Positions 1 to 64,000 of a stretch of 64,000 nucleotides of DNA are shown piece by piece. The translations under genes were made by a program, and so were the position numbers. The notes under the pieces are model-generated. The model saw only the letters and a program-made list of their open reading frames with translations, was not told the DNA's origin and did not search any database. How positions within the stretch are numbered: the stretch's first letter is position 1; each line of letters opens with the position of its first letter. The stretch covers positions 25,034 to 89,033 of the forward strand of contig JACPBF010000005.1 of assembly GCA_016180425.1 (NCBI GenBank). The letters are read 5' to 3'. The stretch is from Elusimicrobiota bacterium (GTDB taxonomy: Bacteria > Elusimicrobiota > Elusimicrobia > 2-02-FULL-39-32).

Positions 1-1549
1 TTTTTTGATCCAGCCAAATGTTTTTTAGAAACGAGCAAGCCTCTTTTTCATCTTTTGGGACTAGGAAGGTTGGAGAAGTTTGAGTGATTGGGTTCGTTTC
101 TTTTTTAGAAGGCAGGAGGAGGTCATTTTCTGATATTTTTTTTTGATTTTTTTGCTCTCTGAAAAGAACTTCTTTTGCATCTTTAGTCGGGATCAGCTTG
201 TCTGGGTTGCAGAGATTGTCCGGATCAAACGCTTGTTTTATCCTGCGAAAAAGTTCCAAAGTCTCTTGTGTAAATAGCCAGCGCATCGCCTCTTTTTTGT
301 CCATGCCGATGCCATGTTCACCAGAGATAGTTCCGCCTAAATCTATGCAAACTTTAAGCATGTCAGTTCCTGCTTTTTTTACTTTTTTAGTTTCCTCTAA
401 ATTGCGTTCATCAAAAAGAATTTGCGGATGGAGATTTCCGTCCCCGGCATGAAAGATAAGAGAAAGATTTAAATTATTTTCTTCCGCAATTTTTCTTATT
501 CTGTGCTGGGCTAGAGGGAGCTTGTTCCTGGGCACAGCTCCATCTTCCACCAGTACATTGGGACTAAGCCGGGCCATGGCTGGATAGGAACCCCTTCTTC
601 CTTCCCACAGTTTTTCTCTTTCTAATTTATTTTGCGCCAAGCGAAACTCTTGGCAGAGATTTTTTTTACAGAGTTCTCTTATTTTTGTTACATCCTCATG
701 GATTTCTTCCCCGCCATCTACTTCTATCAATAAAACCGCTTCCGCATTCGTAGGATAGCCAGCGTGAATAAAAGCTTCTACAGCTTGCACGGTTATTTTA
801 TCCATGGCTTCTAGTGTCGCAGGAATGATTCCGCTAGAAATAATGTCTGTAACAGTTTGGATGGCTGCTTCTAAAGAGGGAAAAGAAACCAGCATGGTCT
901 CTACTTTTGCAGGAAGGGTCAGCAGATTTAAAGTGGCTTGGGTTACAATGCCTAAAGTTCCTTCAGAGCCAACCATGAGCCCAACCAGATCATAACCTTT
1001 TTGCAGGACTTTAAGTTCAGTGATCTCGCCATTGGGCAATACCATTTCTAGCGCAAGCACATGCTGAGAGGTAACCCCATATTTTAAACAGTGAGGCCCG
1101 CCGGCATTGGTTCCAATGTTTCCGCCAATGGTGCAGGCTTTTTGACTGGCAGGGTCAGGCGCATAATAGAGCCTATAGGGTTCTAAAGCTTTTTTTAAAA
1201 AAAGATTAGGAACACCGGGTTCAACCACAGCGCATTTTTTTTCTGGATCTATGGAAATAATCTTATTCATGCGGGTGGGCGCAATCACAACCGCTTGCTG
1301 AAGAGGAATGGTTCCGCCGCAAAGATTGGTGCCAGCTCCTCTGGCAACAAAAGGAATTTTATTTTTATAACAAATTTTTACAATAGCTGAGATCTGTTCT
1401 TTATTTTCCGGAAAAATAACTGCGGTAGGATAAGCTCGGTCTAGGGCAGCGTCGTAGGAATAAAGTCTAAGGGCGATCTCTTTATAAAGAACATTATTTT
1501 CCCCAACAATTCTTTGAAAATCCTTTAGGTTAGAGTTTTGTTTGTTCAT
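1..1549 (-). CDS. FAD-linked oxidase, GlcD / D-lactate dehydrogenase family; 3' end runs off the window
   Basis: Own translation of the minus strand from ATG at 1549 (MNKQNSNLKDFQRIVGENNVLYKE...). FAD-binding motifs VARGAGTNLCGG and CTIGGNIGTNAGGPHCLKYG. After ...FDPDNLCNPDKLIP there are more than 60 further in-frame codons to position 1. Absent from the ORF track because it is open at the edge. Confidence 0.8.
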   Translation of the reverse strand, partial: MNKQNSNLKDFQRIVGENNVLYKEIALRLYSYDAALDRAYPTAVIFPENKEQISAIVKICYKNKIPFVARGAGTNLCGGTIPLQQAVVIAPTRMNKIISIDPEKKCAVVEPGVPNLFLKKALEPYRLYYAPDPASQKACTIGGNIGTNAGGPHCLKYGVTSQHVLALEMVLPNGEITELKVLQKGYDLVGLMVGSEGTLGIVTQATLNLLTLPAKVETMLVSFPSLEAAIQTVTDIISSGIIPATLEAMDKITVQAVEAFIHAGYPTNAEAVLLIEVDGGEEIHEDVTKIRELCKKNLCQEFRLAQNKLEREKLWEGRRGSYPAMARLSPNVLVEDGAVPRNKLPLAQHRIRKIAEENNLNLSLIFHAGDGNLHPQILFDERNLEETKKVKKAGTDMLKVCIDLGGTISGEHGIGMDKKEAMRWLFTQETLELFRRIKQAFDPDNLCNPDKLIPTKDAKEVLFREQKNQKKISENDLLLPSKKETNPITQTSPTFLVPKDEKEACSFLKNIWLDQK

Positions 1550-2627
1550 TAAATCTTTTATCTAGTTTTTCTCCTCCCTGAGGGTAGGATTTTAATTTTT
1601 CTTCCACAAGTCGAAGCCGGTCTTCTGGCTGAGGGTGGGTGCTTAAAAGAAATCTTAGTTCTTTGGATTTTCCAGATTGCAGAGAGCGATTTTTAAGCAT
1701 TTGAAGGACTTGTGAAAAAGATTGAGGGTCATAGCCGGCTTTTGCCGCAAATTCTAAACCGAATCGGTCAGACTCTAACTCATCCTCTCTGGACAAACCT
1801 TTCCAAAGGGTTTGAATAGCCAGTCCTGAAATTTGTTTCATCCATGGTGCTTGGTTTGCCGCTGCTTTTATATGGGATGGGATCACAGCCTCCACCATTT
1901 TTGATTTTTGAATTTCTTTAATCACATGTTTTTGAGTCACATGCGCAACCTCATGGCCTAAAATCGCGGCTAGTTGGGATTCATCTTTTAATAAAGAGAG
2001 CAAACCTTTGGTAATAAAAATGTATCCGCCCGGGGCGGCAAAAGCATTTAACACAGGACTATTTAAAATAGCAAAATGATATTCAATATCTTTCCGCGAA
2101 GAGTTTTCTACAAGTGTCATTCCAACCAAATTTACATATTGTGTTAGAGATTCATTTTCATAAAGACCGAATTGGGCAATGACATTGGCTGCCACCTCCC
2201 TGCCCAGAGCGATTTCTTCTTCTAAACTTAAGGGACGAGCTGCTTCTTTTAATTCTTTTGAAACTGGCGCTTGGGTCATAGGGTTGGGAATTGTTTCAGA
2301 TAGGGGCGGCGCAATTTTTGTTTGAGTTTCAGGCTCTTTTACAGGATTTTTAAGGTTACCTTCCGTTATAAATTGATTGAGAGTTTGTTCTGGAACTTTT
2401 CTTTTTTCGATTTGAGCTAAAGCTTCAAAATTGCGCGCGTTTTGATCCACATCGCTTAGTTCTTCCACGCCTCTAATAGCAGCGACCGTAGTTTGTTTTG
2501 AAGAAATTTTTTTTGATTTTTTTCCAAGCTGTTTAACCCAATCTTGCGGGTTAGCGGCGAGGCCTAGAGAGGAAGAGAACATAAAACATAAAGTTAAAAC
2601 AATTTTATTAATTTTGTAATTTCTCAT
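1530..2627 (-). CDS. M48-family zinc metallopeptidase, secreted/periplasmic
   Basis: Signal-peptide-like N-terminus (MRNYKINKIVLTLCFMFSSSLGLAA). HExxH motif in ILGHEVAHVTQKH, with downstream E...D acidic residues typical of M48 (BepA/YfgC-like). Confidence 0.8.
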   Translation of the reverse strand: MRNYKINKIVLTLCFMFSSSLGLAANPQDWVKQLGKKSKKISSKQTTVAAIRGVEELSDVDQNARNFEALAQIEKRKVPEQTLNQFITEGNLKNPVKEPETQTKIAPPLSETIPNPMTQAPVSKELKEAARPLSLEEEIALGREVAANVIAQFGLYENESLTQYVNLVGMTLVENSSRKDIEYHFAILNSPVLNAFAAPGGYIFITKGLLSLLKDESQLAAILGHEVAHVTQKHVIKEIQKSKMVEAVIPSHIKAAANQAPWMKQISGLAIQTLWKGLSREDELESDRFGLEFAAKAGYDPQSFSQVLQMLKNRSLQSGKSKELRFLLSTHPQPEDRLRLVEEKLKSYPQGGEKLDKRFNEQTKL

Positions 2628-2632
2628 TTTAC

Positions 2633-3643
2633 TTACTCCTTTGAAAAAAGATTAAGGGTTTGGCTTGCGCCGATGTTTTCAAAAATATCCGCAGCGCATA
2701 TCCGAACCCATGTTTTTCCTTCTTTACCAATGGGGACATGGCTTATATTTAAACTAAAAATATAGGGAGCGTTCCAAAGAAATTTCCCATGCCTTCCCCA
2801 AGTTTTATTGTCCGTAGAAATTTCAAGCCAGGCCCTTTCTATAGAATTGCCCTCAATTAAAGCGTGAATGATCTTTTTTAATTTTTCTCGAGCTAGAGAT
2901 TTTTGATCCTCTATTTTAATAATTTCTATTTTTGGCGCAAGTTGTTGGCTCACATCTTGGACTAATTTTAAAGCGATGGCAGGCTCAAAAATGGTGATGG
3001 GTGAGGCGCTCCCTGCTTTAATATTTTGCGGAGGGGAACCTTGAGCGTTAGTTATCAGCCAGGAATTAATCTCTTTGTTTCCCCATCCCGCGGCAAGAAT
3101 AGGAGAGTTTTTTGCGGAATTAAATTCTTTAGTAGGAGACCAAAGCGCAATATAGTTTTTGCCTCCTTTTTGGATTTGTTCTTGTTTTATTTCTACCCAG
3201 AACCAGCGGGATTCCCCAACCCCTTCTAAAGCGTTTTCACTGTCCGGCTCTATTGGAAGTTCCTTAGAATTTATTAAGGAATAGGATTCCTTTTTATTCC
3301 AAGAAAATGTGGAAGAAATTGCCATGAAGATTTCACCTGGAATGATTTCTTTTTCCCAAGGTTGTTTGCCTTGAGCCCCTGCTGTTTTTGCTCTGCCTAA
3401 TTTTGCGCCTAGAAAGCCTCGTTTAAAATTAATTTCTTGAGGGACAAAAATTTCTTGAATCCAGCAGGTATTGCTTCCCACATACCAGTTGCCGTCCCAT
3501 CCGCTATTTGCAAACAAAACAAAATCATTAGGATTAGGAATATCTGAAAGAAAAAAAATCTTTTCTTTTTCTTGCGCGGAAAGAAGTTTAGAATAAATGA
3601 GAAAAAAGGTTAGAAGAAAAAAGAGCCTGAGAGCTCGGCTCAT
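2633..3643 (-). CDS. hypothetical secreted protein
   Basis: 336-aa ORF with a signal-peptide-like start (MSRALRLFFLLTFFLIYSKLLSAQ). Tightly packed between parB and the M48 gene on the same strand. No family recognised. Confidence 0.6.
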   Translation of the reverse strand: MSRALRLFFLLTFFLIYSKLLSAQEKEKIFFLSDIPNPNDFVLFANSGWDGNWYVGSNTCWIQEIFVPQEINFKRGFLGAKLGRAKTAGAQGKQPWEKEIIPGEIFMAISSTFSWNKKESYSLINSKELPIEPDSENALEGVGESRWFWVEIKQEQIQKGGKNYIALWSPTKEFNSAKNSPILAAGWGNKEINSWLITNAQGSPPQNIKAGSASPITIFEPAIALKLVQDVSQQLAPKIEIIKIEDQKSLAREKLKKIIHALIEGNSIERAWLEISTDNKTWGRHGKFLWNAPYIFSLNISHVPIGKEGKTWVRICAADIFENIGASQTLNLFSKE

Positions 3644-3654
3644 GTTAAAAAATA

Positions 3655-4560
3655 TTATTTATTTAAGAGAGCAACGATCCTTTCCATATCTTCTAAGGAG
3701 AAAAACCAAATTCTTAAAGAACCTTTAATGGAAGTCCCTTTGCCAGTGGACAATATTTGCACTTTTGTTCCTAGTGTTTGCTGCAGCCTATCTTCTATAT
3801 GACGGATTTCCGGATCTTTTCTTTTAGGACCTTTTAGTTTGCCTGTTGCGTATGCCTCTTTCCAGTCCGATACAATCTTTTCCACGTCCCGCACCGTTAA
3901 ATGTTCATTTAAAATTCTTTGAGAAAGTTCTTTTTGCACAGATTCATCACTGACTGAAACAAGGGTTCTGGCATGGCCGGCAGATATGCTGCCAGAGGCT
4001 ACGGCATCCTGTAGGGATTGAGGCAGTTGCAATAATCGCAAGGTGTTGGCAATGACCACGCGTCCTTTGCCAATGGTTTTAGCCAGTTCTTCCTGGGTAA
4101 GATTAAATTCATCTAGCAACCGTTTAAAAGCAAAAGCTTCTTCAATTGGGTTTAAATCTTCTCGCTGTAGGTTTTCGACTAAAGCGATCTGAAATTGTTC
4201 TTTATCAGAAACGTTTTTGATTACAATAGGAACTTCTCTCAAGCCTGCTATTTTAGCAGCTCTCCAGCGCCTTTCACCCGCAATTAGTTCATATTCCTGA
4301 TCTCCGTTATTTAATGAAGGAGAGCTGCACGCAACCACTAAAGGCTGAATTAATCCCTGCTCTTCTATAGATTGGGCAAGTTCTTTTAAGCTGTCTGGAT
4401 TAAAGTGGGTCCTGGGCTGATACCGGCTGGGTTTAATTTTTGAAATGGGAACAATTTTAGAGTTGTGGTCATTCTGTATCTCCTGGATTTGATTTTGTTC
4501 CAGTTTGATTGGTTTAGGAATTAATGATTCCAGCCCTCTGCCTAATCCTCTTGTTTGCAT
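3655..4560 (-). CDS. parB: chromosome partitioning protein ParB/Spo0J
   Basis: N-terminal GLGRGLESLIP, the ParB box LIAGERRWRAAKIAGL, an HTH region, and position downstream of parA. Confidence 0.9.
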   Translation of the reverse strand: MQTRGLGRGLESLIPKPIKLEQNQIQEIQNDHNSKIVPISKIKPSRYQPRTHFNPDSLKELAQSIEEQGLIQPLVVACSSPSLNNGDQEYELIAGERRWRAAKIAGLREVPIVIKNVSDKEQFQIALVENLQREDLNPIEEAFAFKRLLDEFNLTQEELAKTIGKGRVVIANTLRLLQLPQSLQDAVASGSISAGHARTLVSVSDESVQKELSQRILNEHLTVRDVEKIVSDWKEAYATGKLKGPKRKDPEIRHIEDRLQQTLGTKVQILSTGKGTSIKGSLRIWFFSLEDMERIVALLNK

Positions 4561-4575
4561 ATAAATACTCCCGGT

Positions 4576-5406
4576 CTATTGGACCACTAAATCTTTTTCA
4601 ACTTCTTCAGCTGATTTTTTAATGGAAAGATATTCTACATTGACTCCATTTTTTTCTAAAAATTCTTTGGAAATTTGGAAATAGGATTGAGCTCCTTTAG
4701 AAGAAGGGTCATGAAGAATAACAGGTTTGCCAAAACTGGGAGATTCTGCTAATCGCACATTTCTAGGCACTAGAGTTTTATAAGCTTTTTCATTAAAAAC
4801 TTTTTGAACCTCAGCCACCACATCTTTTGAAAGTTTTACTCTTGCATCGTACATGGTTAGAATCACACCCTCTATTTCTAGACCAGGGTTCAAATATTGT
4901 TTTACGCGGTTGATGGTATCCATGAGTTGGGAAAGACCTTCCAAGGCATAATATTCACATTGCAAGGGGATGAGCACAGAGTTCGCAGCGCAAAGCGCGT
5001 TTAAAGTCATGAGCCCTAAAGAAGGGGGACAATCAATAAAAATATATTGATAAACTGAATCCAGCTCTGCCAGCAGAGTTTTTAATTTATGTTCTCTGCC
5101 CTCTTGTTGGATCAGCTCTACTTCCGCTCCAATAAGATCAATATTAGAAGGAATAATATCTAACCATTCAATAATCCCTGGGCGTATTACTTCAGAAATT
5201 ATTTTGTCGCCCATGAGAGCATTGTAGATGCTTCCATTGCCAGCGTTTTTATCCACTCCAAGTCCAGAAGTGGCATTTGCTTGCGGATCCAAATCTATGA
5301 GCAGAGTTTCATGTCCGTAATGAGCAACCCCAGCCGCAAGATTGACAGCTGTAGTGGTTTTTCCAACACCGCCTTTTTGATTCGCCACAGCAATGACTTT
5401 TGCCAT
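4576..5406 (-). CDS. parA: chromosome partitioning ATPase ParA/Soj
   Basis: Deviant Walker A in KVIAVANQKGGVGKTTTAVNLAA. The track start at 5424 is a TTG; the ATG at 5406 (MAKVIAV...) fits the usual N-terminus better. Confidence 0.9.
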   Translation of the reverse strand: MAKVIAVANQKGGVGKTTTAVNLAAGVAHYGHETLLIDLDPQANATSGLGVDKNAGNGSIYNALMGDKIISEVIRPGIIEWLDIIPSNIDLIGAEVELIQQEGREHKLKTLLAELDSVYQYIFIDCPPSLGLMTLNALCAANSVLIPLQCEYYALEGLSQLMDTINRVKQYLNPGLEIEGVILTMYDARVKLSKDVVAEVQKVFNEKAYKTLVPRNVRLAESPSFGKPVILHDPSSKGAQSYFQISKEFLEKNGVNVEYLSIKKSAEEVEKDLVVQ

Positions 5407-5506
5407 AGAAAAGCATTCTATCAAAGTTTTTTTTTAAAACCAAATTTTAGCGCAAGACCCCTTGTCCCTTGCAGCTTAACAAGACCATTTTGTAAAATAA
5501 AAAATT

Positions 5507-7030
5507 ATGGATAAGGTTCGAGTTCGATTTGCTCCTTCCCCGACTGGCTTTTTGCATATTGGCGGGGCAAGGACCGCTCTTTTTAATTGGCTTTTTGCGC
5601 GCAAAATGAAAGGCGCATTTATTCTTCGCATTGAAGATACGGATGAAGTGCGTTCTACGGAAGAATCTGTGAATGCGATTTTGCGTGGAATGGAATGGTT
5701 GGGATTAGATTGGGATGAAGGGCCGGATTTTTTTAATGACCCCACTAATAAAGTTCAAATAACAGCAAAGGCAAAAGGCGAATATGGCCCCTACTTCCAA
5801 ATGTCGCGGCTAGATCTCTACAAAAAATATGCGGATCAATTAATGAAGAGCGGGAATGCTTACCATTGTTATTGCTCGCCTGAAGAACTTGAGGCGATGC
5901 GAACTCGCGCGATGTTGGCAAAACGGCCTCCAAAATATGATGGCAGATGCCGAACCTTATCCCAAGAAAAAAAAGATGAGTTTGAAAAATCTGGAAGAAA
6001 ACCAGTAGTCCGGTTTAAAACACCTTCTCAAGGCGTCACTGAATTTGAAGATATTGTGCGCGGCCATGTTACTTTTGAAAATGCGCTTTTAGATGATTTT
6101 GTGCTTTTAAAAGCATCCGGGATTCCCACCTATCAGTTTGCTGTAGTGATAGACGACTATTTGATGAAAGTGACTCACGTGGTTCGCGGGGACGATCACC
6201 TATCCAACACCCCCAGACAGATTTTAATTTTCCATGGTTTGGGTTGGAGCGATTTTATTAAGAATTTAAAGTTTGCTCACCTTTCCATGATTTTGGGTCC
6301 TGACGGGTCACGGCTTTCTAAAAGACATGGAGCCACTTCAGTAGAAGAGTATAAAAATCAGGGATATTTGCCGGAAGCAGTTATAAATTATCTTTCGCTT
6401 CTTGGCTGGTCCACTGAAGACAGCCAACAATTATTTGAAAAAGAAGATCTCATTCAAAAGTTTGCGCTGGAACGCTGCGGAAAAAGCGCTGCGATTTTCG
6501 ACCCGCAAAAACTCCTTTGGATGAATGGAGAATATATTCGTAAATCAAATGTGGATGATCTTACAAAAAAAGCTCTTCCATTTATAAAAGAAGCAGGTCT
6601 CATAAAAGATGAGAACTTTTCTAAAGAAGAATTTGAGTTTATTAAAGCATGCGTTAGGCTTGAGCAGGAAAAAATAAAACTGCTTTCAGATGTGCCAAAA
6701 CTAATTGATTTTTTGGTAAAAGACGATTTTGAATACGATGCAAAAGCTGTAGAAAAAGTTTTGAAGGTGCCGGGTACGATTGGGCTTCTTTTAGGGTTAA
6801 AAGATAAGATCTCAGCGCTTTCAGAATTTACCGCAGCTTCTGTAGAAAAACTTTGCCGGGATCTGGCAACGGAAAAAAATATTAAAACCGGAGCTGTGTT
6901 TCACCCATTGCGGGTTGCAACCTCTGGCCGCACCCAGGGCCCAAGTTTATTTCATTACATGGAAGTCTTAGGAAAAGAGAAAATTTTAGCGCGTCTCCAA
7001 AAAACCTGCGCTACTTTCGCTGTGCATTGA
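5507..7030 (+). CDS. gltX: glutamate--tRNA ligase
   Basis: Class I signatures: PSPTGFLHIGGARTALFNW (HIGH region) and RLSKRHG (KMSKS-like). Length of 507 aa is typical. Confidence 0.95.
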   Translation: MDKVRVRFAPSPTGFLHIGGARTALFNWLFARKMKGAFILRIEDTDEVRSTEESVNAILRGMEWLGLDWDEGPDFFNDPTNKVQITAKAKGEYGPYFQMSRLDLYKKYADQLMKSGNAYHCYCSPEELEAMRTRAMLAKRPPKYDGRCRTLSQEKKDEFEKSGRKPVVRFKTPSQGVTEFEDIVRGHVTFENALLDDFVLLKASGIPTYQFAVVIDDYLMKVTHVVRGDDHLSNTPRQILIFHGLGWSDFIKNLKFAHLSMILGPDGSRLSKRHGATSVEEYKNQGYLPEAVINYLSLLGWSTEDSQQLFEKEDLIQKFALERCGKSAAIFDPQKLLWMNGEYIRKSNVDDLTKKALPFIKEAGLIKDENFSKEEFEFIKACVRLEQEKIKLLSDVPKLIDFLVKDDFEYDAKAVEKVLKVPGTIGLLLGLKDKISALSEFTAASVEKLCRDLATEKNIKTGAVFHPLRVATSGRTQGPSLFHYMEVLGKEKILARLQKTCATFAVH

Positions 7031-7169
7031 TAAATATGGCTAGAAATTTTTCTGCTTTTTACAGTTTTTGTGGCTTGTATTCGTGTTTTATTTTATTGGA
7101 TATGTGCGATTAGCCAAAAAAGCAGAAGCTAAAAAATTCATACGCGAAATCAATTTTAGAGATTTTAAT

Positions 7170-7243
7170 TGCCGGGTAGTATAATGGTAATACAGACGAC
7201 TCTGAATCGTCTATTCTAGGTTCGAGTCCTAGCCCGGCAGCCA
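7170..7243 (+). tRNA. tRNA-Gln (anticodon CUG), CCA encoded
   Basis: Manual cloverleaf. Acceptor TGCCGGG/CCCGGCA (U1:A72), D stem GTAT/ATAC, anticodon stem GACGA/TCGTC with loop CTCTGAA, T arm CTAGG-TTCGAGT-CCTAG, discriminator G, then CCA. Confidence 0.85.
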
Positions 7244-7340
7244 GATATATGACAAAAAAATTCAAAAAACTCTGCAAAGCGATCAACACCAAAGGCAAGA
7301 AATGCATTGTACCCGCCTCCCCCAGCAGTGACTACTTATT

Positions 7341-7991
7341 ATGAAAATCACTTATCCTTTTTCTTTGGAGGCTCAGATCGCAGTCGGGTTCGAACGGCTG
7401 CAGACTCTTTATCGCAGCTTATTGCATGAGAATGCCACGGAACTGAATCTTACAGCGCTCCAGATACAAATCCTTTCCACTCTGCAAACCTACCCCCAAG
7501 GCATTTCCATCAATTCATTGTCACATCATTTGAGGTTGACCCATCCCACATTGAGCGATGCAGTTAGCGTATTAGTTAGAAAAAAGTTAGTAAATAAGCG
7601 TCTCTTTCCCCAAGATAGGAGGGCGGTAGTTTTGCAATTAACTCCTAAAGGAGTACAAAAATCTGGAGCGGCATCCCACTGGATCCAAATCATATCTGAG
7701 AGCATGTCTTCCATGAGTTTAGATCAGAAATCAAGCCTGTTAAAAGCGCTTCTTCAGATAATTGATCAACTCAAAAGTTCCGGCATGATTGAAGTTGCGC
7801 GCATGTGCATTCGTTGCAGCCACTTTCGTGCTAATGTACATCCAGGATCGGCTGCCCCGCATCACTGTTCCTTTATGGACAAGCCTCTTAGAGAAAATAA
7901 TTTGAAAACGGATTGCCCTTTATTTGCTGAAAAGATATTGGGAAATAGCTTAAGAGATGGAGGAGAAAACGATTATGAACGGAATCGCTGA
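7341..7991 (+). CDS. MarR-family transcriptional regulator with Cys/His-rich C-terminal extension
   Basis: Winged-helix region LTALQIQILSTLQ...ISINSLSHHLRLTHPTLSDAVSVLVRKKLV...DRRAVVLQLTPKG. C-terminal CIRCSHF...HHCSF...DCPLF. Confidence 0.7.
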   Translation: MKITYPFSLEAQIAVGFERLQTLYRSLLHENATELNLTALQIQILSTLQTYPQGISINSLSHHLRLTHPTLSDAVSVLVRKKLVNKRLFPQDRRAVVLQLTPKGVQKSGAASHWIQIISESMSSMSLDQKSSLLKALLQIIDQLKSSGMIEVARMCIRCSHFRANVHPGSAAPHHCSFMDKPLRENNLKTDCPLFAEKILGNSLRDGGENDYERNR

Positions 7992-8460
7992 TTTTATGAG
8001 CAAAGACCATGACAGATTAGACGGCCTTTTCAAGGAGTTCCAAACAAAAAAAAATCAGGAGACAGAGAGCGCTAAAAATTCGTTCTTTGATTTTAAGTCC
8101 GGGCTGGAAAGACATATTGTTTGGGAAGAAGAGATTTTATTCCCAATCTTTGAAGAGAGGACCGGTATGCAAGGCGGGCCGACAGCCGTTATGAGAATGG
8201 AGCATATTCAAATCAAAGGATTGCTGAGCAGTATTTATGATCAGATCTTGAAAATAAATTTTGAGACGGAATCTCTGGAGTCTCAACTTTCTGGCATCCT
8301 ATCTTCCCATAACGTAAAAGAAGAAAATGTTTTATATCCTTGGATAGATCAAACTTTGTCCTTGGAGGAGATTGAAAAAACGCTTCAGAAGATTCATTTC
8401 ATGGATCTCGAAAAGCAAGAAAAAGTAAATCCTGTAAAGTTGGAGAAAATTTATGACTGA
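7975..8460 (+). CDS. hemerythrin-like (HHE cation-binding) domain protein
   Basis: DHDRLDGLFKEF, HIVWEEEILFP and MRMEHIQIKGLL match His/Glu-rich hemerythrin-type helices. The ATG at 7975 has GGAGGAG 9 nt upstream; the track start at 7957 is an alternative. Confidence 0.65.
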   Translation: MNGIADFMSKDHDRLDGLFKEFQTKKNQETESAKNSFFDFKSGLERHIVWEEEILFPIFEERTGMQGGPTAVMRMEHIQIKGLLSSIYDQILKINFETESLESQLSGILSSHNVKEENVLYPWIDQTLSLEEIEKTLQKIHFMDLEKQEKVNPVKLEKIYD

Positions 8461-8693
8461 CATCAATCTAACCCAGCAAACTCTGACGGAGCCTGCGTGG
8501 ATGCTTGTGTGACGTACTGCTTAAAGATTCAATCAGGAATTGCTGCCCTTTTAGATCCCAACATTTGTGGCAGCGAAGAGCATTGCATCACGCCCTGCCA
8601 GGAAAAGGCAATTTACATGGATTGGGTGGAGTCGTTAGGCAACAGGAGGATTGGGAAGTGGCGTTAGAAAGATGATAAGGATTAAAAGGATCT

Positions 8694-9083
8694 ATGACAA
8701 CCGCAGATTTACAGATAACAGATAGGGTTAGAGAAATTTTAACCCAGGAAGGGCCTGCGGCATTTTTTACAAGCGGCGTTAACGGTTTCCATCTGGTCGC
8801 GACTTGGAACAGCCAAATTCAAGTGTTGAGTGAGAATAGACTGGCTGTGCCTGCTTTTCGATATTACAAAACCGAAGAGAATCTAAAACATTCGGACCGA
8901 TTTCAAATGATCGTGGCTTCGCGGGAAATAAGAAAAAAGTATGGCAGAGGCGGAGGATACAGACTTTCAGGCCGGATTCATTTTGAGACCAGCGGCGCAG
9001 CCTACGACCTTATCAAAGGCAAATTTGATCGTGCAAGAGCGGCTTTGGTTTTGGAAGTGGAACGCTCAGAAGAGTTGACCTAA
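8694..9083 (+). CDS. small protein, tentatively FMN-binding split-barrel (PNPOx-like) family
   Basis: 129-aa ORF. The N-terminal pattern (...ILTQEGPAAFFTSGVNGFHLVATWNS...) resembles pyridoxamine-5'-phosphate-oxidase-like proteins. Recognised by eye only. Confidence 0.35.
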   Translation: MTTADLQITDRVREILTQEGPAAFFTSGVNGFHLVATWNSQIQVLSENRLAVPAFRYYKTEENLKHSDRFQMIVASREIRKKYGRGGGYRLSGRIHFETSGAAYDLIKGKFDRARAALVLEVERSEELT

Positions 9084-9501
9084 AATATTCCCAAAAGTTT
9101 GCTTGTTGGGCTATTGCGTGATTTGTCCAATTACGGATTGATTAGGACAAAATTCGGTCCGCAAGGAGGAGTGATTAAAACCGATCATTGCGAACAAGAA
9201 CGATCACAGGCACGATCTAGGGCAAAAATCCCGACATCTATTTTTGTGGTTTAGACAACTTTATCTGCATTGCTTTTTCGCCAAGGGAAGCGATATCCGG
9301 AAATAATTGGGGATTCTGATCTCGAAGATTGCGCCGCGCTGATACAGCAACATTTTTTTAAGATAACTATACTCTTCTTGAATGGAAACCCAATTATCCT
9401 GGGCAGAGTCAGCATCCCCTCTTAGCCCTTTTAAAAAGAAATAAGTAAAAAGTCCGTGTTTCTGATCTTCATGGCTGCCGTTAGAAGACTCTATAACTAT
9501 T

Positions 9502-10125
9502 TTATTCGCTTTTATAAGTTTGAACCAAGTCCTTGGAAAGTTTTTCTGAAAGATTTTGCACAGCTTTTTGGGTCATGGATTGAATGGTCGCCAGATCGCC
9601 GATTTTTCCGCCAAACGCATGTTTTTCAGCAGTTTTCGACTTTCCAATAGCTCTGCCAGAGGCTAACACCTCGCCAGTTTGAATATCCACGACTTTTACC
9701 TCTGCTTCAACTTCCACAAAACGCACTGTTTTTTCAGCAAACTTTACGCTGCGCCATTCATCCCGAACGGAAACTGAAACTACTGAACCCAAAAGATAGG
9801 CTTGAGCTCCTAAATGTTTTCCTAATTGAAGCGCGGTCTCAGGATTGACCATACCCATTTGCTGGTACTTTATTTCCTTAAGCAGAGCGTCAACCCGCTC
9901 TCTTTCAATAATTCTAAAAACTTTTTTCTTGACTAATTCTGATGCCACAGCTTGCGCTAGTCCTTCTTCTATTCCTGCATACTTTGGATTTTCAGCTTTG
10001 TAAGTAAAGGGTATCACAGCTACAAGTATCCTATTATTTTTGTTTGCTGCCATGATTTGAGATATGGAGAAAACGTTGAAGTAAAATGTCCCTGCCAGCA
10101 GCAACGCTAAATTTTTAATTTTCAT
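9502..10125 (-). CDS. CsgG/HfaB-family periplasmic/outer-membrane-associated protein
   Basis: Signal sequence, then VAVIPF...LAQAVASELVKKKVFRIIERERVDALLKEIKYQQMG...LGKHLGAQAYLLGSV, the typical CsgG-family core pattern. Confidence 0.55.
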   Translation of the reverse strand: MKIKNLALLLAGTFYFNVFSISQIMAANKNNRILVAVIPFTYKAENPKYAGIEEGLAQAVASELVKKKVFRIIERERVDALLKEIKYQQMGMVNPETALQLGKHLGAQAYLLGSVVSVSVRDEWRSVKFAEKTVRFVEVEAEVKVVDIQTGEVLASGRAIGKSKTAEKHAFGGKIGDLATIQSMTQKAVQNLSEKLSKDLVQTYKSE

Positions 10126-10228
10126 TAGACTCCTCCTATTTTAAAGAGATTGCTTATGTCCGACAACTTTTCCATTTATATTGAAGTCAATTTACATGAA
10201 ATAATATAGCATATAAAGTAAAATTTGT

Positions 10229-11407
10229 ATGGCAATGATTTTAGATAAAGATGTGATTGTGATTGGCGGTGGAGCCGCTGGTTTAATGTGCGCTATTGAA
10301 GCGGGCAAGAGAGGTCGTTCGACTCTAGTTTTGGAAAGGTCAGAAAAAGTTGGCAAGAAAATTCTTATTTCAGGGGGAGGCAGGTGTAACTTTACAAATC
10401 GGGATGCCTCCCCGCGCAATTTTATATCAGAGAACCCTCACTTTTGCAAGTCCGCATTGGCGCGCTTTACCCCTCAAGATTTTATCTCGCTGGTTGAAAA
10501 ACACGGCATCGCTTATCATGAGAAAAAGCTGGGTCAACTATTTTGCGATCAAAATTCCGATAAAATTATTCATTTGCTTGAGGAAGAATGTAAGGCTGCT
10601 AAAGTGGAAATTCGAGTGAATTCCACAATCTCCAAAATTGAGAGAAATCATCATTTTAAGATCCACACAAATTATGGCGTTTTAAAATCACAGTCGCTTG
10701 TGATCGCAACTGGAGGATTATCAATTCCTAAAATGGGAGCAACCCCATTCGGATATGAAATAGCAAAACATTTTGGTCTTAGCATAGTTTCCATGAGGCC
10801 GGCTCTAGTCCCATTTACATGGAACATCCAAGACTCTAAAATTTATAATGAATTAGCCGGGGTTTCTTTAGATGCAATTGTCCGCTGCGGCAATCAGGAA
10901 TTTCAGGAAAATATACTTTTTACGCACAAAGGATTGAGCGGCCCAGCCATCCTGCAAATTTCCAACTATTGGCAAAATGGACACCCAATCTTTATTGATC
11001 TTTTGCCCGGGAAAGATGTGATGGACGAATGTGTGGAAGCGCGCAGCCGCGGGATTGATCTTGTTAGGGCGCTGTCTAAACACCTGCCGCGCCGTTTTGT
11101 TCAGATATGGTGTAAACAAAACGTTCCTGCCAAACCGTTTAGCCATTGCACCGGCAAAGATCTAAAAGAAATCTCCGACCACCTGCACCGCTGGCAGGTG
11201 AATCCCAATGGAACAGAAGGATATGAGAAGGCAGAAGTGACCAGAGGAGGAGTGGATACAAAAGAATTTTCATCCCAAACCATGGAATGCAAAAAAATTC
11301 CGTCACTCTATTTCGTGGGAGAAGTGATGGATGTGACGGGCCAATTGGGAGGATACAATTTTCAATGGGCATGGGCTTCGGGCTTTACCGCGGGCCGGGT
11401 AGTTTAA
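10229..11407 (+). CDS. HI0933/BaiN-family NAD(P)/FAD-dependent flavoprotein
   Basis: VIVIGGGAAGLMCAIEAGKRG...KILISGGGRCNFTN and C-terminal GEVMDVTGQLGGYNFQWAWASG are hallmark HI0933-like motifs. Confidence 0.85.
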   Translation: MAMILDKDVIVIGGGAAGLMCAIEAGKRGRSTLVLERSEKVGKKILISGGGRCNFTNRDASPRNFISENPHFCKSALARFTPQDFISLVEKHGIAYHEKKLGQLFCDQNSDKIIHLLEEECKAAKVEIRVNSTISKIERNHHFKIHTNYGVLKSQSLVIATGGLSIPKMGATPFGYEIAKHFGLSIVSMRPALVPFTWNIQDSKIYNELAGVSLDAIVRCGNQEFQENILFTHKGLSGPAILQISNYWQNGHPIFIDLLPGKDVMDECVEARSRGIDLVRALSKHLPRRFVQIWCKQNVPAKPFSHCTGKDLKEISDHLHRWQVNPNGTEGYEKAEVTRGGVDTKEFSSQTMECKKIPSLYFVGEVMDVTGQLGGYNFQWAWASGFTAGRVV

Positions 11408-11425
11408 TTTTAGGAAAAGAACAAT

Positions 11426-12025
11426 TTATAATTTACCTGTAAAGTTATTAGGATTAATTTTCATTTTTTTTAGAACCTGCTTCAAGGTACGGATGGGAAG
11501 CCCAATAACGTTATCTAAATCCCCTTTTATATGTTTTATTAGCCGATCATTCATTTTTTGAATCGCATAGGAACCGGATTTATCCAAGTTTTTTTGAGCG
11601 TGGCGGGAAATAGTTTTTGAATCAATTTCATGAAAAAGAATTTTTGTTTTAGCGTAAGCGGTTTTCATTTTTGATTCTGGATTTTTTATTAGGCAAAGAC
11701 CAGTCATTACAGTTTGCCAGCGATTGGATAAGCTCTCCAGCATGCAGCGCGCGTGAGCGGTATTTTTTGGTTTCCCCAATATTTTTTTGTTACAAACCAC
11801 TAAGGTATCCGCCCCAAGAATTACACAATTCTTATTTTTAAATTTTTCAGCTATTGCTCTGGCTTTCTTAACTGCCAGGTTTTGCACAAGTTTTCGCGCC
11901 TGTTTATAATGGATGGTGTCCGCATCTGTTTCTTGAACGTTAGGAGGATAAATTGAGAAACGGAAACCGGCTTTACGCAAGAGTTTCCTTCTTTGAGGGG
12001 AGGCAGAAGCTAAAATTAATATCAA
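11426..12025 (-). CDS. maf: Maf-like nucleoside triphosphate pyrophosphatase
   Basis: ILASASPQRRKLL start, ...ILGADTLV..., and GSYAIQ near the C-terminus. 4-nt overlap with the upstream hemW-like gene. Confidence 0.85.
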   Translation of the reverse strand: MILILASASPQRRKLLRKAGFRFSIYPPNVQETDADTIHYKQARKLVQNLAVKKARAIAEKFKNKNCVILGADTLVVCNKKILGKPKNTAHARCMLESLSNRWQTVMTGLCLIKNPESKMKTAYAKTKILFHEIDSKTISRHAQKNLDKSGSYAIQKMNDRLIKHIKGDLDNVIGLPIRTLKQVLKKMKINPNNFTGKL

Positions 12026-13155
12026 AGCTCGTTTCCTATAAGAAGTTCCCTGTAAATAGTGTTGGATAAGAGCCAGCCTTTTTGTGACGATACAATGCGC
12101 TGGGCTTCTTTATGTTCCCGCGTAATTTGAAGAGTTCCTTCCGCAATAAGTTTTTTTAGAACAGGACCAAACTTAGAATTCATTTCTTCTGTAAAAAAGA
12201 TACCTTCCTTCATTCTTAAACCCAGCATCATTTTTTCCCGTAACCGATCTGTAGATCCAAGCCTTTCAACATTTATGATAGGCGATTTACCAGATTCTAA
12301 AGTTTCAATGTAATTCCAAAACCGGTCTGTGTTTTGATAGCGTTCAGTTCCATCATAACCGGCAGCGGAAACCCCGATGCCAATACAGGGATCATTTTTC
12401 CAATATTTGAGATTGTGACGGCATTGATAGCCCGGCAATGAATAACTGAATATCTCATAATGTTCATACCCTGCAAGCGCGGTTTGTTCCGAAGACCACT
12501 CATACATGTCTGCTTGCAGTTCTTGATCCGCCTCTACCCCGTCAAAATAAAAAGCGGATTTATTTTCAATATCTAGCGGGTACATGGAAAGATGTTCCGG
12601 GCGCAAATCCAATACTTTTTTAAGAGTCTGTTTCCAATTTTCCATGGTTTGACCGGGTAACCCAAAAATCAGATCCACATTTAAATTACTTAACTTTGAG
12701 TTTCGGCACAGGGAATAGGCTTTTAAAAAATTGACCCAAGAATGAGTTCTGCCAATTTTTTTAAGAAGAGCTTCATCAGAAGTTTGTAATCCTAAGCTGA
12801 GTCTGGTCACTCCTTCTTCACAGTAAGATTGAACTAATTCAGAGCTGATGTTTTCCGGATTGCACTCAATGGTAATTTCCATGTTGTCTTGAAGGATAAA
12901 GCGGGATTTAATATTTTTCATAATCCCCTTCCAATTTTCTGGAGATAAAATAGAGGGGGTGCCGCCGCCAAAATAAATGGTGTCAATGGCGCGATCTTGA
13001 TAGAAAACCATCTCTTTATTTAGAGACTCAAGGTATCGGGCGATTTGTTTAAGAAGACCTGGAAAAACAGCAAAAGCGCAGTACCTGCATTTCACTTGGC
13101 AAAAAGGGATATGGATATATAACCCTGCGGGCTTAGGTTTTGCAATTGAGGCCAT
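12022..13155 (-). CDS. hemW: radical SAM family heme chaperone HemW (HemN-like, oxygen-independent coproporphyrinogen oxidase family)
   Basis: LYIHIPFCQVKCRYCAF (CxxxCxxC radical SAM motif), GGGTPS, and a length of 377 aa. Confidence 0.85.
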   Translation of the reverse strand: MASIAKPKPAGLYIHIPFCQVKCRYCAFAVFPGLLKQIARYLESLNKEMVFYQDRAIDTIYFGGGTPSILSPENWKGIMKNIKSRFILQDNMEITIECNPENISSELVQSYCEEGVTRLSLGLQTSDEALLKKIGRTHSWVNFLKAYSLCRNSKLSNLNVDLIFGLPGQTMENWKQTLKKVLDLRPEHLSMYPLDIENKSAFYFDGVEADQELQADMYEWSSEQTALAGYEHYEIFSYSLPGYQCRHNLKYWKNDPCIGIGVSAAGYDGTERYQNTDRFWNYIETLESGKSPIINVERLGSTDRLREKMMLGLRMKEGIFFTEEMNSKFGPVLKKLIAEGTLQITREHKEAQRIVSSQKGWLLSNTIYRELLIGNEL

Positions 13156-13210
13156 ATAAGATTATAGTAGTTCTTTTGGCGTGTTGAGAAGAAACGTGAT
13201 AAAATAGTTT

Positions 13211-14533
13211 ATGCTTTTCGAGCGTTTTTTTGCTTTATCTCAAAATCGCACTAACCTGCGCACAGAAATTGTTGGAGGTCTAACAACCTTCATGACCATG
13301 TCCTACATTATTTTTGTGAATCCAGCGATTTTGTCAAAAGCCGGCATTCCGTTTGAAGCAACTGTTACAGCCACTGCTTGGTCCGCTGGACTTATAACCT
13401 TACTGATGGGTCTGTGGACGAATTATCCGATTGCTTTGGCTTCTGGAATGGGACTAAACGCAGCGCTAACTTATAATATTGTGCTGGGAATGAATGTGCC
13501 TTGGCAAACAGCAATGGGTGTGATTGTTGTAGAAGGGTTGCTTGTAACCGGGTTAGTTCTGACAAATATACGAGAAAAGGTGATGGATGCAATTCCTTTT
13601 TCACTTAAACGAGCCATTGGCAGCGGCATTGGACTATTTATTGCTTTTATTGGCTTAAAAGACGCTGGTTTTGTGGTTTCTCATTCTGCAACTTTTGTAA
13701 CCATAGGAAATTTTAAGGAAACAGCAGTTTGGCTTTCAGTGTTAGGGCTAATGATTTCCGTGGCTCTTCTTTTAAAAAGAGTTCGCGGCGCTTTGTTTTT
13801 TGGAATGATTGTAACAGCTGGAACAGCTTTTGTTTTTCAGCTATTTAATAAACCTTCTCACTTTATTTCTTTGCCCTCATTTCCATCCACATTTTTTCAG
13901 TGCGATATTCGTTCAGCTTTAACTTGGAGTTTAGCTCCTTTAATTTTTTCCTTTTTTATGATGGATTTTTTTGACACCATGGGGACTACCATTGCTCTAG
14001 CTGAACAAGGGGGATTTCTAACTCAAGAAGGGAAAGTTCCAAAACTTCAGAGAGTGCTCCTAGTAGATTCTTTTGGAGCGGTCTTAGGCGGTCTTTCCTC
14101 TGCAAGTTCTGTTACAGCTTATATAGAATCAGCCAGCGGCATTGCAGAAGGAGCGCGCACAGGTCTCTCCAGCATTATAGTGGCGATCTGTTTTTTTATA
14201 GCCCCATTTTTTACCCCTGTTGTTCAGATGATTGGAGGCGGCGTGCCAACTGCGATGGGCAACTTAAATCCAGTGACTGCGCCTGCCTTGATCCTGGTTG
14301 GTTTTTTGATGATGCAGTTAATTGCAGATATTCGATGGAGAGAGCTTGAAGAGGGTTTTCCAGCTTTTGTGACTTTGGTAGGAATGCCGCTTACTTTTTC
14401 CATTTCTCATGGCATTGGTTTTGGCTTTATTTCCTTTACGCTGATTAAAATTTTTCAGAACAAGGCAAAAGAGGTCTCGTTGCTTATGTATGCAAGCTCA
14501 ATTCTATTTATGATCAGTTTTGTATTAGGTTAA
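13211..14533 (+). CDS. NCS2/AzgA-family purine (adenine/guanine/hypoxanthine) permease
   Basis: FERFFALSQNRTNLRTEIVGGLTTFMTMSYIIFVNPAILSKAG is the characteristic N-terminus. Multi-pass hydrophobic protein of 440 aa. Confidence 0.85.
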   Translation: MLFERFFALSQNRTNLRTEIVGGLTTFMTMSYIIFVNPAILSKAGIPFEATVTATAWSAGLITLLMGLWTNYPIALASGMGLNAALTYNIVLGMNVPWQTAMGVIVVEGLLVTGLVLTNIREKVMDAIPFSLKRAIGSGIGLFIAFIGLKDAGFVVSHSATFVTIGNFKETAVWLSVLGLMISVALLLKRVRGALFFGMIVTAGTAFVFQLFNKPSHFISLPSFPSTFFQCDIRSALTWSLAPLIFSFFMMDFFDTMGTTIALAEQGGFLTQEGKVPKLQRVLLVDSFGAVLGGLSSASSVTAYIESASGIAEGARTGLSSIIVAICFFIAPFFTPVVQMIGGGVPTAMGNLNPVTAPALILVGFLMMQLIADIRWRELEEGFPAFVTLVGMPLTFSISHGIGFGFISFTLIKIFQNKAKEVSLLMYASSILFMISFVLG

Positions 14534-14722
14534 AATAAGGAGGATGGTCTAAAACGTGTTGTGGATAAATGATTCTTAAGAAATTTTGTTATAGGCTATT
14601 GCATTATTATCTTAAGAAATTCTAAAATAATATGTTCATTGGCAGTAAAGAAAGCCGACAGTTTAAATCAGAATGTCAGCGATAAAAATATGTAACTATA
14701 TGAGTTTAAAAGTGAGGAGAAT

Positions 14723-16882
14723 ATGAGTACAAAACAGAATGTTGAAAAATTAATTGCGGATATTAATCAGAAGGCGGGGAAAAAAATGAGCATAGCTAAT
14801 TTATTCGGCAGCAATGTTTTTAATGATAGTGTCATGAAAAAAATGTTGCCCAAACAAATTCATGCGGAACTTAAAAAAGTACAGGCAGGGGAGGCTAAAC
14901 TAACTTTGGAAGTAGCCAATGTGGTTGCGGAAGCGATGAAGGATTGGGCTATTTCTAAAGGGGCCAGTCATTATACCCATTGGTTTCAGCCTTTAACTGG
15001 AAAGACTGCTGAGAAGCATGATTCTTTTCTTTCTCCTCAACCGGATGGCTCTGCCATTGCTGAATTTTCTGGAAAACAGCTTATTCAAGGAGAACCGGAT
15101 GCATCTTCTTTCCCTTCAGGCGGATTACGTACTACTTTTGAAGCCCGCGGTTATACAGCATGGGACTGCACCTCTCCTGCTTTCCTTAAAGAAGATGCGG
15201 CAGGCGATGTTACTTTATGTATTCCCACAGCATTTTGTTCCTATAATGGGGAGGCTTTAGACAAAAAAACTCCATTGCTCCGTTCCATGGAAGCTATTTC
15301 TAAACAGGCTTTGCGGGTGCTGGCAGCTTTGGGAAATAAAACCTCAAAAAGAGTTACTTCCACGGTGGGTCCTGAACAGGAATATTTTTTAATTGATAAA
15401 ACTTTTTTTGATCAAAGGATTGACCTGATTGTTACTGGCCGCACTCTTTTTGGCGCTCCATCCCCAAAAGGACAAGAATTAGAAGATCAATATTTTGGCG
15501 CTATTAAAGATAGAATCTCTAAGTTTATGAAGGAGCTGGATATTGAGCTTTGGAAAATAGGCATCTCTTCCAAAACTAAACACAATGAAGTGGCTCCAGC
15601 TCAATATGAAATGGCTCCTATATTTTCTACTACTAATATAGCTGCGGACCACAACCAACTGGTAATGGAAACCATGCAGAAAGTTGCATTGAGAAATGGT
15701 CTAGTCTGTTTGCTTTTTGAAAAGCCGTTTGCAGGGGTGAATGGATCTGGCAAACATAATAACTGGTCGCTCGCTACTGACGATGGCATTAATTTACTTG
15801 ATCCAGGACACACGCCGCATGAAAATGAAATCTTTTTAACATTTCTTTCCGCAGTCTTAATGGCTGTAGATACACATGCGGATAAGCTGCGCGCAGGCGC
15901 TGCAAATCCCGGCAATGATTTGCGTTTAGGCGCTAATGAAGCTCCACCAGCTATTATTTCTGTTTTCCTTGGAACGTTTCTAACCCAGCTGTTAGATAAT
16001 ATGTCAAAAGGTAAAGCAACTCGGGCTAAAGGCCAACAGTTTTTGAATATTGGCGTAGATTCTTTGCCCTCGCTGCCTTTAGATAATACGGATCGTAACC
16101 GCACCTCTCCTTTTGCTTTTACCGGCAATAAATTTGAGTTCCGCATGGTTGCTTCTTCCGCCTCCATTGCAGGTCCTAACACAGTGTTAAACACCATTGT
16201 GGCGGAATCTTTAGATGAAATTGCAACCCGTCTGGAAAAAGCCAAAGATGTCAACAAAGAAGTTGCTGCTATTGTAAAAGGCACTTGGCAGAAACATAGT
16301 CGCGTGGTTTTTAATGGCAATAATTATGCGGAATCATGGCTTAAAGAAGCAACCAAACGTGGATTGCCCAATATTCGTTCTTCAGCAGAAGCGTATGCAA
16401 CTATGGCAAATAAGAACGCAATAGAGCTTTTTGAAAAATATAATGTGCTTTCCAGAAAAGAGCTGCATTCTCGTTATGAAATTTATCTGGAACAATATGC
16501 CAAACATATCAATATCGAGGCTAGAGCAGCGATCCAAATGTCGAAAACTCAGTATATTCCTCAAGTGATTGCTTATACTAACGAGCTAGCTGATACCATT
16601 AATAAGCTAAAATCTGCTGGCGCTGATAGTTCAGTGCAAACTAATCTTTTGGAAAAAATTTCTGCGCTGCTTAGCTCTGCGAGTAATAAGCTTGCGGTTT
16701 TAGAAACTAATACAGATAAGGCTTCTAATATTGGGAACATGGAGAAAAAAGCAGCGGCTTACCGAGATACTGTGTTCACAGCTCAGGCAGAATTGCGGCA
16801 AGATATTGACGCGTTGGAACAACTGCTTCCAAAAGATTTGTGGCCAGTGCCCACATACGCGGACATGTTGTTTAACTTTTAG
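14723..16882 (+). CDS. glnN: glutamine synthetase type III
   Basis: 719 aa. The N-terminal [17 protein letters not shown] region and core [10 protein letters not shown]...[11 protein letters not shown]...GSGKHNNWS match GSIII. Confidence 0.9.
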
Positions 16883-16911
16883 AATTAGACTTTATTCTTC
16901 AGTTATAAAAA

Positions 16912-16949
16912 GGGCAGTTCCTTAAAGAAAAGAGGAGCTGCCCTTTTTT
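16912..16949 (+). terminator. rho-independent terminator downstream of glnN
   Basis: GGGCAGTTCC (16912-16921) pairs with GGAGCTGCCC (16934-16943), including one G-U pair, followed by TTTTTT. Confidence 0.7.
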
Positions 16950-16955
16950 AATCTT

Positions 16956-17747
16956 ATGAAAAATTTTTTAGATGCGGTGATATTAGGGGTCGTGGAGGGA
17001 TTAACGGAATTTATTCCGGTCTCTTCTACAGGCCATCTAATTGTGGTGGGGAATCTTTTAAATTTTAAAGGATCGCTTGCTGATAGCTTTGAAGTGTTTA
17101 TTCAGTTAGGCGCGATTTGCGCGGTTTTAGTTATTTATAGAAAAATATTTTTTAGTTTGTTTCAATTTGATAAAAAAGAGAGTTTTTCAGGAAGAAAAGG
17201 CATGGCTCTTTTAATGCTTACAACTATTCCTGCTTTAATTTTAGGAGCTGCGGCTCATGGCGCAATCAAAAAATATCTTTTTAATCCCCAGACTGTGAGC
17301 ATTGGTTTAGGTTTAGGCGGGATAGCACTTTTGGCAGTGGAACGCTATTTGCCTCAATCCAAAAAATTAGGACTGGACGCTTTAACTTATAGGGACGCAA
17401 TTTTAATTGGATTTTTTCAGTGTTTATCTCTCTGGCCCGGGATGTCTAGATCTGCTTGCACGATTTTAGGCGCCATGTTGCTGCAAGTGGAAAGAAAAAC
17501 AGCAGTGGAATATTCTTTTCTTGCCGCTGTGCCTGTAATGTTTGCCGCCACATTTTATGATCTATATAAAAGTTATTCTTTATTTTCTTCAGAATTTCTT
17601 CTTATCTTTGCAGTGGGTTTTATAGTTTCCTTTGTTTCTGCCTGGATCTCTTTAAAATTTTTCTTGAGATTAATTTCCTTCCATACCCTCATTCCTTTTG
17701 GATGGTATAGAATCTTTATTGCCCCTTTAATCCAAATATTTCATTAA
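16956..17747 (+). CDS. uppP: undecaprenyl-diphosphate phosphatase
   Basis: GVVEGLTEFIPVSSTGHL and PGMSRSACTI motifs of BacA/UppP; 263-aa polytopic membrane protein. Confidence 0.9.
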   Translation: MKNFLDAVILGVVEGLTEFIPVSSTGHLIVVGNLLNFKGSLADSFEVFIQLGAICAVLVIYRKIFFSLFQFDKKESFSGRKGMALLMLTTIPALILGAAAHGAIKKYLFNPQTVSIGLGLGGIALLAVERYLPQSKKLGLDALTYRDAILIGFFQCLSLWPGMSRSACTILGAMLLQVERKTAVEYSFLAAVPVMFAATFYDLYKSYSLFSSEFLLIFAVGFIVSFVSAWISLKFFLRLISFHTLIPFGWYRIFIAPLIQIFH

Positions 17748-17930
17748 CCCGAATCATTCAGTTGGATTGTGGAATTCGATTTTCGAAAAAATGTCCTAAT
17801 AAAATGATTCATTCTATTTAATCTTCTCCCGCCATTGTAGGCACAGATGAATTGTTGGATAGTCAGACACATGATCTTTCAAATTCAAAGATCAAGATTA
17901 GAAAAATCCAAAGAAAAGTTGATACTGAAA

Positions 17931-17959
17931 AGTGTAATATGTTACACTTACCAGTGTAA
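17931..17959. promoter_or_regulatory. candidate operator: inverted repeat plus a third half-site just upstream of the MNT/HEPN pair
   Basis: AGTGTAA (17931-17937) and TTACACT (17942-17948) are inverted. A third AGTGTAA lies at 17953-17959, ending 2 nt before the ATG at 17962. Confidence 0.35.
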
Positions 17960-17961
17960 AT

Positions 17962-18507
17962 ATGATATCCCTTAAATCGGTCATTACGAGAAAAATTCTA
18001 AATTACTTCTTTTTAAACCCACAGGAAGATCTCTACGTCAATGAGATTGAAAGAAAGCTTCATCTGGACAAAAGAAATCTTATTAAGAAAATCAGAGAGT
18101 TGGAATCACAAGGGTTTTTAAACCATGAAGCGCGAGGAAATTTAAAGCTTTATTCTATTAATCAGAATCACCCTCTTTATGCGGAATATCGAAAAATTGT
18201 TTTATCAACAGTTGGCTTTGAGGATCAATTAAAAACAATTCTTAAGACAAGAAAAGACATTCAGGAAGCTTATCTCTATGGTTCCTACCCCCAAAATGCT
18301 ATGGATTCTAGTAGCGATATAGATTTGCTTATTGTAAGTAAAGGAAGCGCAATCTCTCTACAAAAGAGTTTAAGTCCATTACAAAAAGAAATTCAACGAG
18401 AGATTAACGTTATCAACATGGACGAACAAGAATTCAAGAGAAGAATACAAAAAAAAGATTCATTTCTGTCTCAAGTACTAAAGCAAAAACATATTAAACT
18501 AATATAA
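17962..18507 (+). CDS. wHTH + minimal nucleotidyltransferase (MNT-type antitoxin-like)
   Basis: Nucleotidyltransferase signature LYGSYPQNAMDSSSDIDLLIV (GS...DxD). The N-terminal ~70 aa are winged-helix-like. The stop abuts the next gene's start. Confidence 0.65.
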   Translation: MISLKSVITRKILNYFFLNPQEDLYVNEIERKLHLDKRNLIKKIRELESQGFLNHEARGNLKLYSINQNHPLYAEYRKIVLSTVGFEDQLKTILKTRKDIQEAYLYGSYPQNAMDSSSDIDLLIVSKGSAISLQKSLSPLQKEIQREINVINMDEQEFKRRIQKKDSFLSQVLKQKHIKLI

Positions 18508-18953
18508 TGGAATTTGAAGAGAAATATTTTAAAGAGCTCAAATTTAGTAAGGATCAGATAGCGGGTTGTTTAAATAACGCCTTAAGGGATTTGGATATTG
18601 CTAAATCAGATAAGATCCTTGAAGTTAAATTCAATTATTCCTATACAGCATTGATTAAGTCCGGGATTACACTTTTAATGGTGCGGAATAAAAAAGTGCG
18701 AAGCGCACCAGGTCATCACATGATGATTATAGAGAAAATGTCTAAGATTCTTTCAGATGATTCTATTGAAGTCATAGGTAATGCGATGAGAACAAAAAGA
18801 AATATTGATTTATATGCGGGTGGCATTGAAATTTCTGAAAAAGAGTGTAAGGAGTATTTGGAATTTGTTCGAGAAGTAATTGAGAAGGTTAAGAATGATG
18901 TAAAAAGTGGACACTTTTTGGACACTAAGCGATTCCCATCCAACAAAATATAG
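18507..18953 (+). CDS. HEPN-domain protein (toxin-like partner of the MNT gene)
   Basis: R-x4-H motif in VRSAPGHH, a downstream RTKRNIDLY helix, alpha-helical composition, and an ATG that directly abuts the MNT gene's stop codon (TAATG). Confidence 0.5.
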   Translation: MEFEEKYFKELKFSKDQIAGCLNNALRDLDIAKSDKILEVKFNYSYTALIKSGITLLMVRNKKVRSAPGHHMMIIEKMSKILSDDSIEVIGNAMRTKRNIDLYAGGIEISEKECKEYLEFVREVIEKVKNDVKSGHFLDTKRFPSNKI

Positions 18954-19611
18954 ACGTCATCGCCCTGTTTGTCTGAATCATCTACAGAGATAATCTGTTC
19001 TCCACCAGATTTAGTGACTTCTTCAAAAAACGCGGTTGGATTTGTTTTTAGATAGTGAATCATAGTCTCTATAATTTTTATCTTATGCGGATTAAACCTC
19101 TGTTCATTCAAATGATCTCCCACCTCTTTTCTTCTCTCATCTCCCGCGCTTTTGCTTAACCCTGATACTGCTCCTGCTTCCACCTTTAGTCCTGCCTGCT
19201 CTCCTGTCTGGGTTCCAGTCTCAGCCGCCCTTTCATCCAAACTCATTTCCAGTTCAACCCGTATTTGCTTTTGTATCTGTACTGTTCAGTCTAGAATGCG
19301 TTCATTTCGACGAGAACCCGAAGGGCAGCGTGCCACGGGCTTGCTCGTGGGTATCTATGATCGAAGCTCAGGCGAGGTTGTATACTCTGGAATTGAAATA
19401 CATAAAATGAATTCGCTGATTTAAAAAATCAACGAATTATTTGCGAGAACTGTGAGAAATTTCAACTAAAAAAGGGATTGCACCTTGAACTGGCATCAAA
19501 TTTGTTACAAAAACGTTACAGTTTGTTTAAGAAAAGTTTCGCTAAGACCATTATATTTATGCCATAGGGAAAATGGTTTAAGAAAAAAGATTGAAATGAA
19601 GTTTAAATTAG

Positions 19612-22600
19612 GTGGACAAAAAAATGAGTATTAAATTTTGGTTAGGGAAAAAGAATCGTAGCTGGTTGCAGCTCACAGGATGTGTGGTTGCGCTCAGCTT
19701 TTTGTTTAGTACGGTCAGCGTGCCTTTTGTAGAAGCTTCCTTGTGGGCAGAACGTAGGGAAGCGGCAAAAGACTTAAGAATTGATCAAGCTACCCTTATT
19801 GCGCAGCTTCCTGCTGTAAATAACCCTCTTCCTTATAATGTATCGAATAATTCTGGTCTTTTTGGTCATTCCAACTCTTCTTTTGGTCGTCATTCCCGCA
19901 AAAGCGGGAATCTAGCCAACATTACTTCTTTACTGGATTCCCGCTTTTGCGGGAATGACGACCTTATAAAGAACATAAGCTGGGTCACCAACCTTCCTAT
20001 TAATGTAGCTTCTTTACGGAAGGTCTCCATCCCCTCCACATGGAAAGTAGGGGATCCCATGGTGCTTTACGTACAAGATGCCCACTTAAACAAGGATGCC
20101 CAAACCAATATTGGGAAGTCTATTCAGCATTTTATTAATGAAGGAAAAGTAAATTTAGTGGCATTGGAAGGTGCCTTTAATCCCATAGACATTTCCCCCT
20201 TCCGCAAATTTGAAGATCAAAAGGTTGTTCATAAAGTAGCCGACTACTTACTTAGAGAGAACAAAATCTCTGGTGCCATCCACACCGCTTTCACCAGCCC
20301 CAAAGAAATTCCTTCTTTTGTAGGAGTGGATGACAAAGAACACTACTGGGCCAATGTGAACGCCTATAAGAGTTTATATCCCAAGGTAGATTCCTATAAA
20401 GAAAAGCTATCTAAATTGGTGAGTGGGCTCCAACAGGAAAAAGTCCATCACTTTAATCCAGAACTCTTAAATTTTGATAATAAGATAGAAGCGTATAGAG
20501 ACGGTAAAGAAAAATTGGGAGATTATATTCAGCTTTTAACTCATTACAATGTAAAAGAAAAGGGGACTGTCCCTTTAGGCACTGTCCCCTTTTCCCCGCA
20601 AGTAAAGACATTCCTAGAAACCCTAAAGATGGAACAATCCTTAGATTTTACCAAAGTAGAAAAAGAGAGAAGTTCTATTATAGAAAAGCTCGTTAAAACA
20701 CTCTCTAAAACCCAAATGCAAGAACTCTTAAACGCCAGCTTAGCCTACAGATTAGGCATCATTCAGCATACCGACTTTTATCTCTATGTAGAAGACCTGG
20801 CCAAAAGAAACAATATTAGCTTTACAGAATTCTCAGCCATGGGCGCCTACATCCGTTATTTAATTGCTTCGGATAAAATTAACGCCGAAAAACTCTTTGA
20901 TGAAGTAGCCCAATTAGAAGAAAAAGCCTACACAGCTTTAGCCAAAAGTAATGAAGAGAAACGATTAGTGGAAGAATCCAAATACTTCCACCTCTTAGGC
21001 AAACTCATTAATTCTTCCTTAACCCGCCAAGAGTGGAACCAATATGTTCAACTTACTGATCGTCATTCCCGCGAAAGCGGGAATCCAGAAAAGACAAAAC
21101 GTTGGCTAGATTACCGCTTTCGCGAGAATGACAGCCAAAACTTTGACCTCTCTTCTTTCGAAGCCTTCTACAAAGAATCCATCATCCGCGACGAAAAAAT
21201 TGCTTCCAACTTAATCCGTAATATTAAAGAAAAAAATACCCAAGTTGCCATGCTGGTCACCGGCGGTTTCCACTCCGATGGAGTAGAAGCAGCCTTACAC
21301 AAAAACAACATCGCCGTGATCTCCTACATCCCCAAGATTGCCAAACTAGACAACGCCAAAGGGAACGAATACTTAAGCGTCTTCACCCAAGAAAAAACCC
21401 CCCTCCAAAAACTTTTCGATGGAGAAAAACTCTTCTTACCTGCGGAAGTATTGTCGAACTCTGCTACATTCGAAGGCGCCTTCGCAACAAGTGTTTTGGG
21501 ATCCAAATCCCCAGAACAAATAGACCTAAATTTCGACAAAATGGTGGGATCCAATCAGTTCGACATCGTAAATGTAGAAGCTAAAGGAGAAGACAGAGTC
21601 GTTGAAGTAAAAGGCCAGCAAGGCACGGTTCAAACTACCATTGATCAAGAAGGCAACGAGATCGTCAAAATCTCTGAAGGCAAAGTGGAACGAATATCAA
21701 ACATCATTTCTCAAGTGAAGAGCTTTGTTCAGGAAGTAATTCGAGAATCCAAAAAATATTTAGGCTCCAGAGAATTTCAGGGAATCGCTGTTGCCACAGC
21801 TAAATATGTTGCATTGAGCTTCTATGGTTTACTGGTTCCTGTAATTGTTGCAATGACTTCTGCCAAACATAAAAAATTGCCTCCGCAAAGGAAGATCATT
21901 TGGAGATTCGAACGTCATTTAGTTTCTGCCAGTGAGGCTCTCGTAGTGGCCATAGAAAAAGCTTCAAAAGAATATCTCCATGTTAATGCTATCTATGAGT
22001 GTACTGTCCCACCCCTTAGTATGATCAATGAGATTAACCCTACGCTAGCAGGAAAATTAGGAAATATTAATGCCTATTCAGAAATTATAGATGACCCTCA
22101 AACCAGGAAAGAAATAGAAGATTTTCTAAACGAGTACTGGTGGCATTATGTTGATAATAAGCTTACATCTTTAAAAGAAAAAAAAGAAGTGCGATTTAAT
22201 CCTACGACAGTGCCTCTCTTTAATTATCTTGCACAACACCCTCAGGTTCATTTTTACCAAGAAAGAGTGCCCGTAGAGGCAGTGATATATAGCAAAGCTT
22301 ATGAAGCAGCACTTAAACAGGCGGAGCAATCCCTATATCATTCCGGGGAGGAGCAATCCCTATATCATTCCGGGGAGGAGCAATCCCTATATCATTCCGG
22401 GGACGAGGCGCTTTTTACTCATTGGATGTTTTTTGCTGGGTATTATTTTTGGCTATGTCAGGCCTATCGGGATAAAAAAGTTGTTTCTGATATAAAAGAA
22501 ATTATAACAAATGCACCTCCTTCCTCTGTTTTCGTGATAGGTCGTGGGGCTGCTCATGCAAGCAATTTATCATCCTTTATTGAAGAAAATAAAGATTATG

Positions 22601-24153
22601 AAGTGGAAGTGGCCATCGATCAGGATTGGTCAATCGAGGATTTTGGAGGTGTTTTATTCATACAGCTGAAATATCGCAAAGATTTCGAGACCGGGAAATC
22701 CCTCCCTTCCTCTGTCCGCAAAGATTTACTTAAGATGTTTCCCTATGATTGGGTTAGTGAGCTTATGGATACTTCCAAGGCCGATCCATATGAAAGAATG
22801 AAGTTACTTACGCAAATTTTTAACCAATTGGATGACGAGCAGGTATTTCAATTAACGCAGGGTTTGCTCTCCTCCCGCTTAGCAGAATTTCTAGAGAATG
22901 AACAAATTGGGTCCAAAGAAGGACAACCGAATTATGGCCGGGGTTTCTTCACTTTAATCTGGCTTAAAAGATATGGACTTTTAACATCTCATTTCGAGGA
23001 TTATCTTGACCCAGCTGTTAGAGAATCCTTAAACAATATAACGAATAAACAATCTTCTAGAGAAGATATTTCTCTTAATTCCACTACGCCAATTCCAACT
23101 TCTTCAAATTCAACACCTGCTCCCTTCAAAAAAATTCAGAATTTGCTTAAAGAAGAAGACGGGCAGGCGAAGGTGGAGGCCGGGGTTATTTTTGGAGCTA
23201 TTGCTGGATTAGCGGCGCCTGTTTTATTGCTCGTTGCAGGAGCAGCGGTGGGAGTTGGTGCTGCGGTGATTTATATTGCTAAGAAGGTGCAGCAAAAATA
23301 TAAAGCGCTTCAAACTAAATCTCAGGAAGAGAAAGTGGCAGTGGAAGTGGTAAGCGCCATTATGTTACTCAAGTCCGGTAAAAAGGTGGATCCAGCTTTG
23401 CTTTCTAAATCCATAAACACGGTATTGGCGGAGTTTAGTTTATCTCGCGACATACAAGTTCTAGATGGTTCTAACTCCATCTTGCAAGCGTTTGAGCATT
23501 TGGATGAAGCTAAATTGGAAGCTGCGCTTAAAGCAGAATTTAAGAAACAGTCGAAAGGAAGGCTTTCTAAAGAAGAAGTGTCGCGCTTAGCCACCCAAGT
23601 TCTCTACGAAGGGTACGATAAAAAGGCTTTGGAGCAGAGATTAGAGGCGGCCCATTTAGATGAGAATACATTGGTGGGAGCGGTGTTGGATCCTTTACAA
23701 AACCCCGTCACAAACGCCGAGAAACTCTTAGAGAAATTTAGAGAGGCTCAAGGAACAGAATCTAAAGCAACCTTAGTCTTTATGACTCAAGCGTTAACCC
23801 AGGCTCAAATGGATTCTATTCGCGATGAAGCCCCTGGAATAAAAGTTGAATTCAAAGTGAATGAAAACTTGTTTCGTTTAGCATCAGGGAATAAATATGA
23901 TCTAAAACTCGATATCTTAGAGAGCATCTTACAAAGCTATGAGGAGTCCAAGTTTACTTCATATCAGATGATTATCCCACAAACACTTATGGGGAATCTT
24001 TCCAGTTTAGGCAGCTTGCCGCAAGCTGCCCGTTTGCGTAGGGCTGCTATTATATTGGTGGATGAGGCGTTACGAGCAACGACCCCTATTCTCCAATTCC
24101 ACAACTTAGAACAAATCCGTCACATCGCCGAAGTTATCGCCCAACAGGCATAA
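19612..24153 (+). CDS. giant (1513 aa) membrane protein of unknown function
   Basis: Uninterrupted 4.5-kb ORF in AT-rich DNA. Hydrophobic segments at the N-terminus, about residue 730, and AGVIFGAIAGLAAPVLLLVAGAAVGVGAAVIYIA. No family confidently recognised. The track start at 19612 is GTG (gtggacaaaaaaATGagt); the first ATG, at 19624 (MSIKFW...), is an alternative start. Confidence 0.8.
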   Translation: MDKKMSIKFWLGKKNRSWLQLTGCVVALSFLFSTVSVPFVEASLWAERREAAKDLRIDQATLIAQLPAVNNPLPYNVSNNSGLFGHSNSSFGRHSRKSGNLANITSLLDSRFCGNDDLIKNISWVTNLPINVASLRKVSIPSTWKVGDPMVLYVQDAHLNKDAQTNIGKSIQHFINEGKVNLVALEGAFNPIDISPFRKFEDQKVVHKVADYLLRENKISGAIHTAFTSPKEIPSFVGVDDKEHYWANVNAYKSLYPKVDSYKEKLSKLVSGLQQEKVHHFNPELLNFDNKIEAYRDGKEKLGDYIQLLTHYNVKEKGTVPLGTVPFSPQVKTFLETLKMEQSLDFTKVEKERSSIIEKLVKTLSKTQMQELLNASLAYRLGIIQHTDFYLYVEDLAKRNNISFTEFSAMGAYIRYLIASDKINAEKLFDEVAQLEEKAYTALAKSNEEKRLVEESKYFHLLGKLINSSLTRQEWNQYVQLTDRHSRESGNPEKTKRWLDYRFRENDSQNFDLSSFEAFYKESIIRDEKIASNLIRNIKEKNTQVAMLVTGGFHSDGVEAALHKNNIAVISYIPKIAKLDNAKGNEYLSVFTQEKTPLQKLFDGEKLFLPAEVLSNSATFEGAFATSVLGSKSPEQIDLNFDKMVGSNQFDIVNVEAKGEDRVVEVKGQQGTVQTTIDQEGNEIVKISEGKVERISNIISQVKSFVQEVIRESKKYLGSREFQGIAVATAKYVALSFYGLLVPVIVAMTSAKHKKLPPQRKIIWRFERHLVSASEALVVAIEKASKEYLHVNAIYECTVPPLSMINEINPTLAGKLGNINAYSEIIDDPQTRKEIEDFLNEYWWHYVDNKLTSLKEKKEVRFNPTTVPLFNYLAQHPQVHFYQERVPVEAVIYSKAYEAALKQAEQSLYHSGEEQSLYHSGEEQSLYHSGDEALFTHWMFFAGYYFWLCQAYRDKKVVSDIKEIITNAPPSSVFVIGRGAAHASNLSSFIEENKDYEVEVAIDQDWSIEDFGGVLFIQLKYRKDFETGKSLPSSVRKDLLKMFPYDWVSELMDTSKADPYERMKLLTQIFNQLDDEQVFQLTQGLLSSRLAEFLENEQIGSKEGQPNYGRGFFTLIWLKRYGLLTSHFEDYLDPAVRESLNNITNKQSSREDISLNSTTPIPTSSNSTPAPFKKIQNLLKEEDGQAKVEAGVIFGAIAGLAAPVLLLVAGAAVGVGAAVIYIAKKVQQKYKALQTKSQEEKVAVEVVSAIMLLKSGKKVDPALLSKSINTVLAEFSLSRDIQVLDGSNSILQAFEHLDEAKLEAALKAEFKKQSKGRLSKEEVSRLATQVLYEGYDKKALEQRLEAAHLDENTLVGAVLDPLQNPVTNAEKLLEKFREAQGTESKATLVFMTQALTQAQMDSIRDEAPGIKVEFKVNENLFRLASGNKYDLKLDILESILQSYEESKFTSYQMIIPQTLMGNLSSLGSLPQAARLRRAAIILVDEALRATTPILQFHNLEQIRHIAEVIAQQA
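19885..19963. repeat. palindromic repeat element, copy 1 (in frame inside the giant ORF)
   Basis: The arms at 19885-19915 and 19933-19963 are reverse complements with one mismatch. Each arm contains ATTCCCGC-N4-GCGGGAAT. Confidence 0.85.
20562..20589. repeat. second palindromic motif family (GGGGACTGTCCC-type), in-frame copy
   Basis: GGGGACTGTCCCTTTAGGCACTGTCCCC, translated as KGTVPLGTVPF. A related reverse-complement copy lies at 24180-24207 and a half copy at 56396-56408. Confidence 0.55.
21058..21134. repeat. palindromic repeat element, copy 2 (diverged, in frame inside the giant ORF)
   Basis: GATCGTCATTCCCGCGAAAGCGGGAATCCAG (21058-21088) and the degenerate inverted arm CTAGATTACCGCTTTCGCGAGAATGACAG (21106-21134). 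Confidence 0.75.
22324..22404 (+). repeat. 27-bp x3 in-frame tandem repeat in the giant ORF
   Basis: GAGCAATCCCTATATCATTCCGGGGAG repeated at 22324, 22351 and 22378 (the last unit ends GAC). It encodes EQSLYHSGE x3. Confidence 0.95.
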
Positions 24154-24174
24154 TCAAGTCTTAGAAAATGGTAA

Positions 24175-24211
24175 AAAATGGGGACAGTCCCTAAAGGGAA
24201 AGTCCCCATTT
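24175..24211 (+). terminator. hairpin/terminator after the giant ORF, built from the GGGGAC...GTCCCC repeat
   Basis: AAAATGGGGAC...GTCCCCATTTT with inner stem TCCCT/AGGGA, 22 nt after the stop codon. Confidence 0.55.
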
Positions 24212-24338
24212 TCTCTTACTGATTTTTTCCCTCAGAGATTTACCAAATTTACCTATTCCATAAAAGTTCTAGGTTAATTAGAATAGAAAAATGTCAAAAA
24301 GCTACTTGAATTAAATTAGTTTATAAGCTACAATTTAA

Positions 24339-24680
24339 ATGGAAGTTAAATATAGAATTTTAAAAATATTCGTAACAAGAGATAGGAAGGTTCCATTCTC
24401 TGAGTGGCTTGAATCTCTTAAAGATATCCGGGGCAAAGCAAGAATAAGAATTAGATTAGATCGTGTAAAGCTTGGGAATCTAGGAGATTATAAGTTTGTT
24501 GGTTCTGGAGTATTTGAGTTAAGAATTCCCTATGGTCCTGGATATAGAGTGTATTATGGAGAAGAAGGTAGTCATATCATCTTGTTATTAATTGGCGGAG
24601 ATAAAAGCACACAATACAAAGATATCGAGCAAGCAAAATATTATTGGTTAGATTATAGGAGTCGAAAAAATGAAAAGTAA
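24339..24680 (+). CDS. higB: type II toxin, addiction-module killer protein (HigB/RelE-fold, COG3657-like)
   Basis: PFSEWLESLKD...ARIRIRLDRVKLGNLGDYKFVGSGVFELRIPYGPGYRVYY...ILLLIGGDKSTQ matches the killer-protein family. It overlaps the antidote gene. Confidence 0.85.
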   Translation: MEVKYRILKIFVTRDRKVPFSEWLESLKDIRGKARIRIRLDRVKLGNLGDYKFVGSGVFELRIPYGPGYRVYYGEEGSHIILLLIGGDKSTQYKDIEQAKYYWLDYRSRKNEK

Positions 24681-24981
24681 AACATATCAAAAGGAATTAA
24701 TAAAATCTTTAAAAGATCCAGAAGAGGCATCGGCTTATTTAAATGCTGCTTTGGAAGAAAAAGATATGGTTATTTTTCTAGTTGCCTTAAGAAATGTAGC
24801 GGAAGCTTTTGGAGGTCTTGCAACTATTTCAAAAAAGGCTCACTTAAATCGTGAAAATCTTTATCGAATGCTTTCTAAACAAGGGAATCCGGAAGTTTCT
24901 AGTTTAGAAGCTATCTTAGAAAGTATTGGGCTTCGACTTGCAGTAGAAGTTAAGCATAAACATTATAAAGATGCTGCTTAA
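24670..24981 (+). CDS. higA: addiction-module antidote protein (HigA family, HTH)
   Basis: LKDPEEASAYLNAALEE...FLVALRNVAEAFGGLATISKKAHLNRENLYRMLSKQGNPEVSSLEAILESIGLRLAV is the typical antidote-family sequence. Confidence 0.85.
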   Translation: MKSKTYQKELIKSLKDPEEASAYLNAALEEKDMVIFLVALRNVAEAFGGLATISKKAHLNRENLYRMLSKQGNPEVSSLEAILESIGLRLAVEVKHKHYKDAA

Positions 24982-25139
24982 GTTAAGCCGGGGAGGGAGA
25001 TGCCTTTCAATAGGTCTTGGGAGAAGGAGGCGGATTTTTTTTGGGAGGATTGGACGTCATCGGAGAAAAGGTTGTTCAATCTGGATTCTAGTTTGGCTTT
25101 CTTCTGTAATTCGTATAGCTGCTTCATTTTATCGAACAT
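24978..25139 (-). CDS. possible small ORF (53 aa), YbaB/EbfC-like N-terminus only
   Basis: Own translation: MFDKMKQLYELQKKAKLESRL...LLKGISLPGLT, with AAGGAG 8 nt upstream of the ATG. Too short for a full YbaB. Below the track's length cutoff. Confidence 0.25.
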   Translation of the reverse strand: MFDKMKQLYELQKKAKLESRLNNLFSDDVQSSQKKSASFSQDLLKGISLPGLT

Positions 25140-25297
25140 GGGTGTTACTCCTTTTCATAGGATTTGGGACAGGTACGTGAAACATTGGAGAAGTCAAGGG
25201 GGGCAAAAAAGAGTTGCATCTTTGTTACAAAAAGTTGAAAAAAAGTTTAATCCAAATCTTGAGCCGGTAGTAAAAAATTGGTCAAACTTTTTGGTAT

Positions 25298-25822
25298 TTA
25301 TTTTTTTGGCAGACGGTCTAGGATAGATAAGAGAGCTTGTAAAATAGCTGTAGGGCTTGGGGGGCATCCTGGAATATTGACATCCACAGGGATGATGGTG
25401 TTTAAAGGGCCACTCACCGCATAGCTATTGGCATAGACTCCACAGTTAATAGCGCAATCTCCAGTGGCAATCACAATGCGTGGTTCAGGCGTTGCTTCGT
25501 ATGTTTTTATTAAAGCTGGTTCCATTTGCCTTGTGATTGGGCCAGTGACCAGCAAAACATCCGCGTGTCTGGGTGAGGCGACAAAATGAATTCCAAATCG
25601 CTCAATGTCATAGATAGGGTTAGATAAGGCGCTGATCTCTAACTCGCAGCCATTGCAAGAGCCAGCGTCAATTTGGCGGATATGAAGAGATCTCCCGCCT
25701 AAAAGTTGTTTAATCTTATTTTTTAATTCGTTGCCAACAACGCTAAATTCCTCTTTATTTTTAGCTTGAATTGGAATTGTGGCGCGCCCTGTTTTTAAAT
25801 TTATTTTTATGATTTCAAACAT
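25298..25822 (-). CDS. NuoB/HycG-like small subunit of a group-4-hydrogenase/complex-I-related complex
   Basis: DAGSCNGCELE, LLVTGP, TGDCAINCG and IPGCPPSP. All four cluster-binding Cys positions are present. Confidence 0.85.
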   Translation of the reverse strand: MFEIIKINLKTGRATIPIQAKNKEEFSVVGNELKNKIKQLLGGRSLHIRQIDAGSCNGCELEISALSNPIYDIERFGIHFVASPRHADVLLVTGPITRQMEPALIKTYEATPEPRIVIATGDCAINCGVYANSYAVSGPLNTIIPVDVNIPGCPPSPTAILQALLSILDRLPKK

Positions 25823-27409
25823 TCAACGGTCATTCCCTGAATAAGATAAATTAAAACTTTTATTGATTAATGGAAAATCTGGAACAATATTTCCTTGCAC
25901 TGCCCAAGGCAAAATCCGCCAGTTTGAAAATGACGGGGACTTAATTTTTAAACGCTCAACCTTCCCATCCCGTCCAATCCTTAACCAATGAAAGATTTCT
26001 CCACGGGCTGATTCTGCCCAGCCAAGAGCTGAACCTTCCGGAAGAGACTGAATATTGACAACTAAAGGTTCATCAGTCAAATGATCTAGGGCCTGAAAAA
26101 TAATAGAGACCGCCTCTTTAAATTCAGCCATTTTTACAAGCATTCTTGCGGCTACATCCCCTTCTTTTCTAAAGGCTACTTCAAATTTTAAGTTTGGATA
26201 ATCCGCATAAGGGAAGTCTTGTCTTAAATCTATTTTTACGTTTGAAGCTCTGGCCACAGGCCCAACTCCTGTAAGATCTCTCACAACTTTTTCCAGAACT
26301 ATTCCGGTTCCTTCAATCCTGTCCATAAGAGAGTCTGTTTCAAAATAAAGATGCTCAACTGGAGCATATTGATCCAGCAGTAAATTAAGGAAAGAGCGAA
26401 GTTCATTTTTTATTTCAGCTGTTAGGTCGCATAAAACCCCTCCGGGAATGTTGACTCCGCGAAGAAGACGATGTCCTGTAAAACGATCATTTTTTTGTAA
26501 AATAAGTTCACGCAGCCTTAACATTTGAGCCGCGCCAAAAGAAAAACCAACATCCGTTGCAATCCCAGCAATATCTCCCAGATGGTTATATAACCGTTCC
26601 ATTTCACTAAAAATGACTCGTAAGACTTGAGCTTTTTTTGGGACTGTGACTTTTGCTATTTTTTCCACAGCTTGACAAAATGCCATGCTGTGCGCAAAAG
26701 AAGCGTCCCCAGATATTCTTTCCGCTAGGGCTGCCGCTTCCAAAACAGTTTTTCCTTCTGCCAATTTTTCAATTCCTTTGTGCGTAAACCCAAGTTGAAT
26801 CTCTAAATGGATCACAGGCTCTCCTGCCACGCTAAACCGAAAATGGCCTGGCTCAATAATTCCCGCGTGCACAGGACCCACAGGGATTTCAAAAACTCCT
26901 TCTCCCGTCACTTGCAAAAAGTTTGAAGATTTTTTTTCAACTCTTTTTATTTTTTGGTGTGGATCAAAATCTTTTCGTAGAGGAAATGTTTCAGAAGGCC
27001 AATCTTCATGCAGAAGAAGGTTTTTGAGATTTGGATGGCCTTCAGGTGTTATCCCAAAGAACTCCCAAATTTCTTGTTCAAAAGCAGCTGCAGCAGCTAC
27101 TTGAACAGCGATGGAGGGGAATTTAAGGCTATGATCTGGAACTTTTGAGCGCAGCAGGATCAGGAGACTTTCTTTGTCAATAGAAAAAAGGTATTGAAGG
27201 CCAAAACTCTTACTGTTTTTGCGGTCATCTGTTGCCCCAATAAAGACACATCTTGCTTCTTCCATTTGGCAAAGTCGTTTTACAATCAAGGGGAGTTCAT
27301 GCAGAGGTAAAAAAGCGGAAATCTCATTCTCATTTGCGGAAAGAGAGTTAGCTGGAAGTTTTAGCAGTGAGCAGATCCTGGCAATAAAATATTTTTTAGA
27401 ATCAGACAT
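25823..27409 (-). CDS. fused NuoC-like + NuoD/HycE-like large subunit lacking the Ni-Fe cysteine ligands
   Basis: GPVHAGIIEPGHFRF and ERLYNHLGD match the HycE/NuoD core. It has RISGDASFAH instead of RxCGxCxxxH, and the C-terminus FNLSYSGNDR instead of DPCxxCxxR. Confidence 0.85.
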   Translation of the reverse strand: MSDSKKYFIARICSLLKLPANSLSANENEISAFLPLHELPLIVKRLCQMEEARCVFIGATDDRKNSKSFGLQYLFSIDKESLLILLRSKVPDHSLKFPSIAVQVAAAAAFEQEIWEFFGITPEGHPNLKNLLLHEDWPSETFPLRKDFDPHQKIKRVEKKSSNFLQVTGEGVFEIPVGPVHAGIIEPGHFRFSVAGEPVIHLEIQLGFTHKGIEKLAEGKTVLEAAALAERISGDASFAHSMAFCQAVEKIAKVTVPKKAQVLRVIFSEMERLYNHLGDIAGIATDVGFSFGAAQMLRLRELILQKNDRFTGHRLLRGVNIPGGVLCDLTAEIKNELRSFLNLLLDQYAPVEHLYFETDSLMDRIEGTGIVLEKVVRDLTGVGPVARASNVKIDLRQDFPYADYPNLKFEVAFRKEGDVAARMLVKMAEFKEAVSIIFQALDHLTDEPLVVNIQSLPEGSALGWAESARGEIFHWLRIGRDGKVERLKIKSPSFSNWRILPWAVQGNIVPDFPLINKSFNLSYSGNDR

Positions 27410-28874
27410 GAGAATTTCCCTGTATGATTTGTGTCATTTGCCAAAGCCAAGCATTTAAAGAATTTGGGATCCAACATCCTAAAAGTACCAAGATGACAAT
27501 GATAAAAGCAGCGCAAGCGGTCCAGGAAAAATTTGACAAGGATTGTTCATTTTTAGGCTGAGGATTTAAGCCAAAAGAGATATGAATCGCATGATTTAGA
27601 AGGCCGGCAAAAATCAAGCCAAGAAATATCAGAGCTAAAAAACTAAACCAATTTTTTCCAGAAGCAAATCCTGCAGAAAGAATCATAAGTTCGCTTGTAA
27701 AAATGCTAAAAGGGGGTAAACCGGCCAGCGCCAGTATTGAAATAAGAAAAGAGATCCCGGTTTTAGGCATGGCTGCAATGGTTCCTGTAATTTTTTTGAT
27801 TTTTCTTGTTCCATAGGTTTGTAAAATACGGCCCGCGCTTAAAAAAGCAAGAGATTTTCCAAAAGCGTGAGACAAAATGTGCAAGAACATTCCATAAATT
27901 GCAAAAGGAGTTCCTATGCCAAGCCCAAAAGTTAAAAGTCCCATATGTTCTATGCTGGAGTAGGCGAGCATGCGTTTATAATCCCGCGCAGCAATAATAA
28001 AAGGAGCTGCAATCCCTAAAGAAGCGCATCCAAATAAAAGCAAAATGGTTCCTGGAACTTCTATTCCAACGCAGCGAACGGTAATGGCATAAAATCTTGT
28101 AAGAGCATAAAATGCGCTGGTTAAAAGCACTCCTGAGAGCATGGCGCTAATAGGGCTGGGAGCCTGGCTATGAGCATCCGGCAGCCAAGTGTGCAATGGG
28201 GCTAAACCCGCTTTTGTTCCATAACCTAAAATAATAAATATAAAGCCAAGTTTTACAAGACGTGGATCGAGTTGCGGCGCGATTTCAATAAAAGTAGTCC
28301 ATTCAAGGCTGTATCCCAATCCGCTTTTAACCGCTGAATAATAGAATAGAATAGTTCCAAATAAGGCAAAGGCAATGCCAATGGAACACAAAATCACATA
28401 TTTCCAAGCCGCTTCTATGGAATGGCGATGGCGATGAAAGCCAACTAAAAATGCGGTAGAAAGAGTTGTTGCCTCTACCATAACCCAAAGGATCCCTAAA
28501 TTATTTGCAGTAGAGACTAAAAGCATGGTGGAAACAAAAATATGAAAAAGAGCATAATAAGTTCTATAGGAGCTTATTTTTAAGTTTTCTAATTTTTGCT
28601 CATGATTCATAAAATCTTTTGATAAGATAGAAACTAAAAGAGAGATTACAGATATGATCATGGCTAGATAGGATCCTACAGCGTCTAGAAAAAGAGCGGA
28701 ATTCTTAAAGGTTGTTGGAGCATGGGTTAAAAAATGGAGGCAGACAAAACCGGATAAAAAACAAGTGATCCAGGATCCAATCACACTGACTCGCTGAATA
28801 AAATTCGGGCTACTGCCCAAAGCGCATAAAAGAGCAGTTAAAAAAGGCGGAATTAAAATAAACCAGACTTTCAT
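27402..28874 (-). CDS. NuoN/NuoM/HyfF-like antiporter-type membrane subunit
   Basis: 490-aa polytopic protein with KAGLAPLHTWLPDAHSQAPSPISAMLSG, the proton-conducting-transporter signature. Confidence 0.8.
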   Translation of the reverse strand: MKVWFILIPPFLTALLCALGSSPNFIQRVSVIGSWITCFLSGFVCLHFLTHAPTTFKNSALFLDAVGSYLAMIISVISLLVSILSKDFMNHEQKLENLKISSYRTYYALFHIFVSTMLLVSTANNLGILWVMVEATTLSTAFLVGFHRHRHSIEAAWKYVILCSIGIAFALFGTILFYYSAVKSGLGYSLEWTTFIEIAPQLDPRLVKLGFIFIILGYGTKAGLAPLHTWLPDAHSQAPSPISAMLSGVLLTSAFYALTRFYAITVRCVGIEVPGTILLLFGCASLGIAAPFIIAARDYKRMLAYSSIEHMGLLTFGLGIGTPFAIYGMFLHILSHAFGKSLAFLSAGRILQTYGTRKIKKITGTIAAMPKTGISFLISILALAGLPPFSIFTSELMILSAGFASGKNWFSFLALIFLGLIFAGLLNHAIHISFGLNPQPKNEQSLSNFSWTACAAFIIVILVLLGCWIPNSLNAWLWQMTQIIQGNSHV

Positions 28875-28877
28875 ATT

Positions 28878-29540
28878 TTATCCCTTTAAACGGTTTAAAT
28901 GTTCTGTGTTAATTGAAGAAAAAGTATTTTGAATTCGGAAAATAAGCATTCCCATAATAACCACTGCAATTAATAGATCAAACACTAGTCCTAATTCAAC
29001 GATCATGGGCATTCCAAAAGAGGTAGAAAGCGCTGCCACAAAAAGACCGTTTTCTACAACTAAAAGCCCAAGCACTTGAATCATCGCTTTTTTTCTACTC
29101 ACCATCAGCCAGAGTCCCAAAAGGATCAGTGTTAATGCCAGAGAAAATCCTTTAGCCGCAAAGGGGTCATTCAGTATGACCCGGTCAACTAGGAGATAGG
29201 AGATAAGAGCTAATCCTACGCCAATAAACATGGAGATAGGATAACTTACAAAAGGATCCAGCTCTCTTTTAATACGGACTTCCTCCATTACTTTATCTAA
29301 GAACCAGGGTATTAAAACACCTTTTACAATCATCACAACCATTGCGATTATCGCTATATGAGAGTGTCCAAGGCTGCAACCTAATAAGAAAGCTGTAAAA
29401 CCTAGACAAAGAGATTGAGCGGCATAAGTGCGAATGCACAGGTGTAAAGTTCTAAGGGACAGCATGCCAAAAGCGCTGACTAAAGAGAGAGCGGAAAAAA
29501 ATGTAATTGTCTGGGTTAAATAAAAAGAATGAGTGTTCAT
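28878..29540 (-). CDS. HyfE-like small membrane subunit
   Basis: 220-aa multi-helix hydrophobic protein. It sits between the NuoH-like and antiporter-like genes, as in hyf/ehr-type operons. Confidence 0.55.
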   Translation of the reverse strand: MNTHSFYLTQTITFFSALSLVSAFGMLSLRTLHLCIRTYAAQSLCLGFTAFLLGCSLGHSHIAIIAMVVMIVKGVLIPWFLDKVMEEVRIKRELDPFVSYPISMFIGVGLALISYLLVDRVILNDPFAAKGFSLALTLILLGLWLMVSRKKAMIQVLGLLVVENGLFVAALSTSFGMPMIVELGLVFDLLIAVVIMGMLIFRIQNTFSSINTEHLNRLKG

Positions 29541-30508
29541 AATCCTAATTTTAAAATAGTCTGAGACAAAAGAGCTAGAAGCGCTAAAACAAATGCTGTT
29601 CCTAAAAAGTCTGGGACTCTAAATAATCTTAATTTAGCGGTTGAAGTTTCTATAAAAGCTAAAAGCAGACAGAACAATCCTATTTTAAGAATAAAAAAAA
29701 TCAGGGCATTCCCAAGTGAAATTAAGCTGGTCTCTTGGGCAATTCCCCATGGGAAAAAGATATTTGCCAAGAGAGTAGAAAACAATAGCAGTTTTGTCAT
29801 AGACGCCCACTCTATCAAAGCTAGTGATTTGCCGGAATATTCTAAAATCATCGCTTCATGAATCATGGTAAGCTCAAGATGTGTTGCAGGGTTGTCTATC
29901 GGCAGCCTGCCGCATTCTGCCAGGGTAATTAGAAAAAGTGAGACAAAGGCAAGCGCAGTTCCAGGTCCATAAGCCATCCATCCTTTTTGAAGCACAATTC
30001 GGATAATCTCTGCTGCTTGGGTCGTGCCTGCTGTAACAGCCATGGTGAATAAAACTAAAATTAAAGCAGGCTCAGCAGTAGAGCTAATCATCACTTCACG
30101 GCTTGAGCCCATGCCGCCAAAAGCGCTGCCCGCGTCAAGTCCTGCCAAAGCCATAAAAAATCTTGGCAAGGCTAAAAGATAAACAAGAGCAATGAGATCG
30201 CCTGTAACTTTAAGTGTATGAGGGATGCTAATGGTTGGGACTAATAAACAGGAGATCAGAATAGAGCTAAAACAGATTAAAGGCACAGCCCGAAATATCC
30301 AGGAGGTTGTTTCAGAGACGACTTCTTCTTTACGAAAATTTTTTAACAAATCCCAATAAGGTTGAAAAACAGATGCTCCTTGACGATTTTGCAAAAGCGC
30401 TTTAGTTTTTTTTATTAAACCCGTGGCAAGAGGAGCTAAGATCATTAATAGCGCAGCTTGAAATAGAGCGATCATAAACACGATTTTATTCATCAATATC
30501 CTTTCCAA
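29537..30508 (-). CDS. NuoH/HycD-like membrane subunit
   Basis: 323-aa polytopic protein. AECGRLPIDNPATHLELTMIHEAMILEYSG matches the HycD/NuoH conserved loop. Confidence 0.8.
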   Translation of the reverse strand: MERILMNKIVFMIALFQAALLMILAPLATGLIKKTKALLQNRQGASVFQPYWDLLKNFRKEEVVSETTSWIFRAVPLICFSSILISCLLVPTISIPHTLKVTGDLIALVYLLALPRFFMALAGLDAGSAFGGMGSSREVMISSTAEPALILVLFTMAVTAGTTQAAEIIRIVLQKGWMAYGPGTALAFVSLFLITLAECGRLPIDNPATHLELTMIHEAMILEYSGKSLALIEWASMTKLLLFSTLLANIFFPWGIAQETSLISLGNALIFFILKIGLFCLLLAFIETSTAKLRLFRVPDFLGTAFVLALLALLSQTILKLGL

Positions 30509-32523
30509 AGAAAAAGCGTGATCAGGAAGATAACGGTTGCCAAAAGATATCCAAGATAAAGATTAAGGCTTCCTGATTGTATCTGGCGCAGGGCGCGTGA
30601 AATTTTGAGCATGACCTTTAAAGGCGGGTGATACAGGGTTTCCTTTATAAGGTGACTAATTTCATTAGAGTATTGAATGGAATTTAAAAAATAAGGAGAG
30701 AGGGTTGTTTCTTGACGAACCTCACGCATGGGCCTGTAAAAGAAAGCAAAAAGTATTCTAAAAGGTTTGGAGAAAGCAGTTGAGGTATATTCCATCCTGG
30801 GCTCAAGATGATCTAAGCCGCATCCCCATGTGGGCGCTTTTCTGACTTTATTTGATTTATTCAAAATAGAAAAGAGGATGACTGCCAGAAGAATTCCAAT
30901 CATGAGGGCGATTAAAATTCCCATTGGGAAAATAGAACCGTAATTTCCAGACAAAGAATTAAACAACTTTATATTGCTGGATAAAAAAGGATTTTCATTA
31001 GGCAGCAAAAATTCAATGGCAGGTTTTAAGAGCCAGCGTATATGATTTGGAAAAATTCCAAAAATTAGGCAGCCCAAAGAGAGAGATATCATAGGAGCTA
31101 TTTCTAAAATAGATGGATCGCGGCATGTTTCAATTTTGTTACTTCTTGGCTGAGCTAGAAACGTTATGCCAAAAGCTTTAACAAAACAGGCAACAGCAAG
31201 AGCTCCAGTTAAAGCTAAAGCAGTTGTGGCAATTAAACATACAATTCTAGCGCTGGTAAAGTTTAGATTAAATCCAGAAAGTAAAACTTGGAAAGTAAGC
31301 CATTCGCTGACAAAACCGTTTAAAGGAGGCAGAGCAGATACAGACATTGAGCCAATCAGAAAACAAAAAGCTGTGATTGGCATTTTTTTAATAATGCCGC
31401 CCATCTCCTCCATGTTTTTAGTATGAGCTGCTTTAATCACAGAGCCGCTAGATAAAAATAAAAGTCCTTTAAATAGCGCATGATTTAAAGCGTGGTAAAG
31501 TCCAGCTGTGAGAGCAAGAGTCGCAAGATGATCTTGATAAAAAGAATGGAAAAGCAAGCTAGCCCCTACACCCATTAAAATGATTCCGATATTTTCAACG
31601 CTGCTATAGGCAAGCAGCCGTTTAAGATTATTTTCCATTAAAGCATGAAGTATTCCAACTAGGCTGGAGATGGAAGCGATTATTAAAATGATTGCTCCCC
31701 ACCACCATGGCCCTTGCTTTAAAAAAGAGAATAGAATCAGCAGAAATCCATAAATTGCGGTTTTGATCATTGCGCCGGACATGAGGGAAGAGACATGACT
31801 TGGCGCAGCAGGGTGAGCATAAGGAAGCCAAAGATGTAGTGGAACCAGACCCGCTTTAGCGCCAAAACCTATGAGAACTAAAATAAAAAGGATATCTTTT
31901 AAATGATCCGGCAGTTGGAAAGCAGCGGCTCTAAAATGTTCAAATTCCCAAGAGCCTGTTTTTTCATAAAGTAGAAAAAATATGAGGAATATAAAAGCAG
32001 CGGCTAAATGAGACATGACAAGATAGAGTGTGGCGGCTTTTCTGGATTCTTTTATTTTATGTTCTAAAAGCACTAAGAAAAATGAGGCAAGAGTCATCCC
32101 TTCCCAGCAAAAAAGAAAAGTGAAAACATTTTGAGCTAAGGGAACTAAGCCCATTCCTAAAATAAAGAGATTAAAGAAAAATCCTAGGCTCGCGGCGTTT
32201 TCTTCAACCTCTTTAGCATAACTAAAGGCGTAGATACTGGCCAAGAAACTTAAAACCGAAATAATGGCTGTAAAAGGAAAAGAAAGAGGGGTGAAATAGA
32301 AATGAAATCCTGAAAGTAAACCTAGATTGGGCAGAACCAGCTCCATAGCAGTTCCATTCTTTAAAAATAAAATTGAATTCAAGAAAAGAATCCCGCTGCC
32401 TAAAGCGGCAAAAGAAAGAGATGAAATTCTAGAGAGAGACGGTTGTTTATTAAAAATTAAGCTTAAGATCGCGCCGGCAATAAAAAGAAAAATGCAAAGC
32501 GCTAATGGGTTTAGTGTCATCAA
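30493..32523 (-). CDS. NuoL/HyfB/HycC-like antiporter-type membrane subunit
   Basis: 676-aa polytopic protein with GAKAGLVPLHLWLPYAHPAAPSHVSSLMSGAMIK. First gene of the operon. Confidence 0.8.
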   Translation of the reverse strand: MMTLNPLALCIFLFIAGAILSLIFNKQPSLSRISSLSFAALGSGILFLNSILFLKNGTAMELVLPNLGLLSGFHFYFTPLSFPFTAIISVLSFLASIYAFSYAKEVEENAASLGFFFNLFILGMGLVPLAQNVFTFLFCWEGMTLASFFLVLLEHKIKESRKAATLYLVMSHLAAAFIFLIFFLLYEKTGSWEFEHFRAAAFQLPDHLKDILFILVLIGFGAKAGLVPLHLWLPYAHPAAPSHVSSLMSGAMIKTAIYGFLLILFSFLKQGPWWWGAIILIIASISSLVGILHALMENNLKRLLAYSSVENIGIILMGVGASLLFHSFYQDHLATLALTAGLYHALNHALFKGLLFLSSGSVIKAAHTKNMEEMGGIIKKMPITAFCFLIGSMSVSALPPLNGFVSEWLTFQVLLSGFNLNFTSARIVCLIATTALALTGALAVACFVKAFGITFLAQPRSNKIETCRDPSILEIAPMISLSLGCLIFGIFPNHIRWLLKPAIEFLLPNENPFLSSNIKLFNSLSGNYGSIFPMGILIALMIGILLAVILFSILNKSNKVRKAPTWGCGLDHLEPRMEYTSTAFSKPFRILFAFFYRPMREVRQETTLSPYFLNSIQYSNEISHLIKETLYHPPLKVMLKISRALRQIQSGSLNLYLGYLLATVIFLITLFLWKGY

Positions 32524-32552
32524 TTATTTATTTTATCATTTGTTTATTTTAA

Positions 32553-32581
32553 TTGACATGGGATTGGCAGTATGTTAGTAT
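32553..32581 (+). promoter_or_regulatory. candidate sigma70-type promoter for the RRM gene
   Basis: TTGACA (32553-32558), a 17-nt spacer, then TAGTAT (32576-32581). Confidence 0.45.
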
Positions 32582-32630
32582 CATAAAGTCACTCCTTAAA
32601 GCACGATGGGAGTTTTTCTAAATAAAAGAA

Positions 32631-32664
32631 AAACCGCGGAAAAAAATAGTTTTCGCGGTTTTTT
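32631..32664 (+). terminator. terminator-like hairpin inside the RRM gene leader (possible attenuator)
   Basis: AAACCGCG (32631-32638) pairs with CGCGGTTT (32654-32661), followed by a U-run. It lies between the candidate promoter and the SD/ATG at 32681. Confidence 0.4.
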
Positions 32665-32680
32665 ATCTAGGAGTTTAAAT

Positions 32681-33025
32681 ATGGGAAAAAAACTTTATGT
32701 TGGCAGTCTGCCGTTTGACACTACAGAGGATCAAATCCACAAAATTTTTTCTGCTCATGGGCAAGTGGTTAGCGCCAAATTGATCACAGATAAATTTACA
32801 GGACAATCAAAAGGGTTTGGCTTTGTAGAAATGGGAACCGATGAAGAAGCGCAAGCAGCGATTCAACAGCTTCATGGCACAACGATTGGCACCAGAAAAA
32901 TCATTGTGAATGAGGCTCGGCCTATGGAAGAAAGAGGACCAGGAAGGGGTTTTGGCGGCGGAGGAGGCAGGGGTGGAAGAGGCGGCGGAGGAGGAGGCAG
33001 AGGCGGGTTTTCAAAGCGCTGGTAA
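32681..33025 (+). CDS. RRM-type RNA-binding protein with RGG-rich tail
   Basis: RNP2 LYVGSL and RNP1 KGFGFVEM; C-terminal GRGFGGGGGRGGRGGGGGGRGG. Start moved to MGKKLYV (SD TAGGAG upstream), because the track's upstream extension covers the leader hairpin. Confidence 0.85.
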   Translation: MGKKLYVGSLPFDTTEDQIHKIFSAHGQVVSAKLITDKFTGQSKGFGFVEMGTDEEAQAAIQQLHGTTIGTRKIIVNEARPMEERGPGRGFGGGGGRGGRGGGGGGRGGFSKRW

Positions 33026-33037
33026 AATAATAGAAAA

Positions 33038-33079
33038 TTTAACCCGAATCTCATTTACTAATGTAAAATTCGGGTTAAA
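33038..33079. terminator. hairpin between the convergent RRM and lpxL-like genes
   Basis: TTTAACCCGAAT (33038-33049) pairs with ATTCGGGTTAAA (33068-33079); 18-nt loop. Confidence 0.45.
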
Positions 33080-33109
33080 CAATCTTACCTTTTGTTAAGG
33101 ACTATTTTT

Positions 33110-34000
33110 TTAAGTTTTCCAACGATTGTGGATCCAGAGCCATCTTTGAGGTTGTTCCCTAATCCAATCTTCAACCACTTTATTCATTCGACAGGTTGCT
33201 TCAAAAATATCCGCTTCGCGTTGGCTTAAATCAGAAAAATCCATTGCAGGACTGATATGGATTTTTATTTTAGATTTTTCTTTCCAGCTGCGGACAAGGT
33301 GCACTGGAATCAAATAGCGTAAGCTTAAGATCCCTGGCAGGGAAGTTGTGGATGCCAGACGGCCAAAAAAAGGAATTTGAAGACCCCCTTCTTTAACCCG
33401 ATGGTCAATTAAAATTGCTAGCAGATTTCCCTGTTTTAACCAGCGGATCCCCTCGCGCACCCCATTTCTTGAGAGAATCACTTTTACTCCATCCGCGCTT
33501 CTAATTTTAGTAACAAGATCATTTACATAAGGATTCTTTACTCTTCTAGCGATCACCGCGGTTTTAAATCCGGAAAAAGGCCAAAATTTCGCTCCCCATT
33601 CCCACGCCCCATAGTGAGCAGTGAGGATGAGAGCGCCTTTGCCTTGAGAGTATGAATTTTTTAAGTGAGTCAGCCCTTCAGCTTCAACAAAAGAATAGAA
33701 ATCTTCTTTTGAAATTTCAGGCATCTTCACAAAATCCGCAGCGCCTTCTCCTAAATTTTCCCAACATTGTTTAATGATTGTTTTAACTTTCTTTTCTGGA
33801 ATTCCCGGAAACGAGGCGATCAGGTTTTTTTTGGCGATCTCAAATCTAGAGGGCAAAATCAGATAAAGGATTCTGCCCAAATTTTTTCCTAAAATTAAAG
33901 AGATTTTTTGTGGAAAAAAAGAAAGAGTTTTAGCCAGCGCCCATACAAAACCATATTCTATGCAATATTTAATTTTGAGGGTGAAGGCAATGTCCTTCAT
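33110..34000 (-). CDS. lipid A late acyltransferase, LpxL/LpxP/HtrB family
   Basis: 296 aa with an N-terminal membrane anchor. ILTAHYGAWEW (H-x4-type acyltransferase motif region) and C-terminal QPQRWLWIHNRWK are typical of the family. Confidence 0.75.
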   Translation of the reverse strand: MKDIAFTLKIKYCIEYGFVWALAKTLSFFPQKISLILGKNLGRILYLILPSRFEIAKKNLIASFPGIPEKKVKTIIKQCWENLGEGAADFVKMPEISKEDFYSFVEAEGLTHLKNSYSQGKGALILTAHYGAWEWGAKFWPFSGFKTAVIARRVKNPYVNDLVTKIRSADGVKVILSRNGVREGIRWLKQGNLLAILIDHRVKEGGLQIPFFGRLASTTSLPGILSLRYLIPVHLVRSWKEKSKIKIHISPAMDFSDLSQREADIFEATCRMNKVVEDWIREQPQRWLWIHNRWKT

Positions 34001-34018
34001 GGGTTAACCCAAACTTTT

Positions 34019-35047
34019 TTATTGAGTGGAATAAATGCGGGGATGCTTATATTTAAGAATCCAGCTTAACTCTATTTTTTCTTTTTGGGGCTTGGTTCGC
34101 TCAGCCAGTTTATAGTATCTATCCGGCAGACTCAAGAGATAGTCTTGAGATTCTATAGCGGCAACTGATAAACCTTTAAGATGTTTTACATTCCAGCTTT
34201 CAATTAAATGTTGAATAATGGAGGCATAATCATGAATGGTATAGACCCCGATACTTTGCGCGATCAGAGAGTACTGGTTGAATAAGTTTTTATTTTTGCC
34301 GTCACTCATTAGTTTTGCCGGCATGGCAACTCTTTTCTTCATGAGTTTGGCAAAGGCAATCACTGCTCCATTGGGATCTATCTCAAAAACTTTTTTCATA
34401 AATAAAGTGTATGCTTTTTCATGTCTTGCCTCATCGCCGGCGATTAAGCCGCAAATCTCATGCAGATTTTCATCCCCTGCTTTAGCTGCCAGACTAGCCA
34501 CGTTTCTGTGAGAAATTTTTGTGGCTCTTTCTTGAAAGGAAGTATAGACAAATCCTAAATAGGGATCATTTTCTGTTTGAGGATCAAAGCCATTCCTTAT
34601 TAAGTATTGAATGGTTGTTTCCACAGCATGCATGTCCACTCGGCCGCAAAGGTAAAGATATTTATTCAGTAAATCCCCGTGCCTGTTTTCTTCAGCTGAC
34701 CAACCTCGAATCCATTGAGCCCATCCATGGTTGTCCGCGCCGCTATAATCCTTTACTCCCGCTAGATTATTTAACCAGGTTTGATAACTGGGCAGGGCCT
34801 CTTCTGTAATCATATTCCCAACCAGGGCAGTTAAAAGTTCATCGGACAAGCCTTGAGCCATATTGCGAAAATTTTGTATCTCTTTTGTCCAGTTTTCTTC
34901 TCTTAAATCAGGCAGGAAGGAGCTAGGCTGCCAGTTTGTATGGATGGGTTTTAGTAAATCATGGATATGGTCTTGAACAAAGCTATCCATGCTTTGAACA
35001 ATTTCAAACCGGTTTGCTTGCTTTTGAAGATGTTGTGTCTGGTTCAT
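34019..35047 (-). CDS. soluble acyl-ACP desaturase (plant/actinobacterial stearoyl-ACP delta-9 type)
   Basis: Di-iron motifs WSAEENRHGDLLNKYLYLCGRVDM and IAGDEARHEKAY; 342 aa. Confidence 0.85.
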   Translation of the reverse strand: MNQTQHLQKQANRFEIVQSMDSFVQDHIHDLLKPIHTNWQPSSFLPDLREENWTKEIQNFRNMAQGLSDELLTALVGNMITEEALPSYQTWLNNLAGVKDYSGADNHGWAQWIRGWSAEENRHGDLLNKYLYLCGRVDMHAVETTIQYLIRNGFDPQTENDPYLGFVYTSFQERATKISHRNVASLAAKAGDENLHEICGLIAGDEARHEKAYTLFMKKVFEIDPNGAVIAFAKLMKKRVAMPAKLMSDGKNKNLFNQYSLIAQSIGVYTIHDYASIIQHLIESWNVKHLKGLSVAAIESQDYLLSLPDRYYKLAERTKPQKEKIELSWILKYKHPRIYSTQ

Positions 35048-35081
35048 AAAGTCCCTTTACTATACTATTTTATAAAAATAA

Positions 35082-35112
35082 AAACCCCATGCATTTGAAT
35101 TGCATGGGGTTT
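35082..35112 (-). terminator. rho-independent terminator of csp
   Basis: AAACCCCATGCA (35082-35093) pairs with TGCATGGGGTTT (35101-35112). On the minus strand the stem is followed by TTTTTATTTTT. Confidence 0.7.
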
Positions 35113-35132
35113 ATTTAAGGTTTTTTAGTTCA

Positions 35133-35339
35133 TTACCTTAAGGGCTTAACGTTAGAAGCTTTGGGACCTTTATTTGAATCTACGGTCTCAAATTCTACTT
35201 GCTGGTTTTCAGATAAGCTTTTGAACCCATCCCCAATGATTCCGGAGTGATGTACGAATACATCCTTTGATCCGTCTTCTGGTGTAATGAATCCATACCC
35301 TTTCTGATCGTTAAACCACTTTACTGTTCCTTTCATCAT
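35133..35339 (-). CDS. cspA: cold-shock protein, CspA family
   Basis: [34 protein letters not shown] with RNP1/RNP2 motifs; 68 aa. A gap of about 260 nt upstream is consistent with a long csp-type leader. Confidence 0.9.
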
Positions 35340-35603
35340 GTTACATACCTCTTTATTTTTTATTCGTAAGTTTTAATTTTGAAGTGAATAGATATAGGCC
35401 TAAAAACAAAAAATCGCGTTTCTCGGATTGAGAAACACGAAACTAAAGTCTTAAAACAACTACAACTCTTGTTACTTCAATCTTACGTAATTATTATAGC
35501 ATATATTTTAATAAAAAATATAAATTTTTTTATAAAAAATTATATTGCTCTGGATCATTTAATTTAACCGCATCATTCTATTAGATTGCGGTAATGATTC
35601 GGG

Positions 35604-36653
35604 TTAGGGGGCGCTATCGTGTTCGTCCTGAATATCGCCTACGATTCTTTCAATAATATCTTCTAGGGTAACAATCCCTTTTGTTTTTTTATTATCATCT
35701 TGCACTATTGCCATGTGCAGATGACGTTTTTGAAAGAGTTTAAGCAGATCTTTAGCTAAGGTGGATTCAGACACAAATAGAGCGGGTCGGACTAAGTCTT
35801 GTAAAACAATGATTTTTCCTAGAGTAAAGGCATAGATTAAATCTTTTATATGCAGGACTCCTACAATATGATCCAAATTTTCTTGATAAACCGGCAGTCT
35901 GGTAAAAGCTTCTCCAGCCACAGCATCCATTAAATGATCTGTATTGATTGTGATGTTGATGCCAGAAATTTTTTCTTTAGGGATCATTAAATCTTTAACT
36001 TTCACTTCCGCAAAATCAAATACTTTAGGAATCATCTGTTGTTCTGTTTGGTCAAAGATGCCTTGAGAGGCGCCCTCGCTGATCAAAAATCGGATCTCTT
36101 CTTCAGATACAAACATCTCTTTTGGAATTTCTTTTTGTCTTAAAAATCGTAAAATTAAGCGAGTGGAACTGGTAAGAATATGAACAAACGGTCTAGCTAT
36201 TTTGGATAATAATAAAATAGGTCGAGCTATGAATAAAGCCATCCCTTCCCTGTGGGTTAAAGCAAGTGATTTTGGCACCAGCTCCCCAAAGACTAAGGAC
36301 AAATAGGTAATGGTCATTGCAACCAGCATGAGGGCAATGGGTTCTGCCCAAAGACCAAACCATCCTAATTTTTCAATCTCGGGTTTTAGAAATTGAATAG
36401 CGGTAGCTCCGCCAAGGGTTGCTGCCAACACTCCAACCACTGTTACGCCAATTTGAACTGTGGCTAGAAAATCTTCTGGTTCCTTTAACCATTTGGAAAT
36501 AATGGAGGCAGCCTGTTTTCCATCTTTTGCCATTCTATGGAGGGCGCTTCTGCGGGAAGAGACTACAGCAATTTCTGAACCAGCAAAGAAGCCATTCAGT
36601 AAAATTAAGATGAGAATTAATACTAGTTCTACGCCAATGGCTTCAAATAACAT
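35604..36653 (-). CDS. DUF21 + CBS-pair (CNNM/HlyC-CorC family) membrane protein
   Basis: LLNGFFAGSEIAVVS in the N-terminal DUF21 region and a tandem CBS region (...VKDLMIP...LPVYQENLDHIVGVLHIKDL...). The CorC C-terminal domain is not evident. Confidence 0.8.
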   Translation of the reverse strand: MLFEAIGVELVLILILILLNGFFAGSEIAVVSSRRSALHRMAKDGKQAASIISKWLKEPEDFLATVQIGVTVVGVLAATLGGATAIQFLKPEIEKLGWFGLWAEPIALMLVAMTITYLSLVFGELVPKSLALTHREGMALFIARPILLLSKIARPFVHILTSSTRLILRFLRQKEIPKEMFVSEEEIRFLISEGASQGIFDQTEQQMIPKVFDFAEVKVKDLMIPKEKISGINITINTDHLMDAVAGEAFTRLPVYQENLDHIVGVLHIKDLIYAFTLGKIIVLQDLVRPALFVSESTLAKDLLKLFQKRHLHMAIVQDDNKKTKGIVTLEDIIERIVGDIQDEHDSAP

Positions 36654-36984
36654 TTTAGAATTTTACCATATATTTAAAATTGTATGAAACATTTAGGTTA
36701 ACCCAAATTCCGATATTGATTTTTGAATAAGCATTTTGAGCTGACAGTCACCCTTTTAAAAATCTGTCAGATAATTCCTAAGTTCTACACAATTAAAGAA
36801 CAGAATTAACAGCTATGAAAATAACGAAATAAATAAGGAATTTAGATTGCTAGAAAAGGAAGTTGGGTTAACCCAAGCAATTTGGAAAGAGAAAAAGTGG
36901 GTTTAAAGCCGAGAAGTATTATGCCATTTGAAAAATGGTTGAGTGCAAAATCGGAATAAAATGAACGTCTGGATAGAATCTCGG

Positions 36985-37260
36985 TTAAACTAATCTGACC
37001 ATCTGACGATAAACTTCATCATCATTTCTTTTTCCAATCAATATGATGTATAGAGTATCGCCCGCCGTTTCATAAATTATGCGGTATTCTCCTGAATCTA
37101 CTCTAAGAAAGTTACTGAGGACACCTTTTAAATGACTGTAATCCTGGGGTCTGGGATTTTCTTGAAGTGCTCGAATACACACGGCTAGTTGTTTCCCGTG
37201 TTTTGGCGGAAGTTTTTTAAGAAACTTAGATGCTTTTTTAGAAATATTAAGCTTAAGCAT
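36985..37260 (-). CDS. relE: type II toxin, RelE/ParE family
   Basis: LRVDSGEYRIIYETAGDTLYIILIGKRNDDEVY is a typical RelE-family C-terminus. 8-nt overlap with the upstream antitoxin. Confidence 0.8.
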   Translation of the reverse strand: MLKLNISKKASKFLKKLPPKHGKQLAVCIRALQENPRPQDYSHLKGVLSNFLRVDSGEYRIIYETAGDTLYIILIGKRNDDEVYRQMVRLV

Positions 37261-37501
37261 TCAATAGGTCTGTTAGCAGTTTTTCACTAGCTTTTGATCC
37301 AATAAATCCTGCTTTCTTGGCAGATTCTGCTTTTACAGCCAGAATCACATTTTCCATAGCTTCAAACCGCTCATAGTCACGACTTGATAATACGACAGCT
37401 ACTAACCGATTGTTTTTTGATATAGAAACCGGCTCATGCTGTACGGTATCGAGAAGCAGCCCAAATGAATCTTTAGCTTTTTTTGCCGCAAATGTTTGCA
37501 T
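37253..37501 (-). CDS. type II antitoxin, Phd/YefM family
   Basis: AKDSFGLLLDTVQHEPVSISKNNRLVAVVLSSRDYERFEAME matches the Phd/YefM N-terminal fold pattern. Confidence 0.8.
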   Translation of the reverse strand: MQTFAAKKAKDSFGLLLDTVQHEPVSISKNNRLVAVVLSSRDYERFEAMENVILAVKAESAKKAGFIGSKASEKLLTDLLNA

Positions 37502-37651
37502 TTTGGAACCTCCATAAAAAATAGCTTATATAGCTATTATAGCTCTAATATTCATATTTGTCTAGTCACCCATTTAAGACCCCCCTTTAAAAACAGACCC
37601 CTCTACCCAACCTAACTAAAATTTGAGATAATAGAACGGCATTATTACAAT

Positions 37652-37689
37652 GAGCCCGTAGCTCAGTTGGTAGAGCACTCGACTTTTAA
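37652..37689 (+). pseudogene. tRNA-Lys(UUU) 5' half only (truncated after the anticodon loop)
   Basis: GAGCCCG-TA-GCTC-AGTTGGTA-GAGC-A-CTCGA-CTTTTAA is a canonical 5' half. The expected TCGAG, T arm and CGGGCTC acceptor strand are absent downstream. Confidence 0.65.
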
Positions 37690-37878
37690 CCTACACGCGT
37701 TCCCTCGGATATCCCCATTCTTAGACGGTAGATGCTGCAAGTTGCAGCGTGTTATACCCCTGTTATACACCTAAAATAACACAACTTTTATCACGTTGGT
37801 ATCACGTTAGTTTTTACCCCCTTCTTGGATCAACCATAATCACCTGGCAGCCCTTACTGACTTAGATCAACCAGGTAC

Positions 37879-37998
37879 TTAGTGATAAATTCTGCGTAAT
37901 AGCTTAGCTTCTCCACGGGCAAGCGGATTTAAAATAGCCAAAACTAAAGTCCCAATGGCCAATATTTTTATAAAACTAACGCTATAACCGTTCAACAT
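37879..37998 (-). CDS. possible 39-aa hydrophobic small protein
   Basis: Own translation: MLNGYSVSFIKILAIGTLVLAILNPLARGEAKLLRRIYH, with GGGAGAG upstream. Below the track cutoff; support is weak. Confidence 0.2.
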   Translation of the reverse strand: MLNGYSVSFIKILAIGTLVLAILNPLARGEAKLLRRIYH

Positions 37999-38175
37999 TT
38001 CTTCTCTCCCATCTAAGACGTCCATAGAAATTGACTAAGTAATTGCTGAATAAATTCCTAAGAATTATTTTTTCATTTTACTAGTGATTTATCTTATATA
38101 TTAAGCATTTTAAGTAATATGTAATTTATGTAAATCATAGTTTACATAAATTATTTTTTATATTATGATTATATC

Positions 38176-39609
38176 ATGAATACAAAGGGCGGCTTTGCAG
38201 ATATTCAATTAGAAAATATTTTAATTCCTTACAATCCTTGGTGGAAAGATGGAATAGTAAAAACAGAACATTTCAAAAGACCTGTTTTTAACAAAATATA
38301 TAAAGATCTTCTTTCCTTAAAACAAATTATTTCTATTACAGGACCTCGAAGAGTAGGAAAAACTACTCTGTTACGACAAATCATTCAATCCTTAATTCAA
38401 GAAAAACAGATTCCTCCATCTGAAATAATTTATTTCTCTTTTGATGACCCTTTACTTGTTGATATTCATGTCCATGAACGATTCTTTGATGATTTGATGA
38501 AATGGGCTAATGTTAAACACAAAGATAAAATAGTTTACTTTTTCTTTGATGAAGTGCAGAAATTTGAACGCTGGGAACTTTACCTTAAAAAATATTATGA
38601 TCTGGGATTCCCTGTTCGTTTTATAATATCTGGATCAGCCTCATCTCCCATATTCCGAAAAAGCAGAGAAAGTCTATTGGGTAGAATAAAAGATAACCAT
38701 CTTTTACCTTTTTCCTTTAAAGAATTTGTCTATTTTAATAAAGCTAACGATCCTGAAGTATTAGACTTTGTGAACAGAACAAATGATTTTGGTTATAAAC
38801 TTCAAAGGGAAATAGTTGTAGATTGGTTGGGATTCAAGAATGATCTATTACACATTTCAAATCATGTGATTGAAGAACTTCAGTGCTTATTAGACAATTA
38901 TTTTGTCGAGGGAGGATTCCCAGAGACTTGGGAAATAAAAGATATTGTTTCTAAACAGGAATATCTCTTTGATAATCAGGTCCAAAAGGTTATTTTTGAA
39001 GATCTGGTGATTGCCACGGAATTTAGAAAGCCAGAGAAAATAAAAAATTACTACTTATCGCTAATTGAACAACCTGGCCAAGAAATAAACGTTGAAAAAT
39101 CTTCCCAAAAAATTGGTGTTAGCAGAGCGATGCTGGAAAAATATCTCCCGTTATTGGAGATGACCGACCTTATTAAAACCTTGCCACGTTTTAGCAAACG
39201 ACCTCTTAAATATCGTAGAGGAAGTGTAAAATGCTATCTTGTTGATTTAGCTTTGCGTAACGCGATCTTGAAGTTAAATGAGTCTATCTTATCCGATGCG
39301 ATTATCCTGGGGCTTTATGCCGAAAATCTCGTATTTAACGCATTGCGTAAATTTGAGGGAGCTATTGAGTTAAGTTACTTCAAGGATGCGAGACGTGAGA
39401 TCGATTTTATTGTCCATTTAGGTGGTAAAAGATATTTACCTATTGAGGTTAAATATAGAGATAATATCGATGATATCGCGCCTATTAAATATTTTGTTCA
39501 AGAGTATGACCAGAATGTTGGGATTGTAGTGACAAAAAAATTCATTCAAAATCAAGAAGATAATCGTATTATTTTTATTCCTTTACCTATCTTCCTCCTT
39601 TTCTTCTAA
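38176..39609 (+). CDS. AAA+ ATPase with DUF4143-type C-terminal domain
   Basis: Walker A ITGPRRVGKTTLLRQI, Walker B YFFFDEVQ, and a C-terminal EIDFIV...PIEVKY restriction-endonuclease-like motif typical of this family. Confidence 0.8.
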   Translation: MNTKGGFADIQLENILIPYNPWWKDGIVKTEHFKRPVFNKIYKDLLSLKQIISITGPRRVGKTTLLRQIIQSLIQEKQIPPSEIIYFSFDDPLLVDIHVHERFFDDLMKWANVKHKDKIVYFFFDEVQKFERWELYLKKYYDLGFPVRFIISGSASSPIFRKSRESLLGRIKDNHLLPFSFKEFVYFNKANDPEVLDFVNRTNDFGYKLQREIVVDWLGFKNDLLHISNHVIEELQCLLDNYFVEGGFPETWEIKDIVSKQEYLFDNQVQKVIFEDLVIATEFRKPEKIKNYYLSLIEQPGQEINVEKSSQKIGVSRAMLEKYLPLLEMTDLIKTLPRFSKRPLKYRRGSVKCYLVDLALRNAILKLNESILSDAIILGLYAENLVFNALRKFEGAIELSYFKDARREIDFIVHLGGKRYLPIEVKYRDNIDDIAPIKYFVQEYDQNVGIVVTKKFIQNQEDNRIIFIPLPIFLLFF

Positions 39610-39771
39610 TTTTTTGGTTTGATACATCAAATTCGTTCAAAGATTGTTTCTGAAAGGCGCAACGAACTTATCGCTGATATGTTCCATCGTATTCATTTTG
39701 TTGAGCGTTGGGGCAGAGGGATTAAATTGATACTGGACAAAGAACCATGTTATGCAAGTGTTATGTTTTGA
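39610..39771 (+). pseudogene. C-terminal fragment of an AlbA_2/HATPase_c_4-type (RecG-like) putative regulator
   Basis: Own translation: ...SERRNELIADMFHRIHFVERWGRGIKLILDKEP..., with no start codon. The open frame begins right after the stop at 39607-39609. It overlaps the 3' end of the convergent ATPase gene. Confidence 0.45.
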
Positions 39772-42406
39772 AGTGGTGTTTTAAGACACGCTCTATGCGC
39801 AAAAGGAGGATCTCTTTAGAAACAGGTTTTTTAATGTAGTCTTCAACTCCCAACTCTAGGCCGGCCATTTCATCTGTAGGTCCCGATTTTCCTGTAAAAA
39901 ATATCACCGGAGTTTGAATTCCCATTTCATTTTTTAGACGCATGAGTTTCATGCCATCCAAATGGGGCATTTCAATGTCGGATAAAATAATATCAAACTT
40001 CCCTTTCTCTAAAAGATCCAACGCCTCCACCCCATCTACCGCAGATGTAACAGCATAGTCCCGGACCCTAAGTAACTGTTCCAAAATGGCTCGTGTGTCC
40101 GCATCATCATCCACAATAAGGATGGAGTGACGGGCAATGGGTTGACTCGCTTCCAAAAAGGCGGAGGAGCTTCCCATCTTTATTTTTAAATCTGAAGGCG
40201 GAACAGCAGATTTTGGAATGGGAGGTTTTTGAACGGTGGGCTCCGGAACAGACGGTTTCGAAACAAAAAGGTTAGGCGCGGGAACCTGTATGGGAGATAG
40301 ACTCTCCCCCTCAATACTGCGGTAATATTCCGATTCGTCTGCCAGAACATCCTCTATAATGTCTTCTGGAGCGATCTCGAGATTTTTTACTTTCTCTACG
40401 GCGTGCTGATCTATAGTAAAATCACCGCGCTCTTTGGCGTATTTACGAATCTCCGAGATGGGCGCGTCCTGACGAATTAGGGCGGAAATCTCCGGATAGA
40501 AACGAATTATCTCATAGATTCCTGTGCGCCCCGAGTACCCTGTATTCTCGCACCTAGGGCAACCAACGGGTCTGGCCACTTTAGTGGGAAGTTCTCGGGC
40601 AAAAGGGGCCATAAGCCGAGACTCTTCATGAGTTAACGCAGAAAATTTCTTACAGTTATCACAAAGCTTCTTAACCAGAGTTTGAGCCACAATGCCCAAG
40701 ATGGTGTCTGCCATGGCGCTTCTTTGAATGCCTAATCTCTCCAAACGAAAAATGGCAGAAGTGGCGTTGCCCGTGTGCATGGTGGAAAGGGTTAAGTGGC
40801 CGGTACTTGCAAAGTCCAGTACGGTCTTTGCGGAAAACGAATCTCGTACCTCTCCTAAAAAGAGAATGTCTGGATCTTGTCGTACCGCACTTTTTAGAAG
40901 CGCTTCAAATGTAATTCCAGCTTTTTCGTTTACCTGCTGTTGTTTGGCGAGTGGGATTCTATACTCTACAGGATCTTCTACGGACATCAGGCTTCTTTTC
41001 TTGCAATCAATGTTGCTGAACAAACTATAAAGTGTCGTGGTCTTTCCAGTCCCCGTGGAACCTACAATGAGAACCAAACCCTGTCTCATATTGGAAAATT
41101 CAATCATATGCTTCGCTTGGAAAGGCGCCATTCCCAAATCTTCTAAACTTTTAGGACGGCTCCAAGGTTCGAGCAATCTCATCACAATACCTTCTCCATA
41201 GGGTGTTAAAGATGTGGCACAACGAATGGTGAGCGCTCTATTGGAGACGGTTACTTCAAAAGAACCGTCTTGCGGTTTCCTTTTTTCGGCAATGTCCATA
41301 TCGGCCATCGCCTTGTAGCGGGCAACCAACTTTGTATATTTACTATGATCCATCAGGAAAGCGTTGCGCATATCTCCATCCACACGAAACCGCACCACTA
41401 CATTCGACTCTCCCGGGTCTATATGGATATCGCTCGCCCTTTGAAGAACTGCCATATTAAGTACAAGAACGGAAAGTTTTGGGATCTCCACTCCAGAGAT
41501 ATCTTCTCCCTTAGAGATTCTAACCGCCATCTCTTGATCCGATTTATCCTGTCCACTCTCTTCTATTTTTAACAATGCCTCAATTGTGTCTGGTTCTGCA
41601 ATCAAAAACTTGGGATTTTTGGGTAGGGAAGGGTGTGTGCTTAAAAGCTCTATAACCTCTTCGTCAAATGGATTGCATAAGACAAAGACAGGATCGGTCT
41701 CCTTTCTCCAGCGTATCGCCAGAACTTTACTCTTTCGACAAAATATAATTGGCAGAATTTCTGGCAGGATTTCGTTGGGATCAATAATAGAGAGATACTC
41801 CAGTTCCAACGTTTTAGAAATCTGTTTGGCAACTTCTACTTTTGAAAAACCTAAACTAGATAAATGTGTGTAGAGATTCCGCGGGGACAAATCTTTGAGC
41901 TTTTTTTTCGCCTCTTCCGAAAGATCTGGATGATTTAAAAGAACCTCTTTATATTTAACAAAATTGCTGGAGTAGGCTGAGGGCTTTGCAGTTTCTTCTT
42001 GCTTCTTTAATTTCTCCCAAACTTTTCCAGTCTGGATATGTTTTTTTACAATATCGGATAGTTGTTTAAGATCAAACGTTTTAGAGAGATAGTCTACGGC
42101 GCCAACAGAAAATGCTTTCTGACGATTCACCTCAGTGTCTAAGGCGCTCAAAAAGATGACAGGCACATAGGCCATTTCCGGAGAAGATTTTATTTTTTCG
42201 CAGAGGGTATAGCCATCTATTTCTGGCATCATAATATCCGTAAAGATTAGGTTAGGAACCCGCCCGTCCAACACGCCTTGAATCTTGCTTACAAGATCGG
42301 CAGTCACAACCTCATACCCAGATTTTGTGAGATAGTGACTCACCAATGCTAAAACATTCTCATCGTCATCAATCGCTAAAATAAGAGGTTTGGAACTTTC
42401 GCTCAT
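39761..42406 (-). CDS. receiver - T2SSE_N - GspE/PilB-type secretion ATPase - receiver fusion protein
   Basis: N-terminal REC (ILAIDDDENV...FTDIMMPEIDG...FLSALD...YLSKTF). ATPase core (Walker A GSTGTGKTTT, DPDILFLGEVRD, GHLTLSTMHT, Zn motif CDNC...CPRC). C-terminal REC (ILIVDDDADT...LSDIEMPHLDG...FFTGKS...YIKKPV). Confidence 0.85.
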   Translation of the reverse strand: MSESSKPLILAIDDDENVLALVSHYLTKSGYEVVTADLVSKIQGVLDGRVPNLIFTDIMMPEIDGYTLCEKIKSSPEMAYVPVIFLSALDTEVNRQKAFSVGAVDYLSKTFDLKQLSDIVKKHIQTGKVWEKLKKQEETAKPSAYSSNFVKYKEVLLNHPDLSEEAKKKLKDLSPRNLYTHLSSLGFSKVEVAKQISKTLELEYLSIIDPNEILPEILPIIFCRKSKVLAIRWRKETDPVFVLCNPFDEEVIELLSTHPSLPKNPKFLIAEPDTIEALLKIEESGQDKSDQEMAVRISKGEDISGVEIPKLSVLVLNMAVLQRASDIHIDPGESNVVVRFRVDGDMRNAFLMDHSKYTKLVARYKAMADMDIAEKRKPQDGSFEVTVSNRALTIRCATSLTPYGEGIVMRLLEPWSRPKSLEDLGMAPFQAKHMIEFSNMRQGLVLIVGSTGTGKTTTLYSLFSNIDCKKRSLMSVEDPVEYRIPLAKQQQVNEKAGITFEALLKSAVRQDPDILFLGEVRDSFSAKTVLDFASTGHLTLSTMHTGNATSAIFRLERLGIQRSAMADTILGIVAQTLVKKLCDNCKKFSALTHEESRLMAPFARELPTKVARPVGCPRCENTGYSGRTGIYEIIRFYPEISALIRQDAPISEIRKYAKERGDFTIDQHAVEKVKNLEIAPEDIIEDVLADESEYYRSIEGESLSPIQVPAPNLFVSKPSVPEPTVQKPPIPKSAVPPSDLKIKMGSSSAFLEASQPIARHSILIVDDDADTRAILEQLLRVRDYAVTSAVDGVEALDLLEKGKFDIILSDIEMPHLDGMKLMRLKNEMGIQTPVIFFTGKSGPTDEMAGLELGVEDYIKKPVSKEILLLRIERVLKHHFKT

Positions 42407-42777
42407 TTTGATTTGTCGCCCTTTGGGGTTCCTCCTTGAGGACCCGCCACAATGGTTATGCCATCCATATAATCCCCCATTAAATTCAAAGTTCTACGGA
42501 TAGACTCCATATTTGTTTGGGCAATAGATTTCTCTAAAGAACGCGCATAATCACTTAAAGCGTCTACTCCATAAAGTTTTGCGCTTCCTTTCAACTTGTG
42601 AGCGCTCTGTTGAATCAATACCAGATCACCCGACTGCAAGAACTGTTTCATCTCTTGAATGTGTTGATTTGTATGATTAAGAAAAGCGGGAATCAGTTCA
42701 AAAATTTCTGGATCAACTTGAACAATGATTTTTTGTTGAGACCCCGAGTTTGGAGAAAAGGATTCAGTTCCCATCAT
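42403..42777 (-). CDS. Hpt (histidine phosphotransfer) domain protein
   Basis: QQSAHKLKGSAKLYG matches the Hpt HxxKG motif; 124 aa. 4-nt overlaps with both neighbours. Confidence 0.75.
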   Translation of the reverse strand: MMGTESFSPNSGSQQKIIVQVDPEIFELIPAFLNHTNQHIQEMKQFLQSGDLVLIQQSAHKLKGSAKLYGVDALSDYARSLEKSIAQTNMESIRRTLNLMGDYMDGITIVAGPQGGTPKGDKSK

Positions 42778-43160
42778 TTTCCAGCGCGCAGGTTCTTATC
42801 TATAATTTCAGGCAGTCCCTTTATCCCAGAACTTTTGGTTACATAATCCGCTGCTCCGACGGAAAAAGCCTTCGCCTTATCAACTTCGGACTCCAAAGAG
42901 CTAAAGAAAACAACTGGGATACTGGCTAGATTAGGTGTTTGTTTTAGCTGCGCGCAAAATGTGTACCCATCCATATCCGGCATCATAATGTCCAACAAAA
43001 TAAGATGTGCCAAATTTCCTTTGAGATGTTTCTGTACCTTGCTAGCCCTATCCACAGAAATCACTTTGTAGCCAGCTTGGGAAAGAATGTGTTCTACAAG
43101 GACTAAGATGCTTTTATCATCATCAATAATCAAGATGACTGGTTTTTTAATCTTATTCAT
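42774..43160 (-). CDS. single-domain response regulator (receiver)
   Basis: ILIIDDDKS, LILLDIMMPDMDG, VVFFSS and DYVTKS: all canonical receiver residues are present. Confidence 0.85.
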   Translation of the reverse strand: MNKIKKPVILIIDDDKSILVLVEHILSQAGYKVISVDRASKVQKHLKGNLAHLILLDIMMPDMDGYTFCAQLKQTPNLASIPVVFFSSLESEVDKAKAFSVGAADYVTKSSGIKGLPEIIDKNLRAGK

Positions 43161-43543
43161 ATGCCACTATTTTCCGTCTGAACCATAAATTTTTTAATTT
43201 TATTAGTAAATTCTTCCCCTTTAAACGGCATACTGATATAGCCTTTAGCTCCTGTTCTTATTGTAATTTTATGTAGAAACTCTTCCTCCTTGCCAGACAT
43301 AAATACAATGTTTAACCTCCTTGAGGAATTTTCTTCTGCCTTTAAAATCTTACACACCTCTTCTCCTTTTATATCCGGTAACTCACAATCCAACAGAATA
43401 AGTTGGTAGTATCCCAGTTTCGCTTTTCTAACTCCCTCCTCGCCGCTTTCCGCAATATCCACATAAAAACCTACAGATTCCAGCCTAAATTTTAACACAC
43501 TATTCGCATCAGAATTATCGTTAACAATTAATATTTTATCCAT
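43157..43543 (-). CDS. atypical single-domain receiver (acidic pocket N-D, conserved Lys replaced by Met)
   Basis: ILIVNDNSD, LILLDCELPDIKG and IVFMSG, with GYISMPF where receivers normally have K-P-F. Confidence 0.8.
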   Translation of the reverse strand: MDKILIVNDNSDANSVLKFRLESVGFYVDIAESGEEGVRKAKLGYYQLILLDCELPDIKGEEVCKILKAEENSSRRLNIVFMSGKEEEFLHKITIRTGAKGYISMPFKGEEFTNKIKKFMVQTENSGI

Positions 43544-43563
43544 CTTATAATTCTATTTAAACC

Positions 43564-43875
43564 CTAAGCGGAAAGGACGTGGGCGATTTTGTTGAGGAGC
43601 TCTGCGGGGTCAAAAGATTTAAGGATATAATCATCTGCGCCAAGCTCGCGCCGAACGCGCGAATTATCCTCTTGACCCTTGGCAGAAAGGACGATGACGC
43701 GGATCGATTGCGTTTCAGGCAAAGCTCTCAAGCGGGCAAGCATTGTTTCACCATCCATCTCAGGCATGGAAACGTCAAGGAGAATCAAGTCGGGTTTTTT
43801 TCGGCACGCCAACTCAAGTCTCTGAACACCATTAAAGGCCTCGATAGTTTCATAACCATTTGCCCGAAGATGGAG
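43564..43875 (-). pseudogene. 5'-truncated receiver domain (lacks beta1 and the acidic pocket)
   Basis: The frame opens just after a TGA at 43876-43878 with LHLRANGYETIEAFNG...PDLILLDVSMPEMDG...VLSAKG...YILKSF. There is no room for beta1/DD. The only in-frame start is a TTG at 43812. Confidence 0.5.
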
Positions 43876-44242
43876 TCAAAAGATTTTTAATCTCATTAAG
43901 AAGCGTTTGAACTTCAAACGGTTTAGGGATGAACCCATCCGCTACTACCCTTTTGTTTTCGCGGGTTAGTTCTTCATAGGCCATGGCGCTAAAGAGAACC
44001 ACTGGAATTTTTTCAAATTGCGCGTCGTTCTTAAGCAGTTCGCACACCTTCAATCCATTCATCTTGGGGAGCATGATGTCCAAAAGAATCAGGTCAGGCT
44101 TTTCTTTTCTTGCCATTTCCAGTCCCATTTCACCATCATAGGCCTTCAAAACCTCGTACCCATGCGCACGTAGCCTTACTTCCAGCGCAAGCACAAGATA
44201 AACTTCGTCATCTACAATGAGGATTCTATGTTTTTTCAACAA
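43850..44242 (-). CDS. single-domain response regulator (receiver)
   Basis: ILIVDDEVY, LILLDIMLPKMNG, VVLFSAM and FIPKPF. The track's upstream extension overlaps the kinase gene. A likely TTG start at 44242 or 44239 is preceded by GGCGGAAG. Confidence 0.8.
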   Translation of the reverse strand: MLKKHRILIVDDEVYLVLALEVRLRAHGYEVLKAYDGEMGLEMARKEKPDLILLDIMLPKMNGLKVCELLKNDAQFEKIPVVLFSAMAYEELTRENKRVVADGFIPKPFEVQTLLNEIKNLLTPSSGKWL

Positions 44243-44246
44243 TAAA

Positions 44247-45755
44247 TTAACTTCCGCCTTGTTCGAGGAAAATATTGGTGTGATGCGTTTCTTCCTGAGC
44301 ATGACGCAAAAGTTTAAACAGATCGTCCCCATCCACACCGTAAAAGGCGTTTCCTGCTCCTATAGAAACGGGTAGACCCTCCTCTGAAACACCGCATCCT
44401 TTGTCCCTTCTCCATTGATTAACCGCTTTCCCAATCCTATCCCTAATCGCTTGCGCCCCCTTCATATCTGTCGTGGAAAGGATGACCAGCCACTGAGGCT
44501 CAAGGACGGTCACGTGATCCAAACTTTTTAACTGCGGACGTATAAACTCTTTTAATTCCTCTAGATTGGCCCGCGTCCCTATGAGCAAAGGCTTACAGTC
44601 GAATACGGTTAAAATGATTGTTCCGGATAACGGATGGTCAGACAAGCTCTTTTTAAAAAGTTGGAAGCATTGTTCCAATTCATTCTTGGGTGTATAGATG
44701 GGTAATTTAAAGGTAACGACCGTCCCTTTCCCAATTTCGGAAGCAATCGAAATGTTCCCCCCATGTTGCTCTAGGATATTTTTGCATATGCTTAACCCCA
44801 ACCCAGTGCCCCCTGCTTTATAATCGCCCACTTGAGAGAATTCAAGAAACAGTTTAGGCAAATCCTCTTTAGCAATGCCAACGCCATTATCTGTTATCGC
44901 CACGCAAACATTCCCTCCCTCCTCCCATAGCGTAACTCTAATCCATCCGTCTGAGCTAGTAAATTTAATAGCATTCATTAGAAGGTTTCTGAGCACCTGT
45001 TTAATTTTATCGGGATCTACCGATGCTTCTAAGTCGTCCGGTCCCTCACACTTTATTCTCCTTTTTCCCAGAAGGCTCTTCGTTTCTTGCAAAGTTCCCA
45101 TGATAAGCCCATGAATTTTATGCTTGCCTAGGATAAGCCGTATTTGCCCAGAATGGATCTTGTAACTATCCAAAATATTATTGATGAGAATGGTCAATCG
45201 TTGAGAAGCGCTTCCCAAAATTTTTATGAATTTTCTCTGCTCATCTGTTATTATACCTAAGAGACCATCCTCTAAAAGTTTCGACGACTCCATTATAATC
45301 GTAACCGGAGTTTTAAGTTCATGGGCGATATTGGCAATAAACTTATCCTTGAACACCAGAAGCTCTCCCATCTTAAGGTTAGCATTCTGAAGTTCAGCAT
45401 GGCTCATCTTAAGATCTGCTTCAACCCGTTTGCGTTCCGAGATATCTATTAAATAGATGTAAACTTTATTCTTCTTCGTAAAACAGAATATCTCTTCCTC
45501 ATAAAACTTCTTATCGGCCACTATATTTCGAACGAACGCGATCAACTCTCCTTGGGAGTTTTTCATTTGCCCGCATAAAATGTTTAGTTCCTGAAGTACC
45601 GGATGCTCACCACCAAGCTTTTTCAAATCTGGGAAATGTGAGAGCGCGGCAGGATTAAGGTAGAGTATAGACAAACATTCATCCGTCACTACGATCGGGT
45701 TAGGGATCATTTCTACAAAGAACTCTTTCCCCATCTGATCAAGCTTAGTTCTCAT
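44247..45755 (-). CDS. PAS - HisKA - HATPase_c sensor histidine kinase with degenerate GGDEF-like C-terminal domain
   Basis: H-box IANIAHELKTPVT, N/G boxes (LRNLLMNAIKF, DNGVGI, GGTGLGLSICK). The C-terminal ~150 aa end ...VSIGAGNAFYGVDGDDLFKLLRHAQ without a GGDEF/GGEEF signature. Confidence 0.8.
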   Translation of the reverse strand: MRTKLDQMGKEFFVEMIPNPIVVTDECLSILYLNPAALSHFPDLKKLGGEHPVLQELNILCGQMKNSQGELIAFVRNIVADKKFYEEEIFCFTKKNKVYIYLIDISERKRVEADLKMSHAELQNANLKMGELLVFKDKFIANIAHELKTPVTIIMESSKLLEDGLLGIITDEQRKFIKILGSASQRLTILINNILDSYKIHSGQIRLILGKHKIHGLIMGTLQETKSLLGKRRIKCEGPDDLEASVDPDKIKQVLRNLLMNAIKFTSSDGWIRVTLWEEGGNVCVAITDNGVGIAKEDLPKLFLEFSQVGDYKAGGTGLGLSICKNILEQHGGNISIASEIGKGTVVTFKLPIYTPKNELEQCFQLFKKSLSDHPLSGTIILTVFDCKPLLIGTRANLEELKEFIRPQLKSLDHVTVLEPQWLVILSTTDMKGAQAIRDRIGKAVNQWRRDKGCGVSEEGLPVSIGAGNAFYGVDGDDLFKLLRHAQEETHHTNIFLEQGGS

Positions 45756-45795
45756 AAATTATGATTTTAAGTCTAAGTTAATGTAGTAACTAGGT

Positions 45796-46383
45796 TCAAC
45801 CTAGATTACTTTTAATGGTTTCAGTACCGAACATAAATACCAAATGGCCTTTCACATTCGTCTTTTGAAAACTAAAAACAAGCTCTATCAAAACTCTTTC
45901 TTCTAAAGATAATCTCGCTCTAGTTGTAATCTGACTTACAATGCTATCCCCTGTCCCCCAACTCAAGTTGCCTCCATAATGTAGGACGTGAGTTAATCCC
46001 AACTGACTTGAGAATGCGGATAGATACTTTCCAACGATAATATTGGTAAATTCTATTACGGCGTTCATAGCCATATCATCCAAATTTTGAGTGGCGCGCG
46101 CCTTTCGTTTTAACAAGAGATCGGCTAATGTAAATGTGGACCATTTCGATAAGATCATCAATATAGATGCTTTAACAATGTCCCCTGTGAGAGTATAGGA
46201 GATTACGGAGACCAAAGGCTCCTCCGATATTCCACTCAGAAAAGTATTGGGGACGACTTTATAATTTAGGGTATGAATATCTATAGAGACAGGTTCATTG
46301 ACCATTTTTGAGATCGCGACCGCGGATTCCTGACTTGCGACTTGGTCTATTTTTTTAAGTTTTTCTAAATTCATAATTTGCAT
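45796..46383 (-). CDS. CheC/CheX-family phosphatase-like protein
   Basis: DDMAMNAVIEFTNIIVGKYLSAFS fits the D/S-x3-E-x2-N-I-x2-G CheC-type site; the first-half site is degenerate. 195 aa, in che operon context. Confidence 0.55.
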   Translation of the reverse strand: MQIMNLEKLKKIDQVASQESAVAISKMVNEPVSIDIHTLNYKVVPNTFLSGISEEPLVSVISYTLTGDIVKASILMILSKWSTFTLADLLLKRKARATQNLDDMAMNAVIEFTNIIVGKYLSAFSSQLGLTHVLHYGGNLSWGTGDSIVSQITTRARLSLEERVLIELVFSFQKTNVKGHLVFMFGTETIKSNLG

Positions 46384-46430
46384 CTCCTTTTTTTAATAAT
46401 CACTATGCACGACGGGACTGTTGCGAAACG

Positions 46431-46453
46431 TCTCTTTCGCGGGAATGACGGCG
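46431..46453. repeat. single degenerate arm of the ATTCCCGC-N4-GCGGGAAT element (intergenic)
   Basis: TCTCTTTCGCGGGAATGACGGCG, between the cheA stop and the cheC-like start. Confidence 0.5.
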
Positions 46454-46466
46454 TTTTGCAACAGCC

Positions 46467-48074
46467 TCAACCACTGTTTAAAGTCTTGCCTTTTTTAGAC
46501 AGAATTAAATGGGCTACATCCAGAATTAGGATCGCTTCTCCGGATCCGATGATGGCTGTTCCAGAAAAAAAACGGCTTTCCCGAAGCAACCGATGCAGCG
46601 GTTTCACCACCACTTCCTGTGTGCTCAACAGGCTATCTACAGCCAGACCCAGTCGTTCGTCATCCTTTCGAACCACCACAATCGGTTGTCTCGGCAATAA
46701 AGGCGCATCTAAACCAAAAATGGCGCTCAGGCGTGTCATCGGGATATCTTCTTTATCTAGAACAATCGCCTCGTAATTCAGCATTCCTTTAATGTCCCCT
46801 GAGTCTGCCGCCACTAACCTATCCACATCCGACACCGGGATAGCATAGATCTTCCCCTGCACCTGAACAAAAAGGGTATTGATCACAGCCAATGTAAGGG
46901 GTATTTCCAACGCAAAGGTTGTGCCTTGTTTGGTTGTGGATTTTACTCTGACGGATCCACCAATGGACTCAATCTTTTTCCTCACAATAGTCATTCCCAG
47001 CCCTCTTCCTGAAACCGTGCTAACTTCTTTGGTGGTGGAGACACCGTTAAAAATAGAATTCATGGTCTCTTCTTGAGTGGCTTCGGGATTCAAAATCCCC
47101 CGTTTCATCGCCATAATCTTTATCTCTTCTAAGTCTAAGCCCTGACCATCATCGGACACTTCAATTGAGACCGCTTCTTTGCTTCGGGAGGCGGTTAAAC
47201 GAATGGTTCCAACCAGCGGTTTCCCCGTCCGCTCTCTTAGATCAGGAGTCTCCAGTCCATGGTCCACAGCATTCCTTAAAAGATGCACCAAAGACTCGCC
47301 AATTTCATCTATCACCACTCTATCCAACTCAATCTCACTCCCTTCCAGAATAAGCTCCACCTCTTTTTTCTCCGCTTTTGCCACGTCCCGGATCATGCGC
47401 GGAAAGCGATTAAACACAAATCCAATGGGCACCATGCGCGATTGCATAACCTGGTATTGAAGCTCGCTTACAATGCGGCCTAACATTTCTGTGGCAGCGC
47501 TGAACTCTGGGTTCTCAAGATTTTCTCGAATGCGATCAAACCGCATCTTGGTCACTAAAAGTTCCTCGGACAAGTTTAGCAAACGGTCCAACCTTTCTAC
47601 TTTTACCTCAATGGCTTGGATTTTTTCAGGTGTTTCCATTTTCATCTCAGCCTCAAGGGAGGGCGCAGTAGGGGCGGGGGACTCGGCCAAGCCTTCAACC
47701 CCAAGGACTTTTAGTCTTTCTACGAGTTCTTTAGAATCTAATTCAGAACCCTCCTTGGAAATAAGTTTTAGGCAGGAGTCGAGAAAATCGAAACACTTAA
47801 ATAGAATGTCCGAACATTTTTCTAAACTTATCTTTTTTTGTTTGATTCTTTCTAAAATGTCCTCAACCGCGTGGCATAAAGAGGAGATATTTTGGTAGCC
47901 CATTGCCGCGGCAATGCTTTTAAGAGTATGCATGGCCCAAGATATCTGGTAAAGAAGATTGGTGTCTGTGGGCGCCTTTTCAAGTTTTACAAGAGCGCCG
48001 TTCACGGTTTCCACATGCTCGCGCGCTTCTTTTAAAAAGGCCTCTTTATATTTATCCATCTGGAGATTACCCAT
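46467..48074 (-). CDS. cheA: chemotaxis histidine kinase CheA
   Basis: P1 Hpt (MHTLKSIAAAMG), dimerisation region, HATPase (LVHLLRNAVDHGLE, DDGQGLD, GRGLGMTIV) and a C-terminal CheW-like domain. Confidence 0.9.
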   Translation of the reverse strand: MGNLQMDKYKEAFLKEAREHVETVNGALVKLEKAPTDTNLLYQISWAMHTLKSIAAAMGYQNISSLCHAVEDILERIKQKKISLEKCSDILFKCFDFLDSCLKLISKEGSELDSKELVERLKVLGVEGLAESPAPTAPSLEAEMKMETPEKIQAIEVKVERLDRLLNLSEELLVTKMRFDRIRENLENPEFSAATEMLGRIVSELQYQVMQSRMVPIGFVFNRFPRMIRDVAKAEKKEVELILEGSEIELDRVVIDEIGESLVHLLRNAVDHGLETPDLRERTGKPLVGTIRLTASRSKEAVSIEVSDDGQGLDLEEIKIMAMKRGILNPEATQEETMNSIFNGVSTTKEVSTVSGRGLGMTIVRKKIESIGGSVRVKSTTKQGTTFALEIPLTLAVINTLFVQVQGKIYAIPVSDVDRLVAADSGDIKGMLNYEAIVLDKEDIPMTRLSAIFGLDAPLLPRQPIVVVRKDDERLGLAVDSLLSTQEVVVKPLHRLLRESRFFSGTAIIGSGEAILILDVAHLILSKKGKTLNSG

Positions 48075-48077
48075 CGC

Positions 48078-49160
48078 TTAAATCTTCGCCTCTTTAGCCC
48101 GGACAAGATCGTTTAGAGCCTCTGCAATTCCCTCTAGGGCCAAAACCCGATCCACCACACCCGCCTCAATCGCGGAGCGAGGCATCCCAAAAATTAATGC
48201 GTCTTTATCCTGAGCTATGGTAGTTCCTTGAGCTGCCCTAATCGCTTTCATCCCTTCGGTACCGTCCTTTCCAATTCCGGAGAGAATCACGCCCACTGTA
48301 TTGGATCCGTAGAGCTTCACAACAGCACACATCGCGCGGTCAATAGACGAATTCAAATCTAATTTTTCTTCTTTAAGAGTGATCGTAACAGAATTGGCAT
48401 TCCTCCCGCTTTCGCGGGAATAACGATCCTGCGCTAAACGCCTGTGAAAATTCAGATTAAATTCAGGAATTGCCAAATAAACTGTGCCAGCCTCCAATAG
48501 TTCTTGATCTTCAATGACCTTCACTTTTAAGGGATAGTTTTTGTTGAGACGTTCCGCATAACTTTCTACAAAAAAGGAGCTGGGCATATGCTGAACCACA
48601 AGAATGGGGCAAGGGTAGCCCTCCGGAAGTAGGGAGAGAATTTTTTCCACAGATTGCGGGCCTCCTGTAGAAGCGCCAATCACAATGATTTTGCTGTGGC
48701 TAATTCTAGGATGCCTTAATTTTTGAAGTCCGTGGCGTTCACTTTGTTTTAGCTTGTTGCGAGAGACTTGCGAGACCGCCTTCACTGTTTCTAGAATCTC
48801 GGTTTTAACGGTCTCTATATCTAAAGAAAGCTCCCCGGAAGGCTTGGGTACAAAAGCCACGGCGCCAGCTGCCAAGCATTCAAATGTGCTAGTCGCGTCT
48901 TTTTTCGCAAGCGCTGAAAGAATAATCACAGGGGTTGGGTGGGTGGCCATAATGGTTTCTAAAGTCGTAAGTCCACTCTCACCCGGCATGACTAAATCTA
49001 ATGTGACGCAGTCGGGCCTAAACATCTCTAATTTCAAGAGCGCTTCAGAACCGCATTTTGCAGTTTCAATGGCGGAAATTTCGGGATCAGAGGCGAGGAT
49101 GTCAGTGATTAATGTGCGCATAGTAAAGGAATCATCCACAACCAAAACACGGAGAGACAC
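48078..49160 (-). CDS. cheB: protein-glutamate methylesterase CheB (REC + esterase)
   Basis: REC (VLVVDDSFTMR, LDLVMPGESG, FVPKP) and catalytic Ser/His/Asp motifs (GASTGGPQ, VVQHMP, GIGKDG). GTG start. Confidence 0.9.
   Translation of the reverse strand: MSLRVLVVDDSFTMRTLITDILASDPEISAIETAKCGSEALLKLEMFRPDCVTLDLVMPGESGLTTLETIMATHPTPVIILSALAKKDATSTFECLAAGAVAFVPKPSGELSLDIETVKTEILETVKAVSQVSRNKLKQSERHGLQKLRHPRISHSKIIVIGASTGGPQSVEKILSLLPEGYPCPILVVQHMPSSFFVESYAERLNKNYPLKVKVIEDQELLEAGTVYLAIPEFNLNFHRRLAQDRYSRESGRNANSVTITLKEEKLDLNSSIDRAMCAVVKLYGSNTVGVILSGIGKDGTEGMKAIRAAQGTTIAQDKDALIFGMPRSAIEAGVVDRVLALEGIAEALNDLVRAKEAKI
48396..48426. repeat. single arm of the palindromic element, in frame inside cheB
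   Basis: GGCATTCCTCCCGCTTTCGCGGGAATAACGA. Translated on the minus strand as ...DRYSRESGRNA..., in a loop that is about 10 aa longer than the E. coli CheB sequence as recalled. Confidence 0.55.
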
Positions 49161-49177
49161 GGATTTAATGGTCTAGA

Positions 49178-49564
49178 TCAAGCCAACCCACCCCCCCCCC
49201 CCCGCATAATTTTTGTCAATTCTTCTTCTTCAATAGGTTTTGTAAGGTACCCCAAAATTCCAAGAGTTTCGCACTCTTTTATACAAGCAGTCTGGCCAAC
49301 GGCCGTAAGCATAATGACTTGTGTCTTACAATCCACGGCGCGAACTTCCTCGAGAAATTTAATCCCTTCCCTTTCCCCTTCTCGCATTACGATATCCAAT
49401 AGGATTAGATCTGGATATTGCGTTCGATACTGTTCCATCGCCTTTTTTTTTGAATCCGCTTCGTAAATTTCCACAGGCTCCTTGAACAGCCCTTTTTTTG
49501 AGATGATGGATTTAATCAAATCCCTCATAAAGGCGGAATCATCTACAATCAGAATCCTTTTCAT
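49178..49564 (-). CDS. cheY: CheY-like single-domain response regulator
   Basis: ILIVDDSAFMR, LILLDIVM, VIMLTAV and YLTKPI. The C-terminal tail MRGGGGGLA is encoded by a homopolymer tract. Confidence 0.85.
   Translation of the reverse strand: MKRILIVDDSAFMRDLIKSIISKKGLFKEPVEIYEADSKKKAMEQYRTQYPDLILLDIVMREGEREGIKFLEEVRAVDCKTQVIMLTAVGQTACIKECETLGILGYLTKPIEEEELTKIMRGGGGGLA
49191..49203. repeat. 13-nt homopolymer (C on plus strand, G on coding strand)
   Basis: Counted directly: 49191-49203 are all C. Located 11 nt upstream of the cheY stop codon, which is 49180-49178 on the minus strand. Confidence 0.95.
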
Positions 49565-50178
49565 TTATTTTTTCTCCTCCTTAGTTTTTGAGGTGAATCT
49601 TTTACGGAAATACCCTCCACATTCACAGGTTGGCGCGCTTCTGTCTCAAGATTAGGTTTTTCTGGCTCTTCCATGCCTTGTTCCCCATGTTTGCGGGCCA
49701 TATCAGAAAGCCGCTCGAGTTCTTCTGTGGAAAGCACCCGCGCTAGATCCAAGAGAATGATTAAACGGTTTCCAACCGTTACCACACCATCCACATATTC
49801 TTCATGAATTGTGGTGATCAGTTTAGGGGGAAGTTTTATCTCTGATTTTGGAATTCTTAACACTTCTGTGACCTCGTCAACAAGAAGTCCAAATAAATTC
49901 TCTTCCTGTTGAGTGATCACGATATGTCTGGGCCCTTCTTTGGACGCGCTTAAGAAAAAACGGGCCGTAAGGTTAATAATCGCTACTATTTCTCCGCGAA
50001 CGTTGATGAGCCCTTGAACAAAGTCAGGAGAATCCGGGATTGGCGTAATCTGCCCTGTCCTAACAATCTCTTGAATGGCTCCAATCGGCACACCAAACTC
50101 TTCGTCTCCCACGTGAAAAACAATTAACTGAACGGTTTGAGCTTCTTCAGTTAGTAAGGGCATTGTTTTATCCGACAT
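49561..50178 (-). CDS. cheW: CheW-like coupling protein with acidic/basic C-terminal extension
   Basis: QLIVFHVGDEEFGVPIGAIQEIV...VRGEIVAIINL...LLVDEVTEVL is a CheW domain. Start set to the ATG at 50178 (TAATATG junction with the MCP stop). Confidence 0.85.
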   Translation of the reverse strand: MSDKTMPLLTEEAQTVQLIVFHVGDEEFGVPIGAIQEIVRTGQITPIPDSPDFVQGLINVRGEIVAIINLTARFFLSASKEGPRHIVITQQEENLFGLLVDEVTEVLRIPKSEIKLPPKLITTIHEEYVDGVVTVGNRLIILLDLARVLSTEELERLSDMARKHGEQGMEEPEKPNLETEARQPVNVEGISVKDSPQKLRRRKNK

Positions 50179-50179
50179 A

Positions 50180-53100
50180 TTAATTCCTCTCGGCCTTGCT
50201 ATTTTTAGCGCCTTCCACAACCTTAAACCTTTTTAAGGCTGTCCTCAATTCTTCAGCCAGCGTAGAAACATTTTGCGCGGAAGTGGACATCTGCTGCATG
50301 GAAGTGGTCTGTTGCTGAATGGCCGTGGACATCTGTTCCGCGCCGACAGCGGCCTGTTCCGATGTGGATGCGATCTCTTCCGTGGTTTTGGCTACGGCTT
50401 GAGCGCCGCCAGCCTGTTCGGATGTGGCCTTAGAAATGTCTTGGGCTTTTGTCGTTATTTCCTGGGCGCCCACCCCGATCTGATCTAAAATGCCCAGCGC
50501 TTGGTTAACGATCTCTATGGACTCCGTGACTTGCTGGGTACCTGCCGTCATCCCACCCACAACATCTGTTGTGGACTCTACAATCGTACCGACCATTCCC
50601 TCAATTTGCACCGCCGCTTTTTTGGTTCCTTCAGCGAGTTTGCGAATCTCGTCGGCCACAACCGCGAATCCTCGGCCCGCCTCTCCCGCGCGCGCAGCTT
50701 CAATGGCCGCGTTTAAAGCCAAGAGATTGGTTTGATCTGCAATATCTTTTGTGGTGCCTACGATCACGCCAATTTCTTTGGCTCGCTTATCCAAATCTTT
50801 TACTGTGCCTGTATTCGCTTTCACGATGTCGTCAATAGATTTAAGCCTAGTGGCAGCCTGTTTTCCAGCCTCGCTTCCACGTTGAGCCAGTTTTGACGCT
50901 TCTTGTGTTACCTCCGCGGCAGAGCGCGCATTCAAGGCTCCTTGCTGGATTGACTTGGAAAGTTCTGTAATAACCCTCGTGCTTCCTTCCAATTTCTTCG
51001 ATTGATCCTTGGCGCCCACTGCGATTTGTTGTGTTGTCTTGGCTGCGGCGGACAACGCGGTGTTGACCTGCTGCGAAGATTCAGCTAATTGACCGGAAGC
51101 AGACGACACTTTTACAGAACTGTCTATCGCAAGCCGTATCAAAGCTCCCAAATCATCGAAGGACTTGTTTAATGCGTCCGCCAATGTGCGAATGTCCCCT
51201 CGGGTTTCAATCGCCATCTGTTGCGAGAGATCCCCTTGGGAGAGTGCCACAGCTAATCGAATAACTTCCTGCACAGGGGTTGCGATAGAATTAATTAATT
51301 CGTTTAGGGTGTCCACAATATTTTTCCAACTGCCACCCACTCCCTCCACCTTGGCCCGTTCATTTAGCTTTCCCTCTTTTCCAGCCACTTGAGCCACACG
51401 CGACACTTCGTTGGCGAGCCGATTCAAGTCATCTACCATCTTGTTCAGTGTGTTCTTAAGCTCGAGTATCTCACCCTTTACATCCACGGTTATTTTTTGG
51501 GTCAGATCCCCGGCGCTAATGGCTGTAGAGACTTGCGCTATGTTTCGAACCTGTGAGGTAAGGTTAGCGGCCATGGTATTCACATTGTCAGTCAGGTCCT
51601 TCCAAGTTCCTGCCACTCCGGGCACTGCGGCCTGTCCGCCAAGTTTTCCATCCGTACCTACTTCGCGGGCCACACGCGTAACCTCGGCCGAGAAGAGATT
51701 GAGGTTGTCCACCATCTTATTGAGAGTTTCTTTAAGCTGTAGAATCTCTCCTTTAACCTCTACCGTGATCTTTTGTTTCAAATCTCCATTTGCAACCGCA
51801 GTGGCCACTTGCGCGATATTGCGCACTTGCCCTGTGAGATTGGAAGCCATGGCATTCACATTATCTGTGAGATCTTTCCATGTTCCTGTTACTCCAGGGA
51901 CTGCAGCCTGTCCGCCAAGTTTTCCATCTGTACCTACTTCACGAGCCACACGTGTAACTTCGGCTGCAAATATATTGAGACTGTCCACCATCCTGTTGAT
52001 TGTCTCCTTAAGTTGAAGAACTTCCCCCTGCGCTTCCACAGTAATCCTTTGAGCGAGATCTCCTTTGGCGACTCCGGTAGCCACTTGCGCTATGTTACGA
52101 ACCTGATTGGTTAGGTTAGTAGCCATGGCATTCACCCGATCAGTTAAATCTTTCCAAGTGCCTGCGACCCCGGGAACTTGAGCTTGACCTCCAAGCTTTC
52201 CTTCAGTGCCCACCTCGCGGGCCACACGCGTAACCTCGGCTCCGAAAACATTTAGACCGTCCACCATCTTATTGATAGTTTCTTTAAGCTGTAGAATCTC
52301 CCCTTTAACTTCCACGGTGATCTTCTGTCCCAGATCTCCATTGGCGACAGCAGTTGTAACCTGCGCGATATTGCGCACTTGGCTTGTAAGATTGGAAGCC
52401 ATGACATTCACATTGTCTGTGAGCTCCTTCCACGTACCCGTAACACCCATCACCGAAGCTTGTCCGCCAAGTTTTCCATCTGTACCCACTTCCCTCGCCA
52501 CACGTGTAACCTCGGATGCAAATACGTTAAGGCTGTCCACCATCCTGTTGATTGTCTCCTTAAGTTGAAGAACTTCCCCCTGCGCTTCCACAGTAATCCT
52601 TTGAGCGAGATCTCCCCTAGCCACTGATGTAGCCACTTGAGCGATGTTTCGCACCTGATTGGTTAAATTGGTGGCCATCGCATTTACGCGGTTGGTCAAT
52701 TCTTTCCAAGTGCCGGCCACACCGGGCACTTCAGCCTGGCCTCCAAGCTTCCCTTCAGTTCCCACTTCCCGTGCCACGCGCGTAACCTCGGCCGAGAAGA
52801 GATTGAGGTTGTCCACCATCTTATTGAGAGTTTCTTTAAGCTGTAGGATCTCACCTCGTACTTCCACAGTGATTTTTTGAGCCAGGTCTCCGTTAGCAAC
52901 AGCTGTGGCCACTTGCGCTATGTTACGAACCTGCAATGTAAGGTTCGTAGCCATCGCGTTCACGTTGTCCGTCAGTTCCTTCCAAGTTCCCGTAACACCC
53001 GGCACAACCGCTTGGCCTCCGAGTTTTCCTTCCGTCCCTACTTCTTTTGCGACACGGGTTACTTCCCCTGAAAAAGCCCGTAGATTGTCCACCATCTTAT

Positions 53101-54448
53101 TGATGGTATCTTTAAGCTGAAGTATCTCACCTTTCACATCCACAGTGATCTTCTGACCAAGGTCCCCATTCGCCACTGCTGTAGAGACTTGAGCAATGTT
53201 ACGGACTTGATTCGTAAGGTTTTCCGCCATAGCATTTACGTTGTCGGTGAGCTCCTTCCAAGTCCCCGTAACACCAGGCACAGCCGCTTGGCCTCCGAGT
53301 TTACCTTCAGTTCCTACTTCCTTAGCAACGCGTGTCACCTCCGTTGAGAATGACCGGAGGTTGTCCACCATTCGGTTGATGGTGTTCTTAAGCTCCAAAA
53401 CTTCTCCTCTAACTTCTACGGTAATCTTCTGCGCCAAGTCTCCATTCGCCACCGCGGTGGTTACTTGAGCAATGTTTCGCACTTGACTCGTAAGATTTTC
53501 CGCCATAGCATTCACACGGTTCGTGAGCTCTTTCCAAGTGCCCGCTACTCCAGGCACATCCGCCTGACCTCCCAGTTTCCCTTCTGTGCCCACTTCCCTC
53601 GCCACACGGGTAACCTCAGAAGCAAAAATATTCAGGTTATCTACCATTTTATTGATGGTGTTCTTAAGTTCCAACACCTCACCCTTCACGTCCACAGTAA
53701 TTTTCTGAGCTAGATCTCCATTAGCGACTGATGTGGTTACTTGGGCGATGTTTCGCACTTGATTCGTTAGATTTTCCGCCATAGCATTCACACTATCAGT
53801 GAGCGCCTTCCATGTCCCGCCCACACCAGGCACAGCCGCTTGGCCACCCAGTTTTCCTTCGGTTCCTACTTCTTTTGCAACGCGCGTCACCTCCAATGAA
53901 AAAAGATTAAGGCTGTCCACCATTTTGTTGATGGTATTCTTCAGTTCCAAGACTTCTCCTTTTACATCCACTGTAATCTTTTGTGTGAGGTCTCCATTGG
54001 CAACCGCTGTGCTTACTTGCGAAATATTGCGCACTTGGCTTGTAAGATTGGCAGCCATGGCGTTTACATTATCTGTCAGCTCCTTCCACGTGCCTGTGAC
54101 GCCGGGCACCGCTGCCTGGCCGCCAAGTTTCCCCTCCGTTCCCACTTCTTTGGAAACACGGGTTACTTCGGATGTAAAAATAGAAAGATTCTCCATCATG
54201 CCGTTATAAGAATCCGCAATCTCCCCAAATATGTCGTAACCTTGTCTTCTCAGACGTTTGGTGAGATCCCCTCTGCGAACTGCCTCTATCGCTTCCAACA
54301 ATTCTCTTAACTGTTGCTCCATTCTATGATTCCCTGGTCCCTCTAAAGTAGCTGGCTCGGGTTCAAAAGTGCCGGCGCTGGTTCCAACCCCTTCTTCCCT
54401 ATTTGGAAAAAATGGTCTGCTTACGCGATTTCTTTCAGGTATGGACAT
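50180..54448 (-). CDS. soluble poly-HAMP methyl-accepting chemotaxis protein (1422 aa)
   Basis: No hydrophobic segment. Ten near-identical 92-aa HAMP-pair units plus one degenerate unit, then the MCP signalling domain ([36 protein letters not shown]). AAGGAGG SD upstream. Confidence 0.9.
51410..54169. repeat. 10 x 276-bp in-frame tandem repeat array (HAMP-pair units)
   Basis: Unit boundaries were derived from the protein (residues 94-1013, units starting EVTRVxxEVGT[ED]GKLGGQ). Exact DNA identities of 83 nt at a 552-bp offset and 67 nt at a 1104-bp offset. Confidence 0.9.
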
Positions 54449-54464
54449 CCTTATTTTCCTCCTT

Positions 54465-55364
54465 TTATGATAATGATTTTGCGATTTCGTTTTTCAATAT
54501 AGTTTCTGAATGACCCCACGTATCCCGATGACAGCTGTTCAATACTTCCTTAGCGATATTTCTATATACTTTCCCCACATTGGAATGAGGCGCCCAATGG
54601 GAAATGGGTAATCCTTTCATCTGCGCCCCGTAAATTTGTCGTGAAAATGGAATGGGGACAATGGGAACATGCGCGAGGTCATTGGATGAGAAAAAGGTTT
54701 TCACCATCTTAAAAACCTCCTGCGAGACAGACCGATCGAGAAAGTCATTGGAGAAGCCCTTCACTAATATCATAAACACATTCACCTTTACGCCTAGCGT
54801 GTTCGAAAGATTTATCACGATTGTCTTTAACGTATCGAGAGCCTCGCAAGCAAATACGCCTGAATCCATTGGGATAATCAAATCTTCAGCGGCGGCAATC
54901 CCATTCATCATAAGCATGGTAGAGCCCGGAGGAACATCAATTAAAATGTAATCATATAAAATCGCAATTTCCTTAAGACGCTCATCTAGAATGCTCACCT
55001 GATCCATCCGGCCGGCCATCTCCATATCGGCAGAAAGAAGGTCCGCAGTGGAAGGCGCTACATGCACTCCGGAAAGGGTCTCAACGATGACCTCTTTAAA
55101 AAATTTTTCACTTCGAAGCACATCATAGAGAGAACCCTCCAGTGTTGATCGATCCACGCCTAATCCCGCTGTGCTATTCCCCTGTGGATCCAGATCCACA
55201 ACCAACACTTTCTTACCCATCTTAACAAGCCATCCAGCCACATTCAGACAGGAGGTCGTCTTTCCTGTCCCTCCCTTATGATGCACAAAAGCAATAATCT
55301 TTCCCCTTTTCGAATTATTTAATGTTGTTGTGAAACTATTTCTCACTGGATTAATTCCATTCAT
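54465..55364 (-). CDS. ParA/MinD-family ATPase, first gene of the chemosensory operon (PpfA/ParC-like by context)
   Basis: Deviant Walker A in [24 protein letters not shown] and Walker B LIDVPPG. The 16-nt gap to the MCP gene contains its SD. Confidence 0.85.
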
Positions 55365-55480
55365 GGAATTTGATGAGCGAGCAAAAAAAATAGTGAAATT
55401 TTAAAATGAGGAACTAGTGTATTAAGGAAGTAGTCATTCAAGTTCACGACAAAGCATAGAACACTATGCGTTACAATAAA

Positions 55481-55510
55481 AAACCCTTGACAATTCTGTG
55501 TCAAGGGTTT
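55481..55510 (-). terminator. terminator-like hairpin (minus-strand orientation) upstream of the che operon
   Basis: AAACCCTTGACA (55481-55492) pairs with TGTCAAGGGTTT (55499-55510). On the minus strand it is followed by TTTTTATTG. Confidence 0.5.
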
Positions 55511-55540
55511 ATGCTCCAGAAAAAAACTTATCTCTAAGGT

Positions 55541-55597
<57 letters not shown>

Positions 55598-56245
55598 GCA
55601 AACATGCGATTGGGACTGCTTTTATACACTCTCATCCCGCTCTACTATCTTCCCTGTCCCCACAGATATATTCTCGTTTCATAACTACAGTAGTATACAA
55701 AATAATTTTGGAAAATAATTCAAATTTATTTTTCTAAAAAATCCAGCAATTCCGCAAAATTCCATGAGTGCTTAGAATTTTTTGTTACAGATATTTTTTG
55801 AGCAGGAATGGGGCATCGAGATGCGAAAGCGATGAGAGGAAAATTTGTTGAGGATTTCCCTAATCCTTTTTAACTTTTTCAAATAAACCTTTACCTCTAA
55901 TCAGATTTGACCCGACATTGCTAATTTGAATTGACCCGTCTGAGATAGGGGACAATCCAGCGAGGGGAAGTACGATTTAGAAAAGAGAGGGGAAAGCCGC
56001 CGCCGAAGTTTTCTCTTTTTGGGCACTTTTTCTCTTTGTGGATACGGTGGATAGCGGGGATTCTACAAGGAGGTGATCTACGTCAAAAATAATACCTAAA
56101 ACTAAAGATCTTAGACCCATCTATAAAAATTGAGGTCGCAAATTAAATAAACGCGATCTCTTTCGATTCTCCTTTTATCTTTCCTTACTCATCTTACTGT
56201 CATAACTACTTTTAAGTGCAGGAACTAATCATAATTTTCACCTAA

Positions 56246-56326
56246 CAGGCTACTAAAAAACCATGAATTTTTAAAAATCAATGGTTTTTCAACAGCCTGC
56301 TAATACATTTATAGCAATACAGCAGG
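56246..56326. other. nested and mutually exclusive hairpins in the ORF-free region
   Basis: CAGGCT (56246-51) pairs with AGCCTG (56294-99), enclosing AAAAAACCAT (56255-64) / ATGGTTTTT (56281-89). The alternative pairing is CCTGCT (56296-301) with AGCAGG (56321-26), followed by TTTTTA. Confidence 0.4.
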
Positions 56327-56732
56327 TTTTTATCAACGATAAAATTTGCATATTATCGCTTTGATAATTCGGCTTCCACAACAATAAATAGTTTTCGGGA
56401 CTGTCCCCTAACGGCCTGAACTCTCGCTGTCTACTCCTCAATCTGCAGGTTACCCTGCCGACTGCAAGACTCGCTACTAGACTGCTTTACTATTCACTTT
56501 ATCTAGGTGGGATTTGCACCCACTAGAATCGTTTGTAGGTTTCTAGCTCTTTTGCCTTCCCCCTACCTAGGCTTCTTAGAACGCGTATTACCTACGTTCA
56601 TTGACACGGCAAAAAGTTACAAAAACTTTACATTTTGTTGAAGAAAAGTTTCGGCATCTTGAACTATCTTTAACATTAGGAGAAGAGCTATGACTCTTGT
56701 TGGGGAGTATCTTTTCTTAAGCGAGGTTTGGT

Positions 56733-57191
56733 ATGAAGAATACCAAGAAAAAGCGCTGCGAATTCTGCCATCGCTGGTTCCTGCCGGATTACCGCGCCGC
56801 CACACACCAATACTGCTGTTCGAATGAGAACTGCCGCAGACAGCGCAAATTAAATACACATAGGGAATGGATATTTCGTCATCCAAATTATGACGAGAGC
56901 AGGCGCCCTAAAATTAAGCTATGGGCTAAAAACTCATTCTATTGGATTAAATGGCGCGCGGCTCACCCAGGCTATAGACGAAGAGAGAAATATCGAATTC
57001 AATGTAAACCTAATGGATCAAAAAATGGCGCAAAACAAGACTCGATCGGTCAATTTACCGACGGGAACATCCATAATACTCTGCAAAATCTAACGAAAAT
57101 CGTCGCAAAACAAGACCTGATCCTCCGTCGAACAAATTCCTTATTTCAGTCATTTATTGGAAATTTTTCCTCGCAAAACAAAACAATATAG
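56733..57191 (+). CDS. small basic protein with N-terminal Cys-rich (zinc-ribbon-like) motif
   Basis: KKKRCEFCHRWF...THQYCCSNENCRRQRK; 152 aa with GAGG upstream. No family recognised. Preferred over the overlapping antisense ORF 56617-56886. Confidence 0.5.
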   Translation: MKNTKKKRCEFCHRWFLPDYRAATHQYCCSNENCRRQRKLNTHREWIFRHPNYDESRRPKIKLWAKNSFYWIKWRAAHPGYRRREKYRIQCKPNGSKNGAKQDSIGQFTDGNIHNTLQNLTKIVAKQDLILRRTNSLFQSFIGNFSSQNKTI

Positions 57192-57225
57192 ACTAACGAA
57201 TTGCCGCTAAGCCATAATACCAGCT

Positions 57226-60200
57226 ATGTATTCCGAAGCATGGCTTTTCTTTAGAAATGGCGCGCAGATAAAGAGAATTAGGTTCTCTATTCTCTTTTTT
57301 CTTCTATTTTCTAACCTCTCACCTTTAAAATCAGAAAATTTGATTCATACATCCGCTTCAGACTTTAATTCAGGCACTTTCTCAAACAACGACATAACTG
57401 TTACGGAAGACGGGACTTTAAAACTAGGGTTTTCCGCTTCAGACACTCTTCCAGAATATCACACTGGCCCGGGACTGTCTCTAAAAAACTTTGGGATGGC
57501 AATATTTAATCGAAGGATTTATGTTTCCGGCGGCATTGATGAAAGTGGAACCGTTCAATCTTCTATTTTTAGCACCCCCATTAACTCTGACGGGTCCATT
57601 GGTTCATGGAAAACTGAAAATTCTTTGCCAGTTCCACGAGCCCATCACACTATGTCTATGCTCAACGGCTGCTTATACGTCACAGGCGGGGCAGATGCTA
57701 CAAATAAAGCTCAAAACTCTGTTTACAGAGCCTCAATTAGTTCTAATAGCGGCGTAGGACTGTGGAATAACGAACCTTCTTTGCCCGACGCAAGATGGCG
57801 TCATGCAGCCGCAGTGACAGGTGATAAAATCTTCGTCTCTGGCGGCCATGATTCCTCTACTATCCCGCAGAACACAGTTTATTCTGCTCAAGCTAATTCT
57901 GATGGTTCTCTTAATCCTTGGAAAGTAGAAGAAAAGAGTCTTCCCAATCGATTGTTCTACCATTCAATGGTTGAATCTAAAAACCATTTATTTGTAATTG
58001 GCGGTAAAGACGGAAATTCTGCTCAGAACGCAGTCTACAGTATCCCTCTCGATACAAATGTATTAAGCGGCGCATGGAAAATAGAAAAATCCCTTCCTAT
58101 TTCCCTATATGCTCAGGATGCGATAGTTTTTGAAGGGAATATTTATCTTACAGGCGGCCGTAATTCAAATAATGAAACTCTTTCTGAAATTTTTCATGCC
58201 AATATTTCTCTAGATGGCACTTTAGAAAGATGGAATAGTTCCGCCTACAATCTACAATCTCCTAAAGTTTTTCATAGATCAGCAGTCATGGATGGCCAAA
58301 TATATACCTTGGGAGGAATAGACGATGTTGGAAACATAAATAGCAGCATTATTTCTATTGGAATCAGCCACGATTTCAATTATGGCGCATGGCAGCGAAG
58401 TATTAATAATTTACCCATTGGAAACAGCGGCTCAGCTTCTGTGATATGGAATGGAACAATTTATTTGATGGGCGGAACTAGCGAATCTAACGGTATTAGT
58501 AAAAACGTATATAGGGCAAAAATTAATTCTGATGGATCCGTTGGCGTTCTTGAACAGGAACAGAACTCATTGCCAGAAGCAAGAAGAGACGCAAAAGCAG
58601 CGGCATGGAGAAACAAAATCTATCTCGTTGGAGGAGACAACGGGAATACCAAACCAAGCTCTGTTTATAGCGCCCCCATTAATTCCGATAGCGCTCTAGG
58701 ATCATGGAAAAAGGAAAATGATTTACCTACCCGCACATACTCAAGAGCAGCTGGGTTGGCCGCTCCGCAGCCGGTTGCGCCTCCACCTTGTTGTCAGTCA
58801 TTTTCTGGAACCGGACGAACAGAGTTTGGCATCTCAATCTGGAATAGCCGAATCTACATTTCCGGAGGTTCCGATAGCGCAAGCGGAGGAGGTAAAGAAG
58901 TTTTGTCCGCACAAATTGGTTCGGACGGAGCATTAGGCAATTGGAGATACGAAACAGCATTGCCGGAAAGTGTGAGAATCCATGGAATGACGGCTGTAAA
59001 TGGAAGATTATATGTGGTTCAAGGATATTCTGGAAAAATGGTTTACAGCGCTTCTATAAACTCAGACGGCACATTAAGCGGATGGTCATCTGTTAATGCT
59101 GGCTTGCCCGGAGATACTTTTCCAGCATCCCTCTTAAGCGTCAATGGCAAACTTTATTCTTTTGCGGGATATCCATCCGGTACAACAAATTTTAGCAATC
59201 CCGGAATTGCCAGAGTCAATTTTACCGCGCCCATCAATGACAACGGTTCTGTTGGCTCATGGGTAGAAGAATCCAACTTATTGCCTAGCATGGCTCCCAA
59301 TCCTAACGTTTTCGAATGGAAAGGAAGATTCTACATCGTGGGAGGCGGCGGCTACTCTAACCCATTTTATATTTATTCCTCTGGAACACCTCTTTATTCC
59401 CCTAAAGGAGTTTATGTATCTCCAATAATTGATCTTGGCTCAATAAGAAGGCTGGATAAATTTTCTTGGACACAAAGTTCAATCCCTAGCGGCGGCAGCA
59501 TATCAGTATCATTAAGAACAGCCGAGGAGCCATCTCTGCCATTAGGTGATTTCAAATCTGTTTCAAACGGAGAAACTCTAAAAAATTCTTATGCGAGATT
59601 CATTCAATACAAAGTTGAGATGTCTGCGGGCGGCTCTATTGGCACACCAGCACGGGATCAGACCCCCGCACTAAATGACATAACAATTACTCATGTCGAA
59701 GACCCTTTACCGCCGGCACTGCAAAGTTATTCTCTCAACTCAAATTCGATTGCTCTTCAAATAGATAATTCTTCTTCGGATATCGTCGAAGTTTCAACAG
59801 ACAATTTTTCTTCATTTAATATTCAATCCGGCACGAAATCTAGGTTTAAGATTTCAGGTTTAGTTCCAAACACAGGCTACAGTATCGCTGGCCGCAAAAT
59901 GAATCGTGATGGAAGGGTAAGCAGAGAAGTAGTATTGATCTCAACATTTACCAAAAGCGCCACTCCAACGGATATCACAAATCAAGAAATTAAATTAAAC
60001 TCCCTCAAATATTCTTGGAATTCAAATGGAAATCCTTCTGGAACAACGTACCTAGCAAAACTCTATCTGGGAACAAAAGCGGAACTGATAGAACAAAAAA
60101 CGACAATATCCACGGAACTTTTATTTGAGAAACTTTCTCTGGGAACGAAATACACATTATATTTATACGCATTAAATGCAGACAATTCTTTGGGAACAGA

Positions 60201-61116
60201 ATCAACTTTATCGGCAAAAACAAAAGACCTTAACCCAGCAAACCCTGTTGTAACAGTTACTACAGGATCATATACCCTAGAATGGTCGTCTCAACCAGAA
60301 GGTTTGGGATATAAAATATTTGACGGATCAGGAAAACTTCTAATAGATTTATCTCCCGACGCTACCTATTATTTTGAATCTGGATTTAGAGAAAATGAGC
60401 AAATTGTAAGAAGAGTAGAATTCTACGCTCAATCCATATCCAGCACGATTGCCAATGCAAGTTTCTTTACAGCGGTGGCATCGCCTAACCGAGTTGAAGA
60501 AGCCATATCAATTCTAGAAAAAGGCCCAACTTACATTCGATTGCGCGTATTTCCCCCGCCTAATCCTGTGGGTCGTGCCGGGGTTAGGGTAAGAATCATC
60601 CCCTCAACCAATAATTCTGCACCCCAAATTAGAAACTCATCGATTGGAAATAGATTAGCCACAGATATTTACGGAGCCAAAATAATAGATTTTACAGCCG
60701 GCCAGTGGGAACAAACAGTGAATGGCCTTACCCCGGGAATTCAATATTCAATTCTTACGAGTTACATCAACTCGGATGGAATTGAATCCTCACCTACCTC
60801 AACTACCATGAGCCTTGCTCTCGGCTTCTCGCCATTGGAAGAAGATATAAAACCCGAGACGGATAGATTTTTTGTAAATGAAGGGGTCAACTTCAAAATA
60901 TCTTCCAATCAATCTGGGAACGGAACAATAAAAGTATATGACGTAGATCAAAACCAAATTAGGTTAATTCCATTCAGCTATGGTTCAGGAAATACAACGG
61001 TGAAGTGGGACGGGAAAGACGATCTGGGTCAGTCTATTTTTAGCGGAATTTACTGGATCGTTATAGAGAGCGCTCAATTCGGGAGGAAAACAATAAATGT
61101 CGGCGCAGTTCGGTAA
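57226..61116 (+). CDS. secreted 1296-aa Kelch-repeat protein with Fn3-like modules and a C-terminal FlgD-Ig/T9SS-CTD-like domain
   Basis: Signal-like N-terminus. More than 10 repeats of the type (I/V)Y(V/I)xGG...(V/I)YSAxINSDGSLGxWxxxxxLP. C-terminus TIKVYDVDQNQIRLI...VKWDGKDDLGQSIFSGIYWIVIE. Confidence 0.85.
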   Translation: MYSEAWLFFRNGAQIKRIRFSILFFLLFSNLSPLKSENLIHTSASDFNSGTFSNNDITVTEDGTLKLGFSASDTLPEYHTGPGLSLKNFGMAIFNRRIYVSGGIDESGTVQSSIFSTPINSDGSIGSWKTENSLPVPRAHHTMSMLNGCLYVTGGADATNKAQNSVYRASISSNSGVGLWNNEPSLPDARWRHAAAVTGDKIFVSGGHDSSTIPQNTVYSAQANSDGSLNPWKVEEKSLPNRLFYHSMVESKNHLFVIGGKDGNSAQNAVYSIPLDTNVLSGAWKIEKSLPISLYAQDAIVFEGNIYLTGGRNSNNETLSEIFHANISLDGTLERWNSSAYNLQSPKVFHRSAVMDGQIYTLGGIDDVGNINSSIISIGISHDFNYGAWQRSINNLPIGNSGSASVIWNGTIYLMGGTSESNGISKNVYRAKINSDGSVGVLEQEQNSLPEARRDAKAAAWRNKIYLVGGDNGNTKPSSVYSAPINSDSALGSWKKENDLPTRTYSRAAGLAAPQPVAPPPCCQSFSGTGRTEFGISIWNSRIYISGGSDSASGGGKEVLSAQIGSDGALGNWRYETALPESVRIHGMTAVNGRLYVVQGYSGKMVYSASINSDGTLSGWSSVNAGLPGDTFPASLLSVNGKLYSFAGYPSGTTNFSNPGIARVNFTAPINDNGSVGSWVEESNLLPSMAPNPNVFEWKGRFYIVGGGGYSNPFYIYSSGTPLYSPKGVYVSPIIDLGSIRRLDKFSWTQSSIPSGGSISVSLRTAEEPSLPLGDFKSVSNGETLKNSYARFIQYKVEMSAGGSIGTPARDQTPALNDITITHVEDPLPPALQSYSLNSNSIALQIDNSSSDIVEVSTDNFSSFNIQSGTKSRFKISGLVPNTGYSIAGRKMNRDGRVSREVVLISTFTKSATPTDITNQEIKLNSLKYSWNSNGNPSGTTYLAKLYLGTKAELIEQKTTISTELLFEKLSLGTKYTLYLYALNADNSLGTESTLSAKTKDLNPANPVVTVTTGSYTLEWSSQPEGLGYKIFDGSGKLLIDLSPDATYYFESGFRENEQIVRRVEFYAQSISSTIANASFFTAVASPNRVEEAISILEKGPTYIRLRVFPPPNPVGRAGVRVRIIPSTNNSAPQIRNSSIGNRLATDIYGAKIIDFTAGQWEQTVNGLTPGIQYSILTSYINSDGIESSPTSTTMSLALGFSPLEEDIKPETDRFFVNEGVNFKISSNQSGNGTIKVYDVDQNQIRLIPFSYGSGNTTVKWDGKDDLGQSIFSGIYWIVIESAQFGRKTINVGAVR

Positions 61117-62347
61117 GATTCTAATTTTAATCGGTGTTTTATTATCTTTCTCGCAGTCTGTATTTGCCATACAGGGAAAAAGAACCAATTTTCTTGATTC
61201 CGGACCCGGTGCCGCAGGAATGTCCTTTGGAGGAGCATTAGTTGCAAAGGGATTGGACGTTTCTGCGGCCTACTATAACCCTGCAACGCTTGTCATGCAA
61301 AATTCAGGCGCGTTTTTAGAGTATTCCCAACCTAATGTTAACGCTTCTCGTTCGTGGCTTGGACTCTCTGCAGGAGGTTCCAGATATTCCCTAGGTTTCC
61401 TTTGGAAAAACGAAACTTTGCCTCTATCCTCCAATAAAAATGCATTTCTAATGTCGAGCTCTGTTTCTGATAGATCAATCCCATTTCTGCCTAAAGGCTC
61501 TTCAATAGGTTTATCTTTAGGATACATTCAAGAAAATATTGTGGGATATTCTGCATCGTCGTTTTTAGTGTCAGCGGGAGCGGCTTATACAAAAACCGTT
61601 AGATCATGGGATTTTGGAGTTGGAACTATAATAAGAAATCTTTATTTTTCTGGGTTACAGTTTATATCTGCAGGAGACAAAGAGGTTTGGCCTATAGAAC
61701 CAGAGTTCGGAGGATATATCAGCAAATGGGGAGTAAAGGTGCTTATGTCCGCCAAAGGACAAAATCAAAACGATCTTCAATATGGATTTGGGCTCGGATA
61801 TCAGCCGGTTTCTTTCGTTGAATTCCGTGCAGGAATGAACGGCCATCCAAGATTTGGCGTTGGATTGGAAATAAAGAAAATCCGGTTAGATTATGCGATG
61901 AGCCTGGGAGAAATAAAAAACGCGAACTCTATGACCCTATCATACCTTTGGGGTAAACCAGAGAAAATAAAAGATTACACAAACCCAATCACAGAATTAT
62001 CGGCGCGTTATGAATCATTACCGGAATATATTTTAGCTGAACTTAAGAATACAGCTCAAAGCGGCGATATCCCTGAACTGCACGATGTTTTTAGACTTTT
62101 AGTTGTAGATCCAAAAAGCGAAGACGGATGGAGTTTCTACACTGCTCTTACTGGAAAAAAAAGGTTTAAGGTTAGACTTCCTTTCTTTAATAAATCTAAA
62201 CGACAATATCTAGATTTTGCGGTTTCGTTTGCAAATGACGCGGCAAACTCAAAGGAACTTGGCCAGCAGTTCATATATAAATATCCCCGCTCAAGCGTAT
62301 CTAAATTGATTAAAGAAATTTTAGTTAGTGACGAGGCAGTTCAATAA
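61097..62347 (+). CDS. PorV / TraF_2-like outer-membrane beta-barrel with C-terminal helical domain
   Basis: Signal peptide (LLSFSQSVFAIQG). GPGAAGMSFGGALVAKGLDVSAAYYNPATL resembles the G-x-G-A-x-A...D-x-S-A-x-Y-x-N-P-A motif of the PorV/TraF_2/UPF0164 families. Alternating beta-strand-like pattern. Confidence 0.45.
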   Translation: MSAQFGKILILIGVLLSFSQSVFAIQGKRTNFLDSGPGAAGMSFGGALVAKGLDVSAAYYNPATLVMQNSGAFLEYSQPNVNASRSWLGLSAGGSRYSLGFLWKNETLPLSSNKNAFLMSSSVSDRSIPFLPKGSSIGLSLGYIQENIVGYSASSFLVSAGAAYTKTVRSWDFGVGTIIRNLYFSGLQFISAGDKEVWPIEPEFGGYISKWGVKVLMSAKGQNQNDLQYGFGLGYQPVSFVEFRAGMNGHPRFGVGLEIKKIRLDYAMSLGEIKNANSMTLSYLWGKPEKIKDYTNPITELSARYESLPEYILAELKNTAQSGDIPELHDVFRLLVVDPKSEDGWSFYTALTGKKRFKVRLPFFNKSKRQYLDFAVSFANDAANSKELGQQFIYKYPRSSVSKLIKEILVSDEAVQ

Positions 62348-62373
62348 CGTAAAAAAATGGAGGCATCTAAAAA

Positions 62374-62691
62374 ATGAAACTTAAGAAGTCATTTGAAAGC
62401 TTAAAATTGTTTGCGTCTGTAGTTTCGCTGTTCGTTTTAAATGCAGCGAACCTCTGGGCAGACTTAGGGAATGTGAATGAAAATACACTGAAAGAGTCTA
62501 TCGGGAGAGTGATCGGTCTCATTTCTGGGATCGCAGCTCCAGTGGTATTAGCCTTAGGCCTATTGGTTGGCGGCATCAAATACCACAATGGAGACGAGGA
62601 AGCGATAAGTTATATCAAGGGCGGAATTATTGGCGCCATCCTTGCCGGAGGGGCTTGGGGAATTTCTAAGTGGCTCTTAACTGCATTCTAA
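62374..62691 (+). CDS. TrbC/VirB2-like type IV secretion pilin
   Basis: 105 aa. Long leader ending NLWA|DLG, then two hydrophobic helices (VIGLISGIAAPVVLALGLLVGGI and GGIIGAILAGGAWGI) separated by a short charged loop. Confidence 0.55.
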   Translation: MKLKKSFESLKLFASVVSLFVLNAANLWADLGNVNENTLKESIGRVIGLISGIAAPVVLALGLLVGGIKYHNGDEEAISYIKGGIIGAILAGGAWGISKWLLTAF

Positions 62692-62692
62692 A

Positions 62693-62965
62693 ATGGAATT
62701 AGCTACTTATCCAAAACTTAATTTGCCAACTAAACGATTTGGAATTGAGTCTGGGGATTGGATTTGGGTTTCCGTCTCCATGTTCCCAGGTCTTCTATTC
62801 AAATCGTTCCTCTTATTTATCGTTTGTTTCTTCTCCGCTTACTTTTACGCTTCGAAGATCAAACCCAAGAAACCAAGAGGATGGTTATCTGGCTGGATTG
62901 AGTTTCAATTAAGCCCAAAGAAATTCATAGCGCAATTAGAAGTAAATAAAAATTCCTTAAAATGA
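62693..62965 (+). CDS. TraL/VirB3-like small membrane protein
   Basis: 90 aa. PKLNLPTKRFGIESGDW, then a TM helix, then KIKPKKPRGWLSGWIEF, resembling the F-type TraL layout. ATGA overlap with the next gene. Confidence 0.4.
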   Translation: MELATYPKLNLPTKRFGIESGDWIWVSVSMFPGLLFKSFLLFIVCFFSAYFYASKIKPKKPRGWLSGWIEFQLSPKKFIAQLEVNKNSLK

Positions 62966-64000
62966 GCTCAATAACTTATAAAGATATTAACTTGCTGGGA
63001 ATAAACGACGGGATCATCACCGGTTTAAGCGGTGAAGCCGGCTTGTCTTTTGAGTTATTCCCGCAAATGGATCTTCGAATGTGCCCGTCAGCGGAACATC
63101 CAGCGTTTGTCTCCGGATTCTCTCGACTTTTAAGTTGCCTTCCTCCGTCTTATGGACTTATGTTCGAAGCAGAAGTAAACCGTGGTTCAAATCTATCTAT
63201 GGAGATCTGCGGAAATGGCATCCACCCCATCTTGAAGAAAATACAGAATGAGAAATCAGAACGGTGGTCTAGAGTAGGGCGCAGTGTCCGTCACTATGCG
63301 CATCTATGGTCAAGCGGCCTAAACCCTCTTAAACTCCGCATGCTCCCCTCGCTTATGCCTTCAAAAAATAAACAGAAATCACTTCAACAAAAACTTGAGG
63401 AAAACGAATCTAGCATTATTGAATTGAGCTCCACACTCGCTTCTTCCCTAAATTCCTGCGGAGTTTCAAGCCGAATTCTTAGCTCTCAAGAAATTTTAGA
63501 GAGATATTGGACTGTCCTTTGTCCAACAAAATCAATTATTCATGATTTTCTAAATATTGATCCAAGCTTTTCTTTGCGCAGCCAATTGGCCTGCTCTAAT
63601 AGCGAAGAAAAATCTAACTATTTTTATATGGATGGCATGTACCACACAACTTTTTCATTTTATACCTATCCAGATGAAATTTCTTTGGGAGCGCTGGACA
63701 ACTTAATCGAGATTCTCCCTCTTGGAACAAGATATCTATTTTCCGTTTTGGCACCTGACCAAGAAGAGTTTATAGAAAGTTTGAAAGTTCAGAGAAGAAG
63801 AACCGTTGCTCTTTTAGGAGAAGCAAAGACAAAAGATTACGAATCTGAAGCCCGCGAAAATGATTTAGACACTATTATCACCCGCTGTAGAAATGAAGGC
63901 GAGAGAATCTACGTGGTTTGGGCAGCGTTGATTTTGCGATCCCCAGAATTGGCCAACTTATTAGAGTGGCAAAAACAGCTCCTATTTACTACAAGGGAAA
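62962..64000 (+). CDS. VirB4/TraC-like protein, N-terminal part (runs off the window)
   Basis: Own translation from ATG at 62962 (MSSITYKDINLLGINDGIITGLSGEAGLSFELFP...YFYMDGMYHTTFSFYTYPDEISLGALDNLIEILP...). 346 codons without a stop. Position after the pilin and TraL-like genes supports the call. The Walker motifs would lie beyond the window. Confidence 0.5.
   Translation, partial: MSSITYKDINLLGINDGIITGLSGEAGLSFELFPQMDLRMCPSAEHPAFVSGFSRLLSCLPPSYGLMFEAEVNRGSNLSMEICGNGIHPILKKIQNEKSERWSRVGRSVRHYAHLWSSGLNPLKLRMLPSLMPSKNKQKSLQQKLEENESSIIELSSTLASSLNSCGVSSRILSSQEILERYWTVLCPTKSIIHDFLNIDPSFSLRSQLACSNSEEKSNYFYMDGMYHTTFSFYTYPDEISLGALDNLIEILPLGTRYLFSVLAPDQEEFIESLKVQRRRTVALLGEAKTKDYESEARENDLDTIITRCRNEGERIYVVWAALILRSPELANLLEWQKQLLFTTRE

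Follow-up and report, generated by a model that had tools for sequence, protein, structure and literature searches.

Hairpin repeats of the CGTC-1/NTS family are read in frame by two genes of a groundwater Elusimicrobiota bacterium

Selfish hairpin repeats that are tolerated in frame within genes are an already described phenomenon. CGTC-1 REPs are defined by a stem of 8 bp that begins with AT and a loop of 4 nt, together with an unpaired CGTC (or TGTC) tag at one end and a CCA tail, are found mostly as head-to-head dimers, and have been equated with dRS3 of Neisseria and RPE-6 of Rickettsia conorii (Di Nocera, De Gregorio, Rocco 2013, BMC Genomics 14:522, PMC3733652). The same authors assign RPE-4 to a sister family, CGTC-4. 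Their intragenic CGTC-1 dimers encode 20-30 residues, some ORFs are hit twice, and the in-frame copies of R. conorii are translated as CHSRESGNP, DSRFRGND, VIPAKAGI and SFPRKRES...LDSRFRGND (PMC3733652). More recently, the sequence CGTCATTCCCGCGMAVGCGGGAATCYRG was described as the Neisseria Transformation Sequence (NTS) (Nat Commun 2025, PMC11893778). It is bound by SsnA, a 94-aa single-domain GIY-YIG protein that cuts nearby, acts on ssDNA only and cuts the forward orientation only; binding and cutting restricted to ssDNA were demonstrated for the Neisseria and Wolbachia Ssn homologues. In many genomes ssn genes are flanked by the motif, and SsnA lowers transformation by NTS-bearing DNA (PMC11893778). 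Finally, the Neisseria 21-mer ATTCCCGCGCAGGCGGGAATC has been treated as a REPIN population tied to the Group 2 RAYT NMAA_0235 (Bertels and Rainey). One and the same DNA figures in three strands of literature that do not refer to one another, namely as CGTC REPs and RPE-6 with 'no dedicated transposase' (2013), as Neisseria REPINs with a RAYT (2022) and as NTS with Ssn (2025). References to the work on CGTC REPs, RPEs or REPINs are missing from the Ssn paper of 2025 (PMC11893778), and the link between these strands thus seems not to have been drawn in the papers considered here.

In the present work, we analysed a stretch of 64 kb from an Elusimicrobiota bacterium (the window), in which six units of such a repeat are present at 4 sites (Table 1); these four sites constitute the evidence base for this genome. 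Judged by its sequence, the repeat has the defining features of a CGTC-1 REP, and the range of the CGTC-1/NTS repeat is thereby extended to the Elusimicrobiota, a phylum new to the listing, which in 2013 comprised five other phyla. Two of the sites, A and B, lie in a single giant gene and a third lies in cheB. The explanation that we prefer, and to which we assign a probability of roughly 0.78, is that A and B are CGTC-1 dimers and the others decayed single units, that the repeats would be non-autonomous selfish DNA with an Ssn-type partner, and that the copies found in genes would be the survivors of selection.

Table 1. Repeat elements and their host genes in the window
Feature	Position	Strand	Description
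Giant host gene	19612..24153	+	1513 aa from GTG, 1509 aa from ATG at 19624
Element A	19885..19963	+	two CGTC-1/NTS hairpin units, head-to-head; read as aa 92-117 of the giant ORF; 31-nt arms, 17-nt gap between
A, left unit	19888-19915
A, right unit	19933-19960
Element B	21058..21136	-	dimer of A's family, inverted relative to A; aa 483-508 of the giant ORF
B, left unit	21061-21088
B, right unit	21106-21133
Unit relic	46431..46453	+	one stem half plus tag (TTCGCGGGAATGACG); intergenic, between cheA and a CheC/CheX-like gene
cheB host gene	48078..49160	-	receiver domain plus CheB methylesterase domain
Single unit in cheB	48396..48428	-	decayed CGTC-1 unit; 6 mismatches to the NTS consensus

The original prediction had proposed that a palindromic element is repeated in this genome, and the counts obtained bear this out. 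With up to three mismatches allowed, the core ATTCCCGC-N4-GCGGGAAT matches five times in the window for 0.20 matches expected, and none of 100 shuffles reached five. The 28-nt NTS consensus, searched with up to six mismatches, also gives five hits in the window and none in each of 20 shuffles; the five units differ from this consensus at 0, 1, 1, 3 and 6 positions. Searching with the half-site TTYGCGGGAATGACG gives seven matches for 0.24 expected, including, with no mismatch, the relic at 46436-46450. Positions 63053-63067 were considered as a possible seventh unit; this candidate has the half-site only (14/25 by manual count) and was left out of the count. The repeat is absent from the 10 kb to the right of the window, a stretch that holds type IV secretion genes. 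As for the individual copies, the palindrome arms of A and of B were retrieved at the positions predicted for them. The second copy, placed at 21058-21134, is indeed present and diverged; it extends to 21136 and is inverted relative to A. The copy predicted at 48396-48426 in cheB corresponds to the decayed single unit, and the single arm predicted at 46431-46453 is an intergenic copy, of which only one stem half is kept.

The assignment to a described family relies on several features. The left unit of B is identical to the NTS consensus at 28 of 28 positions, and each unit of A at 27 of 28. A unit is made of a tag, an 8-bp stem (ATTCCCGC/GCGGGAAT) closed by four loop nucleotides, GAAA or AAAA, and a tail reading C(C/T)A, the tag being CGTC in both units of A, in the left unit of B and in the 46.4-kb relic, TGTC in the right unit of B and CGTT in cheB. 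This plan reproduces that of CGTC-1 in its CGTC/TGTC tag, its stem of 8 bp beginning with AT, the length of its loop and its CCA-like tail, and both intact copies are arranged + then -, that is, head-to-head. Twice-hit ORFs and encoded peptides are also common to CGTC-1 and to the present locus. In addition, a published N. gonorrhoeae sequence carries the 25-mer of B in the same dimer form. On these sequence grounds the repeat can be equated with the published NTS/Ssn-related motif, which comes with a candidate partner enzyme; this connection was absent from the original prediction.

The comparison with the palindromic elements of Rickettsia (RPEs), which had been proposed as an analogy, turns out to be closer than that, CGTC-1 having been equated with RPE-6, and the peptides SRFRGND and HSRESGNP, named in the original prediction, are contained in the published R. 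conorii CGTC-1 copies (PMC3733652). The published peptides are translations of the repeat of the window, a correspondence established at the peptide level. As in Rickettsia, the insertions lie in frame in functional genes, are absent from orthologues and add peptide segments. However, Rickettsia is an obligate intracellular alphaproteobacterium, whereas the repeat is carried here by a lineage of groundwater Elusimicrobiota. RPE-1, the textbook example, is described as a palindrome of greater length and of a different kind.

A and B are both 79 bases long and consist of the 28-nt hairpin repeat paired head-to-head, their 31-nt arms serving as inverted termini. In A, the arms taken at 19876-19915 and 19933-19972 are 88% complementary across 40 nt and lie 17 nt apart, while those of B are 89% complementary across 27 nt. 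As single-stranded DNA, A forms a hairpin of -38.3 kcal/mol (z -13.7) and B one of -23.1 kcal/mol (z -7.5); the right unit of B has three mismatches to the NTS consensus and hence a weaker stem. A is an intact element: its two units mirror each other perfectly, down to a loop that departs from the consensus (AAAA/TTTT). Such agreement suggests that A was copied or homogenised recently. B matches A better in inverted orientation (86% over 81 nt) than directly (76%), and the A spacer, TAGCCAACATTACTTCTTTACTG, equals the reverse complement of the B spacer at 20 of 25 positions (manual count). Because A and B have a common spacer in opposite orientation, the repeated unit in this genome is the whole dimer, spacer included, and at least one duplication of the entire dimer has occurred within this lineage. 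An IS-derived MITE combines terminal inverted repeats with a target-site duplication; at A and B no such duplication is visible, and no exact boundary of the insertions emerged. The hexamer TTTTGG is found next to both elements, which may be due to chance.

The original prediction had also claimed that both copies are translated in frame by a single giant ORF. This was confirmed: the ORF at 19612-24153 reads A as GRHSRKSGNLANITSLLDSRFCGNDD and B as DRHSRESGNPEKTKRWLDYRFRENDS. The length of 1513 aa given for this ORF holds if translation begins at the GTG; the start is probably the ATG at 19624, which gives 1509 aa. Each element contributes exactly 26 codons and hence 26 amino acids. Of the six possible frames, A has a single one without stop codons and B has two, and the giant ORF uses an open one in each case. 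In cheB, the single unit (nt 48399-48428) is translated as DRYSRESGRN, aa 245-254; relative to the repeat, this is the frame that the giant ORF also uses. The product of the giant gene is one of a family of giant proteins of the Elusimicrobiota, in which an N-terminal region of ~600 aa is conserved. This region gives a weak ChaN/Tiki/EreA-like signal, and a fold search with the N-terminal domain returned nothing significant, the best match being the erythromycin esterase EreC (E 0.12).

Homologues of the giant protein were found among giant proteins of Elusimicrobiota MAGs; they match the N-terminal 31-47% of the query at 35-48% identity. When the N-terminal region is aligned with 18 of these Elusimicrobiota homologues (MAFFT), the A and B segments are present in none of the 18, including the closest one (P0002, 43% identity). 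Both segments fall in linkers of variable length, and conserved blocks resume in frame on either side. The same holds for cheB, as alignment with the solved CheB structures 6ymz and 7esg leaves gaps of 10-11 residues exactly at the repeat-encoded stretch. Since no homologue carries the A or B segments, these are insertions and not an ancestral protein motif, an origin that the 18-homologue alignment rules out. The lineage-specific character of the segments, as originally predicted, is thus well founded, and the 18 homologues yielded no orthologue with the same peptides, the observation that had been named in advance as refuting it.

The segments could also owe their existence to the assembly, if contigs of different organisms had been joined at a very abundant repeat. 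The repeat is indeed very abundant in the groundwater runs that contain the window (those with 93-98% of its sampled words), the repeat bins reaching a word depth of 4425x and 64610x against 11-16x for the flanks, and Logan contigs from these runs break at the repeat. However, an independent Logan contig of 1772 nt spans A without differences, and to the left and right of each element the conserved blocks of the protein family are collinear and in frame. An artefact of this kind therefore seems extremely improbable to us. One contig showed a joint leading from 19964 to 21060, with 26 letters on its short side; it is most simply attributed to another locus with adjacent units.

The insertion of selfish DNA into a gene raises the question of where in the protein the added peptide is accommodated, and placement in surface loops had been suggested as a check. 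We examined an AlphaFold model of residues 5-644, built with the alignment of the 18 homologues (mean pLDDT 72, 414 residues at 70 or above). A (model residues 88-113) lies inside a stretch with pLDDT below 50 (residues 51-111), and B lies in a dip (blocks of 63, 51 and 64, versus 85-95 around it). All three palindrome-encoded stretches considered coincide with low-pLDDT loops in an otherwise confident model. Together with the length-variable linkers seen in the alignment, the model places the A and B peptides in what are predicted to be flexible, permissive loops. The window is a clean natural case of what the survival of an insertion in coding sequence needs, namely whole codons, a stop-free frame and a flexible loop.

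The proportion of intragenic copies distinguishes this locus from the described systems. Three of the four sites of the window are intragenic, a small sample, whereas in the other genomes no more than 16 of 258 units are located deep within long ORFs, an upper bound, given that several of the ORFs concerned are doubtful. In most genomes, just a minor fraction of the CGTC-1 copies is intragenic. For the NTS of N. meningitidis this fraction is 2%, and the motif is clustered in intergenic mosaics (PMC11893778).

We then considered the distribution of the repeat in other genomes. The exact 25-mer CGTCATTCCCGCRAAAGCGGGAATC is present in at least 120 stretches of species-representative genomes, which span at least about 14 phyla according to the record titles. 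The hosts among the matches listed include Alpha-, Beta- and Gammaproteobacteria and Magnetococcales; Dehalococcoidia, Anaerolineales, Nitrospirota, Verrucomicrobia, Terriglobia, Peribacteria, Wolfebacteria and Rikenellaceae; and Desulfobulbaceae, Syntrophaceae, Desulfuromonadales, Binatia, Phycisphaerae, Gemmatimonas, Latescibacterota and Poribacteria. The conservation of 25 identical bases across about 14 phyla of very different base composition indicates a strong sequence constraint from a partner enzyme, frequent horizontal spread, or both. In 120 loci among the matches listed, the + then - arrangement of dimers largely prevails, with 57 real cases (the count after 10 self-overlaps were dropped) versus 11 for - then +. 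In these loci the dimer arms are constant across lineages, and the spacers, of 10-64 nt, are lineage-specific and recur within a genome or genus. The flanks of 236 units are conserved at position -1 only, which is a pyrimidine; beyond this, no conserved insertion target or target-site duplication was detected in the 236 units. A metagenome scan for the specific dimer spacer of the present lineage found no other copies.

A short non-coding repeat of this type would depend on an enzyme encoded elsewhere, and two candidates are offered by the literature. An all-against-all comparison of the ORFs in the 120 repeat-selected loci, again among the matches listed, gave one recurrent family of small ORFs, which are ssn-like GIY-YIG proteins (cd10448-type, about 95 aa), and no other recurrent neighbour gene. 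A first regular expression for the GIY-YIG motif had missed these ORFs because their first residue varies, and an HMM made from three ssn-like ORFs was used for the search. In this set, ssn is present in 5 of the 120 loci, from Anaerolineales, two Proteobacteria, an Alphaproteobacterium and a Peribacterium, and in two of the five the gene is split across reading frames. The reverse selection gave a much closer association: of 80 metagenome loci picked solely for encoding an ssn relative, 70 contain the repeat (up to four mismatches). Within 400 nt of ssn, it lies upstream in 51 of these 70 loci, downstream in 62 and on both sides in 45, at median distances of 40 nt upstream and 24 nt downstream. 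The commonest nearest pair around the gene in the ssn-selected loci is NTS(+)-ssn-NTS(-).

Alternatively, the dimers could be strict REPINs, copied by a single-copy RAYT of the IS200/IS605 family located elsewhere in the genome. Their anatomy agrees with such an origin, with two inverted REPs, a short spacer and one long hairpin, and the parallel extends to the inverted-REP doublet as replicating unit and to a lineage-specific master sequence; moreover, it is for a form of this repeat in Neisseria, ATTCCCGCGCAGGCGGGAATC, that Bertels and Rainey proposed a REPIN population with the Group 2 RAYT NMAA_0235. However, the tag is CGTC and not the GTAG typical of RAYT-linked REPs, and in CGTC-positive species no tyrosine-transposase gene is flanked by CGTC units (Di Nocera et al., PMC3733652). 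We similarly observed no association with RAYT: phmmer with E. coli RayT as query, which may miss distant RAYTs, detected none in the window, in the 120 repeat loci (among the matches listed) or in the 80 ssn loci, and ssn was found repeatedly in loci where RAYT was not. A protein search with E. coli RayT gave matches in Enterobacteriaceae only and was uninformative. The counts thus favour Ssn over RAYT as the partner of the repeat, and we consider copying by a RAYT to be unlikely.

In the window and in the 10 kb to its right, the HMM detected no ssn homologue at E<=1, which is a difference from Neisseria. As neither ssn nor RAYT is present in the window, the partner in this genome is deduced from the other genomes; by analogy with them, it would most likely be a single-domain GIY-YIG nuclease of the Ssn type, with its gene in another part of the genome. 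We infer that such an enzyme may move the repeat; the activities demonstrated for SsnA are cutting of ssDNA and modulation of transformation rather than transposition. Because SsnA cuts the forward orientation only, a full pathway of excision and insertion is hypothetical.

Returning to the preferred reading, in which the repeats are selfish DNA served by an Ssn-type partner, the following mechanism can be proposed. The repeats would be non-coding and non-autonomous, and the copied unit would be the dimer with its lineage-specific spacer, whose single strand folds into one long hairpin. Since ssn typically lies between NTS(+) and NTS(-), the short dimer looks like an NTS(+)-ssn-NTS(-) unit without its gene. 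Copying within the lineage proceeds by whole units, as the spacer common to A and B shows. Copies landing in genes would be kept only if they comprise whole codons, offer a stop-free frame and fall in a tolerant loop, and the in-gene copies of the window have all three properties. Whole codons, an open frame and a permissive loop would together add a harmless peptide and leave the gene unbroken; the inserted peptides are presumably neutral.

A broader reading, which we put forward as tentative, goes beyond this locus. According to it, the Ssn-linked CGTC-1 dimer would be a non-autonomous element that is active in groundwater communities and spreads horizontally, Ssn would be the long-missing mobiliser of the whole CGTC REP superfamily including RPE-6, and in gene-dense genomes like the present one the dimer would insert mostly into coding loops. 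We leave this reading open because the 25-mer is common to about 14 phyla, because its depth in these metagenomes exceeds that of the flanks by a factor of hundreds to thousands, and because three of the four sites are intragenic here versus at most 6% elsewhere. If it is true, with active spread and Ssn as mobiliser, such repeats would quite generally supply large modular proteins with new peptide segments.

Conversely, the elements may no longer spread at all and be immobile relics or sites used by the host, whether as recombination-limiting ssDNA targets like the Neisseria NTS, as mRNA hairpins or as integration targets. Decay is seen in the right unit of B, in the cheB unit and in the 46.4-kb unit, and no polymorphic empty site was seen in the contigs of the source metagenomes. 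The 43 kb examined around two homologous loci of other Elusimicrobiota contain no copy of the repeat, nor do the 10 kb beside the window, and the function demonstrated in Neisseria is control of transformation, not mobility (PMC11893778). However, the mirror-image units of A with their AAAA/TTTT loop and the spacer common to A and B speak for copying in this lineage, and insertion into coding loops is hard to square with a host function. Immobility therefore appears quite improbable to us, and we retain the view of the repeats as selfish dimers and their decayed remnants. Of the cheB unit, 25 nt are 96% complementary to 21058-21082. The relic at 46431-46453 is nested in a local 13-nt inverted repeat, which forms a hairpin of -16 kcal/mol (z -4.5).

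In the giant-protein family, the linker that holds element B, the head-to-head hairpin dimer read in frame by the giant ORF, may be a recurrent landing site. Three homologues of the giant protein (P0008, P0007 and P0028) carry inserts in this same linker, where element B falls in the alignment, and these are unlike the element B segment. In P0008, the insert reads KNLDIEKGEILHYVQDGKPF, which seems similar to peptides encoded by another widespread hairpin repeat.

The CGTC-1/NTS hairpin repeat itself is extremely abundant in four groundwater metagenome runs (X1, X4, X5 and X6). When these runs are mapped to window positions 19600-21400, the repeat bins are hundreds to thousands of times deeper than the unique sequence on either side, and contigs built from short reads stop at the repeat. 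Such abundance will break up assemblies from these groundwater communities and may also misdirect binning.

A pattern search of the window for the core GGGGAC(A/T)GTCCC returned 8 matches, against 0.42 expected. These palindromes form a second family, unrelated to the CGTC-1/NTS repeat. The segment that copy 1 adds to the giant protein (see the table) corresponds to a loop that is variable among homologues in the alignment and has low pLDDT in the predicted model. Copies 1 and 2 are 89% complementary to each other.

Features of the window and of its right-hand continuation (L122 is the stretch that carries 10 kb beyond the right end of the window)
Feature	Position	Strand	Details
GGGGAC(A/T)GTCCC palindrome, copy 1	20558-20593		within giant ORF; in-frame translation KGTVPLGTVPF
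27-nt tandem unit	22323-22407		inside giant ORF; 3 nearly perfect copies, translated as EQSLYHSGE x3
GGGGAC(A/T)GTCCC palindrome, copy 2	24176-24211		23 nt past giant ORF stop codon; terminator-like hairpin
T2SSE (type II/IV secretion ATPase) fusion with receiver-domain sequence	39761-42406	-	
Methyl-accepting chemotaxis protein (MCP)	50180-54448	-	1422 aa; internal tandem repeats
(TGTC) microsatellite	55543-55597		perfect, 13.8 copies
Group II intron domains D1-D4	56326-56516	-	match over the full length of Rfam model RF02005; 52.8 bits (gathering score 49)
GGGGAC(A/T)GTCCC palindrome, copy 3	56396-56408		within group II intron match
Type IV secretion / conjugation genes	62374-64000, on into L122 6241-16214		window's right end

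Repeats of other kinds also lie within coding genes. The 27-nt triplication in the giant ORF looks like a recent in-frame expansion. The chemotaxis gene contains ∼10 tandem repeats of 276 nt (70-85% identity), which translate into a HAMP array of 10-11 domains, N-terminal to the MCP signalling domain.

A 38-nt motif, GTTACAAAAAC(G/T)TTACA(G/T)TTTGTT(T/G)AAGAAAAGTTTCG, is found ∼80 nt 5' of both the giant ORF (19504-19541) and the ORF at 56733 (56616-56653), the latter being followed by the gene of a 1296-aa Kelch-repeat protein. The two copies are 92% identical, and a weaker third one lies at 25221-25250. The motif is probably a promoter or operator common to both ORFs.

The group II intron match is surrounded by a 1.4-kb stretch without any ORF of at least 120 aa, and Rfam reported no match to D5/D6 at the gathering threshold. 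The (TGTC) microsatellite, which could be a slippage-prone switch, lies between an ORF end at 55364 and the ORF start at 56733, an interval likewise devoid of ORFs of at least 120 aa.

The type IV secretion and conjugation genes encode a TrbC-like pilin, a VirB4/TraC ATPase, TrbI and a TraG/TrwB coupling protein. Finally, the T2SSE fusion gene adjoins the che gene cluster, and its product has two Response_reg stretches, the best one being C-terminal.

What the first reader, a model, noticed from the sequence alone, without database searches (positions are those of the whole stretch)
39761..44242. Chemosensory operon ends in a multi-receiver/Hpt relay and a GspE/PilB-type ATPase sandwiched between two receiver domains
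Seen: downstream of cheA/cheB/cheY/cheW on the same strand lie a PAS histidine kinase, four single-domain receivers, an Hpt protein and an 881-aa REC-T2SSE_N-GspE/PilB ATPase-REC protein. The last four genes are joined by 4-nt ATGA-type overlaps (43157-43160, 42774-42777, 42403-42406), which suggests translational coupling. The ATPase keeps Walker A (GSTGTGKTTT), the Asp/His boxes and the CxxC...CxxC zinc motif, so it looks catalytically competent. Both flanking receivers keep the DD, D, S/T and K residues. No platform protein (PilC/GspF), pilin, secretin or PilM-Q gene is adjacent. Inference: the hexameric secretion/pilus motor ATPase could itself be the phosphorylation-controlled output of a Che-like pathway, through an Hpt-mediated relay. 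I do not know of a characterised example of a doubly receiver-gated GspE/PilB ATPase. Eight receiver domains in one operon (one of them 5'-truncated) also suggests phosphate-sink or branching logic.
Basis: partly seen in the sequence, partly recalled or inferred. Interest (0 to 1): 0.8.

Follow-up and report, generated by a model that had tools for sequence, protein, structure and literature searches.

The report
Receiver-flanked pilus-type motor ATPase
A secretion/pilus-type motor ATPase with a phosphorylation-receiver domain at each end, paired with a small phosphotransfer protein, belongs to a widespread but unstudied bacterial family; here it closes a chemotaxis-like operon, so such a motor may be switched directly by phosphorylation.

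Summary
Window 39761-42406 (-) encodes an 881-aa REC / 4-helix+N1 / PilB-GspE ATPase / REC protein. All catalytic, zinc-site and receiver residues are intact. It is preceded, with ATGA overlaps, by an Hpt gene and receiver genes, and it ends a 14-gene che-containing operon.

It is not unique. More than 100 full-length homologues (about 45% identity) exist under about a dozen phylum labels, all uncultured. In 86 related loci an Hpt gene accompanies the ATPase in 76, and a hybrid histidine kinase lies nearby in 53. CheW, CheB and MCP genes occur in 0 of 86. PilC/GspF, secretin and GspL/M genes occur in 0 of 86, against 34 of 65 control PilB/GspE loci. In 22 of 86 loci a zinc-ribbon membrane protein and/or pilin-like genes are nearby; the window has neither.

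The protein is therefore best read as the terminal response regulator of a kinase-receiver-Hpt-receiver phosphorelay. The che link is specific to this lineage. It is not obviously accidental, because the nearest che-cluster relative carries the orthologous kinase and receiver array downstream of cheA.

I found no characterised member. The mechanical substrate is unknown. Verdict: interpretation partly supported; a new variant of a known kind; moderate-to-high interest.

The parts
54465..55364 (-). ParA/MinD-like P-loop ATPase, first gene of the operon
   Evidence: Pfam AAA_31 1.1e-45 and CbiA. NCBIfam MinD/ParA-type hits are all below cut-off. A homologue (58% identity) holds the same position in L335.
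50180..54448 (-). 1422-aa chemoreceptor with a long poly-HAMP array and a C-terminal MCP signalling domain
   Evidence: The translation shows about a dozen near-identical ~90-aa repeats. No signal peptide or membrane segment was evident by eye. The homologue in L335 (74% identity) carries Pfam HAMP/HAMP_2 repeats and MCPsignal.
49561..50220 (-). CheW
   Evidence: Pfam CheW on the same gene in contig L001. 54-60% identical to CheW of L334-L336.
49178..49564 (-). CheY (single receiver); a poly-C/G tract lies in its 3' end (49191-49203)
   Evidence: Pfam Response_reg 4.9e-23. Tract length differs by 1 nt in contig L001.
48078..49160 (-). CheB (receiver plus methylesterase)
   Evidence: Pfam CheB_methylest 1.3e-51 and Response_reg 5.5e-21.
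46467..48074 (-). CheA (Hpt, dimerisation, HATPase and CheW-like domains)
   Evidence: Pfam. Homologues up to 68% identical, named CheA from Phycisphaerae and Omnitrophica.
45796..46383 (-). CheX/CheC-like protein (weak match)
   Evidence: Pfam CheX 2.1e-4 and CheC 6e-4, both below the gathering scores. The position after cheA is conserved in L334-L336.
44247..45755 (-). Histidine kinase: N-terminal sensor region (weak PAS), HisKA, HATPase_c and a C-terminal ~140-aa GGDEF-like remnant
   Evidence: Pfam HisKA 1.2e-14, HATPase_c 4e-32, PAS_8 0.0049. The C-terminal region matches GGDEF only at E=0.037, but full-length homologues carry PF00990. Orthologue in L334: 41% over 493 aa, there fused to a receiver.
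43850..44242 (-). Canonical single receiver (TTG start 4 nt after the kinase stop); matches the receiver fused to the kinase in L334
   Evidence: Pfam Response_reg 1.6e-24. Residues checked. 36% identical to the receiver of the L334 hybrid kinase and 45-48% to the receivers that follow it.
43564..43812 (-). 5'-truncated receiver remnant (beta1, alpha1 and the acidic pair are missing)
   Evidence: The frame continues upstream as GYETIEAFNG... and overlaps the previous gene's 3' end out of frame. Alignment. Identical in contig L002.
43157..43543 (-). Atypical receiver (N-D instead of D-D; Met in place of the conserved Lys)
   Evidence: Pfam Response_reg 1.2e-18. Alignment.
42774..43160 (-). Canonical receiver, close paralogue of the ATPase's N-terminal receiver; with the next gene it corresponds to the fused REC-Hpt proteins of the sister loci
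   Evidence: 48% identity over 128 aa to ATPase residues 1-130; phmmer 2.5e-38. REC-Hpt fusions lie upstream of the ATPase in L083, L174, L211, L212 and L219, and inside the ATPase protein in L088.
42403..42777 (-). Hpt phosphotransfer protein (His in AHKLKGSA)
   Evidence: Pfam Hpt 4.3e-11. ATGA overlaps on both sides. An Hpt domain is present in 76 of 86 family loci, and 67 of 74 Hpt domains keep the H-x-h-K/R-G/S motif.
42032..42406 (-). ATPase residues 1-125: receiver 1 (D13, D14, D57, S87, K109); its last helix extends to residue 139
41567..41989 (-). ATPase residues 140-280: four short helices plus the N1 (GSPII/MshEN_C) alpha/beta domain; no c-di-GMP motif
   Evidence: Pfam MshEN 4.9e-5. 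AlphaFold secondary structure. Motif scan 0 of 120.
40337..41494 (-). ATPase residues 305-690: N2 and C-terminal ATPase domains with Walker A/B, Asp and His boxes and the tetracysteine site
   Evidence: Foldseek: PilF 5oiu, target TM-score 0.92, rmsd 2.1 A; also GspE 4pht and PilB 5tsh.
40136..40309 (-). ATPase residues 700-757: Pro-rich disordered linker
   Evidence: pLDDT below 50. This stretch is variable in the family alignment.
39761..40135 (-). ATPase residues 758-881: receiver 2 (D767, D768, D810, T838, K860), plus the stop codon

Best explanation
The 881-aa protein is an intact PilB/GspE-class ATPase. Such enzymes work as hexamers. It carries a canonical receiver at each end. It is best read as the last response regulator of a multistep His-Asp-His-Asp phosphorelay, and its dedicated phosphodonor is the Hpt protein encoded by the overlapping upstream gene.

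Shown:
- The domain order is REC, four helices, N1, N2, C-terminal ATPase domain, a disordered linker and REC.
- All catalytic and phospho-acceptor residues are conserved.
- The protein belongs to a large uncharacterised subfamily. Its marks are this architecture, an adjoining Hpt gene, no c-di-GMP motif, loss of the Arg in the PQDG-R motif, and no adjacent platform gene.

Inferred:
- The kinase at 44247-45755 phosphorylates one of the stand-alone receivers. These receivers are the equivalent of the receiver array of the family's usual hybrid kinase, split into separate genes. The phosphoryl group then passes to Hpt and on to receiver 1 and/or receiver 2 of the ATPase.
- Phosphorylation gates hexamer assembly, nucleotide turnover or engagement of a membrane partner.

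The operon is a composite of three modules:
1. A chemosensory core (ParA-like, poly-HAMP MCP, CheW, CheY, CheB, CheA, CheX-like).
2. A kinase plus receiver array, which also follows this type of che cluster in the nearest relative.
3. The family-wide REC-Hpt-ATPase module.

The mechanical substrate is not encoded in the window. In about a quarter of family loci the ATPase lies near a zinc-ribbon single-pass membrane protein and 250-320-aa proteins with canonical prepilin N-termini. The most likely job is therefore to drive a small pseudopilus-like assembly. That step is the weakest part of the account.
For: - Architecture and motifs.
- Predicted fold: mean pLDDT 86; the core superposes on PilF, PilB and GspE.
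- Family size and spread: the best 120 hits listed are 773-845 bits, almost all covering 97-100% of the query. 80 species-level genome loci carry about a dozen phylum labels. About 343 50%-identity clusters reach E<=1e-30 with the N-terminal 300 aa alone; this count includes some multi-receiver proteins.
- Hpt pairing: 6 of 6 Pfam-annotated loci and 76 of 86 overall. Fusions occur as REC-Hpt-REC-MshEN-T2SSE-REC (P0039/L088, no assembly gaps) and as HK-REC-Hpt directly upstream (L086, L217, L220, L223, L225). The Hpt His motif is kept in 67 of 74 domains.
- A hybrid kinase lies within 6 kb in 53 of 86 loci.
- Operon continuity in the window: the largest intergenic gap is 83 nt, and the last four genes overlap by 4 nt.
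- Orthologous kinase and receiver array downstream of cheA in L334.
- No adjacent PilC/GspF in 0 of 86 loci, against 34 of 65 control loci by the same method (Fisher p = 5e-16).
- Pilin-like and zinc-ribbon neighbours in 22 of 86 loci, scattered over the tree. Pfam N_methyl is above threshold in 5 of 5 tested, and three also match a 3keto-disac_hyd/DUF1080-type domain, two of them near its gathering score and one below it.
- Receivers acting on PilB in trans are established. Phosphorylated PixG binds PilB1 (PMC11181946). DrdR stimulates PilB and PilT ATPase activity (PMC13507683). HK-REC-REC-PilB-PilC operons exist in an Omnitrophota genome and in metagenome contigs.
Against: - There is no biochemical evidence for any phosphotransfer step, for ATPase activity or for oligomerisation.
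- The window contains no platform, pilin, zinc-ribbon protein or peptidase, so the output is unknown.
- All family members sampled are MAGs or single-cell genomes, and none has phenotype data.
- About 10 of 86 loci lack a detectable Hpt. Several of these are truncated contigs.
- The family loses the PQDG-R arginine that 66 of 74 ordinary PilB/GspE-type proteins keep. Its ATPase cycle could therefore differ from the textbook one.
- Which receiver accepts from Hpt, and whether phosphorylation activates or inhibits, cannot be deduced. The predicted structure gives no confident inter-domain packing (pTM 0.54).
- Sequence comparison did not resolve orthology between the stand-alone receivers and the receivers of hybrid kinases.
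Confidence: 0.62

Rival explanations
1. One reading: the ATPase is the output of the chemosensory pathway. CheA~P phosphorylates one or more of the stand-alone receivers, these pass the phosphoryl group to Hpt, and Hpt passes it to the ATPase. The chemoreceptor array would then directly gate a pilus/secretion-type motor. The adjoining kinase would be a second input or a modulator.
For: - All 14 genes are on one strand with gaps of at most 83 nt. No internal terminator-like site stands out: 9 found against 18 expected from shuffles.
- The nearest che relative (L334) also has the orthologous kinase and receivers right after cheA and the CheX-like gene.
- A more distant relative (L335) has an Hpt gene and four receivers right after cheA-cheC-cheD. 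This che type therefore recurrently adjoins relay parts.
- Chemosensory systems that act on PilB through CheY-like proteins are known (PMC11181946).
Against: - From the ATPase side, no CheW, CheB or MCP gene lies within 10 kb in 86 genome loci or in 9 REC-fused metagenome loci.
- The closest relative of the N-terminal module (L331-L333, same sample series) has Hpt plus a split ATPase, with no che genes and no kinase.
- A dedicated kinase sits between the che core and the relay, so CheA is not required.
- L336 has this che type with no relay.
- The L334 contig ends before any output gene, so a che-ATPase link is seen only in this one population.
Confidence: 0.3
2. The protein is not a filament or secretion motor. 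It is a phosphorylation-controlled ATPase that works without any type IV filament machinery, for example as a signalling or scaffold protein whose nucleotide state regulates another process. This has been proposed for Myxococcus PilB in exopolysaccharide control.
For: - No platform, secretin or alignment-complex gene lies next to any of 86 family members. About half of ordinary PilB/GspE genes have PilC/GspF next door.
- 64 of 86 loci also lack pilin-like neighbours.
- The family lacks the PQDG-R arginine.
- PilB acting as a signalling protein is documented (PMC5544727, listed; reviewed in PMC11656802).
Against: - The N1 domain, the tetracysteine site and every catalytic residue are retained. 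In GspE/PilB the N1 domain docks on the membrane complex (PMC11656802).
- 22 of 86 loci, in several separate clades, do carry prepilin-type proteins and a membrane protein near the ATPase.
- Platform and pilin genes could lie elsewhere in these genomes.
Confidence: 0.2
3. Fortuitous or decaying junction: a mobile REC-Hpt-ATPase cassette landed behind an unrelated che/kinase operon and is on its way to loss. No functional coupling exists.
For: - One receiver in the array is truncated and one is degenerate.
- The closest relative of the module sits among DUF4143 ATPase and toxin-antitoxin genes and is split into two genes.
- A DUF4143 ATPase gene also abuts the window's ATPase.
- GC drops to 33% just downstream, in the 38001-40000 window.
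Against: - The ATPase, Hpt and flanking receivers keep every functional residue.
- The 4-nt overlaps argue for a long-standing, co-translated unit.
- The arrangement is identical in independent contigs from two other samples.
- The kinase and receivers supply exactly the parts the family module normally has upstream.
Confidence: 0.08
4. An MshE-like c-di-GMP-controlled ATPase in which the N-terminal T2SSE_N/MshEN region, rather than the receivers, is the main regulatory input.
For: Pfam MshEN hit. The predicted structure has four short helices ahead of N1, as in the MshEN_N bundle. MshEN is a known high-affinity c-di-GMP receptor (PMC5013675).
Against: Neither the 24-residue motif RLGxx(L/V/I)(L/V/I)xxG(L/V/I)(L/V/I)xxxxLxxxLxxQ nor a loose RLGxxLL core occurs in any of 120 family members. 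The cited paper shows that changing these residues abolishes binding.
Confidence: 0.03

Closest known systems
PilB / GspE (EpsE, PilF) extension and secretion ATPases of type IV filament systems
   Same: Same fold and catalytic apparatus: N1, N2 and C-terminal domains, Walker A/B, Asp and His boxes, and the tetracysteine zinc site. phmmer E about 1e-77 to V. vulnificus and V. cholerae GspE. Foldseek target TM-score 0.92 to T. thermophilus PilF.
   Different: - Scores far below the NCBIfam equivalog cut-offs for GspE (354 vs 630), PilB (339 vs 676) and TfpB (329 vs 850).
- Carries a receiver at each end.
- Lacks the Arg of PQDG-R (0 of 78 family members against 66 of 74 controls).
- Never lies next to PilC/GspF, secretin or GspL/M in 86 loci.
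REC-MshEN-T2SSE architecture (Geobacter metallireducens Gmet_3473) listed by Wang et al. 2016, PMC5013675, Supplementary Table 4
   Same: An N-terminal receiver fused to an MshEN/N1 region and a T2SSE ATPase. Reported from Beta-, Gamma- and Deltaproteobacteria. Listed without a functional reference.
   Different: That entry is only a catalogue line. It has no C-terminal receiver, and no Hpt partnership or neighbourhood is described. I could not retrieve Gmet_3473, so whether it belongs to the same subfamily was not tested.
MshE-type c-di-GMP-activated ATPases (V. cholerae MshE, P. aeruginosa PA14_29490)
   Same: A regulatory module N-terminal to the same ATPase core. The idea that the N-terminal region sets motor activity is shared.
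   Different: [quoted passage not shown] Here the regulatory input is predicted to be Asp phosphorylation.
Receiver proteins that regulate PilB in trans: Synechocystis PixG (Tax1 system), Xanthomonas DrdR, Pseudomonas PilG/PilH
   Same: A phosphorylatable CheY-like domain contacts or regulates the pilus extension ATPase, in some cases downstream of a chemotaxis-like kinase (PMC11181946, PMC13507683, PMC10519157). HK-REC-REC-PilB-PilC operons in Omnitrophota and in metagenome contigs look like this trans arrangement.
   Different: Here the receivers are covalently part of the ATPase, there are two of them, and an Hpt step is interposed. No T4P machinery is adjacent.
Multistep phosphorelays with a free Hpt protein (LuxU, RcsD-type, yeast Ypd1-type relays)
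   Same: Kinase, receiver, Hpt and terminal receiver are all encoded. The Hpt has the H-x-x-K-G signature, and its best NCBIfam hit, far below cut-off, is LuxU.
   Different: The terminal response regulator's output is a motor-type ATPase, not a DNA-binding or c-di-GMP domain. The hybrid kinase is split into separate genes in this window.
Chemosensory systems with non-flagellar outputs (Wsp with WspR REC-GGDEF; the Pil-Chp and Frz types) - comparison from general knowledge
   Same: A Che core is encoded together with a response regulator whose output is an enzyme rather than a flagellar switch binder.
   Different: The Che-to-ATPase link is seen only in this one population. An extra kinase and an Hpt lie between them. 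There is no CheR in the operon.

Membership tests
PilB/GspE-class T2SSE ATPase (Pfam PF00437) | Profile match above the curated threshold | tested here: met
   339.8 bits against a cut-off of 24.9, covering residues 309-675.
PilB/GspE-class T2SSE ATPase (Pfam PF00437) | Walker A Lys, Asp box, Walker B with catalytic Glu, His box | tested here: met
   K455, E477-D478, E519 and H537/H544 are present and invariant or nearly so in 120 homologues.
PilB/GspE-class T2SSE ATPase (Pfam PF00437) | Tetracysteine zinc site in the C-terminal domain (extension/secretion type, not PilT type) | tested here: met
   C582, C585, C616 and C619 are invariant in 120 of 120.
PilB/GspE-class T2SSE ATPase (Pfam PF00437) | N1 (GSPII / MshEN_C) domain ahead of N2 | tested here: met
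   Pfam MshEN scores 23.7 bits against a cut-off of 23.1, which is marginal. The model shows an alpha/beta domain at residues 203-279 with pLDDT of about 86-93 (10-residue block means).
PilB/GspE-class T2SSE ATPase (Pfam PF00437) | Bilobed N2-CTD fold | tested here: met
   Foldseek: PilF 5oiu_B, target TM-score 0.92, rmsd 2.1 A over 382 columns.
PilB/GspE-class T2SSE ATPase (Pfam PF00437) | Hexamer formation and ATP hydrolysis | not testable with these tools
   Needs purified protein. No multimer prediction tool was available.
GspE proper (type II secretion ATPase, TIGR02533) | Equivalog score and a gsp operon context (GspF, GspL, GspM, secretin) | tested here: not met
   354 bits against a cut-off of 630. 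No gsp genes in the window or in 86 family loci.
PilB proper (type IVa pilus assembly ATPase, TIGR02538) | Equivalog score and an adjacent PilC platform | tested here: not met
   339 bits against a cut-off of 676. PilC/GspF adjacent in 0 of 86 family loci against 34 of 65 control loci.
MshE-type c-di-GMP receptor ATPase | Tandem 24-residue motif RLGxx(L/V/I)(L/V/I)xxG(L/V/I)(L/V/I)xxxxLxxxLxxQ | tested here: not met
   Neither the strict nor a loose form occurs in the window protein or in any of 120 homologues. The motif is taken from PMC5013675.
Two-component response regulator | Receiver with acidic pair, phospho-acceptor Asp, Ser/Thr and Lys | tested here: met
   REC1: D13, D14, D57, S87, K109. 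REC2: D767, D768, D810, T838, K860. All are conserved family-wide.
Two-component response regulator | Phosphorylation changes output activity | not testable with these tools
   Requires biochemistry.
Multistep His-Asp-His-Asp phosphorelay | Kinase, intermediate receiver, Hpt with a phosphorylatable His, and terminal receiver encoded together | tested here: met
   HK 44247-45755, receivers 43850-44242 and 42774-43160, Hpt 42403-42777 (AHKLKGSA) and the ATPase receivers.
Multistep His-Asp-His-Asp phosphorelay | Conserved association of the Hpt with the terminal regulator | tested here: met
   An Hpt domain is adjacent or fused in 76 of 86 loci. There is one six-domain fusion protein without assembly gaps.
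Multistep His-Asp-His-Asp phosphorelay | Demonstrated phosphotransfer | not testable with these tools
   Requires in vitro assays.
Chemosensory pathway with this ATPase as output | Complete Che core (MCP, CheW, CheA, CheY and the adaptation enzymes CheB and CheR) | tested here: inconclusive
   MCP, CheW, CheA, CheY, CheB and a CheX-like gene are present. No CheR is found in the operon or the window.
Chemosensory pathway with this ATPase as output | Conserved linkage of che genes with the output gene | tested here: inconclusive
   From the ATPase side: 0 of 86 genome loci and 0 of 9 REC-fused metagenome loci have che genes. From the che side: the nearest relative keeps the kinase and receivers, but its contig ends before an output gene.
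Type IV filament system (T4P/T2SS/Com/Tad) | Platform protein, pilin(s) and prepilin peptidase together with the ATPase | tested here: not met
   None is in the 64-kb window. In the family, pilin-like and/or zinc-ribbon membrane genes occur in 22 of 86 loci, a peptidase in 1, and a platform in 0. The rest of the genome could not be searched.

The most novel reading that the evidence does not exclude
The REC-N1-T2SSE-REC proteins, their Hpt, and (where present) the zinc-ribbon membrane protein and the lectin-domain prepilins form a previously unrecognised, PilC-independent, minimal type IV filament-like machine. Its motor is switched on or off in cis by a phosphorelay. In this lineage the switch has been wired to a cytoplasmic poly-HAMP chemosensory array. 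That would be the first case of a chemosensory pathway phosphorylating a pilus/secretion motor ATPase itself rather than an adaptor protein.
Probability: 0.2. Interest if true: 0.85.

Novelty: new variant of a known kind. Interest (0 to 1): 0.58.

Why it matters
PilB/GspE ATPases power type IV pili, type II secretion and DNA uptake. How these motors are switched is an active question. A 2024 review of PilB control (PMC11656802) lists c-di-GMP, PilZ/FimX, Pil-Chp and phage peptides as regulators. It does not mention receivers fused to the motor.

The family found here puts two phospho-acceptor domains on the motor polypeptide and keeps a dedicated Hpt next to it, under about a dozen phylum labels. 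That gives a genetically compact and biochemically tractable system (Hpt~P plus one protein). It can be used to test how phosphorylation controls hexamer assembly or the ATPase cycle of this motor class.

The consistent lack of an adjacent platform gene, together with the recurrent zinc-ribbon and prepilin neighbours, raises the question of whether a simpler filament machine exists.

For this window specifically, the che-kinase-relay-ATPase operon is the only example seen in which a chemosensory array is encoded with such a motor. This makes the Che-to-motor hypothesis directly testable.

Tried and rejected
1. The first scan of genome contigs with the single protein was swamped by generic receiver peptides and returned unrelated response regulators. 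It was replaced by a scan with the 75-sequence family alignment.
2. An exact-DNA search for the window in genome contigs found nothing. The source genome is not in that collection, so I could not look for platform or pilin genes elsewhere in the genome.
3. Organism identity: the type III glutamine synthetase gives at most 72% identity to MAGs labelled Planctomycetia, Omnitrophota and Deltaproteobacteria. CheA homologues are named Phycisphaerae and Omnitrophica. The phylum is left unresolved.
4. The metagenome-contig scan picked generic ATPase peptides and returned mostly ordinary PilB/GspE loci. I used these as a positive control for PilC/GspF detection instead.
5. Mapping the window's stand-alone receivers onto the first, middle and last receivers of hybrid kinases gave only 15-40-bit scores and no pattern. 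Only the architectural colinearity is claimed.
6. I tested whether the receiver of REC-Hpt proteins generally resembles the ATPase's receiver 1. It does not (24-38% identity in six loci). The 48% identity in the window is therefore a lineage-specific duplication.
7. An apparent ATPase-zinc-ribbon fusion in L246 is an artefact of a scaffold gap (a run of X) and was withdrawn.
8. The promoter and terminator scans gave no more sites than shuffled sequence, so they say nothing about internal promoters.
9. The context of the kinase homologue P0395 proved unrelated, with sulfate assimilation and TonB genes around it.
10. A hand-made degenerate pattern for the kinase's sensor domain (PNP...YLNPAA) hit mainly cyanobacterial genes. 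Its only useful hit was L350.
11. Literature searches for a characterised REC-fused PilB/GspE found none. Galperin's 2006 response-regulator census could not be retrieved under the PMC id I recalled, so I cannot exclude that it lists the architecture.
12. The N-terminal 300-aa search of the representative library is inflated by multi-receiver proteins. It gives only a rough family size.

Full report
WHAT IS THERE

On the minus strand, from 55364 down to 39761, lie 14 genes. The largest gap between neighbours is 83 nt. In order they are:
- a ParA/MinD-like ATPase;
- a 1422-aa poly-HAMP chemoreceptor with no membrane segment evident by eye;
- CheW, CheY, CheB, CheA and a weak CheX/CheC-like protein;
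- a histidine kinase;
- a canonical receiver;
- a 5'-truncated receiver remnant;
- an atypical receiver;
- a second canonical receiver;
- an Hpt protein;
- an 881-aa ATPase.

Pfam assigns the 881-aa protein T2SSE (1.9e-101), two Response_reg stretches and a marginal MshEN/T2SSE_N hit. The three ATGA overlaps joining the last four genes are in the sequence. Pfam scans of 31 further ORFs of at least 120 aa, and phmmer with E. coli Gsp/Hof proteins, find no platform, pilin, secretin, GspL/M or peptidase gene anywhere in the window.

Three details need correcting:
- One of the four single-domain receivers after the kinase is a dead fragment. An independent contig identical over 6.8 kb shows that this is a real deletion.
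- Another (43157-43543) has N-D instead of the acidic pair and Met instead of the conserved Lys.
- The receiver just before Hpt (42774-43160) is 48% identical to the ATPase's own N-terminal receiver.

THE PROTEIN

The closest solved relatives are Vibrio GspE/EpsE, Thermus PilF and Geobacter PilB, with E between 1e-77 and 1e-65 over residues ~270-690.

An AlphaFold model built on 75 homologues has mean pLDDT 86 and pTM 0.54. Its parts are:
- receiver 1, whose last helix extends to residue 139;
- four short helices (147-200);
- an N1 alpha/beta domain (203-279);
- N2 (308-412) and the C-terminal ATPase domain (428-699);
- a disordered Pro-rich linker (700-757);
- receiver 2 (760-880).

The core superposes on PilF with a target TM-score of 0.92 and rmsd 2.1 A.

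In 120 homologues the following are invariant or nearly so:
- the Walker A Lys, the Asp box, the catalytic Glu and both His-box histidines;
- the four zinc cysteines;
- all five signature positions of both receivers.

The protein scores far below the NCBIfam equivalog cut-offs for GspE, PilB and TfpB, so it is an orthologue of none of them.

Two negative signatures define the family:
- The arginine of the PQDG-R motif is never Arg in 78 family members. In a control set of metagenomic T2SSE ATPases (which included a few family members) it is Arg in 66 of 74. I do not know what this change does.

THE FAMILY AND ITS NEIGHBOURS

The protein database returns well over 100 full-length homologues at about 45% identity, all with the same architecture. 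None is closer than 47% (best BLASTP identity to a full-length homologue).

A scan of species-representative genomes with the family alignment gave 80 loci. Their labels are Desulfobacterota, Elusimicrobiota, Omnitrophota, Acidobacteriota/Aminicenantes, Nitrospirales, Chloroflexota, Gemmatimonadota, Coriobacteriia/Actinomycetota, Fermentibacteria, Planctomycetota, Victivallales and Clostridia. All are MAGs or single-cell genomes. Six further loci carry precomputed Pfam annotation.

I called ORFs in all 86 loci. I searched them with the window's own proteins, with E. coli Gsp/Hof proteins and with two neighbour families found along the way. The results were:
- An Hpt domain is present in 76 of 86 loci. 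It is usually the gene immediately upstream, overlapping the ATPase start. Otherwise it is fused to the upstream kinase, to a receiver (REC-Hpt) or, in P0039/L088, to the ATPase itself (REC-Hpt-REC-MshEN-T2SSE-REC, with no assembly gaps).
- A histidine kinase, typically HK-REC-REC or HK-REC-REC-REC, lies within 6 kb in 53 of 86.
- CheW, CheB and MCP genes: 0 of 86.
- PilC/GspF, secretin, GspL and GspM genes: 0 of 86.
- In 22 of 86 loci, scattered across the tree, the ATPase lies near a ~170-aa protein and/or one to three 250-320-aa proteins. The first has an N-terminal zinc ribbon, one membrane helix and a conserved PIRxGTYxTDxxTDxCIxNLW segment. The others have canonical prepilin N-termini (KGFTLIELLVV...). 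Pfam N_methyl is above threshold in 5 of 5 tested, and three also match a 3keto-disac_hyd/DUF1080-type domain, two of them near its gathering score and one below it.

As a positive control, the same method found PilC/GspF next to 34 of 65 ordinary PilB/GspE genes from metagenome contigs (Fisher p = 5e-16). Clustering of all neighbouring ORFs revealed no other widely shared gene.

The window protein groups with L083, L086, L088, L174, L212 and L219. In four of these a fused REC-Hpt protein precedes the ATPase (L083, L174, L212, L219). In L088 the REC-Hpt unit is part of the ATPase protein, and in L086 the Hpt is fused to the upstream kinase. No pilin-like gene is adjacent in any of them. The window's receiver 42774-43160 plus Hpt is the same unit as two overlapping genes.

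THE CHE SIDE

CheA has much closer relatives than the ATPase, up to 68% identity, named Phycisphaerae and Omnitrophica. Three contexts could be read:
- L334 (CheA 63% identical): CheW, CheX, CheY, CheB, CheA and a CheX-like gene are followed by a hybrid kinase orthologous to the window kinase over its whole length (41% over 493 aa). The match includes the N-terminal sensor region and the C-terminal GGDEF-like remnant. The kinase is fused to a receiver. Then come a REC-REC protein, a single receiver and the start of another receiver, where the contig ends.
- L335 (59%): the same ParA / poly-HAMP MCP / CheW / CheY / CheB / CheA / CheC order is followed by CheD, an Hpt gene, four receivers and several kinases. 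No T2SSE gene lies within 10 kb.
- L336 (58%): nothing of the kind follows.

This type of che cluster therefore tends to be followed by relay components. The kinase and receiver array of the window is inherited together with the che core.

The REC-Hpt-ATPase end is the family-wide module. Its nearest relative (47% identity over the N-terminal module; same sample series) is an Hpt plus a split ATPase, lying among DUF4143 ATPase and toxin-antitoxin genes, with no che or kinase genes. A DUF4143 ATPase gene also abuts the window's ATPase.

HOW IT MOST LIKELY WORKS

Shown: a catalytically intact PilB/GspE-class ATPase with two canonical receivers, an Hpt kept beside it across phyla, and a kinase and receivers upstream.

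Inferred:
- The kinase phosphorylates a stand-alone receiver. This is the split equivalent of a hybrid kinase's own receiver.
- Hpt carries the phosphoryl group to D57 and/or D810 of the ATPase.
- Phosphorylation gates hexamer assembly, the ATPase cycle or docking to a membrane partner. The long helix leaving receiver 1 and the tethered receiver 2 are the obvious transmission elements. The model gives no confident inter-domain packing, so neither the sign nor the site of regulation can be stated.
- The paralogue of receiver 1 (42774-43160) is either the relay's intermediate receiver or a competitor for Hpt~P. In six other loci the corresponding receiver does not resemble receiver 1, so this is a local duplication.

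Whether CheA also feeds the relay cannot be decided. Operon structure and the che-side comparisons allow it. The ATPase-side census does not require it.

What the motor moves is unknown. The recurrent prepilin and zinc-ribbon neighbours suggest a small pseudopilus-like assembly, but this window has none, and the rest of the genome could not be searched.

COMPARISON WITH WHAT IS KNOWN

- Receivers regulating PilB in trans are established. Phosphorylated PixG binds PilB1 downstream of a chemotaxis-like kinase (PMC11181946). The tandem-receiver protein DrdR binds PilB and PilT and stimulates their ATPase activity (PMC13507683).
- Operons of the form PAS-kinase, REC, REC, PilB, PilC occur in an Omnitrophota genome and in several metagenome contigs. 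The fusion family looks like a cis version of this, with an Hpt step added.
- Wang et al. 2016 list REC-MshEN-T2SSE (Gmet_3473) as a domain architecture, with no functional reference.
- A 2024 review of PilB regulation does not mention fused receivers.
- My literature searches found no characterised member. These searches cover open-access text only.

VERDICT

- The "output of a Che pathway" part is possible but specific to this lineage.
- The claim of rarity is wrong. The family is common in uncultured anaerobe-rich lineages, but it is unstudied.
- I rate it a new variant of a known kind: a response regulator whose output is a PilB/GspE motor, within a conserved Hpt relay and without an adjacent platform gene.

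LIMITS

- All relatives are at most 47% identical.
- The loci were collected with two conserved peptide patterns.
- Neighbour detection used ORF translations and phmmer at E<=1e-3.
- One apparent fusion proved to be a scaffold-gap artefact and was withdrawn.
- No biochemical step has been tested.

Noticed in passing
window 49191-49203: A run of 13 C (G on the coding strand) sits inside the 3' end of cheY. An otherwise identical 12-kb contig from another sample (L001) has 12 C, which changes the CheY tail (128 vs 132 aa). This is either slipped-strand variation or an assembly or sequencing error at a homopolymer.
   Followed up: partly
window 43812-43880: The truncated receiver's frame continues upstream (GYETIEAFNG...) and overlaps, out of frame, the 3' end of the preceding receiver gene. 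This is the scar of a deletion between two tandem receiver genes. It is identical in contig L002.
   Followed up: yes
window 44247-44690 (kinase residues ~360-502): The C-terminal ~140 aa of the histidine kinase looks like a GGDEF domain that has lost its GGDEF signature. Pfam gives only E=0.037, but homologues covering 95% of the query (P0410, P0413) carry PF00990, and the region is conserved in the L334 orthologue.
   Followed up: partly
window 50180-54448: A 1422-aa chemoreceptor made of about a dozen near-identical ~90-aa HAMP-type repeats, with no membrane segment evident by eye. Local GC is 50% against ~40% for the window. It is preceded by a ParA/MinD-like ATPase, an arrangement recalling ParA-type positioning of cytoplasmic chemoreceptor arrays (general knowledge). 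The operon has CheB but no CheR.
   Followed up: partly
window 55481-55600: Upstream of the ParA-like gene there is a 12-bp-stem hairpin followed by a T run (55510-55481, minus strand). Nearby is a tandem CTGT-type repeat (seen as MSVCLSVCLSVCL in translation, ~55540-55600).
   Followed up: no
L331:2800-5764 (also L332, L333): In the same sample series, the closest relative of the ATPase's N-terminal module is encoded as Hpt plus two separate genes: REC-MshEN (331 aa) and T2SSE-REC (547 aa). The split lies at the N1/N2 linker. The locus is flanked by AAA_14/DUF4143 ATPase genes and a Gp49/HTH toxin-antitoxin pair. A DUF4143 gene (38176-39609) also abuts the window's ATPase.
   Followed up: partly
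L085:12628-14850, L087:12523-13775 and about 20 other loci: A recurrent gene pair sits near family ATPases. One gene encodes a ~170-aa zinc-ribbon single-pass membrane protein with a conserved PIRxGTYxTDxxTDxCIxNLW segment. The other encodes 250-320-aa prepilin-type proteins, several with a 3keto-disac_hyd/DUF1080-like domain. No platform gene is adjacent.
   Followed up: partly
family alignment, window protein residue S382: The Arg of the PQDG-R motif is present in 66 of 74 T2SSE ATPases of a metagenomic control set but is never Arg in 78 to 120 members of the receiver-flanked family (A, S, T, G or V instead). The functional consequence is unknown.
   Followed up: partly
L255, L256, L257, L259, L261: A second, more distant group of T2SSE ATPases (745-785 aa) carries only a C-terminal receiver. 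One of them (L256) has an MCP gene on the opposite strand nearby. Receiver fusions to this ATPase class may have arisen more than once.
   Followed up: no
L350:1470-7595; also L254, L258, L269, L304: Operons of the form PAS-histidine kinase, one to three single-domain receivers and an ordinary MshEN-T2SSE PilB, followed in all but L254 by a T2SSF PilC. They occur in an Omnitrophota genome and in metagenome contigs, and look like a trans version of receiver control of PilB.
   Followed up: partly
window 57226-61116 and 19612-24153: Two very large ORFs. One is a 1296-aa protein with an N-terminal hydrophobic segment whose repeats look Kelch-like by eye (no domain search was run on it). The other is a 1513-aa protein with only a weak ChaN/Tiki-type haem-binding hit. 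Neither was examined further.
   Followed up: no
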